The notes: generated by a model from the sequence alone, not told the origin. A DNA stretch of 64,000 nucleotides from an uncultured Gemmatimonadales bacterium (GCA_963771275.1 CAVYSW010000011.1:79123-143122), one strand, 5' to 3'; counted from the first letter of the stretch, positions 1-64,000 are shown. Numbers and translations are program-made.

Positions 1-168
1 CTCACCACGGGATCGGGGTTCGACGGTCCGGGACCGAGCAGGAGGCGGTCCGGGGGACTGAGTACATTACGGGACATGGCGCGGTTCCCTGTTTTCGGTA
101 CGCGAGTACCAAAGGTACCGGGTTACCGCGCCGCTGAGCGACCCCAGCTATCGCAACCGGAGCGAGCC

Positions 169-678
169 ATGCCGATGGTCTCCCTCACGGCGCTGCCCGA
201 CACGGCGCGCCTGTGGATCTTCGCCGCCGAGCGTGCGCTGTCGCTGGCCGAGCGGCAAGCCCTGCTCGCCGACGTCGACGGCTTCCTCATGGCGTGGACG
301 GCGCACGGCGTGCCGCTCACCTGCGGTCGCGACTGGCGGCACGAGCGGTTCCTCCTCGTCGCCGTCGACGAGGCCGCGGCCGGGGTCTCCGGCTGCTCGA
401 TCGACGCGCTCACGCGGAAGCTCCGCGAGCACGAGAAGACCCTCGGGCTCGCGCTGCTCGACAACGGGCCGGTGCTCTACCGCGAGGGGAACGGGATCGC
501 CCGCGTGCCACGCGGCCGGTTCCGCGCGCTGGCTGAAGTGGGCGCGGTCTCACCCGACACCGTGGTGTTCGACAACACGGTGCAGTCGCTCGGCGCCCTG
601 CGTGCCGGCCGGTGGGAGACCGTCGCCCGCGGCAGCTGGCACGGCCGGGCCTTCTTCGGCGAGGCGAGCGGGCGCTAG
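169..678 (+). CDS. Conserved hypothetical protein (WxAHG / SGCSID family, often mislabelled 'ABC transporter ATPase')
   Basis: ORF 76..678 with probable ATG at 169. Motifs RLWIF, WTAHG, VDE..VSGCSID, VFDNTV, SWH. No Walker A motif. Confidence 0.75.
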   Translation: MPMVSLTALPDTARLWIFAAERALSLAERQALLADVDGFLMAWTAHGVPLTCGRDWRHERFLLVAVDEAAAGVSGCSIDALTRKLREHEKTLGLALLDNGPVLYREGNGIARVPRGRFRALAEVGAVSPDTVVFDNTVQSLGALRAGRWETVARGSWHGRAFFGEASGR

Positions 679-749
679 CCCCCGGGGATGCTGGCGCCGG
701 GCATTTCCGGTGGCTAGTTTGGCGTTCGGTTCCCTCCTGGACTTGAGCC

Positions 750-1871
750 ATGCGTCGCCTCGCCCTCGTCGCCCTGGCCGCCTCGCTTTTCCCCTCCGCG
801 CTGGCCGCGCAAGCCACACCGCGTCGCCCCAAGCTCCCGGCCGATGCGGACACCAACGACGCCCGTGCGTATTACGACTGGTCGCGCGGCACGGTCACGG
901 ACTGGAAGAAGGTGCACGACGCCATCTGGTGGGCGCGGCGGCTCGACCCGGGCGACACGCGCTATCTGCTCGCCATGCAGGAGGCCCTGCTGGGCCGCCA
1001 GGGATACGAGTGGCAGATGGAGCGCCTTCAAGGCGCGACCTATGTGCTCAAGTCGCCGGAATCGCGCGCCATCGATTCGGTGGCGGCGGAGGTCGTGATC
1101 CACGACCCGTTCATTCGCTACGACGCGCCCTGCATGCTCGGGGAGGGCCTCGACCGGCTGCGCGACCGCCTGGAAGCGGGCATGACCCACTACAGCAACC
1201 TGTGTTGGCGTCAGGCCAACCAGGCGTTCGCCGAGGCCCTGGCGAAGAAACCCGGCCTGCTCGACGTGCATGTCTCGCGCGCGCGCGCGTTCTTTTTCCA
1301 GCAGCTGTACGACAGCACCATCGCCGAGCTCAACGTGGTCCTCGACTCGCTCCGCCAGCGGGACATCACGTACCTCAACTTCTGGTACTACTCGAAGGCC
1401 GCGCTCGAGTACATGATCGGCATGACCGAGGAGCACCGGCAGCGTTGGGAGGCGGCCCGCGAGGCGTACGGACGGGCGCTGACGGAGGATCTCTCCTTCT
1501 ACATGGCGCACGCGCACCTCGGCTGGGTGGCGCTCGAGCAGCACGACGTCAAGACCGCGCTGGCGGAGCTCGACCTGGCGGCCGGCCTCAAACCGGACGA
1601 CGGGCTGCTCAGCCACGAGTATGGATACGCCCTGCTCGAGAACGACCGGGACGCGGATGCCGAGACGCAGCTCCGCGAGGCCATCCGCCTGGAGCCCTAT
1701 TGGGCGCTCCCCCACTTCAACCTCGCGGTCGCGCTGGCCAAGCAGGGGAAGCGTGAGTTGGCGGTGGCCGAGTATGAGGCGTTCATCGCCCGCTGTCCCA
1801 AACGCATGGAATCTCAGGTCGCGGAGGCCCGCAGCCGGATTGCGACGCTCCGCGCCGGGCCCCCGCACTGA
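750..1871 (+). CDS. Secreted tetratricopeptide-repeat protein (paralog 1)
   Basis: Signal peptide MRRLALVALAASLFPSALAAQ. C-terminal TPRs (AIRLEPYWALPHFNLAVALAKQG). Confidence 0.85.
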   Translation: MRRLALVALAASLFPSALAAQATPRRPKLPADADTNDARAYYDWSRGTVTDWKKVHDAIWWARRLDPGDTRYLLAMQEALLGRQGYEWQMERLQGATYVLKSPESRAIDSVAAEVVIHDPFIRYDAPCMLGEGLDRLRDRLEAGMTHYSNLCWRQANQAFAEALAKKPGLLDVHVSRARAFFFQQLYDSTIAELNVVLDSLRQRDITYLNFWYYSKAALEYMIGMTEEHRQRWEAAREAYGRALTEDLSFYMAHAHLGWVALEQHDVKTALAELDLAAGLKPDDGLLSHEYGYALLENDRDADAETQLREAIRLEPYWALPHFNLAVALAKQGKRELAVAEYEAFIARCPKRMESQVAEARSRIATLRAGPPH

Positions 1872-1939
1872 TGGGCGCTCGCTGGCGCCAGCCGGGACCG
1901 ATCTGTAGGTTCGCCTCGCGTTCCTTCCGGGAGCCTGCC

Positions 1940-3064
1940 ATGCGCCGCCTCGCCCTCGTCGCTCTGGCCACCTCGCTTGCCGCCCCTGCCCTGTGGGCGC
2001 AATCAACGCCCCCCCGTCCGAAGCTCGCCGCCGACGCCGACACCAACGACGCCCGCGCGTACTATCGATGGGGCAACCAGCCCGACGTCGACTGGAAAAA
2101 CACATACAACGCCTATTACTGGGCCCAGCGGCTTGCGCCCGGTGACATCACGTACCTTCGTGCGTTGTATGTCGCCTTCCTGAACCGTCACTCCTACTCG
2201 TGGCGGCGAGACTACGACAGGGGAGTCGCCAAAGTCGCCAAGTCGGACGATGCCCGCCTGCTCGACTCCCTGATCCTCGAGGTCGTCATGCGCGATCCGT
2301 ACGGCGACCGGCGATCCACCTGCCTCTTTCTTGAGGAAGGCGAGCAACAGCGGGACCAGTACATGGTCGGCTACGTCCACTACTCGAACGGCTGTTACCC
2401 CCAGGCCAATGCCGCCTTCGCGGAAGCCCTGCGCAAGGACGGCAGTCTCCTGCTGGCCCACCGCTATCGCGCGCGGAGCTTCTACTATCAGCAACAATAC
2501 GACAGCACGGTCGCCGAGCTCAACGTCCTCATCGACTCGCTGCGCGCGCGCGATGAGAAGTACCTGATGCAGGTGTACAACTCGAAGGCCATGTTCGAGT
2601 ACATGATCGGGTTCGCGGAGGCGCACCGCCATCACTGGGCCCCAGCGCGCCAGGCGTACGAGCGGGCCCTTACGGAAGACCTCTCGTTCTACATCGCGCA
2701 CCAGCGGATGGCCGAGGCCGCGCTCGAGCAGACCGACGTCAAGACCGCCCTTTTGGAGTACGATCTCGCCGTCGGGCTCAAGCCGGACAACGGCGTGCTG
2801 CGGAACGACTACGGTCGTGCCCTGTACCTGGCCGGGCACGACGCGGAGGCCGAGGTCCAGCTCCGGGAAGCCATACGGCTCGAGCCGCATTGGGCGCTGC
2901 CCTACTACAACCTCGCGGCGGCGCTCGCGTCGCTCAAGCAAGACCGACGAGGCGATCGCCCAGTACGAAGCGTTCATCGCCCGCTGCCCCAAACGTCTCG
3001 AGTCCGAAGCCGCGGAGGCCCGCGGCCGGATCGCGAAACTGCGGGGACCCTGACCTCGCCGTGA
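1940..3064 (+). CDS. Secreted TPR protein (paralog 2) with a +1 frameshift near 2936-2939; the homologous C-terminus ends at 3053
   Basis: Collinear with 750..1871 (ADADTNDARAYY, QQYDSTVAELNV, RALTEDLSFY). The tail YEAFIARCPKRLESE lies in the frame ending at TGA 3051-3053. Confidence 0.8.
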   Translation: MRRLALVALATSLAAPALWAQSTPPRPKLAADADTNDARAYYRWGNQPDVDWKNTYNAYYWAQRLAPGDITYLRALYVAFLNRHSYSWRRDYDRGVAKVAKSDDARLLDSLILEVVMRDPYGDRRSTCLFLEEGEQQRDQYMVGYVHYSNGCYPQANAAFAEALRKDGSLLLAHRYRARSFYYQQQYDSTVAELNVLIDSLRARDEKYLMQVYNSKAMFEYMIGFAEAHRHHWAPARQAYERALTEDLSFYIAHQRMAEAALEQTDVKTALLEYDLAVGLKPDNGVLRNDYGRALYLAGHDAEAEVQLREAIRLEPHWALPYYNLAAALASLKQDRRGDRPVRSVHRPLPQTSRVRSRGGPRPDRETAGTLTSP

Positions 3065-3075
3065 CGGCCGGAGAC

Positions 3076-3110
3076 GCAACGGGCCCGCGGCGCGCCGCGG
3101 GCCCCGTTGC
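3076..3110. terminator. GC-rich hairpin between convergent genes
   Basis: GCAACGGGCCCGCGG-cgcg-CCGCGGGCCCCGTTGC, a near-perfect inverted repeat with one bulged C. Confidence 0.6.
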
Positions 3111-3127
3111 CACCGCGGTGCGGTGAA

Positions 3128-3982
3128 TCAGCGCACGGTGATCTGCCGCAGCATCCCGTGCATCAGGTGCGGAGCACCGTCCTTGGCGTCCGCGACGAAG
3201 CAGGCCAGGGCGTACTCGCCCGGTGGAAGGTCCAGCGGCACCAGGTTCTCCTCCCCCGTGCTCAGCGCCACGGTTCCGCCCATCGGTCGTGCCGGCGGGG
3301 GGCCCTGCATGCTCGCCACGAACCACGCCTTCAGGTCGTCGGCGGTCTTGCCGGGCGCCAGCTGCCAGATGACGACCTCATGGGGCTGCTGCGCGCGATC
3401 GGTGACCCGCAGCGTATGGCGACCGGCCGTGAGCGGCTGCGACAGCTGGAACCCGTAGTCCACCAGGTCCAGCGAGACGTCCGCCTTGACCTCGGACTCC
3501 AGGCTCGCTGCCCGCGCAACCGCCGGTCCCGTCACGCGGAGGGCCGCGACCATGCCCTTCGCCATGTGCGGCACCATGTCGGACCCGGGGATCACGCAGA
3601 GCAGCGCGTAGTTCCCGGGCTTGAGGTCCACGATGGCCTCCGAGCTGTCGCCTGGGATCACGGCATTGGGTCCCCCGAGCAGCACGACTCCCGCCGGCGG
3701 CGGGCCTTCCGCTTGCAGGGCTCCCATCATGTCCTGGAGGGTCTTCCCCGCGGGCAGCTGGACGATCTGGATGTGATGGATGCTCGGCCCGTGGTTCACC
3801 AGGCGGATCATCGTGAGCCCTCCCGGAGTCTCCGCCGGCGCCTCGAACGCAAAGTCCTTGGTCACGATCCGCACGACGCGAGGCTTCGCAGGCTCGCTGC
3901 GGGTGGGGCCACCCGCGTGGCCGGATGGCGGCAGGGCGCCAGTAAGCGCCAGTGCCGCCGTGAGCAGCATCGTCGAACTCAT
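3128..3982 (-). CDS. Secreted protein with two cupredoxin-like (blue copper) domains
   Basis: Signal peptide. Two repeats, each with an upstream His (HHIQIV; PHEVVI) and a C-terminal C...H...M loop (LCVIPGSDMVPHMAKGM; ACFVADAKDGAPHLMHGM). Confidence 0.75.
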   Translation of the reverse strand: MSSTMLLTAALALTGALPPSGHAGGPTRSEPAKPRVVRIVTKDFAFEAPAETPGGLTMIRLVNHGPSIHHIQIVQLPAGKTLQDMMGALQAEGPPPAGVVLLGGPNAVIPGDSSEAIVDLKPGNYALLCVIPGSDMVPHMAKGMVAALRVTGPAVARAASLESEVKADVSLDLVDYGFQLSQPLTAGRHTLRVTDRAQQPHEVVIWQLAPGKTADDLKAWFVASMQGPPPARPMGGTVALSTGEENLVPLDLPPGEYALACFVADAKDGAPHLMHGMLRQITVR

Positions 3983-4222
3983 GGATCCTCCTCCCTGAGG
4001 ATGGTGACTGGCCTAGGACGGCTGGAGGCCGGGGTGGCCCGTCCGAAAGCCGACAAAGCTTATCTGGGTTCCACGGTACCCGCAACGGCGCGGGCTCCTG
4101 GGTGGGATCGGGGACCGGCGGAGCGGGTCCCGCGCCATGCCAATATGCGGACCGTGCGGTATGTTCAACCTCGGCCGGCTTTGCTCCGCCGCCGCCTACT
4201 TCAGCCTTTCTCGGAGTGTCCT

Positions 4223-5860
4223 GTGAAACCGAAGGGTCCGATTCCGACTGGCGCGCAGCTTCTCCATCAACCCGCCCTGAACAAGGGCACGGCCTTCACC
4301 GAGGCCGAGCGCGATACGTTGAAGCTGCGGGGCCTGCTGCCCCCGCGGGTGTTTACGATGCACGACCAAGAAGCCCGCATCCTCGAGAATTTTCACCTGA
4401 AGACCACCCCCCTGGAGAAGTTCGTCTTCATGACTTCCCTCCAGGACCGCAACGAGACGCTGTTCTATCGCACCATCCTCGACAACACGGCCGAGATGAT
4501 GCCTATCATCTACACGCCCACGGTGGGTGAGGCGTGCCAGCAGTGGGGCCACATCTTCCGCCGGGCCCGCGGGCTCTACATCTCCCGCTACGACAAGGGC
4601 CGCGTGCGCGACATCCTCCGCAACTGGCCTCAGCCCGAAGTGGACGTGATCGTCGTGACCGACGGCGAGCGCATCCTGGGGTTGGGCGACCAGGGCGCCC
4701 AGGGCATGGGGATCCCGATCGGCAAGCTGGCGTTGTACACCGCCCTCGCCGGAATCCACCCGCAGCGCTGCCTGCCCGTCACGCTGGACGTCGGCACCAA
4801 CAACGCGCAGTTGCTGAGCGACCCGTTCTACCCGGGTATTCTGGAGAGGCGCGTCCGCGGTGCTGAGTACGAGGCGCTCGTCGATGAGTTCGTGACCGCC
4901 GCACGGGAGACGTTCCCCGGCCTGCTCATCCAGTTCGAGGACTTCGCCACGGAGAATGCGATCCACCTGCTCGCGAAGTACCGCAACACGATCTGCATGT
5001 TCAACGACGACATTCAGGGCACGGCCGGCGTCATGCTTGCGGGCCTGATCGCCGCCAACCGGCTCACCAGGCGGCCGCTCAAGGACGAGCGCATCCTGTT
5101 CTACGGCGCGGGGGAGGCGGCGAGCGGAATCGGCAACCTGATCGTGTCGGCGCTGGTCAAGCAGGGCGTCACGCTCGACGAGGCCCGGCGCCATATCTGG
5201 TTCGTGGACTCGAAGGGACTGGTCGTGAAGTCGCGGACGGATCTCGCCCCGCACAAGCAACCCTACGCGCACGAGTACGAGTCCATCAAGCACCTGGAGG
5301 CCATTGTCGATTCGCTGAAACCCACGTGCCTCGTTGGCGTTTCCGGGCAGCCGCAGACGTTCACCGAGCACATCCTGAAGCGGATGGGCGAGTTCAACGA
5401 GCGGCCGATGATCTTCAGCCTCTCCAACCCGACGGCCAAGTCCGAGTGCACGGCGGAGCAGGCGTACCGCCATACCGATGGCCGCGCGATCTTCGCGAGC
5501 GGCAGCCCGTTCCCGCCGGTCCAGTACCAGGGCCGCACGATCCTCCCCGGACAGGGCAACAACGCCTACGTGTTCCCCGGGCTCGGGCTCGGCGTCATTG
5601 CCTCGCGCGCCAAGCACGTGACCGACGAGATGTTCTACGTCGCGGCGGACACGCTGGCCCATCTGGTGACTCAGGAGTATCTGGACCAGGGCACGATCTT
5701 CCCACCCCTCAACCGGATCCGCGAGGTGTCGGGCGCGATCGCGACCGCGGTGGCCAAGGAGGCGTACGACAGCGGGCTGGCGACCGCTCCGAAGCCGAAG
5801 GACCTCGGCACGTACGTCCGGTCGCTGATGTACCAGCCCGACTACCACTCCTACGTGTAG
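4223..5860 (+). CDS. maeA: NAD(P)-dependent malic enzyme
   Basis: LNKGTAFT, VTDGERILGLGDQG, IQFEDF, FNDDIQGT, LSNPT, GQGNNAYVFPG. Probable GTG start at 4223 after GGAG. Confidence 0.93.
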   Translation: MKPKGPIPTGAQLLHQPALNKGTAFTEAERDTLKLRGLLPPRVFTMHDQEARILENFHLKTTPLEKFVFMTSLQDRNETLFYRTILDNTAEMMPIIYTPTVGEACQQWGHIFRRARGLYISRYDKGRVRDILRNWPQPEVDVIVVTDGERILGLGDQGAQGMGIPIGKLALYTALAGIHPQRCLPVTLDVGTNNAQLLSDPFYPGILERRVRGAEYEALVDEFVTAARETFPGLLIQFEDFATENAIHLLAKYRNTICMFNDDIQGTAGVMLAGLIAANRLTRRPLKDERILFYGAGEAASGIGNLIVSALVKQGVTLDEARRHIWFVDSKGLVVKSRTDLAPHKQPYAHEYESIKHLEAIVDSLKPTCLVGVSGQPQTFTEHILKRMGEFNERPMIFSLSNPTAKSECTAEQAYRHTDGRAIFASGSPFPPVQYQGRTILPGQGNNAYVFPGLGLGVIASRAKHVTDEMFYVAADTLAHLVTQEYLDQGTIFPPLNRIREVSGAIATAVAKEAYDSGLATAPKPKDLGTYVRSLMYQPDYHSYV

Positions 5861-5884
5861 CGCTCATCGCGTGGCTGAAACGCA

Positions 5885-5913
5885 AGCGCCCAGGGCCGTC
5901 TGCCCTGGGCGCT
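5885..5913. terminator. Hairpin between convergent malic enzyme and M28 peptidase genes
   Basis: Perfect 12-bp stem AGCGCCCAGGGC-cgtct-GCCCTGGGCGCT. Confidence 0.65.
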
Positions 5914-5944
5914 GTGCATGGCGGGATGGCGGGGCGCCGCGCCG

Positions 5945-8200
5945 CTAGCGGGCGCCTGTCGCGCCTCCGAGGGCCGCGGCCGCCCCATCGAGCTCTCCGG
6001 CGACCGCCTCGAGCGCGCGCGCCACGATCCCGATCCGCGCCTCCACCTCCGGCCAGCTGCGCTGCTCGATCGCCTCGCGCACGCCCGGCAGCGTCTTCAC
6101 CCCGTAGCCCGTGTAGAAGCCGGGCGCGTAGATCTCGTGCCGGAACCACGGACGTCGCGGCAAGCCCTGGTCGGTGATCATCGCGCGCTCCGCCCCCACC
6201 AGCGCCGCGTTCACCCGGGCCGCCACGGCGGGATCGGCGGGCGCACCGGAATGCGCGAGGCTCGAATCGTAGCGCGCGGCGCTCCGCTGGAGCGCGGCGA
6301 GGGCGTTCTTCAGCGGCGCGAAATTGAGAAACGGCACGGCCGCCTGCGAGTCGGGTGGGACGTAGCGCTCCTTGGGGTCGGCGGCGAGCTGATAGGCCCG
6401 GACGGCGAGCAGTGCATCGCGCCGCGCGGTGGTCGCGCGCAGGTCATCGGTGAGCGTGCCCAGCTCCTCCACGTACCGCCCGACGTCGGTGGCGAGATTG
6501 CCGAATCGGAGCGGCAGCACGTCGGCGTCGGCCAGCCGCAGCGTGAGCCGGCCCGCCGTCTGGGCGAGGGCCACGCCGTAGGCGAACCCGGGATCACCGA
6601 ACCGCACGTAGTGATCGTATGAGTCGTAGATCGAGTGGTAGTCGCCGCCGTCGCTCTCGCCGCCGAACCCGAGGTTGAGCGCGGCGATGCCGAGGTGCTG
6701 CAGGAACGGCGTGTAGTCCGACCCCGACCCCAGCGGCGCAATCGGCAGGTCGCCCGGCGCGTCCGCCGCTGCGCCGCCCGAGACGCGCCGCCGCGCCCGT
6801 GCCCGCTCGCCGACCGAGACCCCGGTCTGCGGATCGCGCACGTCCGCCGCGACCTCGTTGACCAGGCGCTCGAGCTCGCCCGAGCCCCCGACGCCGAGGA
6901 ACCCCCGGCCGCTGCCGTCGGTGTTGATGTACGCCACCGCCTTGCGGGACAGCTCGTCCGCATGCGCCTCGACCCACTCGGTGGAGCCGAGCAGGCCCGG
7001 CTCCTCGCCGTCCCAGGCAGCGTAGATGATCGTACGCTGCGGGCGCCACCCGGTCTTGGCGAGCTGCGCCACCGCGCGCGCCTCCTCGAGCAGGGCCACC
7101 TGCCCGCTCAACGGGTCGGCCGCGCCGAACACCCAGCCGTCGTGGTGGTTGCCGCGGATCACCCACTCGTCGGGGAACCGGCTCCCCGGCAGCCGCGCGA
7201 TCACGTCGTAGGCGGGGACCAGCTGCCAGGTGAACGCGACCGCGAGCCGGACTCTGGCCGGGCCGGCGCCCAGGTGATAGGTGATCGGGAGGGCGCCGCG
7301 CCACACTTCCGGCGCCACCGGCCCCGCGAGCGCCTTGAGCAGCGGCAGCGCGTCGCCCCACGCGATCGGCAGCACGGGGATCTTGGTGAGCGTCTGCGCG
7401 TCTTCCCGTCGCAGCCGCTTGGCCTCCGGTGTGGCGCCGACCCCCGGCGTCAACGGGTCGCCCGGGTAGAGGGGCATGTCGGCCACCGAGCCCCGCTGCG
7501 CGCCGAACTCGGGCCGGAACGGCCCCTGCGGGTAGACGTCCCCCTGGGCGTAGCCATCGTCCCCGGGGTCCGAGTAGATAATGCAGCCGATCGCGCCGTG
7601 CTCGCCGGCCACCTTGGGCTTGATCCCGCGCCACGAGCCGCCGTACCGGGCGATCACGATCTTCCCCGTCACGTCGATGCCGTGCCGGGCCAGCTCGTCG
7701 TAGTCCGCCGGAACCCCGTAGTTCACGTACACCAGCTCGCCGGTGACGTCGCCGTCCACCGAGTAGGCATTGTACGGGGGGAGCCGGTCCTGCATCACCC
7801 CGGACGTCGCGTCCTCCTTGAGCGCCGGCTCGGCGAGCCTCGCCTGATAGCGCGTCGGGGCAACCAGCTCCACGACCCGGAGCGTCGGCGTCGGGAACAG
7901 CACGTCAAACCGCTCGATCGCCGTCTCATAGCCCCATGACCGGAACAGCGACGCGATGAACTCGGCGTTTTCCTTGCCGTACGGCGATCCCACGTGGTGC
8001 GGCTTCGCACTCATCCGTTTCATCCAGATCGGCAGGCTGTCGGGCGAGACCAGGCTGTCGAGCCGGGCTTCGAGCTCCCGTTGGCGCGCGGCGTGCTCGG
8101 CGGTGAACCCGAGCAGCGGGGCGTTCGTGGGTGACGGGGATGCCGCAAGAAGCAGAATGGGAAGGACGGCGCGAGGCAGCGCGCGGGCGAGCGGTTTCAT
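5945..8200 (-). CDS. M28 glutamate carboxypeptidase II-like peptidase (PA + M28 + TfR dimerisation domains)
   Basis: Signal peptide. LVYVNYG, GNHHDGWVFGAADPLSG, WDGEEPGLLGSTEW, LGSGSDY, YHSIYD, PWFRH..YAPG. Confidence 0.9.
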   Translation of the reverse strand: MKPLARALPRAVLPILLLAASPSPTNAPLLGFTAEHAARQRELEARLDSLVSPDSLPIWMKRMSAKPHHVGSPYGKENAEFIASLFRSWGYETAIERFDVLFPTPTLRVVELVAPTRYQARLAEPALKEDATSGVMQDRLPPYNAYSVDGDVTGELVYVNYGVPADYDELARHGIDVTGKIVIARYGGSWRGIKPKVAGEHGAIGCIIYSDPGDDGYAQGDVYPQGPFRPEFGAQRGSVADMPLYPGDPLTPGVGATPEAKRLRREDAQTLTKIPVLPIAWGDALPLLKALAGPVAPEVWRGALPITYHLGAGPARVRLAVAFTWQLVPAYDVIARLPGSRFPDEWVIRGNHHDGWVFGAADPLSGQVALLEEARAVAQLAKTGWRPQRTIIYAAWDGEEPGLLGSTEWVEAHADELSRKAVAYINTDGSGRGFLGVGGSGELERLVNEVAADVRDPQTGVSVGERARARRRVSGGAAADAPGDLPIAPLGSGSDYTPFLQHLGIAALNLGFGGESDGGDYHSIYDSYDHYVRFGDPGFAYGVALAQTAGRLTLRLADADVLPLRFGNLATDVGRYVEELGTLTDDLRATTARRDALLAVRAYQLAADPKERYVPPDSQAAVPFLNFAPLKNALAALQRSAARYDSSLAHSGAPADPAVAARVNAALVGAERAMITDQGLPRRPWFRHEIYAPGFYTGYGVKTLPGVREAIEQRSWPEVEARIGIVARALEAVAGELDGAAAALGGATGAR

Positions 8201-8233
8201 GGACGGCGTGACCTCCGACGGCTGCCGGGTAGA

Positions 8234-8364
8234 CAACGTGCAACGTGCAGCGTATAGCGTGTAGTGTTGGCCGACAGCCGATGGCCGGCTCCCTTCCTCA
8301 CTATTCACCTTCCACGTTTCACTTCCTTCGACATTCTACATTGGACATTGGGCATTGGGCATTC
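8234..8364. repeat. Mosaic of short 7-bp-period tandem repeats in the intergenic region
   Basis: caacgtg/caacgtg/cagcgta/tagcgtg; ggccgac/agccgat/ggccggc; tcactat/tcacctt/ccacgtt/tcacttc; gacattc/tacattg/gacattg/ggcattg/ggcattc. Confidence 0.65.
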
Positions 8365-8365
8365 C

Positions 8366-10204
8366 CTACCACGCGATCCCGTAGTCCTCGCCGTAGTTGC
8401 TCGAGCCACCCCAGAACGAGCCGTGCGCCCAGTCGAAGAAGATCGCGTTGATCGGGCCGGACGTCAGCCGCTGCACGTTCAGGCGGTACCCCATGCGCGT
8501 CAGCTGCTGCCGGACACTGTCCGGCACGCTCGCGTTCACCGTGAGCCGGCCCGGCACCGACGTGTGCTCAAAGGAGTCCCACATCTGGTAGCTCGTGATG
8601 TTCGGCGCCTCGACCGCCTGCTGCACATTCATGCCCCACTCGACGACGTCGAGGAAGAACTGCAGCAGATTCTGGTCCTGGGTATCGCCGCCTTGCACCG
8701 CGAACGACAGGTACGGCTTCCCGTCCTTGAGCGCGAGACCCGGGGTGAGGGTCGCCCGCGGGCGCTTCCCCGGCTCGATCACGTTGAACGGGTCCTCTGC
8801 GGGATCCAGAATGAAGCTCTGGGCGCGCTGGCTCATCCCGACCCCGGTCCGCCCCGCGATCACGGCCGGAATCCAGCCGCCGCTCGGCGTGACCGACACC
8901 ACCCAGCCTTGCTCGTCGGTCGCCTCGATCGAGGTGGTCCCGAGGTAGAACGTCTCCCCGGCGTCCCGGGCGCCGGTCCGCGCGCGCTGCGGCGGCCAGC
9001 GATCGAGGTACTGCTTGAACGGATTGGTCTTCCCCATGAACGGGTACGGGTCGCCCGGCTTGACGTCGGGGTCGTTCCGCTCCCAGTCGATCTGCTGCGC
9101 CCGCTGCTTCGCGTACTCCTTGGACAGCAGGCCCTGCAGCGGCTCCTCGGGCGGGAAGGTGGGGTCACCGTAGTAGAAATCCCGATCGGCGAACGCGAGG
9201 TTCATCGTCTGGTACAGCGCGTGGATGTAGCGCGCGCTGTTGAAGCCCATGCCCTTCAGGTCCAAGTTCTCGAGGATGTTGAGCGCCTGAAGCATCACCG
9301 GGCCCTGGACCCAGGTGTTCAGCTTGTAGACCTCGATCCCCTTGTAGGTGGTCATCACCGGCTGCTCGATGTGCACCTGCCAGCGGTCGAGATCCTGCAG
9401 CGTGATGAGGCCGCCCTCCTCCTGGGCGCCACGCACGAACTCCTGGGCGATGTCGCCGCGATAGAACCGGTCGTAAGCGGCGTAGATCGCCTCCTTGCGC
9501 GACTTGCCCGCCTTGAGGGCCTGCTGCTCGGCCTCCACCAGCTTGCGCAGCGTCGCCGCGAGATCCGCCTGCCGGAAGATCTCCCCCGCGTGCGGGGCCT
9601 CGCGCGCCTCACCCGGGTGCGTCAGATACACGGCCCGCGAGTACCTCCACTGCCTGATCCACGCCGTGTCCCGCTGAATCGCGTCGGCGGTCTGCGCCTC
9701 GATCGGGTAGCCGTCGGCCATCTCGATGGCAGGCGCGAGCACCTCGGCGAGGCTCATGGTGCCCCATTCCGCGAGCATCGTCATCAGACCGCCCGGCGTC
9801 CCCGGGGTCACCGCCGCCAGCGCACCGTAGCGCGGGGGATACTGCATCCCCTTGTTCTTGAAGAACTCGGGCGTGGCGCCCGTCGGAGCGACACCGAGGG
9901 CGTTGAGCGCCACAACCTTCTTCTCGTTGGGATTGTAGATCAGCGCCTGGGTCTCGCCACCCCAACTCAGCACGTCCCACATCGTGGTGACGGCGCCCAG
10001 CATGGCGCATGCCGCGTCCACCGCGTTGCCGCCCTTGCTGAAGATCATGGCGCCCGCCGCGGCGCCGAGCGGCTTGCCGGTGATGGCGACCCAGTGGCGG
10101 CCGTGCAGCACCGGCTTCGCCGTCCGCTGGGCGTCCAGCTGTTCGGGCATGAGGGATCCGAGCATGACCAGACCGAGCAGTACGTGAGAGAATCGTCCAG
10201 ACAT
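8366..10204 (-). CDS. ggt: Gamma-glutamyltransferase family protein (Ntn hydrolase)
   Basis: GGNAVDAA, DRFYRGDIA, AFADRD, autocleavage region GTTS, PGKRPRATLTP, GGDTQ. Signal peptide from ATG 10204. Confidence 0.88.
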   Translation of the reverse strand: MSGRFSHVLLGLVMLGSLMPEQLDAQRTAKPVLHGRHWVAITGKPLGAAAGAMIFSKGGNAVDAACAMLGAVTTMWDVLSWGGETQALIYNPNEKKVVALNALGVAPTGATPEFFKNKGMQYPPRYGALAAVTPGTPGGLMTMLAEWGTMSLAEVLAPAIEMADGYPIEAQTADAIQRDTAWIRQWRYSRAVYLTHPGEAREAPHAGEIFRQADLAATLRKLVEAEQQALKAGKSRKEAIYAAYDRFYRGDIAQEFVRGAQEEGGLITLQDLDRWQVHIEQPVMTTYKGIEVYKLNTWVQGPVMLQALNILENLDLKGMGFNSARYIHALYQTMNLAFADRDFYYGDPTFPPEEPLQGLLSKEYAKQRAQQIDWERNDPDVKPGDPYPFMGKTNPFKQYLDRWPPQRARTGARDAGETFYLGTTSIEATDEQGWVVSVTPSGGWIPAVIAGRTGVGMSQRAQSFILDPAEDPFNVIEPGKRPRATLTPGLALKDGKPYLSFAVQGGDTQDQNLLQFFLDVVEWGMNVQQAVEAPNITSYQMWDSFEHTSVPGRLTVNASVPDSVRQQLTRMGYRLNVQRLTSGPINAIFFDWAHGSFWGGSSNYGEDYGIAW

Positions 10205-10260
10205 CGTTCGCGCTCCGCGATTGCCGCACCAAGGTACACCGTCGCCAAGGGTCCTCAAAG

Positions 10261-10302
10261 CGTGCTGCGCGGCTCGGGGGCGGGCCCCAGCCGCGCAGCA
10301 CG
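10261..10302 (-). terminator. Intrinsic terminator-like hairpin after the VPS10/BNR gene
   Basis: 14-bp stem CGTGCTGCGCGGCT...AGCCGCGCAGCACG, followed on the minus strand by CTTTG. Confidence 0.6.
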
Positions 10303-10319
10303 TCTCACCCTATCCCTGA

Positions 10320-13300
10320 CTACTGCCGCGACTCATCCTCCTCAAACGGGAACCCGCTCTCCCCACCACCCCGGACGCGCTCGACGCGCAGCGTCTGCCG
10401 CATCGTCTCGCCACCGATCGTGAGCGTCACGAGGTAGTCACCAGTTTCGACGAGCGATCCCCCACCCCGGCGGCCCGGATTGTACAGCCCGAACGACAGG
10501 CCCCCGAAACCGCCCCCGCCACCGCGCGCGCCCGGCGGCCGCAGCGCCCGCAAGATGTCCTGCATCTGAGCTTGGCCAGGCAGGGCCTCGGCCCCTTGCT
10601 CGCCGCCGGCCTGCGCGCCTTCACCTTGGGCCGCCGCGCGGCCAGCCGCGCCCGCCGAGCTCTCCCCGGGCCGCTCGACGAAGCCCTGCGCCGCCCCGAA
10701 CCTTCCGGCACCGCCCCCACCGCCCCCACCACCTCCGCCACCGAATCGGGCGGCCAGGGCCTGCATGTTGCCTGACTTGATGGACTCCCGCAGGCGATCG
10801 AGCATCGCCTGGTTCATCCCCGCCTTGACCAGCGAGTCGAACACCTGATCCACGCGGGCGATGAACTTGAGGCTGTCGCGCCGCTCAGCCGGGGACAGCG
10901 GCTTGGACGGCGCCGGCGCGCCGCGGAAGTCCCAGACCACCTGGTGGAGCCCGGTGCTGCCCGGCCCGTCGATCGTCCGCACCGTGTCACCCCGCGCGCC
11001 GGTCACCACGAGCTGCACGCGCGCGCGCGCCTCTCCCTTGGCCACGCGGTAGGCGATCTCCGCGCCGTACTGCGGGCTCGGCTCCGAGAACCACTTGTGG
11101 CCGTTCGACCCACCGCCCACCGGCACGTCCCCGTACTGGTAGGCCGTCCTGGGGGCGAACAGATACGCGGACTTGGCGAGCACCGCGTCCGTGAGCTGCT
11201 CCAGCGGCGCGATCCCGACGATCCAGATCGACCGGCCGTGCGTCGCCGCGATCAGCTCGTGGTCACGCGGGTGGATCTCGAGGTCGTGGACCGGAACCGT
11301 CGGCAGTCCCTCCATGAACCGCTGCCACGAGGCCCCGCGGTCGGTGGAGACGTAGGCCGCGACGTCGGTGCCGAGGAACAGCAGATCCCGGTTGTACGGA
11401 TCCTCGCGGATCACGTGCACGAAATCCACGCCGTCACTCGGCAGGTTGTTGGCGATCGAGCGGAACGTCTTGCCGAAGTCGTTGGTCACGTAGGCGTACG
11501 GCCGGAAGTCGTTCTCCCGGTGATTGTCGAACGTCACGTAGAAGGTCGCCGAGTCGAAGTGTGACGGCTCGACCCGGGTGACCCACGTCTTCGCGGGCAC
11601 GCCGGGGAACCGTCCCGTGAGGCTCTCCCAGCTGCCGCCGTCGTCGCGCGTGAGCCACACGTTGCCGTCGTCGGTCCCCGCGAACAGCAGCCCGAACCGC
11701 AAGGGCGATTCCGCCAACGCCGTGATCGTGCTGTGCGTCTCCGCCCCGGTGGCATCGGGGGTAATGCCCCCCGTCGTCCTGGTGCTCACCCGGATGCGCA
11801 TGGTGTCGCGCGTGGTCAGATCCGGCGAGATCGGCAGCAGGTTGTCGCCCCGCTTGGTGGACTTGAGCACGCGGTTGGCGCCGGCATAGAACACGTTGGG
11901 ATCGTGCTGCGAGATGAGGAACGGCGTGTTCCAGTTCCAGCGCATGTCCAGCGTCGCCGAGTCGGCCCGCTGGCGTCGGCGCAGGTCGTCGAGCCGCCGC
12001 TGCAGCTCGCGCGACGGCCTCACCGCCGTGTCCGGCCAGTCGACCACGACCGAGTCCTCGTACTCGGTGTAGCGCGGCCGCCAGTCGGGCTTCTGCAGGC
12101 TGGTCCGCGCGCCGGTCGTGAGATCGACCCGCGCCATGCTGCCGCCCTGCGACTCGGCGTAGACGATGTTCGGATCGTTCGGGTCTTGCGCCGTGTAGAA
12201 GCCGTCTCCGCCATTCACGAAGAACCACATCAAGTTGTCGATCCCACCCCGTGCCCGGCGGCTTGGCCCGCACCACGAGCCGTTGTCCTGCAGGCCGCCG
12301 CACACCCGGTACGGGACGTCCATGTTGTAGCTCACGTGGTAGAACTGCCCGATCGCGATCGCGTTGAGGAAGTCGTAGTTCCCGCCGCGGTCCCACGTCT
12401 GCGCCACGCCGCCGTCGTTGCCGACGATGAAGTGCTGCGGATCGTTCGGGTCGATCCACATGGCGTGATGGTCCACGTGAATCCCGACCGTGGCATTGCG
12501 CGCCGTCTTGCCGCCGTCGTCGGAGAAGTTCACCGGGGTGGACGACCAGTACACCCGGTTCGCGTCCCTCGGGTCCACCCGCACCTGCGAGTAGTAGAAC
12601 GGCCGGACGTCGTTGCTGTTCATCTTGGTCCAGGTCGCCCCGCCGTCGGCGGACCGGTACAACCCCGAGAGCCGCTCCTTGCTGCCCTTGCCGCTGTCCG
12701 CCTCGGTCAGTGCATACACGACCTTGGGGTCACTCGGCGCGATCGCGATGCCGATCCGCCCCTTCATGGTCTCGGGGAACCCGCCGCCCTTCACCTCGGA
12801 CCACGTCGTCCCGCCGTCGGTGGTCTTCCACAGGCCACTGCCTGGACCGCCGCTGTTGAGGAAGTACGGGCCGCGCACGCGCTCCCAGCTCGAGGCGAAC
12901 AGCACGTTCGGGTTCGTGGGGTCCATCGCCAGGTCCACGAAGCCGGCCTTGTTGCTGATGAACTTGTTCAGCTGCCAGGTCTTGCCGCCGTCGGTCGTCT
13001 TGTAGAGCCCGCGCTCCGGATTCGGTCCCCACGCGTGCCCCAGCGCCGCCACGTAGACGATGTCGGGGTTCGTCGGATGGACGATGATCCGCCCGATCTG
13101 CTGGGTCTCCCGCAGCCCCATGAACGTCCAGGTGAGGCCGCCATCGGTGGACTTGTAGATCCCGCCGCCCGGCGAAATCGAGTTCCGCGAATCCTCTTCG
13201 CCGGTCCCGGCCCACACGATCATCGTGTCGCTCGGCGCGATCGCGATATCACCCATTGAGACGACGCGCTCGCGGTCGAACACGGGACGGAACGTCGTGC

Positions 13301-13541
13301 CCGCGTTGGTGGTCTTCCAGATCCCGCCGGCCACGGTCGCGACGAAGAACGTCTTGGACGGGCTGGGAATACCCTCGATATCCGTGATCCGGCCGCCCAT
13401 GTTCGCCGGGCCGACCGAGCGCCAGCGCAACGCGGACAAGGTGGCGGAATCGAGCGGAGTGGAGACTTGGGCCTGAAGCGACGAGACGCCAGCGACCAGA
13501 ACGAGCGCTGGCACGAGCCATGGGGCGCGATGACGCATCAC
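10320..13541 (-). CDS. Large secreted VPS10/sortilin-like BNR (Asp-box) repeat beta-propeller protein, putative glycosyl hydrolase
   Basis: WRSVGPANMGGRI, repeated xSxDGGxTW Asp-boxes, GGLQDNG, GGDGF, ATHGRS. Signal peptide. Confidence 0.88.
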   Translation of the reverse strand: MMRHRAPWLVPALVLVAGVSSLQAQVSTPLDSATLSALRWRSVGPANMGGRITDIEGIPSPSKTFFVATVAGGIWKTTNAGTTFRPVFDRERVVSMGDIAIAPSDTMIVWAGTGEEDSRNSISPGGGIYKSTDGGLTWTFMGLRETQQIGRIIVHPTNPDIVYVAALGHAWGPNPERGLYKTTDGGKTWQLNKFISNKAGFVDLAMDPTNPNVLFASSWERVRGPYFLNSGGPGSGLWKTTDGGTTWSEVKGGGFPETMKGRIGIAIAPSDPKVVYALTEADSGKGSKERLSGLYRSADGGATWTKMNSNDVRPFYYSQVRVDPRDANRVYWSSTPVNFSDDGGKTARNATVGIHVDHHAMWIDPNDPQHFIVGNDGGVAQTWDRGGNYDFLNAIAIGQFYHVSYNMDVPYRVCGGLQDNGSWCGPSRRARGGIDNLMWFFVNGGDGFYTAQDPNDPNIVYAESQGGSMARVDLTTGARTSLQKPDWRPRYTEYEDSVVVDWPDTAVRPSRELQRRLDDLRRRQRADSATLDMRWNWNTPFLISQHDPNVFYAGANRVLKSTKRGDNLLPISPDLTTRDTMRIRVSTRTTGGITPDATGAETHSTITALAESPLRFGLLFAGTDDGNVWLTRDDGGSWESLTGRFPGVPAKTWVTRVEPSHFDSATFYVTFDNHRENDFRPYAYVTNDFGKTFRSIANNLPSDGVDFVHVIREDPYNRDLLFLGTDVAAYVSTDRGASWQRFMEGLPTVPVHDLEIHPRDHELIAATHGRSIWIVGIAPLEQLTDAVLAKSAYLFAPRTAYQYGDVPVGGGSNGHKWFSEPSPQYGAEIAYRVAKGEARARVQLVVTGARGDTVRTIDGPGSTGLHQVVWDFRGAPAPSKPLSPAERRDSLKFIARVDQVFDSLVKAGMNQAMLDRLRESIKSGNMQALAARFGGGGGGGGGGGAGRFGAAQGFVERPGESSAGAAGRAAAQGEGAQAGGEQGAEALPGQAQMQDILRALRPPGARGGGGGFGGLSFGLYNPGRRGGGSLVETGDYLVTLTIGGETMRQTLRVERVRGGGESGFPFEEDESRQ

Positions 13542-13988
13542 GACCTCGCGTGAGTGTGGAGTGTGGACCGCGAACGGCAGACCTGCACGAGCCGTTTACG
13601 CACGCGCGCGCAGCGGCGTTGAGCCGCGGCGACCCAATCTGCCCTGCCGGGCACCCGGTCGCCACCCGGGATCGCGGGCCCCAGCCGCCCGCCCCCCTCA
13701 CGATGACGCCGGATCCCACGACTTTCTGGTCGCCAACCTACCTGAGTCATCCCGTCGCAGCTGCCACGTTTCGCTCCAGGTGGCTCGAATCAGGCCACTT
13801 GCCGTGCTGACCAGTGCATCGCTAATGCGAACTACCACAAGCACTTACGACATCACCCCAAGGGGAATGGATCGTGCGGAGTTCGGTGCGGCGCCCGCTG
13901 GGAACGAGACGAAGCCGACTCGGCGCGCCGGCGGATTGGGCTCCGGCTCACAGAACGGATCCGTGAATTCCGTACCTTGGCGTCCCCT

Positions 13989-14978
13989 ATGCAACTGCCT
14001 CATGCCGCCACCGCGAGCGCGCTGCCGCGGCCGCCACGGCCCGCGCTTCGCGCCGTGAGCACGTCGGGCCGCGCAGCGTCGGTCCCGGCCACCACCGCCT
14101 CGGCGACCCCTTCGCAGATCGCCCGTCGCGCGGTCACCGTCGGCGCGGTGCTGGTCTGGCTGGCCGTGGCCGGCACGCTGCTCGTCTGGGGCTTCCCGTA
14201 CTACATCACGCCGCTCCAGGCCCGCGCCTACTCGACCTACCACGAGCTGCTCAAGCCCTCCGGCCTGGTGGGCCAGGGGTACGGCGTGATCGGCACGCTG
14301 ATGATGGTGGTCGGCGTGACCGGCTACTCGTTGCGCCGGCGCGTCCGGTGGCTCAACCGGGCCGGCAAGCTGAAGACCTGGCTCAGCGTGCACATCTTCC
14401 TCTGCACCCTCGGCCCGTTCCTCATCGTGCTCCATACGACGCTCAAGTTCGGCGGCATCGTGTCGATCGCGTTCTGGAGCATGATCGCCGTCGTGACGAG
14501 CGGCGTGTTCGGCCGGTACGTGTACGTCCGGATCCCCAAGACGCTGAACGGCCAGTTTCTCTCGCTCCAGAGCATCGAGGAGCAGCGCGGCACCATGCTC
14601 CGCACCATCCAGGAGCGGTCCGGGCTTTCCACGGCGGAGATCGACGGGATCCTCAGGGTCGCCAAGCGGCCTGCGCCCCGCGGCTTCGCCGGCGCGCTGT
14701 TCCAGTCCCTCTGGTACGACCTGACGGCGGGCGCGCACGGCCGGAAGATCCACCGGGCACTCGCGGCCAAGGGCGTCCCACCCAAGGCGCGGGCCGTGGC
14801 GGCGACGCTGTTCCTCGACGAGGCCAACCTCGAGCATCAGGTCGCGCTGCTGACGCCGTTCCAGCGCCTGTTCAAGTACTGGCACCTGTTCCACATGCCA
14901 CTCGCCCTCGTGATGCTCGTGATCGTGCTGATCCACGTGTCCGTCGCCGTCCTGCTCGGCTACACGTGGCTGTTCTGA
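13989..14978 (+). CDS. Inner-membrane protein with His residues in hydrophobic helices (ferric-reductase/cytochrome b-like), first gene of the multiheme cluster
   Basis: Several TM helices. YSLRRR..WLSVHIFL..GPFLIVLH and FKYWHLFHMP..VLIHV. ORF 13977..14978, ATG at 13989. Confidence 0.75.
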   Translation: MQLPHAATASALPRPPRPALRAVSTSGRAASVPATTASATPSQIARRAVTVGAVLVWLAVAGTLLVWGFPYYITPLQARAYSTYHELLKPSGLVGQGYGVIGTLMMVVGVTGYSLRRRVRWLNRAGKLKTWLSVHIFLCTLGPFLIVLHTTLKFGGIVSIAFWSMIAVVTSGVFGRYVYVRIPKTLNGQFLSLQSIEEQRGTMLRTIQERSGLSTAEIDGILRVAKRPAPRGFAGALFQSLWYDLTAGAHGRKIHRALAAKGVPPKARAVAATLFLDEANLEHQVALLTPFQRLFKYWHLFHMPLALVMLVIVLIHVSVAVLLGYTWLF

Positions 14979-14986
14979 CCGGCTCG

Positions 14987-16702
14987 GTGCATCGCCCTCC
15001 GGCGACCCGACTCGCCCTCCTCATGCTGCTCGCCTTCGCGCCCACGGCACGCGCCCAGCTGCTCTCCCCCGGGAAGCTCATCGCCTCGCACGGCGACCTC
15101 GACGGCGTGCGCCACTGCACGAAGTGCCACCAGCTGGGGGAGCGCGGCGTCGCCGACGCGAAGTGCCTCGACTGCCATAAGCCGATCGCGCAGCGCATCG
15201 CCCAGAAGCAGGGCTTTCACGCCACGATCGGCAGCCGCACCTGCGGCGAGTGCCACAAGGACCACTTCGGCACCGACTTCGACGCGGTCCATTTCGACAC
15301 GGCGGGCTTCGACCACCGCGCCAAGACCGGGTTCGACCTGGCTGGGGGGCACGCGAGCACCGCCTGCCGGGACTGCCACCGGCCGGAGTACGTGGTGGAG
15401 ACCGCGGTGCGGCAGGAGGCCGGCGAGCATGGTCGCCTGGCAACGACATATCTCGGACTCGCCACGACGTGCGTCGGCTGTCACCGGAACGACGATCCCC
15501 ACGCCGGCCAGTTCCCCAATCAGGGCTGCGAGGACTGCCATGCCGAGGTGGACTGGAAGAAGCCGGACCGGTTCGACCATGCCAAGACGCGCTACCCGCT
15601 GCACGGCAAGCACGTGGACGTGGCCTGCCGCGACTGCCACACCCCGATCCCAGGCCAGAAAGGGGCGCTCAAGCTCACGGGCCTCGCGTTCGGCACCTGT
15701 GCGGCCTGTCACCAGAAGGACGATCCGCACGCAGGCCAGTTCGCCGCACGGCGGTGCGACGAGTGCCACGCCGAGACGGGCTGGAAGAGCCTCGGTCGCT
15801 TCGACCACTCGGCCACCAAGTACCCGCTCACGGGGCGTCACCTGGATGTCGAGTGCCAGAAGTGCCACACCCCACTGCCGGGACGCAGAGGAGCCATGCG
15901 GCTCACCGGCCTCGAGTTCGCGACCTGCCTGGCCTGCCACAAGAACGACGACCCGCACGGGGGGCGTCTCGGCACCGGGTGCAACGACTGCCACACGACC
16001 GCCGGCTGGCGCGCCACGGGCGGGGCCAGCTTCGAGCGCAAGTTCGATCACGCCCGCACGCGGTTCGCGCTGCACGGCAAGCACGCCACGGTCGAGTGCG
16101 CCGCGTGCCACGATCCGGCACGGCCGCGCGCCAACGACATTGCGCTGGCGTTCGTTGCGGCGACCCGCACACGCGCCTACCCGGTACCGGTGGCGGACCA
16201 GTGCACCTCGTGCCACACGGACTACCACGCCGGCGCGTTCGCCAAGAGCCCCGGCGGCCTCGCATGCACGAACTGCCACGGCGAGGACGCCTGGCTCCCC
16301 ACGGACTACGACATCGCGCGCCACAACCGCGACGCCCGTTACGAGCTGACGGGCGCGCACCGCGCCGCGCCCTGCGTCGCCTGCCACAAGAGCGCGGCCC
16401 TCGGGCAGCAGGCGCTCGTGTTCCGCATCGCCCAGCAGGACTGCCTCGCGTGCCACCGGTCCAACGACCCCCACGGCGACCAGTTCACGGGCCGGACGTG
16501 CGACTCGTGCCACGACACCCGCGCGTTCCGCATCGCCGCGTTCGACCACGCCAAGACGCGGTACCCGCTGGACGGGGCGCACCGCAACGTCGCGTGCGCC
16601 TCGTGCCACCCGTCGGTTCCGGGGCCGGATGGCAAACCCATGCGACGCTATCGGCCCCTCGGCATGACCTGCCGGGACTGCCACGAGGGAGATCGCTCAT
16701 GA
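14987..16702 (+). CDS. Periplasmic multiheme cytochrome c, 20 CxxCH motifs
   Basis: Signal peptide (…LLAFAPTARAQ) then SPGKL. 20 CxxCH counted by hand, in repeated FDH..(Y/F)xLxGxH modules. GTG start at 14987 (alternative ATG 15023). Confidence 0.92.
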   Translation: MHRPPATRLALLMLLAFAPTARAQLLSPGKLIASHGDLDGVRHCTKCHQLGERGVADAKCLDCHKPIAQRIAQKQGFHATIGSRTCGECHKDHFGTDFDAVHFDTAGFDHRAKTGFDLAGGHASTACRDCHRPEYVVETAVRQEAGEHGRLATTYLGLATTCVGCHRNDDPHAGQFPNQGCEDCHAEVDWKKPDRFDHAKTRYPLHGKHVDVACRDCHTPIPGQKGALKLTGLAFGTCAACHQKDDPHAGQFAARRCDECHAETGWKSLGRFDHSATKYPLTGRHLDVECQKCHTPLPGRRGAMRLTGLEFATCLACHKNDDPHGGRLGTGCNDCHTTAGWRATGGASFERKFDHARTRFALHGKHATVECAACHDPARPRANDIALAFVAATRTRAYPVPVADQCTSCHTDYHAGAFAKSPGGLACTNCHGEDAWLPTDYDIARHNRDARYELTGAHRAAPCVACHKSAALGQQALVFRIAQQDCLACHRSNDPHGDQFTGRTCDSCHDTRAFRIAAFDHAKTRYPLDGAHRNVACASCHPSVPGPDGKPMRRYRPLGMTCRDCHEGDRS

Positions 16703-18054
16703 TCCGCCTCCGCAGCGCTTTCCTGCTGGCCCTCGCGGCCGGCCTCGCGCATCCCGCGGCGGCGCAGCAGAACCCGCACGGCACGCTCCCCGCCGGGCTG
16801 GACTGCAGCGACTGCCACACGTCGAAGAGCTGGAAGCCCGACCCCGCGACCGTGAAGTTCGACCACAACCGGCAGACCGGCTTCAAGCTGGTCGGCCGGC
16901 ACCGCGACGCGGCGTGCCGCTCGTGCCATCTGTCGGTGAAGTTCGACGAGGCGACGCTCAAGGGCGCGGATTGCGCCACGTGCCACGCCGACGTGCACCG
17001 CGGGGCGTACACCGAGCGGTGCGAGAGCTGCCACACGACCGTGAGCTTCGCGGACGTGCCCGGGCTGCAGGTCCACGCGCGGACCACGTTCCCGCTGACC
17101 GGGGCACACGCGCAGATCGCCTGCCGCGCCTGTCACGTGGACGACCGGGACGGCGCGTTCACGCCGCTCGATCCCCAGTGCATCTCGTGCCACCGCGCGG
17201 ACTACGAGCGCGCCAGCCCGGTGAACCACGTGGCGGCGAACTACCCGACCGACTGCACGCGCTGCCACGTCACGGTCGCCTGGCCGGCGCACGTGAACTT
17301 CGATCACGTCTCCCTGTCGAACGGGTTCCGGCTGATCGGCGCGCACGCGCGCATCCGCTGCACCAGCTGCCACGCCACGGCGGACATGACCCCGCTGTTC
17401 CCGGGAGCCAAGGACCAGGACTGCATGACCTGTCACCAGCCGGACTACAGCCGGGCACATCCGGGGAACAGCTTCCCGCAGACCTGCCTCAGCTGCCATA
17501 CGATGGAAACGTGGGCCGGTGCGACCTTCGACCACCCCCTCGTGGCGAACGGGTTCCGGCTGCAGGGAGCACATGCGTCGCTGGCCTGTCAGGCCTGCCA
17601 CGCGGCGGACATGACGCCGCTGTTCCACCCGTCGAACGACCAGGATTGCATCACCTGCCACCAGGCGAACTACCAGGCGGCCCCGAACCACGTGACGGGG
17701 AACTACCCGCAGGCCTGTCTGCAATGCCACACCCAGATCACCTGGCAAGGGGCGACGTTCGCCCACACGCCGTCCATGACCGACTGCGTTTCGTGCCATC
17801 ACGCCGATTTCGTCGCGGCGACCTCCCCGGTGAACCACACGACGCAGGGCATCATCGAGGCCGCCTGCAGCCAGTGCCACGACAACAACGCCGGCACCTG
17901 GGCGCAAACCTCATATGTCCATGGCGACTGCTACAGCAGCACGACCAACCGGGCGCATCAGAACGCGCGTTGCTCGCAGTGTCACACCAGCGGGTATCCC
18001 GCGGCCACATGCACGGCCTGCCACCAGAACAGGTCTTCATGCCGAGACTCATGA
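16699..18054 (+). CDS. Multiheme cytochrome c, 17 CxxCH motifs
   Basis: ATGA overlap with the upstream gene. Signal peptide MIRLRSAFLLALAAGLAHPAAAQ. 17 CxxCH counted by hand. Confidence 0.92.
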   Translation: MIRLRSAFLLALAAGLAHPAAAQQNPHGTLPAGLDCSDCHTSKSWKPDPATVKFDHNRQTGFKLVGRHRDAACRSCHLSVKFDEATLKGADCATCHADVHRGAYTERCESCHTTVSFADVPGLQVHARTTFPLTGAHAQIACRACHVDDRDGAFTPLDPQCISCHRADYERASPVNHVAANYPTDCTRCHVTVAWPAHVNFDHVSLSNGFRLIGAHARIRCTSCHATADMTPLFPGAKDQDCMTCHQPDYSRAHPGNSFPQTCLSCHTMETWAGATFDHPLVANGFRLQGAHASLACQACHAADMTPLFHPSNDQDCITCHQANYQAAPNHVTGNYPQACLQCHTQITWQGATFAHTPSMTDCVSCHHADFVAATSPVNHTTQGIIEAACSQCHDNNAGTWAQTSYVHGDCYSSTTNRAHQNARCSQCHTSGYPAATCTACHQNRSSCRDS

Positions 18055-18139
18055 AGTGGTTCACTCGGGCGTGCCGTACGGCGCATACGTCGGCAATCGC
18101 CGTCAGCAGGGTCACCGCCTGGGAAGGGCGGACGGAGCG

Positions 18140-19720
18140 ATGACGGCCCGAATCTCCGGGGTGGTCGGCGCCACCCTGCTCGCGCTGGCGACGGTGGCCT
18201 CCCCGCGCGCCGCCGCGCAGCAGGGCCGCGTCGCCGTGGTGGTGGACTACATCGCCGGTGCCGACATCTACCTCGCGGCGGGGAGCGAGCAGGGTCTCGC
18301 CTCCAATGACACGCTCCTCGTCTACGAGGCCCCGGAGGGCGACCAGGTGGGGCGGTTTTTCGTGGTGAGCGCCACGGCGACCCGGGCCGTCGTCGAGTTC
18401 ATCGGCACCGCATTCCCGGTCACGCGCGGCAAGACGCTCTACGTCCAGCGCACGTCGGCGCACGCGGCCGAGCCGGCCCCGCTCGTCACCGAAGGGCCGG
18501 CGCCCGCCCGGCGGCCGGACGGGCGGTCCGCCTCGCTGCACGGGCGGCTCGCGCTCGAGGCCGACGGCTTCCAGAGCACGACGCTGTGGCAAAGCAACCA
18601 GCTCGAGTCGGAGACGCGCCAGTTCGCCACCCCGTCGCTCGGCCTCCGGGCGGTGGCGACGGACCTCCCAGGCGGGTTCAGCCTGAACACCAACCTCCGA
18701 GCCCAGTATCGCTACAGCAATCCGGCCGTGATCAACCCGGCGTGGGCCGTTCAGGTGTATCAAGCAAGCCTGGCCAAGTCGTTCACCGGCTTCCCGCTGT
18801 ACGTCGAGCTCGGCCGGTTCAGCAATCAGTACACCAACTTCAGCGGCCAATGGGACGGCCTGATGATGCGGCTCGGCGGCCGGCGGGGGTTGGGTGGCGG
18901 CTTCGCCGCCGGGTTCGAGCCCGCGAGCGGCGACCAGGGGCTCTCCACCACGCTGCCCAAGTACTCGGGGTTCCTCACGGTCGACGCCGGCGGCGGGCCG
19001 CTGCGCTACTCCACTTACCTCTCGGCAACCCAGGTGCGCCCGCGGAACGGCCTCCTGGTGCACAGCTACCTCGGGTGGTCGCAGTACCTGCGCGCGCGGC
19101 GGTTCCGGCTGAGCAGTGACGCGCAGGTCGACCGCGACCCCGAGACCAGCAAGTGGGTGGTGACGCGGTTCAACGCCACCGCGTCCATCCCGCTGGCGCG
19201 CGGCCTGGAGATCCACAGCCGCCTGTCCCGGTTCCAGCCCTACGCGTTCTGGCAGACGACGAACCTGATTTCCTACCGGCGCGACCAGGGCAACGTGGGG
19301 CTGTTCTACTTCGGCTCCGGGGGGAGCATCGGCCTCGATGTCACCGCGAACCGGTTCGCCGCGAGCGACACGACCGCGCGCGAGACGAGTTACACGTACT
19401 CAGCGTCATTCAGTCTGCTGCGGACGCCCATCCTCGGACTCGACTGGAGCGCCTCGGGGAGCTACTGGACCCAGAGCGGGAGCAAGTCGCTCTACGCCAC
19501 CGCGGGGCTCGCCCGGAGCTTCGGGCGGGTGCATTCGCGCGCGTCCTACCAGCTCTACCGCTCCCAGAGCGCCACGCTGACGTCGGTGAGCCACAGTGTG
19601 GACGCCGGCCTGTCGTTCCCGCTGGCGCGAAGCCTCTACGCGACGTTCCAGGGACGGATGCAGCGCGGCGGGGACCTCCATACCAGCGGACTGTATTTCG
19701 GTCTGTGGACGAGCTTCTGA
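18140..19720 (+). CDS. Outer-membrane beta-barrel protein (putative porin of a porin-cytochrome complex)
   Basis: Signal peptide. Many amphipathic aromatic-rich beta strands. C-terminal beta-signal LYFGLWTSF. Confidence 0.8.
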   Translation: MTARISGVVGATLLALATVASPRAAAQQGRVAVVVDYIAGADIYLAAGSEQGLASNDTLLVYEAPEGDQVGRFFVVSATATRAVVEFIGTAFPVTRGKTLYVQRTSAHAAEPAPLVTEGPAPARRPDGRSASLHGRLALEADGFQSTTLWQSNQLESETRQFATPSLGLRAVATDLPGGFSLNTNLRAQYRYSNPAVINPAWAVQVYQASLAKSFTGFPLYVELGRFSNQYTNFSGQWDGLMMRLGGRRGLGGGFAAGFEPASGDQGLSTTLPKYSGFLTVDAGGGPLRYSTYLSATQVRPRNGLLVHSYLGWSQYLRARRFRLSSDAQVDRDPETSKWVVTRFNATASIPLARGLEIHSRLSRFQPYAFWQTTNLISYRRDQGNVGLFYFGSGGSIGLDVTANRFAASDTTARETSYTYSASFSLLRTPILGLDWSASGSYWTQSGSKSLYATAGLARSFGRVHSRASYQLYRSQSATLTSVSHSVDAGLSFPLARSLYATFQGRMQRGGDLHTSGLYFGLWTSF

Positions 19721-19721
19721 C

Positions 19722-21029
19722 ATGTCGGACACGCTGCTGATCGGGGCGGTCGGCGCCGTACTCGTGCTCCTCGTCATGGTGCCGTTCTACCGCCGGCAGC
19801 GGAACCTCGAGCGCACGACCGCCGAGGCGGAGCAGCTCGCCAAGCGCTACGGGCTGAACGAGCCCCTCTCGCTCCACCCGGTGGTGGACGTCGGCGGGTG
19901 CATCGGGACGGGCAACTGCGTATCGGTCTGCCCCGAGGGCGACGTCTTGGGGTTCCGCCACGGCCAGGCCTTCGTCGTGAGCCCCGCCCGCTGCATCGGG
20001 CACGGCCTGTGCGAGCGGGCCTGCCCCACCGAGGCGATCCAGCTGGTGTTCGGATCCGCCAAGCGGGGCGTGGAGATTCCGCGGGTCAAGCAGAACTTCG
20101 AGAGCAACGTCCCCGGCCTCTACATCATCGGGGAGCTCGGCGGCATGGGGCTGATCCGCAACGCGTTCGAGCAGGGTCGTCAGTGCATCGAGGGCATCGC
20201 GCGCGAGGCCAAGGGGTCGGGCGACGCGCTCGACGTCCTGATCGTGGGCTGCGGGCCGGCAGGCCTGTCCGCGTCGTTGCACTGCCTGCACCACAGCCTC
20301 CGCTTCGCGACGCTCGAAAAGGAGGACATCGGCGGGACGGTGCGCTACTACCCGCGGAAGAAGATCGTGATGACCAGCACCGTGAAGGTGCCGGGCTACG
20401 GGAAGCTCGACTTCCGCGAGATCAGCAAGGAGGAGCTGATCGACATCTGGGAGGACATCGTCGAGCGCACCCAGCTCAAGGTGAACATCGGGGAGACGGT
20501 CACCGGCGTGGCGCGGGGATCGGACGGGTGCTTCACGGTCACCAGCGGCACCAGGACCTACAAGACGCGGCGGGTGGTGCTGGCGATCGGGCGGCGGGGC
20601 GTGCCCCGCAAGCTCGGAGTCCCGGGGGAGGAGCTTCCCAAGGTGATCTACTCGCTGCACGAGCCCGAGGCGTATCAGAAGGACCGCATCCTGGTGGTCG
20701 GCGGCGGCGACTCGGCCGTGGAGGCCGCGCTCGCGCTGTCCGACCAGCCGGGCAACGAGGTGAAGATGTCCTACCGCGGCGAGCAGTTCAGCCGCATCAA
20801 GCCGGGCAACCTCCAGCGGGTGGAAGAGGCCATCGCGCGGCGCCGCGTCGAGGTGTTGTGGCAGACGAACGTGGTCGAGATCACGCCCAAGACGGTGGTC
20901 TGCAAGAACGGCGGCGAGCCGCTGGCGCTCCCCAACGACGTCGTCGCGGTGTTCGCCGGCGGCGAGCTGCCGCTCAAGTTCCTCGAGAGCTGCGGCGTCC
21001 AGGTGGACCGGAAGTTCGGCGAGCCCTGA
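19722..21029 (+). CDS. Membrane-anchored 4Fe-4S dicluster / FAD-NAD(P)H oxidoreductase (TrxB/YpdA-like)
   Basis: N-terminal TM helix. CIGTGNCVSVCP and CIGHGLCERACP. VPGLYIIGE, DVLIVGCGPAG, VLAIG, VVGGGDSAVEAA..SYR. Confidence 0.85.
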   Translation: MSDTLLIGAVGAVLVLLVMVPFYRRQRNLERTTAEAEQLAKRYGLNEPLSLHPVVDVGGCIGTGNCVSVCPEGDVLGFRHGQAFVVSPARCIGHGLCERACPTEAIQLVFGSAKRGVEIPRVKQNFESNVPGLYIIGELGGMGLIRNAFEQGRQCIEGIAREAKGSGDALDVLIVGCGPAGLSASLHCLHHSLRFATLEKEDIGGTVRYYPRKKIVMTSTVKVPGYGKLDFREISKEELIDIWEDIVERTQLKVNIGETVTGVARGSDGCFTVTSGTRTYKTRRVVLAIGRRGVPRKLGVPGEELPKVIYSLHEPEAYQKDRILVVGGGDSAVEAALALSDQPGNEVKMSYRGEQFSRIKPGNLQRVEEAIARRRVEVLWQTNVVEITPKTVVCKNGGEPLALPNDVVAVFAGGELPLKFLESCGVQVDRKFGEP

Positions 21030-21036
21030 CCACGCG

Positions 21037-22851
21037 CTACCGGCGCGCCACCAGCAGGATCCCCTCGTAGCTCGAGATCGTCAGGCTGTCGGCCCCGCCC
21101 TGCCCGGCGATCATGCGCAGGTAGAACGCCGCCCGGCCGGCCGGCGTCTCCCGCTCGAGATGGAGCAGATCCGCAGGCAGCCCGTCGGGACCGGACCCGC
21201 CGTGCCCCGTCGCCCGCAGCGTCTGGATCAAGCTGTCGAGCGGCAGGGCCACCAGCGGTCTCGCGTCGTCGTAGACCACGAGCGCCAGCCCGCCGCGCGC
21301 CGGGGCTACCCGGAAGCCGGCGCCCGGGGTGAGCGAGTCGAAGCGCCCGCGCGTGACGGAGAACACCGCGTCGTAGCCGGCGACCGGGATCGCGACGTTC
21401 TTGAGGTCCGACCCATAGCGGAACTCCATGTTGGGCCCCGGCATCGCCCAGCGGCTCACGTAGCCCACGTTGAGCGCCCGGGCGATGAGCTCCGCCCGCG
21501 CCTCGACGTCTCCCGATGCGGCCGTCCCGTGCGCGACGGTGTCGATCCGCCCGAGCGAGTCGCCAAACCACGGCGCGATCGCCCCGGTGCCATGGGTTTC
21601 CACGAGGTACCGCAGGACGGCAGAGATCTCGCGCCGGTCGGCTTCGGACGGCTGGGCCTCCGCCCGGTGAGCCGTTCCCGCCACCATCACGCCGTTCCGC
21701 TCGAGCAGGGCCGCCAGCCGCCCCACCTGGCTCGACTCGGACACCCGGTAGGCACTCCACGGGCCGAACAGCGTGAGCACGGCGACGGCACAGAGCGACG
21801 CGGGTATCACCTTGATGTTCCGGGACCGCGTGAGCAGCGCGTGCACCGCGATGCCGGCGAGCCAGAGCGACAGCACGCTGAGGAAGTAGCGTGGCTCCGT
21901 GATGCCGTACTGCTGGACGCGCTGCCAGATGGCAACCCACAGCATCGCGATCGCCGGCAGCAGGGCCAGGTAGAATCCGCGCGCGTAAACCGCCACCCAG
22001 CGATTCGCGGCCTCGCCCGCCACGGGATGGACCAGCAGCAGCGAGAAGATCCCCACCGCCGCGACGCTCGAGACCAGCCACCCGATCCAGCCGCTCGGCC
22101 AGTTCCAGGTCACCACGACCTTGACCAGGTAGACGGTGAGAATCACGAGGTAGACGGCGACGATCGGGAGCAGGGCGTACTGCGTGAACGCCTTGATGCC
22201 GGCGGGGTAGCCGTGCGACGCGTCGAGCGCCCCAAAGTCGCGCGGCACGCCACCCAGGAAGAACCACGTGTTGAACACGAAGCCGAGCACGAACCACAGG
22301 CGCAGGTAGCCGGTCCCCGGCACGCCCACGCCGAACAGCTTGTCGATCGCCGCGAGCGCGATCGCCGCACCGGCGTACAGCACGACCGTGTACAGCGCGC
22401 TCACGATCGCGCGCTCCAGTAGCGTGCGGTTGTATTGCCAGAATCCGTTGCGCTCGGCCCGGCCCACGTACGGCAGGAACGCGACCAGCAGGTGGCAGGC
22501 CGCGCTCGCCTGCACGTAGCGCCCGAACCGGACGGGCTCCGACCAGTGACCCCAGGCCACCGCGAACCACGCCAGCAGCCCGATCGCCGCCAGGCTCACG
22601 ACCCCGTTCGGCACGCGCCCCCACGCGCGGCGCTCGCCGGCGAGCGCCAGGGCCACGAACAGCGGGATGCCGAGCGTCGCCACGGCCAGCAGCCGGACGT
22701 TCTGCTCGGGGTCGCCGAGCTCGTCGGGGATCCGGATCGCGAAGACCGCCGACACGGTCGCGGCCAGCAGCACGAGCGGAAAGCGCAGCAGCGCCTCGCG
22801 CGCCCCCCGCACGATCGGCTCCAGCGTCGGCAGCACACCACGCAGTGTCAT
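21037..22851 (-). CDS. DUF4153-like multi-pass membrane protein
   Basis: RFP N-terminus, FWQYN, IDKLF, RVQQYGITEPRY, GPWSA..VS..SQ..RL. About 10 TM helices. Confidence 0.8.
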   Translation of the reverse strand: MTLRGVLPTLEPIVRGAREALLRFPLVLLAATVSAVFAIRIPDELGDPEQNVRLLAVATLGIPLFVALALAGERRAWGRVPNGVVSLAAIGLLAWFAVAWGHWSEPVRFGRYVQASAACHLLVAFLPYVGRAERNGFWQYNRTLLERAIVSALYTVVLYAGAAIALAAIDKLFGVGVPGTGYLRLWFVLGFVFNTWFFLGGVPRDFGALDASHGYPAGIKAFTQYALLPIVAVYLVILTVYLVKVVVTWNWPSGWIGWLVSSVAAVGIFSLLLVHPVAGEAANRWVAVYARGFYLALLPAIAMLWVAIWQRVQQYGITEPRYFLSVLSLWLAGIAVHALLTRSRNIKVIPASLCAVAVLTLFGPWSAYRVSESSQVGRLAALLERNGVMVAGTAHRAEAQPSEADRREISAVLRYLVETHGTGAIAPWFGDSLGRIDTVAHGTAASGDVEARAELIARALNVGYVSRWAMPGPNMEFRYGSDLKNVAIPVAGYDAVFSVTRGRFDSLTPGAGFRVAPARGGLALVVYDDARPLVALPLDSLIQTLRATGHGGSGPDGLPADLLHLERETPAGRAAFYLRMIAGQGGADSLTISSYEGILLVARR

Positions 22852-22885
22852 CGTTCCCCTCCGCTCCTCCCGCGTCGCGCCGTCA

Positions 22886-23986
22886 TCACGTCCCGCCGAG
22901 CACCTTCCCACCGAGCGTCACCGGCTGCCGGCGCGTACCCCAGGCCCCGGGGGGCCCGTCGAACACGCCGGCGCATTCCGCTCGGCAGGCCACGCACCGC
23001 CCGTCGGCCGTGAGCGCCCATGCGTCGATCGTGTACCCGTCCCGCACGATCAACGGCGCGCCGCAGCCGTGGCAGTACGTCGTGCCGCCCTCCAGGTCCC
23101 GCACATTCCCCGTGTAGACGTAGCGCGCGCCGTTCGCGCGGGCGATCTGCCGCGCCCGGCGTAGCGTCGCGGGCGGCGTGGGCGGCGCGTCGAACATCTT
23201 CCAGTCGGGATGGAACGCGGTGAAGTGGAGCGGCACGTCCGGGCCCAGCTCCTCGACCACCCAGCGGCTCAGCCCCTCCAGCTCCTCGTCCGTGTCGTTC
23301 TCACCGGGGATCACCAGGTTCGTGATCTCGAGCCAGACGTCGGTCTCGTGCCGGATGTAGCGCAGCGTCTCCAGCACCGGCTCGAGCCGCGCCGCGCACA
23401 GCTCGTGGTAGAACCGGTCGGTGAACGCCTTGAGATCGACGTTCGCCGCATCCATGTGACGGTAGAACTCGACCCGCGGCTCCGCGCACATGTAGCCCGC
23501 CGTCACCGCCACGGCACGGATCCCCCGCTCGTGGCAGGCCTGGGCCACGTCGATCGCGTACTCGTGGAAGATCACCGGATCGTTGTACGTGAACGCGACG
23601 CTGCGGCAGCCGAGCCGCTCGGCGGCCGCCGCGATCCCCTCGGGCGAGGCACTGTCGGCCAGGGTGTCGATCTCGCGCGACTTGCTGATGTCCCAGTTCT
23701 GGCAGAAGCGGCAGGCGAGGTTGCAGCCCGCCGTGCCGAACGACAGGATCGGCGTCCCGGGCAGGAAGTGGTTGAGCGGTTTCTTCTCGACGGGATCCAC
23801 ACAGAACCCGCTCGAGCGCCCGTAGGTGGTGAGCACCACCTCGCCGCCCTCGCAGGCCCGTACGAAGCACATGCCCCGCTGCCCGTCGTGCAGCTTGCAG
23901 AACCGGGGGCAGAGATCGCACTGGACCCGGCCGCCCTCCAGCCGATGCCAGTACTTCGTCGGGACTACGGTGCCGGAGATGGTCAT
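22886..23986 (-). CDS. amrS: AmmeMemoRadiSam system radical SAM enzyme
   Basis: CDLCPRFC, DPVEKKPLNHFLPG, GCNLACRFCQNWDIS, AFTYNDP, ANVDLKAF, FHPD, YVYTGN, TYCxxC. Confidence 0.92.
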   Translation of the reverse strand: MTISGTVVPTKYWHRLEGGRVQCDLCPRFCKLHDGQRGMCFVRACEGGEVVLTTYGRSSGFCVDPVEKKPLNHFLPGTPILSFGTAGCNLACRFCQNWDISKSREIDTLADSASPEGIAAAAERLGCRSVAFTYNDPVIFHEYAIDVAQACHERGIRAVAVTAGYMCAEPRVEFYRHMDAANVDLKAFTDRFYHELCAARLEPVLETLRYIRHETDVWLEITNLVIPGENDTDEELEGLSRWVVEELGPDVPLHFTAFHPDWKMFDAPPTPPATLRRARQIARANGARYVYTGNVRDLEGGTTYCHGCGAPLIVRDGYTIDAWALTADGRCVACRAECAGVFDGPPGAWGTRRQPVTLGGKVLGGT

Positions 23987-24216
23987 GCGCGTCCCCCGGA
24001 CGGTGCGGCTCCTCTTCAAGGTTACGCCATGTGGGGGTGCAGGGATAGAGGGGATAGTACGGAGAGAAGGAGCAGAGGGGGAGAGGCCCGGTGGAGGTGC
24101 CAGGAGGCCGCTCAGAGCGGCCACTCGGCCCGTTCTGCCCGATGAAACGGGCAGCGCGCCCCGTCGCCCTCGCGCGACAGACCGCGCCGAGTCGCGGCTT
24201 GAGCCGCATCCCAATG

Positions 24217-24292
24217 CCTCTCTGCCCCTCTGCCCCTCTCCTCTGCCGCTTCTACCGCTCCTGCCGCTCCTGCCGCTACTGCCGCTACTGCC
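24217..24292. repeat. Short 8-bp and 9-bp tandem repeats just downstream of the ALDH stop
   Basis: (ctctgccc)x2, then ctgccgctt/ctaccgctc/ctgccgctc/ctgccgcta/ctgccgcta at 24243-24287. Confidence 0.7.
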
Positions 24293-25859
24293 CGAAGACA
24301 ATCCCCTGCGCCAGCGGCAGGTCCGTGCTCCAGTTGACCGTGTTGGTTTGGCGGCGCATGTAGACCTTCCATGCATCCGAGCCGGACTCGCGCCCGCCAC
24401 CCGTCTCCTTCTCGCCGCCGAATGCGCCGCCGATCTCGGCGCCACTGGTCCCGATGTTGACGTTGGCGATGCCGCAGTCCGAGCCCCGCGCCGCCAGGAA
24501 CGCCTCGGCCTCACGCACGTGCTCGGTGAAGATCGCCGAGGAGAGCCCCTGCGGCACCCCGTTGTGCAGCGCGATCGCCTGCCCGATCTCGGCCACCGCC
24601 TGCTGCGGCGTCGCGGCTTGCCTGCCGTAGGTGATGATGTAGAGGATCGGCGCGAACGTCTCCTCCTGGACGATCCCGTACTCGTTCTTCGCCGCCGCGA
24701 TGCACGGCCGCACGTAGTGCCCGCCGGGATACTGCGGCCCGCTCAGCGTCTCGCCGCCGTAGAGCACCTCCCCACCCTCCTCCTTGAGCCGCTTCAGGGC
24801 GTGCTGCATGTCCCGCACGGCGTCCGGGGTCACCAGCGGGCCCATCAGCGTGCCCGTCTTCCGCGGATCGCCGATCGGAACCCCCTCGTACGCCTTCACC
24901 AGCCGGCGCACCAGCTCGTCCCTCACCGAGGCGTGCACGATGATGCGGCGCGTCGTGGTGCAGCGCTGGCCCGCCGTGCCCACCGCCCCGAACAGGATCG
25001 CCCGGAGCGCCAGGTCCAGATTGGCGCTTGGGCTGACGATGATGGCGTTGTTGCCGCCCAGCTCGAGAATCGTCCGGCCGAGTCGCTTGCCCACCACCTC
25101 GCCCACCCGGTACCCCATCTGCGAGCTGCCGGTGAACGAGATCAACGGGATGCGGCGGTCGTGCAGGATCTTCTCCCCCACCGTCGAGCCCTTGCCGATC
25201 ACCAGGGAGAAGATGGCCGGGTCCACACCGTTCTCGACGCACACCTGCTGCGCGATCTTCGTGGTGGCGATCGCGGTGAGCGGCGTCTTGCTCGAGGGCT
25301 TCCACAGCACGGCGTCGCCGCACGCGCACGCGAGCGCCGTGTTCCAGCTCCACACGGCCGTGGGGAAGTTGAACGACGTGATCACGCCGACCACGCCGAG
25401 CGGGTGCCACTGCTCGAACATGCGGTGGTCCGGCCGCTCGGACTGGATCGTGAGGCCGTAGAGCTGCCGCGAGAGCCCCACCGCGAAGTCGCAGATGTCG
25501 ATCATCTCCTGCACCTCGCCCTCACCCTCGGGCAGGATCTTCCCCATCTCGAGCGTCACGAGCGCACCCAGCTCGTGCTTCATCTCGCGCAGCCGGTTCC
25601 CCAGCTGGCGGATCAGGTCGCCGCGCCTGGGCGCCGGCACGTTGCGCCAGGTGAGAAACGCCTGGTGCGCCCGCTGGAGGATCTCCTCGTACTCGGCCTC
25701 GGTCACCTGCCTGACCGCCGCGATGCGCGAGCCATCGATCGGCGTGATGACGTCGAGCACCGGGCCCGAGCCGATCCAGTCGCCGCAGAATCCGCCGAGG
25801 TTCTGGTCCTCGATGCCGAGGGCCGCGAGCGCGTCGGGCCGTGCTGCCGTGGTCGTCAT
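24285..25859 (-). CDS. Aldehyde dehydrogenase family 7 (piperideine-6-carboxylate dehydrogenase-like)
   Basis: GEVQEMIDICDFAVGLSRQLYG, FNFPTAVW, FTGS, LELGGNN, GTAGQRCT, GSDCGIANVNIGTSGAEIGGAFGGEKETG. Confidence 0.92.
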   Translation of the reverse strand: MTTTAARPDALAALGIEDQNLGGFCGDWIGSGPVLDVITPIDGSRIAAVRQVTEAEYEEILQRAHQAFLTWRNVPAPRRGDLIRQLGNRLREMKHELGALVTLEMGKILPEGEGEVQEMIDICDFAVGLSRQLYGLTIQSERPDHRMFEQWHPLGVVGVITSFNFPTAVWSWNTALACACGDAVLWKPSSKTPLTAIATTKIAQQVCVENGVDPAIFSLVIGKGSTVGEKILHDRRIPLISFTGSSQMGYRVGEVVGKRLGRTILELGGNNAIIVSPSANLDLALRAILFGAVGTAGQRCTTTRRIIVHASVRDELVRRLVKAYEGVPIGDPRKTGTLMGPLVTPDAVRDMQHALKRLKEEGGEVLYGGETLSGPQYPGGHYVRPCIAAAKNEYGIVQEETFAPILYIITYGRQAATPQQAVAEIGQAIALHNGVPQGLSSAIFTEHVREAEAFLAARGSDCGIANVNIGTSGAEIGGAFGGEKETGGGRESGSDAWKVYMRRQTNTVNWSTDLPLAQGIVFGQ

Positions 25860-26052
25860 AGGCCTGCGTCCATCTCAAGGTGGTGTAGGCCGGGGCGCCG
25901 CGCGTTTCGTGGTGGCGCCTCTGTCCGGGAAAGTTAGCCAGCCGCCGCGCCGCCGCACACGGCGGCCGCAGGTCGGTCGATCTGGCCAAGGTGGGTACAC
26001 CGAGCCCAGAATTGAGGTACGCCGAGTTTCTCCCGTGCCCATTGGAGGACCC

Positions 26053-27237
26053 ATGCTCTCCCGCCCGGTGCTCTCTGCCTTCGCGCTCCTCTGCGGCATC
26101 GCGTTGCGGCCCGATTCCCTCGCGCCGCAGGCCAAGCCCCTCGACGGGCTCGCCGGGACCCCGCCGATGGGCTGGAACAGCTGGAACAGGTTCGCCTGCG
26201 ACGTGAGCGAACAGCTGATCCGCGAGACGGCCGACGCGATGGTGGCAAGCGGCATGCAAGACGCGGGGTATCACTATGTCGTGATCGACGACTGCTGGCA
26301 GCTGAGCCGCGACAGCCTCGGCAACGTCGTGGCCGATCCCCAGCGGTTTCCCTCCGGCATCAAGGCGCTCGCCGACTACGTGCACGGCAAGGGCCTCAAG
26401 TTCGGGCTCTACTCGGACGCCGGGATGAAGACCTGTCAGGGACGGCCCGGCGGGCGGGGCTACGAGTTCCAGGATGCCCGGACCTACGCGGCGTGGGGCG
26501 TGGACTACCTCAAGTACGACTGGTGCCACCACGGGACCCAGAACGCCGAGGCGTCGTACCGCCTGATGCGGACGGCGCTGGACCAGGCCGGTCGCCCGAT
26601 CACATTCAGCCTCTGCGAGTGGGGCAGCAACAAGCCGTGGCTCTGGGCCCGCGGCATCGGGCACCTGTGGCGCACCACGGGCGACATCACCGACTGCTTC
26701 GACTGCGACAAGAACGGCTACGGCTGGGCAAGGATCCTCGATCTGCAGGTGGGGCTCGAGGCGTTCGCGGGCCCGGGCGGCTGGAACGACCCCGACATGC
26801 TCGAGGTGGGAAACGGCGGCATGACCGCCACCGAGTACCGCGGCCACTTCAGCTTCTGGGCGCTGCTCGCGGCGCCGCTCATGGCGGGGAACGACCTGCG
26901 AACGATGTCGGCCGAGACGCGGGACATCCTCACCAACCGCGAGGTGGTCGCCATCGATCAGGACCCGCTCGGCCGCCAGGGCCGCAAGGTGCGGGACGAC
27001 GGCGACCAGGAGGTGTGGGCGCGCGAGCTGGCCGACGGGAGCCGCGCCGTGATTCTGTTCAACCGCGGCGCCCAGGAGACGCGGATCGCCGCCAAGTGGC
27101 CGGAGATCGGCTACCCGGCGAAGGTGCCGGCCCTTGTGCGCGACCTGTGGGCACACCGCGACGTGGGGAGGCTCACGGGCAGCTACGAGGCTCTCGTACC
27201 GGCCCACGGCGTGGTGATGGTGCGCGTCACGCCATGA
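26053..27237 (+). CDS. Alpha-galactosidase, glycoside hydrolase family 27
   Basis: TPPMGWNSWN, IDDCW, GVDYLKYDWC, WRTTGDI, WNDPDMLEVG. Signal peptide; RBS GGAGG. Confidence 0.93.
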   Translation: MLSRPVLSAFALLCGIALRPDSLAPQAKPLDGLAGTPPMGWNSWNRFACDVSEQLIRETADAMVASGMQDAGYHYVVIDDCWQLSRDSLGNVVADPQRFPSGIKALADYVHGKGLKFGLYSDAGMKTCQGRPGGRGYEFQDARTYAAWGVDYLKYDWCHHGTQNAEASYRLMRTALDQAGRPITFSLCEWGSNKPWLWARGIGHLWRTTGDITDCFDCDKNGYGWARILDLQVGLEAFAGPGGWNDPDMLEVGNGGMTATEYRGHFSFWALLAAPLMAGNDLRTMSAETRDILTNREVVAIDQDPLGRQGRKVRDDGDQEVWARELADGSRAVILFNRGAQETRIAAKWPEIGYPAKVPALVRDLWAHRDVGRLTGSYEALVPAHGVVMVRVTP

Positions 27238-27392
27238 CGGGCACGTCCCTCACCCCGCCTCTCCCTCTGTGCGCGAGGTCACCGCAGACTATTGCGCTCA
27301 GAACCGGGCGACATACTGTAGGACACGGTCCCGGCGAGACGGCCGGGCACGCGGGGATCACCGCGGGCGCCACCACTACGCGGGAGGTAGCG

Positions 27393-27926
27393 ATGCATCG
27401 GAAGGCCCTGGGGATCGTCCTGGCGGCGCTGCTCGTGAGCGCCGGTCCGGTTTCGGCACAGGGAATCAAGTTCATGCTCGGCGGGGGCCTCACGGTCCCG
27501 GTCAGCGACTACAAGAACGTGGATGGCGCCCAGAATGGCTGGATGGGGATGCTTGGCGCCGCGGTGTCCTTCCCCGTGCTGCCGATCGGCGTGCGGCTCG
27601 AGGGCCTCTACGGTCAGAACCCGCACACGGGCACCGCGACCGACAAGACCCTCCTGTACGGCGGTGCGGCCAGTGTCGTGCTCAAGTTCGGCATCCCGGG
27701 TCCGCTGAGTCCCTACATCATCGGCAGTGCCGGGTACCTGGATCACCACTACTCGCCGGGCGATACCGGCAACCCCTCCACCGACGAATGGAAGGCGCTG
27801 TACGGTGGCGGCGTCGGGTTGAGCCTCAGCTTCGTCGTGATCGGCGCGTTCATCGAGGGACGGTATCTGGCGCGCAGCAGCACGCGCTTCATCACGGCGA
27901 TGGGCGGCCTGCAGATCGGCATCTAA
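27393..27926 (+). CDS. Small outer-membrane beta-barrel protein
   Basis: RBS GGAGG, signal peptide, alternating beta strands (SPYIIG, YGGGVG, AFIEGRY). Confidence 0.78.
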   Translation: MHRKALGIVLAALLVSAGPVSAQGIKFMLGGGLTVPVSDYKNVDGAQNGWMGMLGAAVSFPVLPIGVRLEGLYGQNPHTGTATDKTLLYGGAASVVLKFGIPGPLSPYIIGSAGYLDHHYSPGDTGNPSTDEWKALYGGGVGLSLSFVVIGAFIEGRYLARSSTRFITAMGGLQIGI

Positions 27927-27947
27927 ACGGCAGCCGCCGAACGCCAA

Positions 27948-27976
27948 CGAGCCCCACCCGCACCGGATGGGGCTCG
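27948..27976. terminator. Hairpin between convergent genes
   Basis: CGAGCCCCA-c-CCG-cac-CGG-a-TGGGGCTCG. Confidence 0.6.
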
Positions 27977-28012
27977 CGTCGCTTCAGCACCAGTGGTGCT
28001 TGCGTCGGGCGC

Positions 28013-29654
28013 TCAGGACCCCGGTCGCGCGCGGACCAGCCGCCCCAAGAGCCGGGAGAGCGTGTCTTCGGGCACGCTGCCGCGCACGTTGACCTGGTAG
28101 CTCCAGTACCGCCGCGCCCCGACCACGTCGCCGAACATGCTCATGACCTGGGGCGTGCCGAGCCCGATCGAATCCGAGCCCGGCGGGACCGGCACGGCCG
28201 TGAGCACGAGCGCCTCACCGCTGGACAGTCGCTGCACCACCCGGTGGCCGGCGCGCCCGTCCATGACGATCTCACTCACGCTGTCGATCGGCAGTCCGTC
28301 GATCGCGACGAACACACCGGTCACGCTGGCACCCTCCGGCAGCTGCACCGTGACGGGTGCCGGCGGGGCGGGAACCCGACGGGGCGCCGGGGTGGGGGTG
28401 GCCGCCGGGGCCGGCGGCCCCGGCGCGGGTCGGGAGACCGGCGGGGGCGCCGCCCGCGCCGTGTCCGGGCCGGGAGGCGCCGCGGCGCGTCCCGTGTCGG
28501 TCGGGAGCCGCCTGCGCGACCGGCGCCGGGGCAGCTACCGACTCGGCCGGAGCCGCAGTGGGCCGGGGGGGAACCGTGGTCGTCGCCTGCTGCCCAGGCT
28601 CGCGTCCGCCGGTCCTGGACCGCTTGCCCAGGGTGAGTACGAGTCCAACTGTCACGAGCACGACGGCAGCCACTCCCCCGCCGATCCACAGCAGGCGCCC
28701 CTTGTGCGCCTGCCGCTCCGCCACGACCACCCTGCCACCGGTGGGGCCGGTCTTGGTCACGACCTTCGCGACGGGCCGTCGCTCCGGCGCCGGCGGACTC
28801 GATTCCCGCGCGGTCGGTGGGCGCTCAGGCTCGGCAGCACGGTGCGGCCCACTGGCGCGGGCTCGGCGCTCCGACGGCGGCGCGAACGGCCCCGGCTCCA
28901 GCTGAATCGGCGGCGACTCGCGCGGCGGAGGGGGCGCGGGCGGCGGAGGGGGCGCGAACCGGGGCTGCGCAGGGACCTTCGCCACCGGGACATCCGCCCG
29001 AGCAACCGGCGGTTGTTCAGCCCGCCGCTTCCCGCCTTGCGCACCAGCGTCAAACTGGGGCTCCGTGATCAGGCCGATTCCGGCCGGCTGGATCGGCGGC
29101 TTCCCGGGTGGCGTTCCCACCAGCGGGGGCGGCGCTTCCGCCCGCACCGGGGCCGCGGGTGCGACCGGTTTGCCATCCAGCTCGGCCAGGGCGTCCTGAA
29201 TGCCGCGGCGAGCTTCGTCATCCGGCCGGTCGACCACCCCTTGGAGCCGTACGAAGGCTTCCGGCTGCTTCACGCGCTTGGCGTACTCCTGCAGCACCGC
29301 CACCGCCGCCTGGAGCTGGCCGCCGGCGACGAGCCGGTCGGCGTACTCGCGGAACAGGCCGACGCGGCTCTCATCCACCCGCACGATCTTGTGGCACAGC
29401 GAGATGATGGTCTTGGCGGATCCCGTCTGCACGTAGTGGCCCGCCGCCCGCTCGTACATCGAGATGGCCCACGTAGGGTTGCCAAGCTTGAGCGAGAGAT
29501 CTCCTACCTTGACGTAGAGCGGGAGCTCGTGCTTGATGGCCGGGGTCCGCTCGAGGTGGTTGAGGATGTGGCGGTAGATCGCCAGCGCCTCGCTCACCTT
29601 GCCTTGCTGTTCGAGCGCGCGAGCGCGCTCCTTGAGCTCAGAGACTTTCGCCAC
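28013..29654 (-). pseudogene. Bitopic membrane protein (TPR-like N-terminus, Pro-rich linker, TM helix, C-terminal domain) split by a +1 frameshift at about 28503-28505; possibly a sequencing error
   Basis: ORF 28272..29654 loses coherence after AQAAP. Removing one base from the GGG run restores APTDTGRAAAPP…PVTVQLPEG into ORF 28013..28348. Confidence 0.7.
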
Positions 29655-29808
29655 GGTCCGCTTCCGTCGAAGGCGACGCGTTGGGGGCAGCGTGTCGTAT
29701 CCAAAACTATGCCTTCGCCGGTGGCCCGCAACCGGAAACCGGTGGGCGGGCGGCGCCTGGAGGACCGGGAAGGCCCCCGGGGCGCCGGTCCCGCGCCGCC
29801 GGACGGTG

Positions 29809-30504
29809 CTACTTCTCGATGCCGAGCAGCTCGACCTCGAACACGAGGGTAGCGGCGGGCGGGATGTCCGGAGGCGACCCGGCGTCGCCGTACGCCAGCG
29901 ACGCGGGCAGCACCACGCGGTACTTGCTGCCCACCGGCATCAGCTGGATCGCCTCACTCCACCCCGGGACGACTTCGTTCACCGCGAAGATCGCCGGCTC
30001 GCCGCGCGTGTAGGAGTTGTCGAACTCCTTGCCGTCGATCAGCGTCCCACGATAGTGGACCCGGACCCGGTCGGTGGTCTTGGGGCGTGGGCCGGTCCCG
30101 GCCGTCAGGACCTCGTACTGCAGGCCGCTCGCGGTCGTCTGCACACCGGCACGCTTGGCGTTCTCCGCCAGGTAGGCCTCCCCCGCCGCGCGGTTCGAGT
30201 CCCCCTGGACCTTGCGCTGGTTCATCACGTGTTCCTGGAGCTGACTCATGAAACTCTGGAGAATCCGGCCGGCGTCCGCCTGGGACAGCCGGGCGGTGCG
30301 CCCCTCGGCCGCGTCTTCGAGACCTGCCTTGAGGGCGGCGAGCTCGACCCGGCTACGGACCTCGCGCAGCGAGCCTCCCATGTTCATCCCGATCGCGTAG
30401 CTGGCGCTGTCCGCGAAAGTGGCCAGAGTCGCCTGACGCTGACCCGCACATGCGGCAGACACCAGCATGAGGGCCATGGCTCCGACCCGGTCCTGAAGGC
30501 GCAT
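29809..30504 (-). CDS. FKBP-type peptidyl-prolyl isomerase (FkpA/FklB-like)
   Basis: SYAIG, TASGLQYEVL, VRVHYRGTLIDGKEFD, VVPGWSEAIQLM, LAYG, TLVFEVELL. Confidence 0.93.
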   Translation of the reverse strand: MRLQDRVGAMALMLVSAACAGQRQATLATFADSASYAIGMNMGGSLREVRSRVELAALKAGLEDAAEGRTARLSQADAGRILQSFMSQLQEHVMNQRKVQGDSNRAAGEAYLAENAKRAGVQTTASGLQYEVLTAGTGPRPKTTDRVRVHYRGTLIDGKEFDNSYTRGEPAIFAVNEVVPGWSEAIQLMPVGSKYRVVLPASLAYGDAGSPPDIPPAATLVFEVELLGIEK

Positions 30505-30624
30505 TGTCACTCCATTGATTGACGGAAGAGCGCCGCTCCCCAGGGCCCCTGCGGTCCCGGCGGGCGGCGCGGGTTGGCTGCTGCGGAACATATCCCCGCG
30601 ACCGGATGGTGTCTACGCGGTGCG

Positions 30625-32775
30625 TCACGCTTCGTCCGCCAGCAGCGCCTGGAAGCGGGGGTCCTCGCGCAGCCCGTCGAGATCGGGGTCGTTGCGGGCC
30701 CAGTTCCGATGCCAGAACCCGCCGCGCACGGCGTCGCGCAGGCACGCCATCGCGCGGTCCGCCTGTCCTTCGAGCGCGTAGAGGCAGGCGGCATTGTACG
30801 ACACCCCGGCGTCCTCGGGGTCGATCGTCAGGGCCCGCTCGATCCACTCGAGGCCCTTGGCCGGCTCCCCGAGGCGGCACAGGGCCACGGCGCCCATCGT
30901 GACGGCCCGCGCGTCGCCCGGGTTCAGCTCCAGGTGCCGCTCCGTCACGGCGAGCGACGTCCGGTACGCGGCGAGCGCCTCGGCGTCGCGGTGCAGCGCC
31001 GCGTAGGACTGCGCCGCGAAGAACCACGCCTGGTAGTCCTCCCGCACCTGCGCCGCGCGCGCGAACAGCTCAGCCGCACGCTCGAGGCGCCCGCTCTGGA
31101 AGCAGGCCCGGGCGTAGAAGTAATGCGCCTCGAACGAGCCGGGATTCAACGCGATCGCCCGAAGGAACTCCCGCTCGGCGTCATCGAACCGGCCGCGGAG
31201 TGCCACGGCGAGGCCGCGGGCCGCGTGCGCTTCGGACGATCCGGGGTCGAGCTCGAGCGCGCGCTGGCTGGCGGCGTCGGCCTGCTCGAGGTCCACGGCG
31301 GCGCCGCCCCAGTACATGTGGAGGAACGAGCTGCAATCGGCGGCGCCGGCGTGTGCCGGCGCGTAGGCCTCGTCGACCGCGATGGCGCGCAGGAACATCT
31401 CGCGGGCGAACTCGATGCTCTTGCGCCGGAACTGGTGGAAGCACTGCCGCCCCCGGAGGTAGTACTCGTAGGCCCGCACGTCGGGCGTGCGCACCCGATG
31501 GAGCCTGCCGGTCGCCCGCGCGTCGAACACGACCTGGAGCGCCTGCGCGATGCTCTGGGCGATCTGCTCCTGAATCAGAAAAACGTCCTGCATTTCCTTG
31601 TCGAACCGCTCGGCCCATAGCTGATAGCCGTCCTCCACGCTCACGAGCTCCGCCGTGACCCGGATCCGGTCGCCCGACCGGCGCACACTGCCCTCGAGCA
31701 CCGCCCCCACACCCAGGCGCCGGCCGATCGAGCGCACGTCGTCATGGCTGCCCTTGAACGCGAAGCTCGAGGTACGCGACGCGACCCGCACGCCCGTCAG
31801 CCGACTCAGCGCGTTCGTGATCTCCTCGCTGATGCCGTCGCTCAGGTATTCGGCGTCGGGGCTCCCGCTCATGTTCGTGAAGGCGAGCACCGCGAGCGCC
31901 GTGGCCGGCGGGCCGGCGGGCTCTGTTTCCGTGGCTGTGAGGGCGCTCACGAAGTCGCCCGCGCTGGCGTAGCGGTCCGGCGCGGCCTTGGCCAGCGCCC
32001 GGGCCACGGCGCGCACCACCCCCGGCGCGAGGTCCGGTCGCACCGTGGCGAGCGGTGGGACGGGATCGGTGACGTGCCGCGCCATGACGGCTCGGGCGCT
32101 CGAGCCGTGGAACGGCGGCTCGCCCGCGAGCATCTCGTAGACCACGCACGCCAGGCTGTACACGTCGCTCCGGGGGTCGAGCTGTCGCTCGCCCGCCGCC
32201 TGCTCCGGGCTCATGTACTCCGGGGTGCCCGCCACGAAGCCCGCGGCGGTCAGCCGTCCGGGCTCGGCGGCGGACAGCGCCGTGGCGAGTCCGAAGTCCG
32301 TCACGACGGCGTGGCCCTCCTCGATCAGGATGTTCTCCGGCTTGATGTCGCGATGCACGACCCCTTGGCGGTGCGCATGGTCGAGCGCCTCCGCGACGCC
32401 CTGGGCGACCTTGACGGTCTGCTCCAGCCCGAGCGGGCGCTCGCGCTCGAGCCACCTGCGGAGCGACTCGCCCGCGACATACGGCATCACGTAGTACAGC
32501 AGATCGCCGGCGGTTCCCGAATCATGCAGCGGCAGGATGTGAGGGTGCGCGAGGCGGGCCGAGATGGCGATTTCCTGCAGGAACCGGTCGACGCCCACCG
32601 ACGCCGCCAGCTCCGGGCGCAGCACCTTGATGGCGACCGGGCGGTGGTGCTTCAGATCGTGGGCGAGGTAGACCGTCGCCATGCCGCCGCGGCCGAGCTC
32701 CCGCTCGATCCGGTAGCGGCCCGCGAGGCTCCTTTCGAGCTGCGCGAACAGATCGCGTGCCGTCGGGCCGGTCAT
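30625..32775 (-). CDS. Ser/Thr protein kinase with TolB-like and TPR domains
   Basis: LGRGGMATVY, VAIK, HRDIKPEN, DFG, GTPEYMSPE. LAVLAFTNMS…LEGSVR domain. C-terminal TPRs. Confidence 0.92.
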   Translation of the reverse strand: MTGPTARDLFAQLERSLAGRYRIERELGRGGMATVYLAHDLKHHRPVAIKVLRPELAASVGVDRFLQEIAISARLAHPHILPLHDSGTAGDLLYYVMPYVAGESLRRWLERERPLGLEQTVKVAQGVAEALDHAHRQGVVHRDIKPENILIEEGHAVVTDFGLATALSAAEPGRLTAAGFVAGTPEYMSPEQAAGERQLDPRSDVYSLACVVYEMLAGEPPFHGSSARAVMARHVTDPVPPLATVRPDLAPGVVRAVARALAKAAPDRYASAGDFVSALTATETEPAGPPATALAVLAFTNMSGSPDAEYLSDGISEEITNALSRLTGVRVASRTSSFAFKGSHDDVRSIGRRLGVGAVLEGSVRRSGDRIRVTAELVSVEDGYQLWAERFDKEMQDVFLIQEQIAQSIAQALQVVFDARATGRLHRVRTPDVRAYEYYLRGRQCFHQFRRKSIEFAREMFLRAIAVDEAYAPAHAGAADCSSFLHMYWGGAAVDLEQADAASQRALELDPGSSEAHAARGLAVALRGRFDDAEREFLRAIALNPGSFEAHYFYARACFQSGRLERAAELFARAAQVREDYQAWFFAAQSYAALHRDAEALAAYRTSLAVTERHLELNPGDARAVTMGAVALCRLGEPAKGLEWIERALTIDPEDAGVSYNAACLYALEGQADRAMACLRDAVRGGFWHRNWARNDPDLDGLREDPRFQALLADEA

Positions 32776-32829
32776 TGGGGGAAACATGGTCCCGCGGGCA
32801 CGGTCCCGCAAAGGCACCGGGGCGGCGAC

Positions 32830-32875
32830 TTGACAGAATCAGACCCATTGTTCAAAGTTTTAACCTGTATTCAAA
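32830..32875 (+). promoter_or_regulatory. Sigma70-like promoter with two adjacent 18-bp putative TetR operator sites
   Basis: TTGACA (32830-35), 17 bp spacer, CAAAGT. AT-rich island containing TCAGACCCATTGTTCAAA and TTTTAACCTGTATTCAAA, both ending TTCAAA. Confidence 0.55.
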
Positions 32876-32890
32876 TTGTCGAGGCGGGGC

Positions 32891-33505
32891 ATGCCCATCC
32901 AGCGTACGTCGGCCACGTCCTCTCCCCACGTCCGGGAGAAGCGTCGCCGCCGCCGGGCCGAGATCCTGCACGCCGCCCTGCGCGCCTTCCGCGCCAAAGG
33001 CTACCACGCCACGACCCTGGACGACATCGCGGACCAGCTCGGCGTCCGCAAGACCGCGCTGTACCACTACTTCCCCGACAAGGAAGCGATTCTCTACGCC
33101 TGCCACCGTGAATCGCTGGCCGAGCTGAGCCGCATCCTCAAGGGGGCGCGGGCGCTCGACTCGGCCGGTGAGCAGCTCGCCTACGTCATTCGCGAGCACG
33201 TCCGCGTCATGACCGACACGCTGGAGGGCTCGCCGCTCGCGTTCGAAGTGACGGCGCTTTCGCCAGAGCGGCAGCGCGGCGTCATCGCCGCCCGCGACCG
33301 GTACGAGCGCGCGCTGCGCCGGATGATCGAGAGCGCGATGGCTGCCGGCGAGTTCCGGCCGGTCGATCCGAAGATCGCCGCGTTCGCCATCCTCGGCGCG
33401 ATCAACTGGATCGCCCGGTGGTACAGCCCCGAGGGCTCGCTCCGCGCTCCGGAGCTCGGCGGGCAATTCGCCGAGCATCTCCTGGGCGGACTGACCTGCG
33501 GGTGA
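32891..33505 (+). CDS. TetR/AcrR family regulator (KstR2-like C-terminal domain)
   Basis: HTH region ILHAA…GYHATTLDDIA..LGV.KTALYHYF. C-terminal GEFR..DP…ILGAINW..RWY.P.G. Confidence 0.9.
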   Translation: MPIQRTSATSSPHVREKRRRRRAEILHAALRAFRAKGYHATTLDDIADQLGVRKTALYHYFPDKEAILYACHRESLAELSRILKGARALDSAGEQLAYVIREHVRVMTDTLEGSPLAFEVTALSPERQRGVIAARDRYERALRRMIESAMAAGEFRPVDPKIAAFAILGAINWIARWYSPEGSLRAPELGGQFAEHLLGGLTCG

Positions 33506-33536
33506 CGGCCCACTCGCGGCACCACAGGAGGACGTG

Positions 33537-34589
33537 ATGAAAGCGATCCAGCTCACCGCCGTCGGCGCGCCGCTCGAGATCCGCGACGTGCCGGATCCTC
33601 ACCCGGCGGAGACCGACGTCCTGGTGCGGGTCGCCGGTTGCGGGGTCTGCCACACGGACATCGGCTTCTGGCAGGACGGCGTGCCCACCAAGCAGCCGCT
33701 GCCCCTCACGCTCGGGCACGAGGTCGCCGGCACGGTAGTCGAGGCCGGGGCCGCCGCCCGCCAGCTGGTCGGGCGCGACGTGATCGTGCCGGCTGTGATC
33801 CCGTGCGGCGCATGCGACTTGTGCGCCGCGGGGCGCGGCAACATCTGCCGGCGCCAGCTCATGCCGGGCAACGACATGGACGGCGGGTTCGCCGAGTACC
33901 TCGTGGTGCCGGCCCGCGGGCTGTGCCTCGTCGGGGACCGCGGGCCGTACCGCCTGGCCGACCTGTCGGTCGTGGCCGATGCCGTCACCACGCCCTACCA
34001 GGCGATCGTGCGGAGCGGCCTGCGCGCCGGCGACCTCGCGATCGTGGTGGGCCTGGGCGGCGTCGGCACCTACTGCGCGCAGATCGCCGCCGCCACGGGC
34101 GCCCATGTCGTGGCGATCGACGTGGACGACGCCAGGCTCGCCGCGATCGCCCCGCACGGCCCGGGGCTCACGCTCAACTCCGCCGCGCTCGACTTCAAGG
34201 ACGTGCGGCAACACATCCGCCAGCAGGCGAAGGCCTGGGCCTGCCCCGAGCACAGCTGGAAGATCTTCGAGTGCTCGGGGCATCCCGGTGGCCAGGAGAC
34301 GGCGTTCGGGCTCCTGACCTACGCGTCCACCCTGATGGTCATCGGCTTCACGCTCGGCAAGGTCGCGTTGCGCCTCAGCAACGCGATGGCGTTCGACGCC
34401 ACGATCCAGGGGACGTGGGGCTGCAAGCCGGAGCTCTATCCGCCGGCGCTCGCGTTGGTCACGAGCGGGAAAGTCACGCTGGCCCCGTTCATCGAACCGT
34501 TCCCCATGAGCACCGGGCCGGATGTCGTCCGCCGCGTCGCCGAGCACGCCATCACGCGCCGGGCGATCCTGGTGCCCGACTGGCATTGA
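33537..34589 (+). CDS. had: 6-hydroxycyclohex-1-ene-1-carbonyl-CoA dehydrogenase (Zn-dependent)
   Basis: GCGVCHTD, LGHE, CxxCxxC, MPGNDMDGGFA, VVADAVTTPYQA, KIFECSG, RLSNAMAFDA, WGC.PELYP. Gene context. Confidence 0.9.
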   Translation: MKAIQLTAVGAPLEIRDVPDPHPAETDVLVRVAGCGVCHTDIGFWQDGVPTKQPLPLTLGHEVAGTVVEAGAAARQLVGRDVIVPAVIPCGACDLCAAGRGNICRRQLMPGNDMDGGFAEYLVVPARGLCLVGDRGPYRLADLSVVADAVTTPYQAIVRSGLRAGDLAIVVGLGGVGTYCAQIAAATGAHVVAIDVDDARLAAIAPHGPGLTLNSAALDFKDVRQHIRQQAKAWACPEHSWKIFECSGHPGGQETAFGLLTYASTLMVIGFTLGKVALRLSNAMAFDATIQGTWGCKPELYPPALALVTSGKVTLAPFIEPFPMSTGPDVVRRVAEHAITRRAILVPDWH

Positions 34590-34602
34590 GAGGGACACCC
34601 CG

Positions 34603-35694
34603 ATGCTGAAGAGCCACACGCTGGTACCCGACGTCGCGTTTCGGGATATCCAATACGCGCTGCGCCCGGTGCGGGACCCGCAGGGGAAGCCCGTCTCCGG
34701 CCTGCACAATGCCTGGATCATCCTGAACAACCCCCAGCAGCTCAACAGCTACACCACCGACACCGTGAAGGAAGTGATTCTCGCGTTCCGGCAGGCCAGC
34801 ATGGACCGGAGCGTCGTGTGCTGCGTGTTCACGGCGGTCGGGGATCAGGCGTTCTGCACCGGTGGCAACACCAAGGAGTACGCCGAGTACTACGCGGGGA
34901 ATCCGCAGGAGTACAAGCAGTACATGCGGCTCTTCAACGACATGATCGACGCGATCATGCGGTGCGACAAGCCGGTGCTGAACCGGGTGAACGGGATGCG
35001 CGTCGCGGGCGGCCAGGAAATCGGCATGGCCTGCGACTTCACCATCGCGGCCGACACCGCGCGGTTCGGTCAGGCCGGTCCCAAGCACGGCTCGGCCCCC
35101 GACGGCGGCTCGACCGATTTCCTGCCGCTCTACGTCGGCTTCGCCGCCGCGATGGAGAGCGGCGTGCTGTGCGACATGTGGAGCGCCCACAAGGCGCTGT
35201 ACCTCGGGCTGATCAACCAGGTCGTGCCGGTGCTCAAGGTGGACGGTCAGTGGATCCCGAATCCGATGGTGGTGATCGACCGCTTCGCGGACCCATTCGG
35301 CCACATCGTGTTCGGCGACTTCAAGACCGGCCCCGAGCGCGACGCCGCGAAGGCAGTGCTCGCGCGGGCGGAGACGGACCTGAGCCGGCTGGACGAGGCG
35401 GTCGAGGCGCTCTGCACCGAGCTGCTCATGCTCATGCCCGACTGCGTCTCGAAGACGGTGAACAGCCTGCGGAAGCACAAGCAGCGGCACTGGGACGACA
35501 CGAACGTGACCAACCGGGAGTGGCTCGGCCTGAACATGATGACGGAAGGGAAGGCGGGATTCCGCGCGTTCAACGAGGGTCCCAAGGGGAAGCGCGAGGT
35601 GGATTTCATCAAGCTGCGGCAGCTCCTGGCCGCGGGCCACCCGTGGGATGACGAGCTGATCCGGGCGATCTCGCCGCAGTATCAGGAGGACTGA
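34603..35694 (+). CDS. oah: 6-oxocyclohex-1-ene-1-carbonyl-CoA hydrolase (ring-opening; Oah/BzdY/BamA)
   Basis: NNPQQLNSYTT, AFCTGGNTKEYAEYYAG, RVNGMRVAGGQEIGMACD, QAGPKHGSAP, WLGLNMMTEG. Confidence 0.93.
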   Translation: MLKSHTLVPDVAFRDIQYALRPVRDPQGKPVSGLHNAWIILNNPQQLNSYTTDTVKEVILAFRQASMDRSVVCCVFTAVGDQAFCTGGNTKEYAEYYAGNPQEYKQYMRLFNDMIDAIMRCDKPVLNRVNGMRVAGGQEIGMACDFTIAADTARFGQAGPKHGSAPDGGSTDFLPLYVGFAAAMESGVLCDMWSAHKALYLGLINQVVPVLKVDGQWIPNPMVVIDRFADPFGHIVFGDFKTGPERDAAKAVLARAETDLSRLDEAVEALCTELLMLMPDCVSKTVNSLRKHKQRHWDDTNVTNREWLGLNMMTEGKAGFRAFNEGPKGKREVDFIKLRQLLAAGHPWDDELIRAISPQYQED

Positions 35695-35700
35695 GCTCCC

Positions 35701-36450
35701 ATGGACCTGGGCCTCAAGGAGAAGCGCGCCATCGTGACCGGCGGCAGCGTCGGGATCGGGGCGGCGATCGCGCTGACCCTGGCGCGCGAAGGCTGCGACG
35801 TGGCGATCACCTACCGGCGCCACGACACCGAAGCGAACGCCGTCGTTGCCAAGATCGGGGCCCTCGGCCGCCGGGGGCTCGCCGTGAAGGCCGACGTCGC
35901 GAGCTACGCCGACGCGCAGCGCATGGTCGAGACCGTGGTGGCGGCGTTCGGGCGTCTGGACATCATGGTGTGCAACGCGGGCGTCAATTGGGACGGCGTG
36001 ATCTGGAAGATGACCGAGGAGCAGTGGGACACGGTCATCAACGTGAACCTCAAGGGCTACTTCAACTACAACAAGGCCGCCGCGCTGGTGTTCAAGGACC
36101 AGAAGAGCGGCAAGATCGTCAACATCTCCTCGATCAACGGCCTGCGGGGGAAGTTCGCCCAGACCAACTACGCGGCCTCCAAGGGCGGCGAGATCGCCCT
36201 GAGCAAGTCGCTCGCCCGGGAGCTGGGGAAGTTCAACGTGAACGTCAACGTCGTCGCTCCCGGCATGGTCATGACCGAGATGGCGGAGCACATCCCGCCC
36301 GAGTTCCTGACCAAGGCGATGGACGAGACCGCCCTGGGGCGGTTCGCCACCGCCGAGGAGTGCGCGGATCTGGTCGCGTTTCTCTGCTCGGACCGCGCGC
36401 GCCACATCACGGGAGAAGTGGTCAAGATCGACGGCGGCCAGTACATGTAG
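35701..36450 (+). CDS. SDR family 3-oxoacyl/3-hydroxyacyl-CoA oxidoreductase (FabG-like)
   Basis: TGGSVGIG, CNAG, NISS, YAASK, VAPG, ITGEVVKIDGG. Confidence 0.88.
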   Translation: MDLGLKEKRAIVTGGSVGIGAAIALTLAREGCDVAITYRRHDTEANAVVAKIGALGRRGLAVKADVASYADAQRMVETVVAAFGRLDIMVCNAGVNWDGVIWKMTEEQWDTVINVNLKGYFNYNKAAALVFKDQKSGKIVNISSINGLRGKFAQTNYAASKGGEIALSKSLARELGKFNVNVNVVAPGMVMTEMAEHIPPEFLTKAMDETALGRFATAEECADLVAFLCSDRARHITGEVVKIDGGQYM

Positions 36451-36468
36451 ACGGGATGCGAAACCGCG

Positions 36469-37623
36469 ATGACTAGAGTGGGGATCATCGGCCTCGGACA
36501 CGGGGTGTTCGGCCGGCGCAGCGATGCGACGGTCCAGGAGCTGGCCTGCGAGGCGTTCCGCGAAGCGCTGGAGGACGCCGGGATCGATCGAAGCGCGATC
36601 GACGCGTCCGTGATCGGCGCCGTCCCCGAGTACCACAAGCAGCGCTCCCTGGCCGGCGTGGTGCAGGAGTACCTCGGGCTCGTGCCGAAGCCGACCTGGC
36701 TCACCGAGGTGGCGTGCGCCTCGGGCAGCGCCGCCATCCGGACGGCGTGGATGGCGATCCGGTCCGGCCTGCACGACGTGGTCGCGGTGATCGGCTGCCA
36801 GAAGATGACCGAGCTGTCCACCCCGGAGATCCTCGCCCTGATGGGACGCGTGGGCGAGGTGCAGTGGGAGTCGGGCTTCGGCACGACGTTCCCCGGCTAC
36901 TACGCCATGTTCGCCAAGCGGCACATGCACGAGTTCGGCACCACGCGCGAGCAGCTGCTCGAGGTCGCCGTGAAGAACCACTACTACGGCGCGAAGAACC
37001 CCCGGGCCCTGTTTCGCAAGGAGGTCACCCGGGAGAAGGCCGCGGCGTCCGAGGACGTGGCCACGCCGCTCCAGGTGTATGACTGCTGCGCCAACGCGGA
37101 CGGGGCCGCCTGCGTGATCCTGGCGAGCGAGCCGCGCGCCAGGGCGCTCTCCACGCACCCGGTATGGCTGTCCGGGATGGGGTGTGCCACCGCCAGCATG
37201 TCGGTGCTGCGGCGGCCAAGTCTCGTGGGGCTCCCCAGCGCCGAGCTGGCCGCGGCGCAGGCGTACGCGATGGCGGGGATCGGCCCGCGCGACGTCAAAG
37301 TGGCGGACGTACACGACTGCTTCACGGTCGCCGAGATCATGGCCTACGAAGACCTGGGGTTCTGCAAGAAGGGCGAGGGCGGCCCGTTCGTGGCTGCGCG
37401 GCAGAGCTACATCGGCGGGACCGTGGCGGTGAACGTGGACGGCGGGCTCAAGGCCAAGGGCCACCCGATCGGCGCCACGGGCGTGTCGATGACGTACGAG
37501 ATCGCCAAGCAGCTACGCGGCGAGGCGGGAGAGCGCCAGGTGCCCGACGCCGACATCGGCCTCACGCACAACGTCGGGGGGATCGGTCAGTACTGCTTCG
37601 TCCAGGTCCTCACGAGGGATTGA
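36469..37623 (+). CDS. SCP2/archaeal-type thiolase
   Basis: EVACASGS, DCCANADGAA, VHDCF, KGHPIGATG, HNVGG. Confidence 0.88.
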   Translation: MTRVGIIGLGHGVFGRRSDATVQELACEAFREALEDAGIDRSAIDASVIGAVPEYHKQRSLAGVVQEYLGLVPKPTWLTEVACASGSAAIRTAWMAIRSGLHDVVAVIGCQKMTELSTPEILALMGRVGEVQWESGFGTTFPGYYAMFAKRHMHEFGTTREQLLEVAVKNHYYGAKNPRALFRKEVTREKAAASEDVATPLQVYDCCANADGAACVILASEPRARALSTHPVWLSGMGCATASMSVLRRPSLVGLPSAELAAAQAYAMAGIGPRDVKVADVHDCFTVAEIMAYEDLGFCKKGEGGPFVAARQSYIGGTVAVNVDGGLKAKGHPIGATGVSMTYEIAKQLRGEAGERQVPDADIGLTHNVGGIGQYCFVQVLTRD

Positions 37624-37626
37624 GCC

Positions 37627-38079
37627 ATGTTCAAGTGGTTCGGCAAGGTCAACTTCACGCCGTACACGAAGGTCGGGGACTTCGCCCGTCACCTGCGGGA
37701 CGGCCGGCTCATGGGCTCGCGGTGCACGCGGTGCGGGGCGACCGCGTTCCCCCCGCGGGCCGACTGCGACGCCTGCCTGAGCGGCGCCTTCGAGTTCGTC
37801 GAAGTGAGCGGCCGGGCGACCCTCACCACCTATACCAAGATCGTGGCGGCCCCGACCGGCTTCGAGGATCTTGCCCCGTACATCATCGGGGTCGTCGATC
37901 TCGCGGAGGGCGGGCGGGCGCTCGCGTGGTTCGGCGAGACCATCCCCGAGGAGGACATCGCGATCGGGATGGCGCTGCAGCTGGTTCCGCGGATGTTCGA
38001 GGAGCTGGAGGAGATCAAGGTTTACTACAGTCTGGAGCGGCCCGGCACCACATGGTCGAAAGCGGCGCAGCCGGCGTGA
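37627..38079 (+). CDS. DUF35 Zn-ribbon/OB-fold protein (thiolase partner)
   Basis: CTRCG..FPPR..CDAC; PYIIGVVDL.EG. Confidence 0.88.
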   Translation: MFKWFGKVNFTPYTKVGDFARHLRDGRLMGSRCTRCGATAFPPRADCDACLSGAFEFVEVSGRATLTTYTKIVAAPTGFEDLAPYIIGVVDLAEGGRALAWFGETIPEEDIAIGMALQLVPRMFEELEEIKVYYSLERPGTTWSKAAQPA

Positions 38080-38161
38080 GCCGGCCTGGACCGCGCATCC
38101 CACCGTCCACGCCGACGTGATCCCAGGGGAAGGCCAGGGGCGAATTGACGAGGGTACGCGA

Positions 38162-38920
38162 ATGAGCCTAAAGGTGACAAGCGAAGACGGGATTGGCACG
38201 CTCACGTTGAGCCATCCGCCGCTCAACATCCTGACGCGGGAGCTGCTGCGGGAGCTGCGCGAGGCGCTCGAGCGGCTGGCCGCGGAGCAGGGGCTCCGGG
38301 TCGTGCTGCTCCGGGCCGAGGGAAAGCACTTCTCGGCGGGCGCGGACGTGGGCGAGCACCTGCCTCCGGCGTTCGAGCAGCTCATCCCCGAGTTCATGCG
38401 GACGATCGCCGCGCTGCGCGACTTCCCGCTGCCGGTGGTGGCGGCGGTGCGCGGCCGCTGCCTGGGCGGCGGGTTCGAGCTGGTACAGGGGGCGGACATC
38501 CTCGTGGCCGGCGACGGCGCGAGCTTCGGCCAGCCCGAGATCATGCTTGGCGTGATTCCGCCGGCGGCCTGCCCGCTGCTCCCCATGCTGTGCGCGCCGG
38601 GCCGCGCGGCGGAGATCGTGCTCACCGGCGATCCGCTCACGGCGGCCGACGCCGAGCGGGCGGGCCTGGTCGCCAAGCGGGTACCGGACGACCGGGTCGA
38701 GGACGAGGCGCTTGCGCTGTGCCGTCGGATCAGCCGGCACAGCGCGGCGGCCCTGCGCGTCGCCAAGCGGGCGCTCCGCAGCGGCGAAGCCGCCACGCGC
38801 CCCGCCGCGTTCGCGGCGGCCGAGCGGCTCTACCTCCACGACCTGATGGGGACGGCGGACGCGCGCGAGGGGCTCACGGCCTTCCTCGAGAAGCGCCAGC
38901 CGTCGTGGACCCACCGATGA
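38162..38920 (+). CDS. dch: Cyclohexa-1,5-diene-1-carbonyl-CoA hydratase (enoyl-CoA hydratase family)
   Basis: PPLNIL, HFSAGADVGEH, CLGGGFEL, GQPEIMLGV, LYLHDLM.T.DA.EGL.AF.EKR. Immediately upstream of bcrC. Confidence 0.82.
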   Translation: MSLKVTSEDGIGTLTLSHPPLNILTRELLRELREALERLAAEQGLRVVLLRAEGKHFSAGADVGEHLPPAFEQLIPEFMRTIAALRDFPLPVVAAVRGRCLGGGFELVQGADILVAGDGASFGQPEIMLGVIPPAACPLLPMLCAPGRAAEIVLTGDPLTAADAERAGLVAKRVPDDRVEDEALALCRRISRHSAAALRVAKRALRSGEAATRPAAFAAAERLYLHDLMGTADAREGLTAFLEKRQPSWTHR

Positions 38921-40086
38921 GCGCCATCGTCACGTTTCCCGCCTGGCGCGATCAGCCGCTCGACCAGGTGCTGTACGCCTGCCGCGAGCTGCTGGAGGAT
39001 CCAGGCTATCCCACGGTGCGGCGGTGGCGGGAGGCCGGCGGCAAGGTCGTGGGCCATTTCCAGGTCTACTTCCCCGAGGAGATCGTCCACGCCGCCGGGG
39101 CGCTGCCGTTCAAGGTGCGCGGGGGACAGGTGGAGGCCACGCAAGCCGATTCGCACTTCGGGTCGTATCTCTGCTCGATCGTGAAGACCTCGCTCGAGCT
39201 CGTGCTGAGCCGTCGCATCGAGCTGGAGATGTTCGTCACCCACCCCATCTGCGACGCCGCGCGCAATCTCGCGGCGGTATGGGGGCGGAATTTCACCTAT
39301 CCGTGCCAGATCCTCTACCTCCCGCAGAACGCCAACTCAGCGCACGCAGCCGAGTATCTGCGGGGCGAGTACGACCGGCTGCGGCGCGCGGTCGAGGCGG
39401 TCACCGGCCGCCGGGTGACGGACGACGGTCTGCGGGCGTCGCTGGCGGTGTTCAACGAGAACCGGGCGCTGCTGCGCGAGCTCTATGCCCTGAAGCGCGC
39501 CACCCCGTGGCTCGTCGCGGCCGAGGACGCTTACGCGCTGACGGCGGTCGGCGGCATGCTCCCGCGGGAGGAGCACAACGCACTGCTCCGGGCGGTGCTG
39601 CCGCAGCTGCGCGCGCGTCCCGCCAAGCGGCAGGACCGGATTCGCGTGGCCTTCGAGGGCGGCTTCTGCGAGCAGCCGCCGCTCGACCTGATCCGGATGA
39701 TCGGCCAGTCCTGCTACGTGGTGGACGACGACCTGATGATCGGCCTGCGCTGGATCCTCGACGACGTGGCCGTCGACGGCGACCCGCTGCGCAACCTCGC
39801 CGAGGCGTACCTCGAGCGCTCGTCGTACAGCCCGGTGCAGCACGATCTCCGGAAGCCGAAGGAGCGGATGCTGCTCGAGCGGCTGAGGGGGGCCGACGCC
39901 CAGGCCGCGATCGTCACGGCGGCGAAGATGTGCGAGCCCGGCCTCGAGGAGCAGGTGGCGTACACGCGGGCGCTCGACAGGGAGGGCGTGCCCTACTTCG
40001 TGAGCGAGTTCGAGGAGAACATGACCAGCTTCGAGCATCTCGAAGTGCAGCTCGAGACGTTCGTGGAGAACATCCTGTTCGAGTGA
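38917..40086 (+). CDS. bcrC: Class I benzoyl-CoA reductase subunit C
   Basis: VYFPEEIVHAAG, SYLC, ICDAARNL, PQN, GFCEQPPLDLI, CYVVDDD, MCEP. 2-hydroxyacyl-CoA dehydratase fold; ATGA overlap with dch. Confidence 0.87.
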   Translation: MSAIVTFPAWRDQPLDQVLYACRELLEDPGYPTVRRWREAGGKVVGHFQVYFPEEIVHAAGALPFKVRGGQVEATQADSHFGSYLCSIVKTSLELVLSRRIELEMFVTHPICDAARNLAAVWGRNFTYPCQILYLPQNANSAHAAEYLRGEYDRLRRAVEAVTGRRVTDDGLRASLAVFNENRALLRELYALKRATPWLVAAEDAYALTAVGGMLPREEHNALLRAVLPQLRARPAKRQDRIRVAFEGGFCEQPPLDLIRMIGQSCYVVDDDLMIGLRWILDDVAVDGDPLRNLAEAYLERSSYSPVQHDLRKPKERMLLERLRGADAQAAIVTAAKMCEPGLEEQVAYTRALDREGVPYFVSEFEENMTSFEHLEVQLETFVENILFE

Positions 40087-40099
40087 GGCGGAGTCCCCC

Positions 40100-41398
40100 A
40101 TGACGGACGTGAGCGACGCGACGATCGTCGGACGCGGCAACAAGGACGGGGCGCGGCTGTTCCGCGAGTGGTTCGAGGGACTCGGGGCGGCGGCGGCCGA
40201 GGGCCGAGGGGCGGCCTACGTCTTCGTGATGGGCAGCCTCGCCGAGCTGCTGCGCGTGTTCGACCTGCCGATCGTGTTCCCGGAGATCAACTCGCTGCAG
40301 ACGGCGGTCCGCCGCGTGGCGTACGACTACCTGAACGAGGCCGAGGACTACGGCTACTCACCGGACGTGTGCGGCTACGTGAAGGCCGACGTGGCCACGC
40401 AGCTGCGCGGCGGTGTGCTGCCGATGGGGCGGATCCCCAAGCCGGGGATCGCGGTGCACACCAACGCCTGCAACACCTACATCAAGTGGGCGGAGATCTG
40501 GGAGCGGATGTACCACGTCCCGACCTTCACACTCGACATCCCGGGGACGCGCGCGGCCGGCACGCAGACGTGGCAGGGCGATCCGGATTTCGAGAACGAC
40601 CGGCGCTACGTGGAGGCGCAGCTCCGCGAGCTGATCCCGCTGCTCGAGCAGGTCTCCGGCGTCCGGTTCGACGTGGACCGGCTCAGGGAGAGCATGGAGC
40701 AGGCCAACCTGATGAGCCGGCACTGGAAGCGGGTGCTCGAGCTGAATCAGACCCGGCCCTCGGTATTCAACGCGCTCACCGACGGCACGATCTATCTCGG
40801 CGTGGCCAACGGGTTCCGGGGCCTGCCCGCGGGCGCGGCCTATTTCGCGGATCTCGTGGAGGAGATGGAGCACAAGAGCGCGCACGGCATCGGCACGATC
40901 ACGGACGAGCGCTACCGGCTGATCTTCGTGGGGGTGCCCTGCTATCCCATCTTCCGCCGGTTTTCCGAGATGTTCACGGAGCTGGGCGGCACGTTCGTGA
41001 GCTCGACCTACCTGCGCTTCGCGTCGGGCGGCACCAGCCGCGGCTTCGAGTACGACACGCGACGTCCGGTCGAGAGCCTGGCCGAGGGCGTGCTGATCAG
41101 CGTGCGGGACGCGATGGACAACATGTTCTACCAGACCGGCATTCTGCTCGAGATGGTCGACCAGTTCCACGCCGACGGGATCGTCTACCATCCGATCAAG
41201 AGCTGCCGCACCGTTTCGACCGGCCTCGCCGACAGCCGGCGCGCCCTGATGCACCAGCGTGACGTGCCGAGCCTCTACATCGAGTCCGACATGATGGACC
41301 GCCGCGTGGTTTCGGAGGCCCAGCTCAAGAACCGCATCGACGCGTTCTTCGAGGGTCTGGCCTCGCGCGAGCGCCAGGCCGCGGGCCGGCACGCGTAG
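40100..41398 (+). CDS. bcrB: Class I benzoyl-CoA reductase subunit B
   Basis: [63 protein letters not shown]. Confidence 0.87.
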
Positions 41399-41421
41399 AC
41401 GACCGCTCACAGGGGAGCCCC

Positions 41422-42231
41422 ATGGCGTATGCAGCCGGCGTGGACGTCGGGTCCACGCAAACCAAGGCCGTGATCATCGACGAGGCGCAGCGCATCGTGG
41501 CGCGGTCGCTGACGATGACCGGTGCCAACGTGGTCCGCGCCGCGGAACAGTCCTACCAGGAGGCGCTGGCCGCGGGCGACCTGCGCGAAGAAGAGGTCGA
41601 GTACGTCGTCGGCACGGGCTACGGCCGGTACAAGGTCACGTTCGGCAACACGCAGGTGACCGAGATCAGCTGTCACGGGCGTGGGGCCGTCCACATGTTC
41701 CCCGCCACGCGCACCGTGGTGGACATGGGGGGCCAGGACACCAAGGCCATCCGGGTCGCCGCCACCGGTGAAATCGTCGATTTCTGCATGAACGACAAGT
41801 GCGCGGCCGGCACGGGGCGCTTCCTCGGCGCGGCCGCGAGTGCGCTGGACATCCCGCTGGCGGAGCTTGGCGCGACGGCGCGGCGCGGCGAGCGGGCGGT
41901 GAAGATCAGCACCACGTGCACCGTGTTCGCCGAGTCGGAAGTGCTCTCGTGGCTCGGCCGGGGCAAGAAGATCGAGGACATCCTGCTCGGCGTGCACCAG
42001 TCGATCGCGGGTCGGTCGGCGGGGCTGCTGCGTCGCGTCGGCATCGAGGACGAGGTCACGTTCACCGGGGGCGTGGCGCGCAACGTGGCCATGATCGACG
42101 CGTTGCAGGCGAGCCTGGGCCACCCGGTCAACGTCAGCGAGGAATCGCATTACATGGGCGCGCTGGGCGCCGCGCTCTTCGCCCTCGATCACATCCTCGC
42201 GGCGCGCGCCCCCGTGAGGTCGGACGCATGA
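41422..42231 (+). CDS. bcrA: Benzoyl-CoA reductase ATP-dependent activator subunit A (short form)
   Basis: [65 protein letters not shown] activase. Confidence 0.8.
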
Positions 42232-43049
42232 CGCGCTACACCGCCGGCATCGACGTCGGCTCGACCTACACCAAGGCCGTGCTGCTGGCCGGCGAGCGCG
42301 ACATCGCCGGGCGGGCCATGCTCCCCACCGGGTTCAAGCTGGCGCACGTGGCCGAGCAGGCCCTGGCCGCCGCCGCCGCGGACGCCGGGATCGCCGCGAG
42401 CGAGGTGGCGTACGTGGTCGCCACCGGGTTCGGCCGTCACCAGGTGGGCATCGCCGACCTCAAGGTCACCGACCTCACCGCGGCCGCGCGCGGCACCACC
42501 CTGCTGTTCCCCGGCACGCGCACCATCCTCGACGTCGGCGGCCAGACGATGAAGGCGAGCCGCCTGGGCGACGGCGCCAAGGTCAAGTCGTTCCGGCTCA
42601 ACGACAAGTGCGCCGCGGGCACGGGGGCGTTCCTCGAGAAGACCGCGCGCTACATGGGGTACGACACGCGCGAGATCGGCGCGCTGGTGGACACGTCGAA
42701 GGAGGCGATCACGATCTCGGGCGTATGCGCGGTGTTCGCCGAGTCGGAGGTGATCAACCACCTGTCGCAGGGCGTCGCGCCGGCGGACATCATGCACGGC
42801 GCCATCGTCTCCCTGGTCGGACGCTCGGTGCAGCTGATGAAGCGGGTCCGCATGGAGCCCGAATTCACGCTGATCGGCGGGATCCTGCGGTTCCGGCGGA
42901 TGGTGGACGTGGTGCGCACGGAGCTGGGCATGGAGGTGAACGTGCCGGACGGCGACCTCGTGCAGTTCACATCAGCCCTCGGGGCCGCGCTGCTCGGCCA
43001 GCGGCAACTGGAACGGGCCACCGAGCAGGCCGCACCGGCCGACAACTAG
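42228..43049 (+). CDS. bcrD: Benzoyl-CoA reductase ATP-dependent activator subunit D
   Basis: [51 protein letters not shown] overlap with bcrA. Confidence 0.8.
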
Positions 43050-43123
43050 GACCCCTCCGAGCGGGGTCGCGTCACGGATGCCCCGCGGCGAGCGCTGAGA
43101 CCGCGGAGCAGGAGATCACGCCC

Positions 43124-43444
43124 TTGCCAGACCCCCATTCCTCCGGGCAGCCGGCCGACCTGGCCCGGTCGCTCGGCGCGATCGTGGAGCAGGAGGCCAG
43201 ACGGATGCTGTCGGCCGCCGCGCTCCAGGGCGACCCGCGGCTGCTCGCGGAGGGCTGGGAGCGGCGCTTCATGACTGACGGGGCGCGCGCCCAGGAAGCG
43301 GTGGAGCTGTACGCCGCGCTGGGCTACGAGGTGCGCGCCGAGCCGGTCCACCGCGACGACGTGGCGGAGGACTGCGAGGAGTGCCAGCTCCTGATGCTGC
43401 TCAAGTTCGCGACGATCTACACCCGCAAGCGGGGCGCCGCGTAG
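43124..43444 (+). CDS. Small hypothetical protein with a CxxC motif
   Basis: GWERRF…EAVELY..LGYEV…CEEC…TIYTR. TTG start at 43124 after GGAG (alternative ATG 43205). GC-rich third codon positions. Confidence 0.75.
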   Translation: MPDPHSSGQPADLARSLGAIVEQEARRMLSAAALQGDPRLLAEGWERRFMTDGARAQEAVELYAALGYEVRAEPVHRDDVAEDCEECQLLMLLKFATIYTRKRGAA

Positions 43445-43453
43445 GCCACGGCG

Positions 43454-44533
43454 CTAAGCGCGCGCCAGCTGCCGCACGACCATGTCGCCCATGGCGGAGG
43501 TCGCGATCCCGCTCCGCGCGTCGGCCGAGGGCACGGCGCCGCTTGCCAGCAGATCCGCCACCGCTCGCTCGACCCGCGCGGCGGCCCGCGCCTCCCCGAC
43601 GAAGTCGAGCATCATGCCTACCGCGCCGATCGCGCCGAGCGGGCACGCCACGTTCTTCCCCGCGTGCTTCGGCGCCGAGCCGTGGATCGGCTCGAACATC
43701 GAGGTCTTGCCGGGGTGGATGTTGCCGGACGCCGCGACCCCCATCCCGCCCTGCAACATCGCGCCGAGGTCGGTGATGATGTCCCCGAACAGGTTGGCGG
43801 TGACCAGCACGTCGAACCACTCCGGGTTCTTGATCATCCACATGCAGCAGGCGTCGACGTACGCGTGATCCGTCCCGATCTCGGGGAAGTCCCGCGCCAC
43901 GGCGGCGAACGCGCGGGTCCAGATGTCCTGCGGCCGGACGGCATTGGCCTTGTCCACGAGCGTCACCTGGGCCTTGTGTCCCGGGCCGCGCTCCGCGGCG
44001 CGCTTGCGGGCCACCTCGAAGGCGTAGCGCGACGCCCGCTCGCAGCCCTTCCACGTGTACACGCCGTTGACGAGCGCCACCTCGTCCGGGGTGCCCTTCT
44101 TGAAGTGGCCGCCGATCTGGGAATACATGCCCTCGGTGTTCTCGCGCACGACCACGAAGTCGATGTCGGCGGGCTGCTTCCCCTTGAGCGGGCAGAGGTG
44201 CTCGGCGTACAGCTTGATCGGGCGGAGGTTGATGTAGAGATCGAGCCCGAAGCGCAGGCCCAGGATGACCGAGCGTTCCACCAGGCCGGGCTCGACGTCC
44301 GGGTGCCCGATGGCGCCGAGCAGCACCGCGTCCAACGTGCGCCACTCGTCGATCACCGAGTCCGGCACGAGCTCCTTGGTCCTGAGGTAGTACTCGCCGC
44401 TGTAGGGGTACTCGACGAGCTTGTACTGAAAGCCCTCCGTGGCCGCCACCGCGTCGAGCACCTTGAGCCCCTCGGCCAGGACCTCCGGGCCGATGCCGTC
44501 CCCGGGAATCACCCCGATATCGTACGAAGCCAT
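43454..44533 (-). CDS. leuB: 3-isopropylmalate dehydrogenase-like beta-decarboxylating dehydrogenase
   Basis: PGDGIGPEV, NLRP, VVRENTEG.Y, VDKAN, YVDA, NLFGDIITD, FEPIHGSAP. Confidence 0.8.
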   Translation of the reverse strand: MASYDIGVIPGDGIGPEVLAEGLKVLDAVAATEGFQYKLVEYPYSGEYYLRTKELVPDSVIDEWRTLDAVLLGAIGHPDVEPGLVERSVILGLRFGLDLYINLRPIKLYAEHLCPLKGKQPADIDFVVVRENTEGMYSQIGGHFKKGTPDEVALVNGVYTWKGCERASRYAFEVARKRAAERGPGHKAQVTLVDKANAVRPQDIWTRAFAAVARDFPEIGTDHAYVDACCMWMIKNPEWFDVLVTANLFGDIITDLGAMLQGGMGVAASGNIHPGKTSMFEPIHGSAPKHAGKNVACPLGAIGAVGMMLDFVGEARAAARVERAVADLLASGAVPSADARSGIATSAMGDMVVRQLARA

Positions 44534-44698
44534 GCGTTCTCCCTCGCCGTCGCGAGGCCGAAAGTTGTAGGGAAGAGCGCTCCGCCGCGAGGGCCGGCCC
44601 GGGGCCCCGGCCGGCCGCGTTGTGGGCCGCCAGCCCGGAGCGCATCTTTGTGCGGGGACAGCGGGGTGTGCCCGCCCATGAGGAAGGAGACGTCACCC

Positions 44699-45403
44699 AT
44701 GCGATGCAAACGCTGCGGCCACGAGACGGCCGACACTGACAAGTTCTGCGCCGAGTGCGGACTGTTCCTGCGAGACGCGTTCGTCGACCACCGTCTGCTG
44801 CACGCGCTGGTCACCGAAATCGGAGGGAAGCACCGCGAGGCGCGACGAGAGCTCGAGCGCCTCGTCGAGGCCGAGCCCGACCACGTGCTGGCGAACCACC
44901 TGCTGGGCCGGATGTACTTCCACCAGGGAACGCTCGACCTGGCGATCGAGCGGTACCAGAAGGCCCTGGAGCTCGCCCCCCACTTCGTGGTCTGCTCGTA
45001 CGACCTGGGCGTGGCGTACTACCATCGCGGCAACATGCCCGAAGCCGTCCGCGCCTATCGTCGCTGTCTCGAGATCGACCCCAACTACAACGCCGCCCAC
45101 TACCGCCTCGCGATCGCCCTGTTCCACACCGGCGAGCTGGATCAGGCGTTGGAGAGCTTCGAGAAGTGCACCGCCCTCACGCCGGAGTACCTGATGGCGC
45201 GCTACCACATCGGCGTGATCTACGAGCGCATGGAGCAATGGGACGCGGCCGCCCGGGAGTTCCAGCGCAGCATGGACGAAGTGGTCGAGGACGTGAGCAG
45301 CCTGTACCACCTGGCGGAGTGCTACAAGCGCAAGGGCGATCCGCAGAAGGCGGCGAAGCTGCTCGAACGGGCGCGCCAGTTCCGCCGCGCCGCCGTGCCC
45401 TGA
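44699..45403 (+). CDS. Zn-ribbon plus tetratricopeptide-repeat protein
   Basis: MRCKRCG…KFCAECG followed by about five TPRs. RBS AGGAG. Confidence 0.85.
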   Translation: MRCKRCGHETADTDKFCAECGLFLRDAFVDHRLLHALVTEIGGKHREARRELERLVEAEPDHVLANHLLGRMYFHQGTLDLAIERYQKALELAPHFVVCSYDLGVAYYHRGNMPEAVRAYRRCLEIDPNYNAAHYRLAIALFHTGELDQALESFEKCTALTPEYLMARYHIGVIYERMEQWDAAAREFQRSMDEVVEDVSSLYHLAECYKRKGDPQKAAKLLERARQFRRAAVP

Positions 45404-45410
45404 GGACGCC

Positions 45411-46652
45411 ATGACCAGCGCCCTCCCCGAGGACCGGCTGATCTACGACTGGGCGTCCGCCGACGAGTCGCGGCCGCGCCTGGCGATGCTGGACGACGAG
45501 ACGCTGCGCGACGGCCTGCAAAGCCCCTCGGTCACGGACCCGCCCACCGAGGTGAAGATCCGGATCCTCCACCTGATGGACAGCCTCGGCATCGAGACCG
45601 CCGACATCGGGTTGCCGGGGGCGGGGCCGCGCCAGCGCGACGCCGTCGAGCGGCTGTGCCGCGAGATCGCCGACAGCCGTCTCCGCATCAAGGCGAATTG
45701 CGCGGCCCGCACCATGATCGTCGACATCCAGCCGATCGCCGACGTGGTGCAGAAGACCGGCGTTCCGATCGAAGCCTGCGTGTTCATCGGGAGCAGCCCC
45801 ATCCGGCAGTACGCGGAGGAGTGGGACCTGCAGCACATCCTGCGCCACACGCGGGAGGCGGTGGGGTTTGCGGTGCGGGAAGGTCTCGACGTGATGTACG
45901 TGACGGAGGACACGATCCGGGCCAGGCCGGAGGATCTGCGGCTGCTGCTCACCACCGGGATCGAAGCGGGCGCCAAGCGGCTCTGCCTGTGCGACACGGT
46001 GGGCGCCGCGGTGCCCTGGGGCGTGCGGCACCTCGTGTCCTGGGTCGGGAAGCTGCTCGACGAGCTCGGCCTGGCCGATCGCATCGGCATCGACTGGCAC
46101 GGCCATCGCGACCGGGGGCTCGACGTCGCCAACACGCTGGCGGCGCTCGCGGCCGGCGCCACCCGCGTGCACGGCACCGCCCTCGGAGTCGGCGAGCGGG
46201 TGGGCAACACGCCGATGGAGCAGCTGCTGGTGAACCTCAAGCTGCTCGGCTGGCGGAACGACGACCTGTCGGGGCTGCCCGACTACACGGAGACCGTCTC
46301 GCAGGCCGTGGGCGTGCCGATCCCGGTGAACACGCCGATCGTGGGCCGGGATGCGTTCCGCACCGCCACGGGCGTCCATGCGGCCGCCGTGATCAAGGCC
46401 CAGCGCAAGGGTCAGTCCTGGCTCGCGGACCGCGTGTACTCGGGCGTGCCGGCAAGCTGGGTGGGGCGGCAGCAGGAGATCGAGATCGGGCACATGTCCG
46501 GCAACTCGAACGTGCTGTTCTTCCTGCGCGCCCGCGGACTGCCCGACGCGCCGGAGGTCGTGGAAGCGGTGCTCGCCAAGGCGAAGGAGTCCGAGCGGCT
46601 CCTCACCGAAGAGGAGATCCGCGACGTGGTCCAGCGGGTCGCGAACCGGTAG
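45411..46652 (+). CDS. LeuA-family (DRE-TIM) 2-oxoacid:acetyl-CoA condensing enzyme lacking the C-terminal regulatory domain
   Basis: DETLRDGLQ, CDTVG, WHGHRD.G, GVGERVGN, AF.TATGVH, GHMSG. 413 aa. Confidence 0.85.
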   Translation: MTSALPEDRLIYDWASADESRPRLAMLDDETLRDGLQSPSVTDPPTEVKIRILHLMDSLGIETADIGLPGAGPRQRDAVERLCREIADSRLRIKANCAARTMIVDIQPIADVVQKTGVPIEACVFIGSSPIRQYAEEWDLQHILRHTREAVGFAVREGLDVMYVTEDTIRARPEDLRLLLTTGIEAGAKRLCLCDTVGAAVPWGVRHLVSWVGKLLDELGLADRIGIDWHGHRDRGLDVANTLAALAAGATRVHGTALGVGERVGNTPMEQLLVNLKLLGWRNDDLSGLPDYTETVSQAVGVPIPVNTPIVGRDAFRTATGVHAAAVIKAQRKGQSWLADRVYSGVPASWVGRQQEIEIGHMSGNSNVLFFLRARGLPDAPEVVEAVLAKAKESERLLTEEEIRDVVQRVANR

Positions 46653-46714
46653 CGGGCACCTGTGCCCGACCGCCGTGACGAGCTGCCGGGTCAGCAGCAG
46701 GAGGAATGCACGTC

Positions 46715-48445
46715 ATGCAGCTGATGTCCGGCAACGACGCCGTCGCCCGCGGAGCGTGGGAGGCCGGCGTGGCCTTCGCGGCCGGCTATCCCGGGACGCC
46801 GAGCACCGAGGTGCTGGAGCGCCTGGCGACGTACGACGAGGTCGACGCCCACTGGTCCACCAACGAGAAGGTGGCCTTCGAAGAGGCGATGGGCGCGGCG
46901 CTCGGTGGCGTCCGCAGCATGGTCACCATGAAGCACGTAGGCCTGAACGTGGCGGCCGACCCGTTCATGGTGTTCCCCTACGCGGGCACCAACGCCGGGT
47001 TCGTGGTCCTCGTGGCCGACGACCCCGGCATGTACTCCTCGCAGAACGAGCAGGACAGCCGCTACTTCGCCAAGGTGGCCAAGGTGCCGCTGCTGGAGCC
47101 CGCGGACGCCGCCGAGGCCAGGAGCCTCACCGCGGCGGCGTTCGAGCTGAGCGAGCGCTTCCGGACACCGGTGATGCTCCGCACGACCACCCGCCTGGCG
47201 CACACCCGCAGTCCGGTCGAGCCGGGCGGGCGCGCCGAGGCGGCGCGCCAGCCGTTCTCCCGCCAGGTGAGCCAGTACGCCATCCCGGTGTACGCGCGGT
47301 TCCGCCGAGTCGAGCTGGAGGAGAAGCTCGGCCGGCTGCGGCAGTTCGCCGAGGAATTCCCCGGTAACGTGATCGAAGACGGCGGCACGACCGTCGGGGT
47401 CGTGACCCACGGCATCCCCTACCAATACGTGAAGGAGGTGTGCCCCGACGCGAGCGTGTTCAAGCTGGGCATGCTCTACCCGCTCCCCGCGCGGCGGCTC
47501 AAGGAGTTCTGCGCCCGGTTCAAGACCGTGTTCGTGGTCGAGGAGAGCGAGGGGTTCATCGAGCAGGAGCTGGCGAGCTTCGGGATCACCAACGTGATCG
47601 GGAAGGCGCGATTCACCAACGTCGGCGAGCTGAGCACCGACCTGGTGGCCCAGGGGCTCAACGGCACGCCGGTCACGCCCGATTTCGCCAAGGAGATCGC
47701 CGTGCTGCCGCGGCCACCCGTGCTGTGCGCCGGCTGTCCCCATCGTGGCGTGTTCACTACGCTGAGGAAGCTCGGCGTCCTGGTCACCGGTGACATCGGC
47801 TGTTACACGCTGGGCTGTCTGCCGCCGTACGAAGCGATCCACACGACGTTTTGCATGGGGGCGAGCATCGGCAACGCCACCGGGTTCAACCGGGCGGGTG
47901 AGGATCGCGTGGTGGCGGTGATCGGGGACTCGACGTTCCTGCACAGCGGGCTCGCCGGCCTGGTGAGCGCCGTCTACAACCAGGTGCCGACGACCGTGGT
48001 GCTGGTGGACAACGGCACGACGGGCATGACCGGCCACCAGGAACATCCCGGCACCGGGCACACCCTCAAGGGGAGCCCCGCCCCCGCGGTGAACTACGAG
48101 GCGCTGATCCGGGCGATCGGCGTGGAACACATCGAAGTGGTAGACCCGTGGGATCTCGCAGCCACCGAGCGCGCCATCCGGGCGGGGCTCGACCACGCCG
48201 GTCCGGCCGTGGTCATCGCGCGGCGGCATTGCCGGCTGCTGCCGGTCGAGAAGACCGAGGCGCGCGTGCCGTACCGCGTGGCGCTCGAGGATTGTGTGCT
48301 GTGTGAGGAATGCATGGCATCGGGCTGTCCCGCGCTGGTGTGGGCGGACGACGGGCCGCACATTCACGCGTGGGAGTGCGCAGGCTGCGCCTTGTGCGCG
48401 CAGCTGTGCCCGACCGAGGCGATCGTGGCCACGGAGGTGGCGTGA
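46715..48445 (+). CDS. iorA: Indolepyruvate (aryl-pyruvate):ferredoxin oxidoreductase alpha subunit
   Basis: SGNDA.ARG, GYPGTPSTE, NEKVA.E, MKHVGLNVA, SSQNEQD, LCAGCPH, GDIGC, GDSTF.HSG, TGMTG.Q. Two C-terminal ferredoxin motifs. Confidence 0.92.
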   Translation: MQLMSGNDAVARGAWEAGVAFAAGYPGTPSTEVLERLATYDEVDAHWSTNEKVAFEEAMGAALGGVRSMVTMKHVGLNVAADPFMVFPYAGTNAGFVVLVADDPGMYSSQNEQDSRYFAKVAKVPLLEPADAAEARSLTAAAFELSERFRTPVMLRTTTRLAHTRSPVEPGGRAEAARQPFSRQVSQYAIPVYARFRRVELEEKLGRLRQFAEEFPGNVIEDGGTTVGVVTHGIPYQYVKEVCPDASVFKLGMLYPLPARRLKEFCARFKTVFVVEESEGFIEQELASFGITNVIGKARFTNVGELSTDLVAQGLNGTPVTPDFAKEIAVLPRPPVLCAGCPHRGVFTTLRKLGVLVTGDIGCYTLGCLPPYEAIHTTFCMGASIGNATGFNRAGEDRVVAVIGDSTFLHSGLAGLVSAVYNQVPTTVVLVDNGTTGMTGHQEHPGTGHTLKGSPAPAVNYEALIRAIGVEHIEVVDPWDLAATERAIRAGLDHAGPAVVIARRHCRLLPVEKTEARVPYRVALEDCVLCEECMASGCPALVWADDGPHIHAWECAGCALCAQLCPTEAIVATEVA

Positions 48446-48446
48446 C

Positions 48447-49049
48447 ATGCCCGTGACCAACGTGGTGATCGCCGGGGTGGGCGGCCAGGGTGCCGTCCTG
48501 GCGAGCGAGCTGCTCGCGCTGGCAGCCATGGCGGCCGGCCAGGACGTGAAGCAAGGGGAGTTCCACGGGGTGGCGCAGCGGGGGGGCGCGGTATTCAGCC
48601 ACGTGCGCTTCGGGGAGCGGGTGCATTCCCCGATGGCGCCACGCGGGCAGGTCGATTACCTCGTCGCGCTGGAGCTGCTCGAGGCGCTGCGCTACGCCCA
48701 TTTCGTGCGACCGGGCGGTACGGTCATCGTGAACGACCACCGCGTGGAGCCGATCCGCGTCGGGGACCGGCGCCCCTATCCCGACGACGCGCCCGGGTTC
48801 CTGCGGAGCAAGGGCTTCAACGTGGTCGTGCTCGACGCCACGCAGCGGGCGCTCGCGCTGGGGGACCACCGCGCGGCCAACGTGGTCCTGCTCGGCGCGC
48901 TCTCGGCGTCGCTCGACATTCCCGCTGCCGCCTGGGAGCAGACGCTCCGCGCGCGCATTCCCGAGCGGCATCTGGCGCTGAACCAGCGGGCGTTCGCCGC
49001 CGGGCGGGACGCCGCGCGCGCGGCCTACACCAGCACCGTCTTGCTGTAG
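48447..49049 (+). CDS. iorB: Indolepyruvate:ferredoxin oxidoreductase beta subunit
   Basis: GVGGQG, HGVAQRGG.V.SHVR, E.LEALR, ANVVLLG, LN.RAF. Confidence 0.9.
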   Translation: MPVTNVVIAGVGGQGAVLASELLALAAMAAGQDVKQGEFHGVAQRGGAVFSHVRFGERVHSPMAPRGQVDYLVALELLEALRYAHFVRPGGTVIVNDHRVEPIRVGDRRPYPDDAPGFLRSKGFNVVVLDATQRALALGDHRAANVVLLGALSASLDIPAAAWEQTLRARIPERHLALNQRAFAAGRDAARAAYTSTVLL

Positions 49050-51115
49050 TCCGCCCCCACGACGCCCGACCGGCACGCCGCCGACACCATGAAGTCCGCC
49101 GAGAGCCCGGCCTGCACGGCCAGCGCTTCGGCGAGCGGGACGGCGCACGCGCGCTGGATGCACTCCATGATGGCAGCCCGGCCGGCCGCAGCTTCCGGCG
49201 CGCTCACCGGCGGGAGCCCGCTCACCTCGGCGGGGATCTCCAGCTTTCCCGCGTCCAGCGCGCGGCGCGCGAGGCGGTGGTTCCCGTCGCTCGCGATCTG
49301 CCACGCCGTCGCGAGCGCGTCGTTGAGCGGCCCGGCGTAGTCGATCAGCCAGCCGACGGCGCCGGGGGCGCGCACCGGCTGTCCGCTCAGCAGGAGGTGC
49401 ATCAGCTTCGGTCGGTCGCCCACCGGCGCCTTGCGGAGCGGCCAGTGGCAGCCTTCCATCCCCGGCACGACCGGCAGCGTCACCTCGGGCATGCCGAGCG
49501 ACGCCCCGTCCACGGCGACCACGTAGTGGCAGTGCGTGAGCAGCTCGAGCATGCCGCCCAGGGCGCGCTTGCCGGCGACGAACCCGACCGACGTGGCGAA
49601 CTCCTCGTGCAGCCGGCGGGCGGTGCGCGACCACGTGCGCGCGATGCGCTCGCCCTCCTCCTTCCGCTCCAGCGCCGGGTAGAACTCCGCAGTATCCGCG
49701 CCGACCATCTGCGTGGACAGGTGGAAGTCGCCCGTCAGGATGACCCGCGCGATCTTCGCCGCCTTGAGCCAGTCGAGCGCGCGGTTCAGCTCGGCGTCAA
49801 TGTCCCGGTTGTACGACTCCCGGCTGATCGTGACCACGCCCACCGTGCCATCGTGCTCGGCGTTGACATAGAGCTGCCGCCACTCGGGCACGTCCATGCC
49901 GGCCAGCGCGTCGGGGTGCCACGCCGACTTGGCCGCCGCGGGATGCAGCCGGTGATAGCGCTGCACGGTCCGGGTCACGCCATCGGGGCCTTCCTCGCGC
50001 ATCAGCGCCAGCACGCCGCGCCGGAACTGCGCGCACAACTCGCCGATCGCGTTCAAGTGCGCGAGATGGGCGCGCCGCTCGTGCAGCATCAGGCTGGTCA
50101 TCTGGAACACCGGTCCCAGGATCCAGGTGCGGAACTCGTCCGCGCCATCCGCGTCGAGCGGCCAGTTGACCAGCGGGCGGAAATGGCCCGGCGGGTACCA
50201 GTCCTGCCCACTGTCCTTGTGCGCCACCAGCTCCGCGGTCGGCCGGAACAGCTCGCCGTAGCGCTCCGTCAGGTGATGCAGGCACGACCACGTGAGGAAG
50301 TTGGCGCCCTTGGCGCCGATCGCGTCGTGCGCGCGGAACGGGTTGGGCCCCACCAGCTTGCGGGCGAACTTGTCGATCTTCCAGTACGGCATGTTGCGCG
50401 CGTGGTGATAGCGCAGCGCCGCGAGCGTGACGCCGCAGAACAGCACGTCGAGCACGAACGACCAGTGATCGCTCACCGGCACGGGCAGGAGCCCGAGCGC
50501 CCAGTACAGCTGGGTGACGGCCGATGGCCTCGGCTCGACCACTTCCCAGACCTTGTTGATCTGGTGCGGGAACGCCGGGTGGGCGATGCCGACCCCCAGC
50601 TCCGCGCTGGGGAACCCCGACGTGACGGAGCGAATCTCGAGATCGGGGAACGCCTGGCGGAACACCGCGTAGTGCGCCCGCTTGATGGCGAGAACCTCGG
50701 GGATCGCCTCGAGCAGGAAGCGCGGCTTGAGGTTCGCCAGCTCCGCCGGGAGGTGCGTGCCGTCGTACGTGAGCCGCACGACGTTGCCCATGATGCGGGC
50801 CGCGGCTTGCGGCCCGAACGCCTGCACCAGGCCCGGATACTGGGCGCCGATCCCGTCCGGCGCGTTGGGGAAGTCGAGCGCGACGATCCGTACGTCGAAC
50901 GGCTCCAGCCGTGCGCCGAGCTGCATGGTCTTGCCCGCCCCGACGATCCCGTTCGCGCCCGTGATCACCATGGCTCCGCGCGCGTCCGGCGGGCCGAACA
51001 CGCGATCGACCAGCTCACCCGGTTCGGCCGGCAGCCGGCCGTTCCGGAAGATGTCGAGCACGCCGCCGAGCCCGAGGGTCTGGAGCGTCGGCTGTCGCAT
51101 CACCGTCGTGGTCAT
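49025..51115 (-). CDS. Divergent 3-hydroxyacyl-CoA dehydrogenase / enoyl-CoA hydratase fusion (HACD N-terminal, ECH C-terminal)
   Basis: TGANGIVG, LEAIPE...K, SVTS, then ALGGMLEL and GMPEVTLPVVPG. RBS AGGAG 10 nt before ATG 51115. Confidence 0.75.
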   Translation of the reverse strand: MTTTVMRQPTLQTLGLGGVLDIFRNGRLPAEPGELVDRVFGPPDARGAMVITGANGIVGAGKTMQLGARLEPFDVRIVALDFPNAPDGIGAQYPGLVQAFGPQAAARIMGNVVRLTYDGTHLPAELANLKPRFLLEAIPEVLAIKRAHYAVFRQAFPDLEIRSVTSGFPSAELGVGIAHPAFPHQINKVWEVVEPRPSAVTQLYWALGLLPVPVSDHWSFVLDVLFCGVTLAALRYHHARNMPYWKIDKFARKLVGPNPFRAHDAIGAKGANFLTWSCLHHLTERYGELFRPTAELVAHKDSGQDWYPPGHFRPLVNWPLDADGADEFRTWILGPVFQMTSLMLHERRAHLAHLNAIGELCAQFRRGVLALMREEGPDGVTRTVQRYHRLHPAAAKSAWHPDALAGMDVPEWRQLYVNAEHDGTVGVVTISRESYNRDIDAELNRALDWLKAAKIARVILTGDFHLSTQMVGADTAEFYPALERKEEGERIARTWSRTARRLHEEFATSVGFVAGKRALGGMLELLTHCHYVVAVDGASLGMPEVTLPVVPGMEGCHWPLRKAPVGDRPKLMHLLLSGQPVRAPGAVGWLIDYAGPLNDALATAWQIASDGNHRLARRALDAGKLEIPAEVSGLPPVSAPEAAAGRAAIMECIQRACAVPLAEALAVQAGLSADFMVSAACRSGVVGADYSKTVLV

Positions 51116-51120
51116 CGTGC

Positions 51121-52326
51121 TCACGCTCCTTCCGCGACGCTCAGGAGAGCCGCGATGCCCACGTCGCCGGCGGCGCATCCGAACACCAGCACGTATCCGC
51201 CGCCCAGGTCGACCGCCTCTTCGAGCGCCTCGATCGTGATGCGCGTGAGCGTCGGTCCCTGTGGATGACCCCATACGAGCGAGCTGCCGGTGCGGTTCAT
51301 GGCCTTCCAGTCGTAGCCCACCACCCGCGCGAACACCGCGTCGTTCACGGCGAACGGGTTGTGATTCTTCACCACCGCCATGTCCGCCATCGTGAGGCCG
51401 GTGTCGGCCAGGAGCTTCTGCACGGCGAGCGCCGGCGCCTCCGGCATCAGGCTCGGCTGCGCGCGGACGACCGCCTGGCCCACGAACGCGATGGCAACTT
51501 CGGGACGGGGGCTCAGCGCCCTGGCCCGCTCGGCGCTCGTGACGAGCAGCGAGGCCATGCCGTCCGCGGCGTGGGTCTGCGTGCCACCCGTCACGCAGGT
51601 ATCGAGCTCGCGCATCGCACGCAGCCCGTCGAGGGTGAGCTGCCGGACGCCGACGTCGTCGTCGATCATGCCCAGCGGCCGGCCCTGGAGATTCAGCACC
51701 TCGAGCGGCACCAGCACGCGGTCGAGGAAGCCCGAACGCCGGGCCGCGAAGTACTGCTCATGGCGCAGCAGCGCGATCTCATCGACCTCGCGGCGGTCGA
51801 TCTTGTACTTCCGCGCCGCGATGCCGGCCGTGGTGATCATCGCGTTCCCCGTCGCCGGATCGAACCCGAAGTTGTCCCACACGTCGCTGATCGGCACGGT
51901 CCGCTGGTGCGCGCGGCGTTCGGGAAACACGCCGACGGGGGAGTCGCTGGTCCGATCGAACGTGAGGACCCCGACCGTGTCGTGGGCCTTCGTGTCGACC
52001 TGCGCGGCGGCGAGGAGGATCGCCTGGAGCCCCGTGGCGCAGGCCTGCTCGACGTGGAAGCCCGGCACCCGGTTGCCCAGGCAGCTCGCCACCAGCGGGG
52101 CGTTCCAGAACTTCCAGTGCCAGGGAATCGTGGAGCCGATCACGAGGTAGTCGAGCTCGCTCGCCGGCACGCGCCGCAGGCCGAGGATGCGGTTCATCGC
52201 CTCGCCGGCGAACTGGCCGATGTTCACTTCCGCCAGGGGCGACGTCTGCCAGGCCGGGAAATAGCTGCTGCCCCACGTGCCGTACGGAATGCGCGCGCGG
52301 GGGAAGATCGAGGGGGGAATGCCCAC
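51121..52326 (-). CDS. Thiolase family protein (putative 3-oxopimeloyl-CoA thiolase)
   Basis: QACATG, QTHAADG, NHNPFAVND, WGHPQGPT, GCAAGD. Start uncertain (GTG 52326 or ATG 52386). Confidence 0.82.
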   Translation of the reverse strand: MGIPPSIFPRARIPYGTWGSSYFPAWQTSPLAEVNIGQFAGEAMNRILGLRRVPASELDYLVIGSTIPWHWKFWNAPLVASCLGNRVPGFHVEQACATGLQAILLAAAQVDTKAHDTVGVLTFDRTSDSPVGVFPERRAHQRTVPISDVWDNFGFDPATGNAMITTAGIAARKYKIDRREVDEIALLRHEQYFAARRSGFLDRVLVPLEVLNLQGRPLGMIDDDVGVRQLTLDGLRAMRELDTCVTGGTQTHAADGMASLLVTSAERARALSPRPEVAIAFVGQAVVRAQPSLMPEAPALAVQKLLADTGLTMADMAVVKNHNPFAVNDAVFARVVGYDWKAMNRTGSSLVWGHPQGPTLTRITIEALEEAVDLGGGYVLVFGCAAGDVGIAALLSVAEGA

Positions 52327-52757
52327 GGTACGTGCTCGCGATGAGGGTGAACGGTGACCGGGGAGCGCGCCCTCAGGGCCGCGCATCACGACCCCGAAGC
52401 CTGCAAGGCGGCCGGCGGCGCTGCGCGCGGACGCCCTCGCTCCGGAGCCAGAGCCCGGGCCTAAACGTAATCGTCCGTCCCGGGTCCGGCGCGACCGGCG
52501 CGGCGCGGTCCAGTGCGGCCCCGCAAGTCCAGCCCCCGTTTGTCGTTCCACCACCCACACGGCTCCCGCGCCCGGTACAATCGCCGGGGTCTCGACCACC
52601 CCTCTCCCCACCCGGGACGTTCAGATGTATTTTCCTGGGACATCGGGGTTCCCAGCAGCACGAGACCCCGGCTTCGGCCCACACGACGCTCCCTGCGGCA
52701 CGACGGCGGTGTTCCGCCACCCGGGCATGCGCGTTGGCTCATAGCCAGAGAGTCCTC

Positions 52758-53918
52758 ATGGTCCACGCCCGCGTGGCCGGTCCCCGGCTGCGAGACATCG
52801 ACTGGCCGATCCTCGGCTTCATCACGTCGTATCACGTCCTGCTGGCGGCCACGCTGCCGCTCTACCTGGCGTGGCGCACCCCCGGCTGGCCGCTCATTGG
52901 GGCCACGCTCGGGCTGCTGGCCTGCTCGCTGACCAGCATCACGGCGGGGTACCACCGGCTCTACGCCCATCGGACGTACCGGACGCGGCGGCCGGTGGAG
53001 CTGGTGCTGCTGTTCTTCGGCACGCTCGCCGCCGAGTCGAGCGTGCTCAACTGGGCGCACGACCACCGGCTGCACCACAATCGCGTGGACACGGACGGCG
53101 ATCCGTACGGCACCCAGAAGGGATTCTGGCACTCGCACATCCTGTGGCTGTTCACGCAGCGGCCCCCGATCGAGGAACGCTACGTGCGGGACCTGTTGCA
53201 GAACGAGCTGGTCGCATTCCAGCATCGCTACTACGGCTGGCTGATGGCGGCCACGACCATCGCGACGTTCCTCGCGGTCGCCGCGATCACGGGCGACCCG
53301 GCCGGCGCGTTCGTGATCGGGCTCCTGCTCCGGATCTTCCTCACCCACCACTCGACCTGGTGCATCAACTCGGCGGCGCACAAGTGGGGCACGAAGCCCT
53401 ACTCGCTCGAGCATTCCGCCGTGAACAACTTCCTCATCGCGCTGATCACCTACGGGGAAGGCTACCACAACTACCACCACACGTTCGCGCGCGACTACCG
53501 GAACGGCGTCCGGTGGTATCAGTTCGACCCGCCCAAGTACCTCATCTGGCTGCTGAGCAAGGTCGGCCTCGCCTCGGACCTCAAGCGCACCGATCCGCTG
53601 CTGATCCGGCGGCGCCTCGTGCTGGCCGATCGGCAGCTGCTGATCGAGCACCTGGCGCAGTTCCGTGATGCGCGCGCGAAGGCGTTCGCCGAGGCGGTCG
53701 AGCGGACCGCGCAGAAGCTCTCATCCACGATGGCGGCGGCCAAGGCCGTGATGGATCGCTACCGCGCGCTCGACGCACGGCGCGAGCGCGCGCAGGCCGG
53801 CGAGCTCCGGCACACGGTGCGGGCGCTGAAGCGGGAGTTCACCCGCGAGTTCCGCACCTGGCGGCGCCTCTGTCGGCAGATCCTCTCGATGGAGCCGGCG
53901 CGAGGCGGCGCGAGCTGA
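52758..53918 (+). CDS. Membrane acyl-CoA (delta-9) fatty acid desaturase
   Basis: His boxes GYHRLYAH, HRLHH, GEGYHNYHH. Also INSAAH and DYRNG..W.QFDP.K. Confidence 0.9.
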   Translation: MVHARVAGPRLRDIDWPILGFITSYHVLLAATLPLYLAWRTPGWPLIGATLGLLACSLTSITAGYHRLYAHRTYRTRRPVELVLLFFGTLAAESSVLNWAHDHRLHHNRVDTDGDPYGTQKGFWHSHILWLFTQRPPIEERYVRDLLQNELVAFQHRYYGWLMAATTIATFLAVAAITGDPAGAFVIGLLLRIFLTHHSTWCINSAAHKWGTKPYSLEHSAVNNFLIALITYGEGYHNYHHTFARDYRNGVRWYQFDPPKYLIWLLSKVGLASDLKRTDPLLIRRRLVLADRQLLIEHLAQFRDARAKAFAEAVERTAQKLSSTMAAAKAVMDRYRALDARRERAQAGELRHTVRALKREFTREFRTWRRLCRQILSMEPARGGAS

Positions 53919-53927
53919 CGGGCTGAG

Positions 53928-53962
53928 CCGCCCGTCGCCGGGCTCGGGGTCGGGACGGGCGG
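53928..53962. terminator. Hairpin between convergent genes
   Basis: CCGCCCGTC…GACGGGCGG stem. Confidence 0.45.
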
Positions 53963-56104
53963 TCAGCGCCGCGCCCTGTCCGCCTCCCGCTCCGTCTGAT
54001 ACAGCCGCCCGGTGGTCAGCTCCTGCACGACGCGGTCGCCATCGTACACGTGATCCATGGCGCCGAGAATCGCCCGCACGTCCACCATGATGTTGCGGCC
54101 CCGCGCCGGCAGGTAGATGAAGTCGCGCGACAGGCCCTCGATGTTCCGGTCGAAGTTGAGCCCGACGATGCTCAGGTCGGGACGCACGGCCGGCGACCCG
54201 GAGTTGCCGCCGTACGTGTCGGCCGTCGCCGCGAAGTTGAGGGACGTCGCGAGATCAAGCCCCGCAGGCGGCGTGCGCCAGCGGGCCGGCAGGTTCCACT
54301 CGCTGTCCGGTCCGTGGCTGAAGAACCGGTCGTAGACCCCGTAGAACGTCGTGTGCCACGGCGCCAGCGTGCCGTTGTACTCGTAGCCCTGCACCACCCC
54401 GTCGGTGATCCGCGGCGAGGACGTCGCGTCGGGCGGGACATCGCGCCCGTAGACGGCAAAGCGCGCGCGTCCCAGCTGCGAAGCGAGCTCGTCCTCCTCC
54501 CCCCCGGTGCGCTCGTACGCCGCGGAGAAGGCCGCGACGCGCGGCGCCAGGGCGCCCGCCAGGCGCAGCGCCGGATCGCTCGGACCCAGAGTGCCGGCGG
54601 CCACCGCCTGCGCGGTCCGCGCCGAGTCGGCGAGCACCGAGCCCGCGAGCAGCGCCGCCGCCGCGTCGGCCGCCGATCGCCCGCCCAGCGCGGCCTGCGT
54701 GATGTCATCCCCGTTACCGAGATAGCGCGCGAAATCGGCGAGGGTCGCGGTGAGCAGCCGCCGCTCGAGGTCCGCCGGCACGTCACCGATCCGGAGCAGC
54801 CGGCTCCGCAGCGCCGCAGCCTGATCCGCCGGGGCCACAAGGTAGGCGGCCGCGGCGAGCGCGCGCCGGATCAGCGCCGCCGACGTGCTGGCGTTCCCCA
54901 GCGTGGCGAAGGCGCCGTACCCCGGGCCGAGCGCCCGCTTGCGCTGCTGGACGCTCGCGATGCGCTCGAGCACGTCCCCAAACCGAGGGCGCAGGTCCTC
55001 GCGCCCCTGGACGGCCGCGCGCAGCTGCCGCTCGGCGTCGAGCTTGCGGGCCATGATCCCCGGGTCGTTGAGCGCGCTCAATCTGCCAGTGGACGCCTTG
55101 AGCGAATTGGACAGGCCGAACATCCGGTTCCGGATGTCGTACGCCTCCGCCGCGCGGGGCTCAGCCCTCTGGAAATCCCCCATCGCCGCCAGCCGGCTGG
55201 ACAGCAGCGCCACGACCGTCGGGACCTGAACGTCGCGCTGGTATTCGAGCTGGGCCACCGTCATCAGCCGGTTGGTCGGCCCCGGGTTGCCGATCACGAA
55301 CACGACGTCCCCGTCCTGGACGCCTTCCTGGCTCCAGCGGAACCAGTGATCGGTCTCGAACGGCTTGCCGTCCGTACCATAGACCCGCAGGAACGCGAAG
55401 TCGAGGTCGTAGCGCGGGTACGTGAAATTGTCCGCGTCCCCGCCGAAGAACCCCATCTGCAGCTCGGCCGCCGCCACGAGACGGATGTCGGTGAAGCGGC
55501 GGAAGACGTAGGCCGAGTACCGCCCGCCGTGATACAGGCCGACGACCTGCACCACGATCGAGTCGCCCTGCGCGCCGTACTGCGCCCGGAGCCGGTCCTG
55601 CACGCCCGCGATGGCCTGCCGGCGCGCGCCCTCCCGGTCCGCCTCCGCCACACGGTCCGTCGCCGCAAAGATCGCGTCCGACACATCCTGGATGGCGATC
55701 AGCTGATCGGCGTAGTAATCGTCGATCTTGCGCTCCTCGCCGACGGACGGCGCCACGAACCCGCTGTCGAGCAGCGACTCGCCCGGTCGGGTGACCCGGC
55801 TCACCGAGCCGCGGGCGCAGTGGTGATTGGTCACGATCAGCCCGTGCGGTGAGACGAACGACGCCGAGCAGCCGGGGATCCGCAGCGCCGCCAGGCGCGC
55901 CCGCTCGAACCACTGCGCATTCGCGTCGAACTTGTAGGTCTGCGTGAAGTAGTCCGTCGGCGCGTACTCGAACGTCCACATCTTCCCATAATCGAACCGG
56001 CCGGCCTTCACCGTGTCCGTATCCAGCCCGCCCTGCGCCGATGCCCGGGTGGAGAGACCCGTCAGCAGGGTGGAGGCGAGCAAGACGATTGCGGCGCGTT
56101 TCAT
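53963..56104 (-). CDS. S46 family dipeptidyl peptidase
   Basis: GKMW, CSASFVS..GLIVTNHHC, FGGD.DNF.YPR, PPDA, GGNSGSP, GLNFD.N. Signal peptide. Confidence 0.92.
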   Translation of the reverse strand: MKRAAIVLLASTLLTGLSTRASAQGGLDTDTVKAGRFDYGKMWTFEYAPTDYFTQTYKFDANAQWFERARLAALRIPGCSASFVSPHGLIVTNHHCARGSVSRVTRPGESLLDSGFVAPSVGEERKIDDYYADQLIAIQDVSDAIFAATDRVAEADREGARRQAIAGVQDRLRAQYGAQGDSIVVQVVGLYHGGRYSAYVFRRFTDIRLVAAAELQMGFFGGDADNFTYPRYDLDFAFLRVYGTDGKPFETDHWFRWSQEGVQDGDVVFVIGNPGPTNRLMTVAQLEYQRDVQVPTVVALLSSRLAAMGDFQRAEPRAAEAYDIRNRMFGLSNSLKASTGRLSALNDPGIMARKLDAERQLRAAVQGREDLRPRFGDVLERIASVQQRKRALGPGYGAFATLGNASTSAALIRRALAAAAYLVAPADQAAALRSRLLRIGDVPADLERRLLTATLADFARYLGNGDDITQAALGGRSAADAAAALLAGSVLADSARTAQAVAAGTLGPSDPALRLAGALAPRVAAFSAAYERTGGEEDELASQLGRARFAVYGRDVPPDATSSPRITDGVVQGYEYNGTLAPWHTTFYGVYDRFFSHGPDSEWNLPARWRTPPAGLDLATSLNFAATADTYGGNSGSPAVRPDLSIVGLNFDRNIEGLSRDFIYLPARGRNIMVDVRAILGAMDHVYDGDRVVQELTTGRLYQTEREADRARR

Positions 56105-56244
56105 GCCTGACCTCGTCAAGGGGGATTGACGGAAGATGGCGTGCGGTCCCGGCCGATGGGAGGGCGCGCCCGCGCGGCCGACCGGACCGGTTTCCCGCAC
56201 CGGGGCGGATGGCGTACCTTCCGGAGGCCGCACCGGGATCGACC

Positions 56245-56985
56245 ATGCACCGTACCGCAGTCGTCGTCGCGATTCTCGCCCTTGCGGGCTGCACCGCTCC
56301 GCGGGCTGGAGGGGGCGAGCGGGCGGCGACCGCCGAGCTCCAGTCCCTGATCGACAGCGTGCTCACGGCGCACGGCGGCGTGGCAGGGCTGCGCCGGATG
56401 ACGACCTATGCCATGCAGGGCCGGATCGAGGCGGCGGACCGGCCGGGCAGCGCCACCACGTTCCGCACATTCCAGCGCCCCGACCGGCTGCGCATCGTCA
56501 TTCACTATCCCCGGGTCGTCGAAGTGCGGATTCTCGACGGACAGCGCGGCTGGCGGCGCGAGGCCTCCGGCACGTACACCGACGCGACCGGCCCGGCCCT
56601 CGCCGCGATGCGCCTGCAGGCGGCGCGCGCCGACGCGCTCTGGATCCTCGCCGAGCACCGTGGGGACGCCCGGGCGATCGCTCCGCTCGATCAGAAGGGA
56701 CACCGCTACCCCGGCGTCGCGCTCGCGCTGGGAGACGGGCTCGAGCTGCGCCTCTACGTGGACCCCGACACTCACCTGGTGACGGTCACCGAGTCGTCCA
56801 TGCGCGTCGACGACGTCGACACCGCGTTCCGGACGATCTACGCCGACTACCGGCCGGTGGACGGCGTGCTGTTTGCGTTCCGCGAAGAGAACTTCACCGC
56901 CGGCCAGCACACGGGGTCGACCTTCCTCGACGAAGTGCGGGTCAACCCCGAGCTCGGACCGACCACGTTCGCCCCCGGGCAGTAG
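56245..56985 (+). CDS. Hypothetical lipoprotein
   Basis: Lipobox LAGC. AHGG, DGQRGW, YADYRPVDGVLFAF, VNP (pattern reminiscent of LolA-like proteins). Confidence 0.7.
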   Translation: MHRTAVVVAILALAGCTAPRAGGGERAATAELQSLIDSVLTAHGGVAGLRRMTTYAMQGRIEAADRPGSATTFRTFQRPDRLRIVIHYPRVVEVRILDGQRGWRREASGTYTDATGPALAAMRLQAARADALWILAEHRGDARAIAPLDQKGHRYPGVALALGDGLELRLYVDPDTHLVTVTESSMRVDDVDTAFRTIYADYRPVDGVLFAFREENFTAGQHTGSTFLDEVRVNPELGPTTFAPGQ

Positions 56986-57027
56986 TCGCCCGGCGACGCC
57001 GCCCCGCGTCTTTCCCCGGAGCCCGCC

Positions 57028-57486
57028 GTGTCCACTGACACGCTCTTCACGATCTGCACGGCCGTCGTTCTCCCGCAATGGCTGCTCATGGTGGTCGCCC
57101 CGCGCTGGAAGGGCACGAGGCGGCTGATCGCGTGGAACGCGATGCCGCTGCTGCTCGCCGGCGTCTATCTGTACCTCGTCGTGACGACCTTCGGGCGGGC
57201 GGAGGGCGGCTTCGGGTCGCTCGACGCGGTGGAGCGGCTGTTCGCCAACCGCGAGGCGCTCCTCGCCGGGTGGATCCACTACCTGGTGCTCGATCTCTTC
57301 GTGGGCGGATGGATGACGCGCGACGCCATGCGGCTCGGGGTGTCCGCCGTCGCCACGGCGCCGTGTCTGGTGCTGACGTGCCTGCTCGGGCCGGCGGGCC
57401 TGCTGCTGTACTGGGCGGTCCGCAGCCCGCACGCGCGGCGGCGGCCGCCGTTCGCCGTGCTGGCCGGCGGCTGGCCCCCCGCCTAG
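57028..57486 (+). CDS. ABA4-like (DUF4281) membrane protein
   Basis: PQWLLM..APRW, GWIHYL..DLFVG, PCL.LT..LGPAGLL. GTG start. Confidence 0.85.
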   Translation: MSTDTLFTICTAVVLPQWLLMVVAPRWKGTRRLIAWNAMPLLLAGVYLYLVVTTFGRAEGGFGSLDAVERLFANREALLAGWIHYLVLDLFVGGWMTRDAMRLGVSAVATAPCLVLTCLLGPAGLLLYWAVRSPHARRRPPFAVLAGGWPPA

Positions 57487-57538
57487 ACCTCGGTGAGACG
57501 GCGACGGGCGCCCCTACCTGCGCTTTCCACGGCGGGCT

Positions 57539-59272
57539 ATGCTTGATGGCATGCTGACCCCCAGCCGACTCTCTCGGGCCCTGCGGTGGGAAGTGCTGGT
57601 CGGCGACCGGCTACGCCGCGTCGGGCTCGAGAGCCTGCGGCGGAAGATCCTGGTCTTTGCGCTCCTCGCGGTCCTGATCCCGTCTCTCAGCACGGCCTGG
57701 ATGTCCTATGTCCAGAACCGCCGTTCACTCTCTGCGAAGGTGGCGGAGGGCCTGGACCGCAGCAGTGCGCAGGCGGAACGGGCGCTGGACCTGTGGATCA
57801 AGGAGCGGCTGTACGACGCGCGGGTCTACACCGGCTCCTACGAGGTCACCGAGAACCTCGGCCTCTCGGCCCGCGCAGGGCAGACGCTCAGCCGGCTGAA
57901 CGACTATCTCCGCTCGGTGCGGACCCGGTCGCTGGGGTTCGTCGAGCTGCAGGTGACGACGCCCCAAGGCCGGGTCGTCGCCTCCAGCGCGCCCGAGGCC
58001 GCCACGTTTCATCTACCAGACTCCTGGCTCGGCGATGTGCAGCAGGACAAGCCCGTGATCGGCACGCCGTTCTGGGACGCGGACGCCCGCGGGCCGGTCG
58101 TTCCGATCGCGGTGCCCGTGAAGAGCAACGACGGTCGGGTGCTGGGCGCGCTCACCGCCAAGCTCGCGTTCAGCCCGGACTCCATCTTCCGGGGCGCCGT
58201 GCCGGAGCCGTCCGGGGCGCTGTACGTCGTGAACGCGGCGTACGGCGTGATCATCGGCTCAGACAGCACGTCCGCCGCGCTGATGGACAGCCGGTTCGAT
58301 TCGACCATCGTGCGGGAGATGCTCGCGCGCAACCCCGCGCCCGCCAGCTTCCACAGCCCGCAGCAGGGAATCCAGGTCGTGGGGACGGCGCAGGCGGTGC
58401 GTTTCGGGTGGTACGTGGTGGCGCAGCTCCCGGAACGGGAGGCGTTCGCGCAGGTGCGGCACCTGCGCAACGTCACCGTGCTCACCGTGCTCGGGCTGCT
58501 CATCGTAGTGGGGCTGATGGGGTACGTGCTGGCGCAGCTGATCATCCGGCCGCTCAACCGCCTGACGCAGGGCGCGACTGAGGTCGCGGCGGGCAACCTG
58601 GACGTCGATCTCAAGGCGGTCGGCGGCGGCGAGCTGGGCTCTCTGGTGGACGTCTTCAACGGGATGGTCGAGCAGCTGCGCCGGAACCGGGCCGAGCTGG
58701 ACGCGAATAACGAGCTGCTCCGCACGAAGAACGAGGAGCTCGAGCATCTCGCGATCACCGACGCGCTCACCGGCCTGTCCAACCGCCGGCACCTGATTGC
58801 CGTGCTGACGCGGGAGACGCTCCGCGCCCGGCGGCACGAATCGCACTTCGCCGTTCTCATGCTGGACGTGGATCAGTTCAAGCGGTACAACGACACGTTC
58901 GGGCATCAGGCCGGTGACGACGTCCTGGTACGGGTCGCCGTCGTGTTAGGGCAGACCGTGCGGGAGGGCGTGGACGTCGCGGCACGGTACGGGGGGGAGG
59001 AGTTCCTGGTGTTGCTGCCGGAGACGCGGATCGACGAGGCCGAGCGCGCGGCCGAACGGATTCGCAGCTTTATCGAAAACGAGTTCTGGGGCCCGGACGA
59101 GCCGCGCCAGGTGACGATCTCGATCGGCGTCGCCGCCTACCCGGCCGACGGCGAGACTCCGGAGACCCTGATCGCGAGCGCGGACGCCGCGATGTACCGT
59201 GCCAAGCAACGCGGGCGGAACCGCGTCGAGCGGGCCGCCCGGGAGAAACCGCAAGCCAAGACCGGAGCCTGA
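57539..59272 (+). CDS. Diguanylate cyclase (TM - Cache-like sensor - TM - HAMP - GGDEF)
   Basis: TDALTGLSNRR, DVDQFK.YNDTFGH..GD, RYGGEEF, AD.AMY.AK..GRN. Confidence 0.92.
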   Translation: MLDGMLTPSRLSRALRWEVLVGDRLRRVGLESLRRKILVFALLAVLIPSLSTAWMSYVQNRRSLSAKVAEGLDRSSAQAERALDLWIKERLYDARVYTGSYEVTENLGLSARAGQTLSRLNDYLRSVRTRSLGFVELQVTTPQGRVVASSAPEAATFHLPDSWLGDVQQDKPVIGTPFWDADARGPVVPIAVPVKSNDGRVLGALTAKLAFSPDSIFRGAVPEPSGALYVVNAAYGVIIGSDSTSAALMDSRFDSTIVREMLARNPAPASFHSPQQGIQVVGTAQAVRFGWYVVAQLPEREAFAQVRHLRNVTVLTVLGLLIVVGLMGYVLAQLIIRPLNRLTQGATEVAAGNLDVDLKAVGGGELGSLVDVFNGMVEQLRRNRAELDANNELLRTKNEELEHLAITDALTGLSNRRHLIAVLTRETLRARRHESHFAVLMLDVDQFKRYNDTFGHQAGDDVLVRVAVVLGQTVREGVDVAARYGGEEFLVLLPETRIDEAERAAERIRSFIENEFWGPDEPRQVTISIGVAAYPADGETPETLIASADAAMYRAKQRGRNRVERAAREKPQAKTGA

Positions 59273-59291
59273 GCTCCGGTCCCCCCATCCG

Positions 59292-60041
59292 CTACTTCCC
59301 CTCGGTCGACCGCCGGCTCGTGAGATCGCGGAAGATCCACCCGGGCCGGCCCTCGGCGTCGGTGATCCTCAGCCAGTCCGCCACGTAGGAGAACGCCGTG
59401 ATCAGGGCTCCCTTCTCCAGCATGTACTGCACCGGGAAGCCGGTGCCGGGGCCACCGCGCACGTTGGCACGCGATGACACCTGCAGGGGCAGGGAAAGCG
59501 CGAACGGCGTCTCATCCGGCCGCAACGTCCCGCGCGCGTCGGGTGGGCCGCCGCCGACGACGCGCGCGACGGCCTTGACCTGCGTCGCGAGGTACAGCGC
59601 CCCGCCGTAGTTCTGCCGGTTGAACTCGGCGGTGCTCATGTCCAGCAGCTGCTTCGCCCTGGTGTAGTCATGGGTTGGGGCGGCACCGGAGCGGGCTCGG
59701 ACCGCCTCCAGGGCGAGCTCCGCCTCGGCCATGCCCGACGCCGCCTCCGCCCGCGTGGCGATGGTCTGCAGCTTCGCCATCGACCGCACGACTTCGCGCG
59801 TCGCCTCATCCAGTCGCTGCTGTAGCTCCTCGAGCTGCGCGTCCCGCTCGAGCACCTGCAATTCGAGCGCCGAGACGCGGCGCTGCAGATCCGGATCCGG
59901 CGTCGTCACCCGCACCGTGTCCACGACGCGCACGGTGTCGTGCACCGCCGGCTCGGGTGCCGGGGCCGCGGGCGGCGTCTTGGGCCCACAGGCGCCCACC
60001 AGCGGAGCCACGAGGAGCAGAACGGGATGGACCGGTCGCAC
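59292..60041 (-). CDS. Lipoprotein with a coiled coil and a C-terminal SH3b domain
   Basis: Lipobox VGAC. Heptad region. ANVRGGPGTGF…WL.I…GWI. Confidence 0.72.
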   Translation of the reverse strand: MRPVHPVLLLVAPLVGACGPKTPPAAPAPEPAVHDTVRVVDTVRVTTPDPDLQRRVSALELQVLERDAQLEELQQRLDEATREVVRSMAKLQTIATRAEAASGMAEAELALEAVRARSGAAPTHDYTRAKQLLDMSTAEFNRQNYGGALYLATQVKAVARVVGGGPPDARGTLRPDETPFALSLPLQVSSRANVRGGPGTGFPVQYMLEKGALITAFSYVADWLRITDAEGRPGWIFRDLTSRRSTEGK

Positions 60042-60187
60042 GGCGGAAAGATAGGCCTTCCCACCCGCCCCCGGGAGAGCGCGGCGGCGCGCCGCAGTTG
60101 ACACCCCCCTACCGGGGCGCCAGAATAGGCCGTCTGCGGCCGGCACTCCTCTCGGCCCGGTCGTGATCACGCAACCCCGGAGAATCC

Positions 60188-62233
60188 ATGGCTGACATCC
60201 AGTCCAGCACGGGTGGCGGACCCCGCTACAGACCCTACGTGCCGGCCGACAAGAGCATGCCGGAGTTCACGCTCAGGGCCCTGATCATCGGCCTGGTGAT
60301 GTGCGTCGTGCTCGGCGCCGCGAACGCCTACCTCGGGCTCAAGGCGGGCATGACGATCGCCGCCACCTACCCCGCGGCGGTGATCGGCATGGCGCTGCTC
60401 AGGCTGATGCGCGGCAGCATCCTCGAGGAGAACTTCGCCCGGACGGTGGGCTCGATCGGCGAGTCGGTCGCGGCCGGGGCGATCTTCACCCTCCCGGCCT
60501 TCTTCATCGCCGGCATCTGGACCGACTTCTACACCACCGGGCACTACATCCAGTCGTCCCTGATCATGCTGGCGGGCGGCGTGCTCGGCATCATGTTCGT
60601 GGCGCTGCTCAGGCGCGTGATGGTCGAGGACGCCGAGCTGCCGTTCCCCGAGTCCGTGGCCGCCTCCGAGATCCACAAGGCGGGACAGCGGGGCGGCACC
60701 GGCGCCCGGTTCCTGTTCGGCGCCATGGGGCTGGGCGCGGTGATCCAGGCACTGGCCCAGTTCCGGGTGTTCAAGACCAGCTGGGAGCACTTCGTCGCCT
60801 TCGCCAAGGCCACGATCGACCTCAAGGGCAGCGGGAACGCCACCGGAGAGAGTGGCCTCCTGCTCAGCTCCCCCGGGGTGAGCCCCGCCTACGTCGGCGT
60901 GGGCTACATCATCGGCCCCAAACTGGCGTCGCTCAACTTCTCGGGCGGCCTGCTCGCGTGGGGCCTGTTCGTGCCGATCATCGCCTACTTCCTCGGCCCG
61001 AGCTTGATGCCGGCCGACGCGCTGCCCGGGTCGGAGACCTGGGTCGATATGTCGAAGAACGTGTGGCGCTACATCGTCCGGCCGATGGCCATCGGCGGCA
61101 TGCTCATGGCCGCCGCGTTCACGCTGTTCCGGATGCGCAAGAGCCTGGCGGCGGGCATCGGCCGCTCGATCGGCGACGTCAAGAAGGCCGCCGCAGGTCA
61201 CGCGGCCGAAGTCCGCACCGAGCAGGACATCAAGTTCACGCAGGTCGTGCTCGGCATCCTGGCGGTCGGCGTGCTGACGTTCTTCATCTACAACTTCTTC
61301 GCGCAGAACGTCGGCGCGGCGCTGGTCGCGACCGTCGTGATGATCGTCGCCGGGTTCTTCTTCGCGGCCGTCTCCGGCTACCTCGTCGGGATCATCGGCT
61401 CGTCGAACAACCCGATCTCGGGCCTCACGCTGTCCACGCTGCTCGTGGCGGCGCTGCTGATGGTCGCCCTCGGCCAGCGGGGCCAGGCCGGCGTGGCGGC
61501 GGTGCTCGGCGTCGCGGGCGTCGTGTGCGTCTCGGCGGCCGTCGCGGGCGAGATGCTGCAGGACCTCAAGGTCGGCCACATCCTCGGCGGCACGCCGTGG
61601 AAGATGCAGCTGGGTGACCTGATCGGCGTCGCGGCCGCGGCCGCGGTGATGTTCTTCCCGCTGGTGATCCTGCACCAGGGCGACATCAACCTGGGCGGCA
61701 CGGGCCTCGGCGGCGAGAAGTACCCCGCCCCGCAGGCGAGCCTCATGGCGCTGCTGTCGCAGGGCATCGTGGGCGGGCAGATGGCCTGGCCGCTGATCGT
61801 CGTCGGGATGCTGATGGCGCTCGGCATGATCCTGATGCAGGTGCGGAGCCCGATGCTCGTCTGCGTCGGCATGTACCTGCCGCTCGAGACCACGTTCGCG
61901 ATCTTCATCGGCGGCGTGATCAAGGGCATCGTGGAGCGGTTCAACGTGAGGCGCAGCCACAACGACGCGCAGAAGGCACGGGTCGAGAATACGGGCGTGC
62001 TGCTCGCCGCCGGGCTGATCGCCGGCGAGGCGCTGATCGGGCTGCTGTTCGCGGGTCTCGCGGTGGCGAATCTGTCATTCCCGGACTGGCTGCCGAGCAT
62101 CTTCCGGTTCATGCCGCTCCCGTTCGGGGTGAGCCTGCTCGTGTTCCTCCTGATCGGCTGGATCCTGGTGAAGATCCCGCTCGACAACGCGGGCCGCCCG
62201 GACGAGCCAGCCCCGCCAAGCGCCGTGATGTGA
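60188..62233 (+). CDS. OPT family oligopeptide transporter
   Basis: EFTLRA, NAYLGLKAG, SILEEN, LPFPE, GYIIG, GSSNNPISG, LQDLKVG..LGGTP, APQA.LM, GLIAGE. Confidence 0.93.
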   Translation: MADIQSSTGGGPRYRPYVPADKSMPEFTLRALIIGLVMCVVLGAANAYLGLKAGMTIAATYPAAVIGMALLRLMRGSILEENFARTVGSIGESVAAGAIFTLPAFFIAGIWTDFYTTGHYIQSSLIMLAGGVLGIMFVALLRRVMVEDAELPFPESVAASEIHKAGQRGGTGARFLFGAMGLGAVIQALAQFRVFKTSWEHFVAFAKATIDLKGSGNATGESGLLLSSPGVSPAYVGVGYIIGPKLASLNFSGGLLAWGLFVPIIAYFLGPSLMPADALPGSETWVDMSKNVWRYIVRPMAIGGMLMAAAFTLFRMRKSLAAGIGRSIGDVKKAAAGHAAEVRTEQDIKFTQVVLGILAVGVLTFFIYNFFAQNVGAALVATVVMIVAGFFFAAVSGYLVGIIGSSNNPISGLTLSTLLVAALLMVALGQRGQAGVAAVLGVAGVVCVSAAVAGEMLQDLKVGHILGGTPWKMQLGDLIGVAAAAAVMFFPLVILHQGDINLGGTGLGGEKYPAPQASLMALLSQGIVGGQMAWPLIVVGMLMALGMILMQVRSPMLVCVGMYLPLETTFAIFIGGVIKGIVERFNVRRSHNDAQKARVENTGVLLAAGLIAGEALIGLLFAGLAVANLSFPDWLPSIFRFMPLPFGVSLLVFLLIGWILVKIPLDNAGRPDEPAPPSAVM

Positions 62234-62250
62234 CGGCTCAGGGATGCGAC

Positions 62251-62276
62251 TGCGGCCTCCTCTCCGGGAGGCCGCA
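62251..62276 (+). other. Intergenic hairpin between the OPT and PqqD genes (no U-tract)
   Basis: TGCGGCCTCC-tctccg-GGAGGCCGCA, perfect 10-bp stem. Confidence 0.5.
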
Positions 62277-62293
62277 ATCACATCGGGACCACG

Positions 62294-62656
62294 ATGCCTG
62301 ACGTGCCGTTCGACGCGCTCGTGCCCGTCCCCCAACACCGCTCGGAGGACGAGCCCGACGGGCGGGTAACCGTGATGGTGCCGCGGTTCACCGGACGGTG
62401 GACGCGCCGGTGGGTGCTTCCGCTGTTCGCCCGGCGCGAGATGCGGCTGCACCTCGACGAGCTCGGGAGCTTCGTGTGGCGCCAGTGCGACGGGCGGACC
62501 ACGGTGGGCGAGATCGCCGCGCGGCTGCAGGCCAGCTCCGGCGAGCAGCGCGCCGAGGCCGGGACTCGGGTGATGACCTTCCTCCGCCGGCTCGCCCGCT
62601 ACGATTCCGTTACGTTTCTCGCACCGGAGCATCCGGTGCGTGAGGCGTCTTCCTGA
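62294..62656 (+). CDS. Stand-alone PqqD family (RRE-like) protein
   Basis: LHLDELGSFVWRQCDGRTTVGEIA…RVMTFLRRL, the winged-helix PqqD pattern. Confidence 0.82.
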   Translation: MPDVPFDALVPVPQHRSEDEPDGRVTVMVPRFTGRWTRRWVLPLFARREMRLHLDELGSFVWRQCDGRTTVGEIAARLQASSGEQRAEAGTRVMTFLRRLARYDSVTFLAPEHPVREASS

Positions 62657-62669
62657 AGGAGAACAAGCG

Positions 62670-64000
62670 ATGTCCAACGCCATTGAAGGGCTCAAGCCCC
62701 CGCTCGTCTGGAAGTACTTCGCGGAGATCGTCAAGATCCCGCGCTGCTCGAAGCACGAAGAGAAGATGACCAGGTACGTGCTGGAAACGGCGAAGCGCCT
62801 GGGCCTGGCGGCCAAGGCCGACCGCCTGGGCAACGTCGTGGCGCGCAAGCCCGCCTCGCCGGGCAAGGAGCGCGTGCCGATGGTGTGCCTGCAGGGCCAC
62901 CTCGACATGGTCTGCGAGAAGAACAAGGACGTGGTGCACGACTTCGCCAAGGACCCGATCGAGCTGGTGCGCAAGGGCGACGTGATGATGGCCGACGGGA
63001 CCACACTCGGCGCCGACAACGGGGTCGCCGTGGCGACGAACCTCGCCATCATGGAGGACAAGACGCTGGTGCACGGCCCGCTCGAGTTCCTGTTCACCAT
63101 TGACGAAGAGACCGGCCTCACGGGCGCGGCGGGGCTCGAGGCCGGCTTCCTCGAGAGCCGCATCCTGCTCAACCTCGACTCCGAGGAAGAGGGCGAGCTG
63201 TACGTCGGCTGCTCCGGCGGGCGTGACACCACGGGCACGTGGACGGTCGCGTTCGACCCGGCTCCCGCCCAGGCCGTGGCGGGGCTCCTGGCGGTGACCG
63301 GCCTCAAGGGCGGGCACTCGGGCATGGAGATTCACCAGGGCCGCGGCAACGCCATCAAGACGCTGAACCGCGCGCTGCGTCTGCTCGGCGGCCTGGGGGC
63401 CCGGCTGTCGTCGATCCAGGGCGGCAGCAAGCGGAACGCGATCCCGCGCGAGGCCGAAGCAACGGTGTGGGTGCCGGCGAAGCGCTGGGACGAGGCCGTG
63501 CAGGCGGTGCACGCGTTCAACAAGACCGCGCGGGCCGAGGTCGGCACGGTGGATCCCGACCTCACGGTGTCGCTCACGGCGATCAAGGGGGCGAAGCGCG
63601 GCAAGGTGATCAAGCAGGCGCAGCAGAAGAAGCTGCTGCAGACGATCGCCGCGTTGCCCCACGGCGTGATGAAGATGAGCGCGGACATTCCCGGACTGGT
63701 CGAGACCTCGACCAACGTGGCGGTGATCGAGACCGGCAAGAAGGGGATCAGCCTCGCCACCAGCCAGCGGAGCTCCGTGGCGTCGGAGATCGACGAGATG
63801 TGCGACACGGTGCGCACGGTCTTCGAGCTGGGCGGGGCCGCGGTGGCGCAGGGGGACGGCTATCCGGGCTGGAAGCCCAACCTCGCCTCGCCGATCCTCA
63901 AGCTCGCCAAGCGCACGTACAAGGAGCTGTACGGCAAGGAGCCGGCGGTGAAGGCGATCCATGCCGGCCTCGAGTGCGGCATCATCGGCGAGCGGGTGCC
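62670..64000 (+). CDS. pepD: Aminoacyl-histidine dipeptidase (M20 family), truncated by the window edge
   Basis: Read directly from ATG 62670 (RBS AAGGAG): IPRCSKHE, LQGHLDMVCEK, TTLGADNG, DEETGL, NLDSEE, GGHSG, IHAGLECG. No stop codon before 64000. Confidence 0.92.
   Translation, partial: MSNAIEGLKPPLVWKYFAEIVKIPRCSKHEEKMTRYVLETAKRLGLAAKADRLGNVVARKPASPGKERVPMVCLQGHLDMVCEKNKDVVHDFAKDPIELVRKGDVMMADGTTLGADNGVAVATNLAIMEDKTLVHGPLEFLFTIDEETGLTGAAGLEAGFLESRILLNLDSEEEGELYVGCSGGRDTTGTWTVAFDPAPAQAVAGLLAVTGLKGGHSGMEIHQGRGNAIKTLNRALRLLGGLGARLSSIQGGSKRNAIPREAEATVWVPAKRWDEAVQAVHAFNKTARAEVGTVDPDLTVSLTAIKGAKRGKVIKQAQQKKLLQTIAALPHGVMKMSADIPGLVETSTNVAVIETGKKGISLATSQRSSVASEIDEMCDTVRTVFELGGAAVAQGDGYPGWKPNLASPILKLAKRTYKELYGKEPAVKAIHAGLECGIIGERV

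Follow-up and report, generated by a model that had tools for sequence, protein, structure and literature searches.

The operon at 13989-21029 on the + strand of the window (the whole 64,000-nt stretch of DNA from an uncultured Gemmatimonadales bacterium that we analysed) is, on sequence evidence, a copy of the predicted PCC3 heme wire. Four of its five genes have homologs in PCC3 (He et al., 2017), and the architecture is therefore already known; the element for which we found no published precedent is a flavoprotein, g5, paired with the inner-membrane protein (IMP), which suggests that the wire is fed from the cytoplasm and not by respiration. We put at roughly 0.55 the probability that the operon encodes a five-component PCC3 conduit into which electrons would enter from cytoplasmic NAD(P)H, probably NADPH, for export as redox overflow or for surface reduction. 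A sequence-only reading of this DNA had proposed a porin-cytochrome conduit with its own flavoenzyme: the likeness to PCC3 proves to be true homology and the flavoenzyme is indeed linked to the IMP, but the conduit is not of a new type, nor is the flavoenzyme peculiar to this operon, as, of 37 proteobacterial PCC3-type loci, 28 have g5 next to the IMP and the fetched stretch of the other 9 is without it.

The operon and its five genes

ORF calling reproduced, at the same positions, the five co-oriented genes, the gaps of 8, -4, 85 and 1 bp and the 37 CxxCH motifs that the sequence-only reading had reported.

13989-14978, + strand: g1, 329 aa with 10 His, PCC3-type inner-membrane protein (IMP)
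14987-16702, + strand: g2, 571 aa with 20 CxxCH, cytochrome c
16699-18054, + strand: g3, 451 aa with 17 CxxCH, cytochrome c
18140-19720, + strand: g4, 526 aa with a C-terminal Phe, outer-membrane beta-barrel
19722-21029, + strand: g5, 435 aa, N-terminal TM helix followed by Fer4 and Pyr_redox_3 domains

The protein types that had been claimed agree with our results, g1 having five hydrophobic helices by hydropathy and by model, g4 ending in Phe with a 22-strand model, and g5 combining a TM helix with Fer4 and Pyr_redox_3. Among the remaining ORFs of at least 120 aa in the window, two contain one CxxCH each and none contains more, so the 20 and 17 motifs of g2 and g3 are not due to chance. An assembly artefact is ruled out by a single contig from an independent peat run, which spans 13400-17661 and 18215-21200 and differs only at the end of g3. 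Signal peptides of g2 to g4 were called by eye, and a search at the operon for a sigma-70-like promoter and a terminator found neither.

The motifs W131-x3-H135-x13-H149, S171-G-x-x-G175 and W298-x3-H302-x13-H316 give g1 the two WX3HX13H and the SGXXG by which the PCC3 passages of PMC5566968 define the IMP; its ~300 aa, its five TM helices and the position of SGXXG on TM4 agree as well. The g1 profile matches proteobacterial PCC3-type IMPs at E 1e-26 to 1e-43, both WX3HX13H motifs occur in 126 of 131 g1 homologs, and all four histidines (H135/H149 and H302/H316) are invariant in 86/86 aligned IMPs. In the g1 model (pLDDT 92, five TM helices), TM4 and TM5 are separated by a helical insert of ~120 aa, probably on the cytoplasmic side, and the protein is predicted to hold two b hemes. 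Known families offer little: a Pfam/NCBIfam scan of g1 gave sub-threshold DUF4405 only, Ferric_reduct (PF01794) is absent among the 25 families shown of the 26 matched by the 86 IMPs, Foldseek with the g1 model returned nothing at E ≤0.001, and the IMP profile drew coiled-coil noise only from PDB sequences. The weak fold matches of g1 are superoxide oxidase (Z 8.4), STEAP4 (Z 7.1, rmsd 4.6, 149 aligned, a range usual for helical bundles) and cytochrome b6 (Z 6.7), none of them outstanding.

Both cytochromes are built from three-heme repeats. In g2, two hemes are followed by six such repeats at 28.6 aa per heme, and the 26 His outside the CxxCH motifs are sufficient for bis-His ligation of all hemes. 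It matches proteobacterial 21/24-heme cytochromes at E 1e-61 to 4e-101 (NrfB alone among PDB entries, E 0.0025) and appears to be the ortholog of the PCC3 'periplasmic' cytochrome, with the ~21 hemes and low aa:heme ratio of that protein. The g3 product (26.5 aa per heme, 35% T/S/A/G) has a signal peptide without lipobox and matches proteobacterial second cytochromes at E 1e-5 to 5e-31; it is most probably a homolog of the variable-length, repeat-rich PCC3 'extracellular' cytochrome, a location that is itself predicted. Multiheme ORFs other than g2 in related loci carry 6 to 64 CxxCH, and a lipobox scan of 85 segments, 18 of which are internal g2 matches, flagged 1. Long stop-to-stop ORFs over g3 in two relatives (L026, L029) were rejected as cytochrome-barrel fusions, since they represent upstream read-through before the true start.

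The g4 model (pLDDT 92) comprises a barrel of 22 strands, by our own count of DSSP elements, together with a flexible linker and, at the N-terminus, a small beta domain. Its best fold matches are 22-strand TonB-dependent barrels (top Z 17.2), followed by an usher barrel (Z 14.6) and MtrB (Z 13.2). The barrel of MtrB has 26 strands; g4 is smaller, and its modelled N-terminal domain could fill the lumen. Aligned by hhalign with 19 proteobacterial porins, g4 reached 74% probability (E 2.9e-5) directly and, by way of an intermediate set, 94.8% (E 4.9e-8), against E 0.14-0.31 for five shuffled or reversed controls, and we regard it as a probable remote homolog, and a remote one only, of the proteobacterial PCC3 porin barrels. 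The comparison porins bear SPOR/TPR domains, like Slit_0867 and Slit_1449 of Sideroxydans ES-1, and the L. cholodnii PCC3 porin has been assigned 22 strands. Pfam and NCBIfam scans place g4 in no family, FlgT_C is matched weakly by 3 of 19 scanned barrels (E 0.015-0.023), an ESM Atlas search returned unnamed clusters only, and a Foldseek family call was rejected, the matches being generic porins and ushers with rmsd mostly 9-18 Å.

Pairing of the flavoprotein with the inner-membrane protein

Conservation of the flavoprotein and membrane genes beside the cytochromes, on which the sequence-only reading had staked its claim, is borne out by co-occurrence, several gene orders and fusions. Among 61 related genomes, g1 and g5 are present in the identical 17 and the other 44 have neither; as a control, the NapC-type 21-heme gene of the source genome occurs in 12 of the 61, just 5 of them among the 17. 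In a 400-genome sample of proteobacterial classes, a g5 ortholog was found in 41 of 44 strong-IMP genomes and in 2 of 336 genomes without an IMP match, while the 3 of 44 strong-IMP genomes that yielded none count against an NADPH-fed wire. The whole five-gene set stands together in 43 of the 44 named loci having at least 9 kb downstream of g1, and g5 is retained as a cluster neighbour in co-oriented, divergent and convergent gene orders.

Single chains joining g5 to a complete IMP make up 29 of 120 long g5 homologs. A further 62 chains of g5 with a cytochrome were left uncounted, some being possibly signal-peptide read-through, and three 'long IMP' matches (P0271-P0273) were excluded as apparently frameshifted or mis-started. 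IMP subfamilies at greater distance are paired with other Fe-S flavoenzymes that use NAD(P)H, one with a cNMP-TrxR-Fer4 type (3/3 scanned) and another with an FNR-2Fe2S type of different fold (3/3 scanned). In contrast to this pattern, the ES-1 cluster Slit_1446-1449 has Slit_1445, an HD phosphohydrolase, and Slit_1450, an aldolase, as its neighbours, with no flavoprotein, and PCC3 can thus occur without an adjoining g5.

Structure prediction for the g1-g5 complex scored 0.39 against 0.00 for the best control, with a partner pLDDT of at least 72 and at least 85% of contacts shared between repeat runs. The mark for such a complex is reached by 116 of 157 solved pairs and 2 of 215 mismatched pairs; at scores up to 0.60 the solved pairs that reach it number just 18, while both of the mismatched pairs lie there, and the prediction lends weak backing to docking of g5 on g1.

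The g5 product joins a TM anchor and a two-cluster ferredoxin to a circularly permuted FAD/NAD(P)H oxidoreductase of the Bdr/YpdA/TrxR fold. Of the solved structures, that of Bdr comes nearest (7a7b, E 2e-48), and it is with the C-terminal motif of Bdr that g5 123-138 aligns, in permuted order. The second ferredoxin cluster motif of the family includes an invariant His, the flavin part of 88 g5 orthologs contains no CxxC redox disulfide, and the second Rossmann motif shows GxGxxA and R352 without exception in 86/86 (tallied by alignment column). GxGxxA with Arg at this place is read as NADPH preference, and TrxR-fold ferredoxin-NADP reductases work in either direction. We rejected the identification of g5 as a YpdA/Bdr bacillithiol disulfide reductase, which is a soluble enzyme of one domain, given its 160 bits against the curated TIGR04018 cut-off of 340, the TM anchor, the ferredoxin and the permuted order.

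A probable NADPH-fed wire and its alternatives

In the mechanism that we favour, membrane-anchored g5 would accept hydride from NAD(P)H on FAD and relay single electrons via its pair of Fe-S clusters to the g1 heme on the cytoplasmic side. From the second g1 heme they would pass to the periplasmic 20-heme wire g2, and the 22-strand barrel g4 with the variable-length cytochrome g3 would convey them to or past the outer membrane. The logic would be that of NOX and MsrQ-Fre joined to a multiheme wire, and the likely use a redox overflow valve or the surface reduction of metals, humics or oxidants outside. Thermodynamics would favour outward flow, and since such flow from NADPH spends membrane potential or proton-motive force, it should not amount to energy-conserving respiration.

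The reverse course of the same five-part chain, from outside donors to FAD and on to NADP+ or, as in Bdr/YpdA, a low-molecular-weight disulfide, strikes us as improbable. Iron oxidisers often carry PCC3, the nearest solved relative of g5 is a bacillithiol disulfide reductase, and one PCC3 IMP gene of Sideroxydans CL21 goes up during iron oxidation, which counts against outward flow. Delivery from Fe(II)-type donors to NADP+ would nevertheless have to go against the redox gap as well as the membrane potential, as judged from the potentials involved, and the hosts include Emticicia oligotrophica, a heterotroph in culture. The ES-1 PCC3 genes, moreover, are lowered, not raised, on Fe(II) (PMC8788666), as expected for outward flow.

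Near one-to-one co-occurrence with g5, the 29 fusions and the repeated pairing of IMPs with NAD(P)H enzymes that belong to two folds speak against the quinone-coupled IMP proposed in the PCC3 passages of PMC5566968, and the source genome already owns separate NapC-type and cytochrome b-fused multiheme modules. There, the IMP would be a quinone-reactive cytochrome b through which the wire and the quinone pool exchange electrons either way, with g5 in an accessory role, for example as an additional input, for redox poise or as a reductase in maturation, a reading that we consider unlikely even though several observations lean its way. Quinone-reactive cytochromes b are among the weak fold matches of g1, which speaks against NADPH feed, the top one being E. 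coli superoxide oxidase (rmsd 3.2, 133 aligned); Pfam Ni_hydr_CYTB is weakly matched by 6 of 86 IMPs, and one ES-1 PCC3 has no adjoining flavoprotein. MsrQ, a related design, binds ubiquinone, which fits the quinone-coupled reading; that it is fed by a cytosolic NADH oxidoreductase, and that its ubiquinone is argued to be an acceptor (PMC12525009), fits the NADPH-fed wire.

There is also a small chance that the barrel carries no electrons: g5 and g1 would charge g2 and g3, which would act in the periplasm as a reductase or a store of reductant, and g4 would be a pore for the secretion or anchoring of g3 or for substrate entry. The missing lipid anchor of g3, which weakens the case for a surface wire, would fit, as would the fold of g4, which resembles MtrB no more closely than it does TonB-dependent and usher barrels, and there are related IMP-reductase-cytochrome triads that have no annotated porin adjoining (entries of He Table 6; plasmids). 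Yet g3 and g4 remain adjacent, co-move and co-duplicate (L019, L069, L085), and heme number is free in g3 only and nearly fixed in g2, which fits g2 spanning a fixed distance with g3 free outside.

Surveys of iron-oxidising bacteria cite PCC3 as a candidate iron oxidase on the predicted quinone-coupled model. If an NADPH flavoenzyme is its true partner, direction and purpose are probably reversed and PCC3 would be unfit as an iron-oxidation marker; a porin-cytochrome conduit wired directly to cytoplasmic pyridine nucleotides would also be useful for coupling metabolism to electrodes, and the natural g5-IMP fusions, being single-chain enzymes, make the claim testable. We suggest, tentatively, that PCC3 at large might be an 'NADPH oxidase with a wire', made of five parts and widespread, that moves reducing power out of the cytoplasm and across both membranes independently of the quinone pool, and not an iron-oxidation or respiratory conduit. 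With the same reserve, its role could be that of a redox valve or of a reductase at the surface, even in aerobic heterotrophs unsuspected of extracellular electron transfer.

Hosts and comparison with known systems

A motif scan of the source genome turned up a single heme-copper oxidase subunit I together with CcmF and CcmC; the cbb3, bd and NosZ patterns, which are too crude to prove absence, had no match. The entire cassette, with its own ccsA, is carried on plasmid pEMTOL02 of E. oligotrophica DSM 17448 (EMTOL_RS21085-21110). The hosts found here belong to Gemmatimonadota, Rhodothermales, Balneolales, Ignavibacteriales and Bacteroidota, whereas those in the PCC3 passages of He et al. (2017) are mostly Proteobacteria.

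PCC3 as predicted in those passages (PMC5566968; see also Hoover et al., 2023, PMC10734462) comprises an IMP, periplasmic and extracellular cytochromes and a porin, and is represented in ES-1 by Slit_0867-0870 and Slit_1446-1449. Our assignment draws on motifs, on gene order and heme counts, on the SPOR/TPR porins and on a likeness, judged by eye, between Slit_1446 peptides and the fetched IMPs. The operon shares with PCC3 the ~300-aa IMP, the ~21-heme cytochrome, the variable repeat-rich cytochrome, the barrel and 27-29 aa per heme. It differs in including g5, the like of which is not named in the PCC3 passages of He et al.; in g2 orthologs that have mostly 17, 20, 23 or 26 hemes against 21 or 24 in Proteobacteria; and in a g4 of 526 aa without the SPOR/TPR extension of proteobacterial porins of about 690-820 aa. 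The name is also used for Geobacter-type conduits (PMC13013709), and the Ferrigenium preprint contains no PCC passage.

Unnamed 'other redox proteins' beside related IMPs are already listed by He et al. (2017, PMC5566968). According to section 16 and Supplementary Table 6 of that paper, PCC4 and the porin-less MHC + IMP clusters share with our operon a two-HX13H IMP accompanied by a redox protein and a multiheme cytochrome; of the listed redox proteins, three have 412-425 aa and three 796-805 aa, near g5 and its cNMP-bearing relatives as compared by length, and in these parts of the text they are neither called NAD(P)H flavoenzymes nor proposed as an electron source. Their cytochromes mostly have 4-10 hemes, one having 18, and we rejected membership in PCC4, which needs three periplasmic cytochromes with 4, 5 and 10 hemes in place of two with 20 and 17. 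For A. macleodii, Orf1 and Cyt are reported, with nothing further, to be dispensable for hydrogenase activity in E. coli (PMC3102683).

With MtrCAB-CymA of Shewanella and Geobacter Pcc the operon shares a barrel with two multiheme cytochromes, presumed to form an outer-membrane conduit, but it has a 22-strand barrel and neither a lipoprotein cytochrome nor a CymA/NapC. The decaheme DmsE/MtrA family of MtrCAB/MtoAB was rejected on TIGR03508 scores of 40 and 30 bits, where the cut-off is 192, and on the 20 and 17 hemes. An FAD/NADPH fold without CxxC disulfide is common to g5, Bdr/YpdA and the TrxR-type ferredoxin-NADP reductases, while g5, unlike Bdr/YpdA, is permuted, TM-anchored and fused to a ferredoxin. 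With NOX, STEAP and MsrQ-Fre the operon has in common a cytoplasmic NAD(P)H flavoenzyme, fused or separate, that would pass electrons to membrane heme(s) and out of the cytoplasm; a His pair spaced by 13 residues on each of TM3 and TM5 is a feature of NOX, STEAP and MsrQ and also of g1, in which no homology to Ferric_reduct was detected among the families shown. It differs from them in its donor, of ferredoxin-TrxR fold instead of FNR fold, and in its putative acceptor, a 37-heme chain with a barrel.

Gene content of the operon and its likeness to PCC3

The operon described by the sequence-only reading, five co-oriented genes (g1–g5) with gaps of 8, −4, 85 and 1 bp, was found as claimed, including its heme counts and its Phe-ended barrel:

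13989–14978, + strand: g1, inner-membrane protein (IMP), 329 aa
14987–16702, + strand: g2, cytochrome, 571 aa, 20 CxxCH
16699–18054, + strand: g3, cytochrome, 451 aa, 17 CxxCH
18140–19720, + strand: g4, beta-barrel, 526 aa, terminal Phe
19722–21029, + strand: g5, ferredoxin-flavoprotein, 435 aa

Genes for a BNR/sortilin-repeat protein and a DUF4153 protein flank the operon on the opposite strand, and g1–g5 occur once each in the host genome (3.86 Mb, 96.7% complete), a Gemmatimonadota to judge by how its nearest g1 homologs are named. The whole operon is also crossed by one contig of an independent peat run (X2), in which g3 ends differently and sooner: this close strain has 399 other bases in place of the 553 at 17661–18215, so that g3 length varies even among strains. 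Elsewhere in the window (33534–48445) is what we take to be a CoA-metabolism cluster, with genes that by eye resemble benzoyl-CoA reductase subunits and an indolepyruvate oxidoreductase; these labels, assigned by eye, hint at anaerobic aromatic degradation.

To relate the operon to the predicted porin-cytochrome cluster type PCC3 (He et al., 2017; PMC5566968), a g1 profile was searched against 400 genomes of one class (that of genome G061, apparently Gammaproteobacteria in the wide sense). At least 64 genomes matched, a lower bound because six candidates were scored per genome. Among 40 loci retrieved from 39 of these genomes, 37 (one cut by a contig end) have the PCC3 gene order: the IMP, a g2 ortholog with 21 or 24 hemes (E 1e-61 to 4e-101) and, in stretches of sufficient length, a variable g3 homolog followed by a long porin. 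These heme counts agree with those of Gallionellaceae PCC3 cytochromes, given as 21/24/27 and 10–35 in the accessible text of PMC10734462. Of five proteobacterial porins scanned, four carry SPOR and all five TPR domains; the PCC3 porins of Sideroxydans ES-1 are annotated as 'sporulation domain' (Slit_0867) and 'TPR region' (Slit_1449) in the accessible part of PMC12016527. The g4 profile matched the proteobacterial porins remotely when compared directly (probability 74%, E 2.9e-5) and by way of six intermediate barrels (94.8%, E 4.9e-8), with five shuffled or reversed controls at E 0.14–0.31. On these profile matches, the gene order and the remote porin match, g1–g4 are, as far as sequence comparison goes, homologous to all four PCC3 components (the ES-1 proteins being compared by annotation). 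The suspected likeness to PCC3 thus holds for four of the five genes, and the operon itself is an ordinary PCC3.

In many relatives (L020:4400–5017, L095:10876–11517, L109, L110 and other loci), g1 and g2 are separated by a TM + TPR gene that the window lacks; it may take the part played by the TPR domain in the proteobacterial porins, or be CcmI-like. Two Rubricoccaceae loci have an additional, inserted monoheme Haem_bd gene.

Linkage of the flavoprotein to the inner-membrane protein

The fifth gene is kept with the IMP by co-occurrence, neighbourhood and fusion, and we conclude that g5 belongs to the PCC3 system. Across 61 related genomes, g1 and g5 occur in the same 17 and neither in the other 44, a count that includes kin, which are not independent, and a g5 profile built on the same loci. 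Of these 17 genomes, 14 have g5 on the contig of the operon: it is the last gene of the operon in three, lies upstream and divergent in seven, and lies downstream and convergent in four. In the remaining three, the contig stops before g5 could show. As a control, the NapC-type 21-heme gene of the host genome occurs in 12 of the 61 genomes, only five of them within the 17, which argues against a general effect of heme-rich genomes. The best 80 of 495 relatives in named genomes (Gemmatimonadota, Rhodothermales, Balneolales, Ignavibacteriales, Saprospiraceae) hold all five genes together in 43 of the 44 loci that extend 9 kb or more downstream; the other 36 loci, being shorter, were left out of this count, five of them complete nonetheless.

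With four g5 candidates scored per genome in the proteobacterial sample, a strong IMP match (E below 1e-22, G061 excluded) came with a g5 ortholog in 41 of 44 genomes, a weak match in one of 19 (the unpublished genome G102 being among the 19) and no match in two of 336. It is divergent and adjoins the IMP in 28 of the 37 PCC3-type loci; in the remaining nine it lies 8–18 kb off on the same contig (4), on another contig (3) or gave no ortholog match (2). Among 120 long g5 homologs, 29 are fused to a complete IMP, two to part of one with hemes, 62 have at least three CxxCH and no IMP, and 27 have neither; the g5-IMP fusions include records named Deltaproteobacteria, Gemmatimonadales and Planctomycetes Pla163. 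Distant IMPs have other partners, either a ∼800-aa cNMP-TrxR-Fer4 protein (11 of the 19 weak-match genomes) or an FNR-2Fe2S protein of another fold. Multimer prediction lends the g1–g5 pairing weak support, at 0.39 against 0.00 for the best control (contact agreement at least 85%, partner pLDDT at least 72); of 157 solved and 215 mismatched pairs, 116 and two respectively attain this mark, but the ones that do so at 0.60 or less are just 18 of the solved pairs, together with both mismatches. Against g5 as a PCC3 part speaks the ES-1 cluster Slit_1446–1449, which is flanked by genes for an HD phosphohydrolase and an aldolase; the point concerns this one ES-1 cluster.

The four-gene cluster has been in print since 2017 and was untested in the literature up to 2026, as far as the accessible text of PMC13386937 and PMC11429942 goes. 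A NAD(P)H flavoprotein as PCC3 component was not found named in the freely accessible literature searched: 'Flavoprotein', 'pyridine' and 'FAD' each have zero occurrences in the accessible text of He et al., as do 'oxidoreductase' and 'flavo' in that of the preprint on Sideroxydans CL21 (bioRxiv 2025.02.27.639646). He et al. do list, in the text available, 'other redox proteins' for PCC4 and porin-less clusters (section 16/Table 6; PMC5566968), three of them 412–425 aa, and their Supplementary Figure 4 or Table 4 may already show g5-type domains. The overlooked fifth component is the valuable point here; it may invert the accepted PCC3 model, and the claim is testable in a cultured strain.

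Several related arrangements were seen. An IMP subfamily (L121, L190–L192) accompanies the ∼800-aa cNMP-binding TrxR-Fer4 protein and a 9–10-heme cytochrome, and the cNMP domain suggests cyclic-nucleotide control of electron export. On Alteromonas macleodii plasmid pAM1A3 (L120:5974–9457), a distant reductase-IMP-7-heme triad lies directly upstream of hydrogenase genes, apparently at the position of orf1/cyt in the hyn operon; on plasmids of Methylophaga and Spirosoma (L118, L122), similar triads are found among copper-resistance genes. A family of ∼965-aa chains (P0329–P0367, two named Bryobacteraceae) ends in a g5-type flavoprotein and also has FHA domains, TM segments and six hemes, possibly a signalling-linked version.

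Predicted properties of the components

The flavoprotein joins a TM-anchored, two-cluster ferredoxin to a TrxR-fold flavin part. At the second ligand position, cluster 1 has C/T/S/I in 39/26/12/9 of 86 aligned homologs and cluster 2 has His in all 86. The closest solved relative is Bdr/YpdA (E 2e-48), whose C-terminal segment aligns to g5 123–138, ahead of the first Rossmann motif, so that g5 is circularly permuted. CxxC is absent from the flavin part in all 88 orthologs. The invariant GxGxxA and R352 indicate that g5 probably prefers NADPH.

He et al. (2017) define the PCC3/PCC4 inner-membrane protein, in the accessible text of PMC5566968, by two WX3HX13H motifs and an SGXXG motif, all of which g1 has; its four motif His are invariant (86/86 aligned homologs). 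In the g1 model (pLDDT 92), five helices cross the membrane, and a helical insert that follows TM4 would face the cytoplasm by the positive-inside rule. The model matches known folds weakly, small di-heme bundles coming first (superoxide oxidase at Z 8.4 and the designed 4D2 at Z 7.8) and STEAP4 (Z 7.1) standing amid unrelated bundles; these matches do not separate a ferric-reductase from a cytochrome b type.

Both cytochromes consist of three-heme repeats. Beyond the motifs, g2 has 26 and g3 21 His, and there are 28.6 aa to each heme in g2 and 26.5 in g3, as would suit wires that lack a catalytic heme. In a same-genus genome, a second g3-g4 pair with 29 hemes directly follows g5 (L019:1–2933, G003:C31), and g3 is present twice in L071; the outer module thus duplicates independently. 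The g4 model is a 22-strand barrel (strands counted by us) preceded by a small beta domain, and its best fold matches are 22-strand TonB-dependent barrels (Z 17.2, rmsd 4.0, 370 aligned), with MtrB at Z 13.2.

Direction of electron flow and alternatives

The most likely working, at a probability of about 0.55, is an outward, NADPH-fed wire of five parts. Electrons would pass from NADPH through FAD and two Fe-S clusters in g5 to the inner and then the outer b heme of g1, and from there through g2 to g4/g3 and the outside, either disposing of surplus reductant or reducing external metals, humics or oxidants. Such flow would run down the redox gradient, with the membrane potential pulling the same way; it would dissipate that potential while the proton stays inside, so that it could not conserve energy. 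Inward flow to NADP+ would oppose both the redox gap and the membrane potential for Fe(II)-type donors; from these potentials we infer an outward direction and hold the inward one to be quite improbable. The expression data point both ways, PCC3 expression in ES-1 being lower on Fe(II), which fits export (PMC8788666, accessible part), and one CL21 IMP gene going up with iron oxidation, which speaks against it (bioRxiv 2025.02.27.639646, accessible part).

Quinone coupling would draw on the quinone-reactive cytochromes b among the weak fold matches of the IMP, and we consider it unlikely. The host genome holds a second, larger multiheme island (G000:C3:272000–304000; L035, L036), comprising a NapC-type 21-heme, a cytochrome b-fused 11-heme, a 19-heme and 4- to 9-heme proteins, as well as ccm genes, what is probably a barrel and two genes that by eye resemble NrfC/NrfD; this island looks quinol-linked, and NADPH-fed export fits its separateness. 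Export also fits the patchy spread of the cassette, of which Emticicia oligotrophica has a complete plasmid copy, with ccsA. The MtrB barrel is larger than that of g4, a size difference that counts against the putative cytochrome inside g4; even so, a system in which nothing is conducted through the barrel seems to us a doubtful alternative to the outward wire. For that proposed chain, the nearest studied analogy is MsrQ, as described in the accessible text of PMC12525009.
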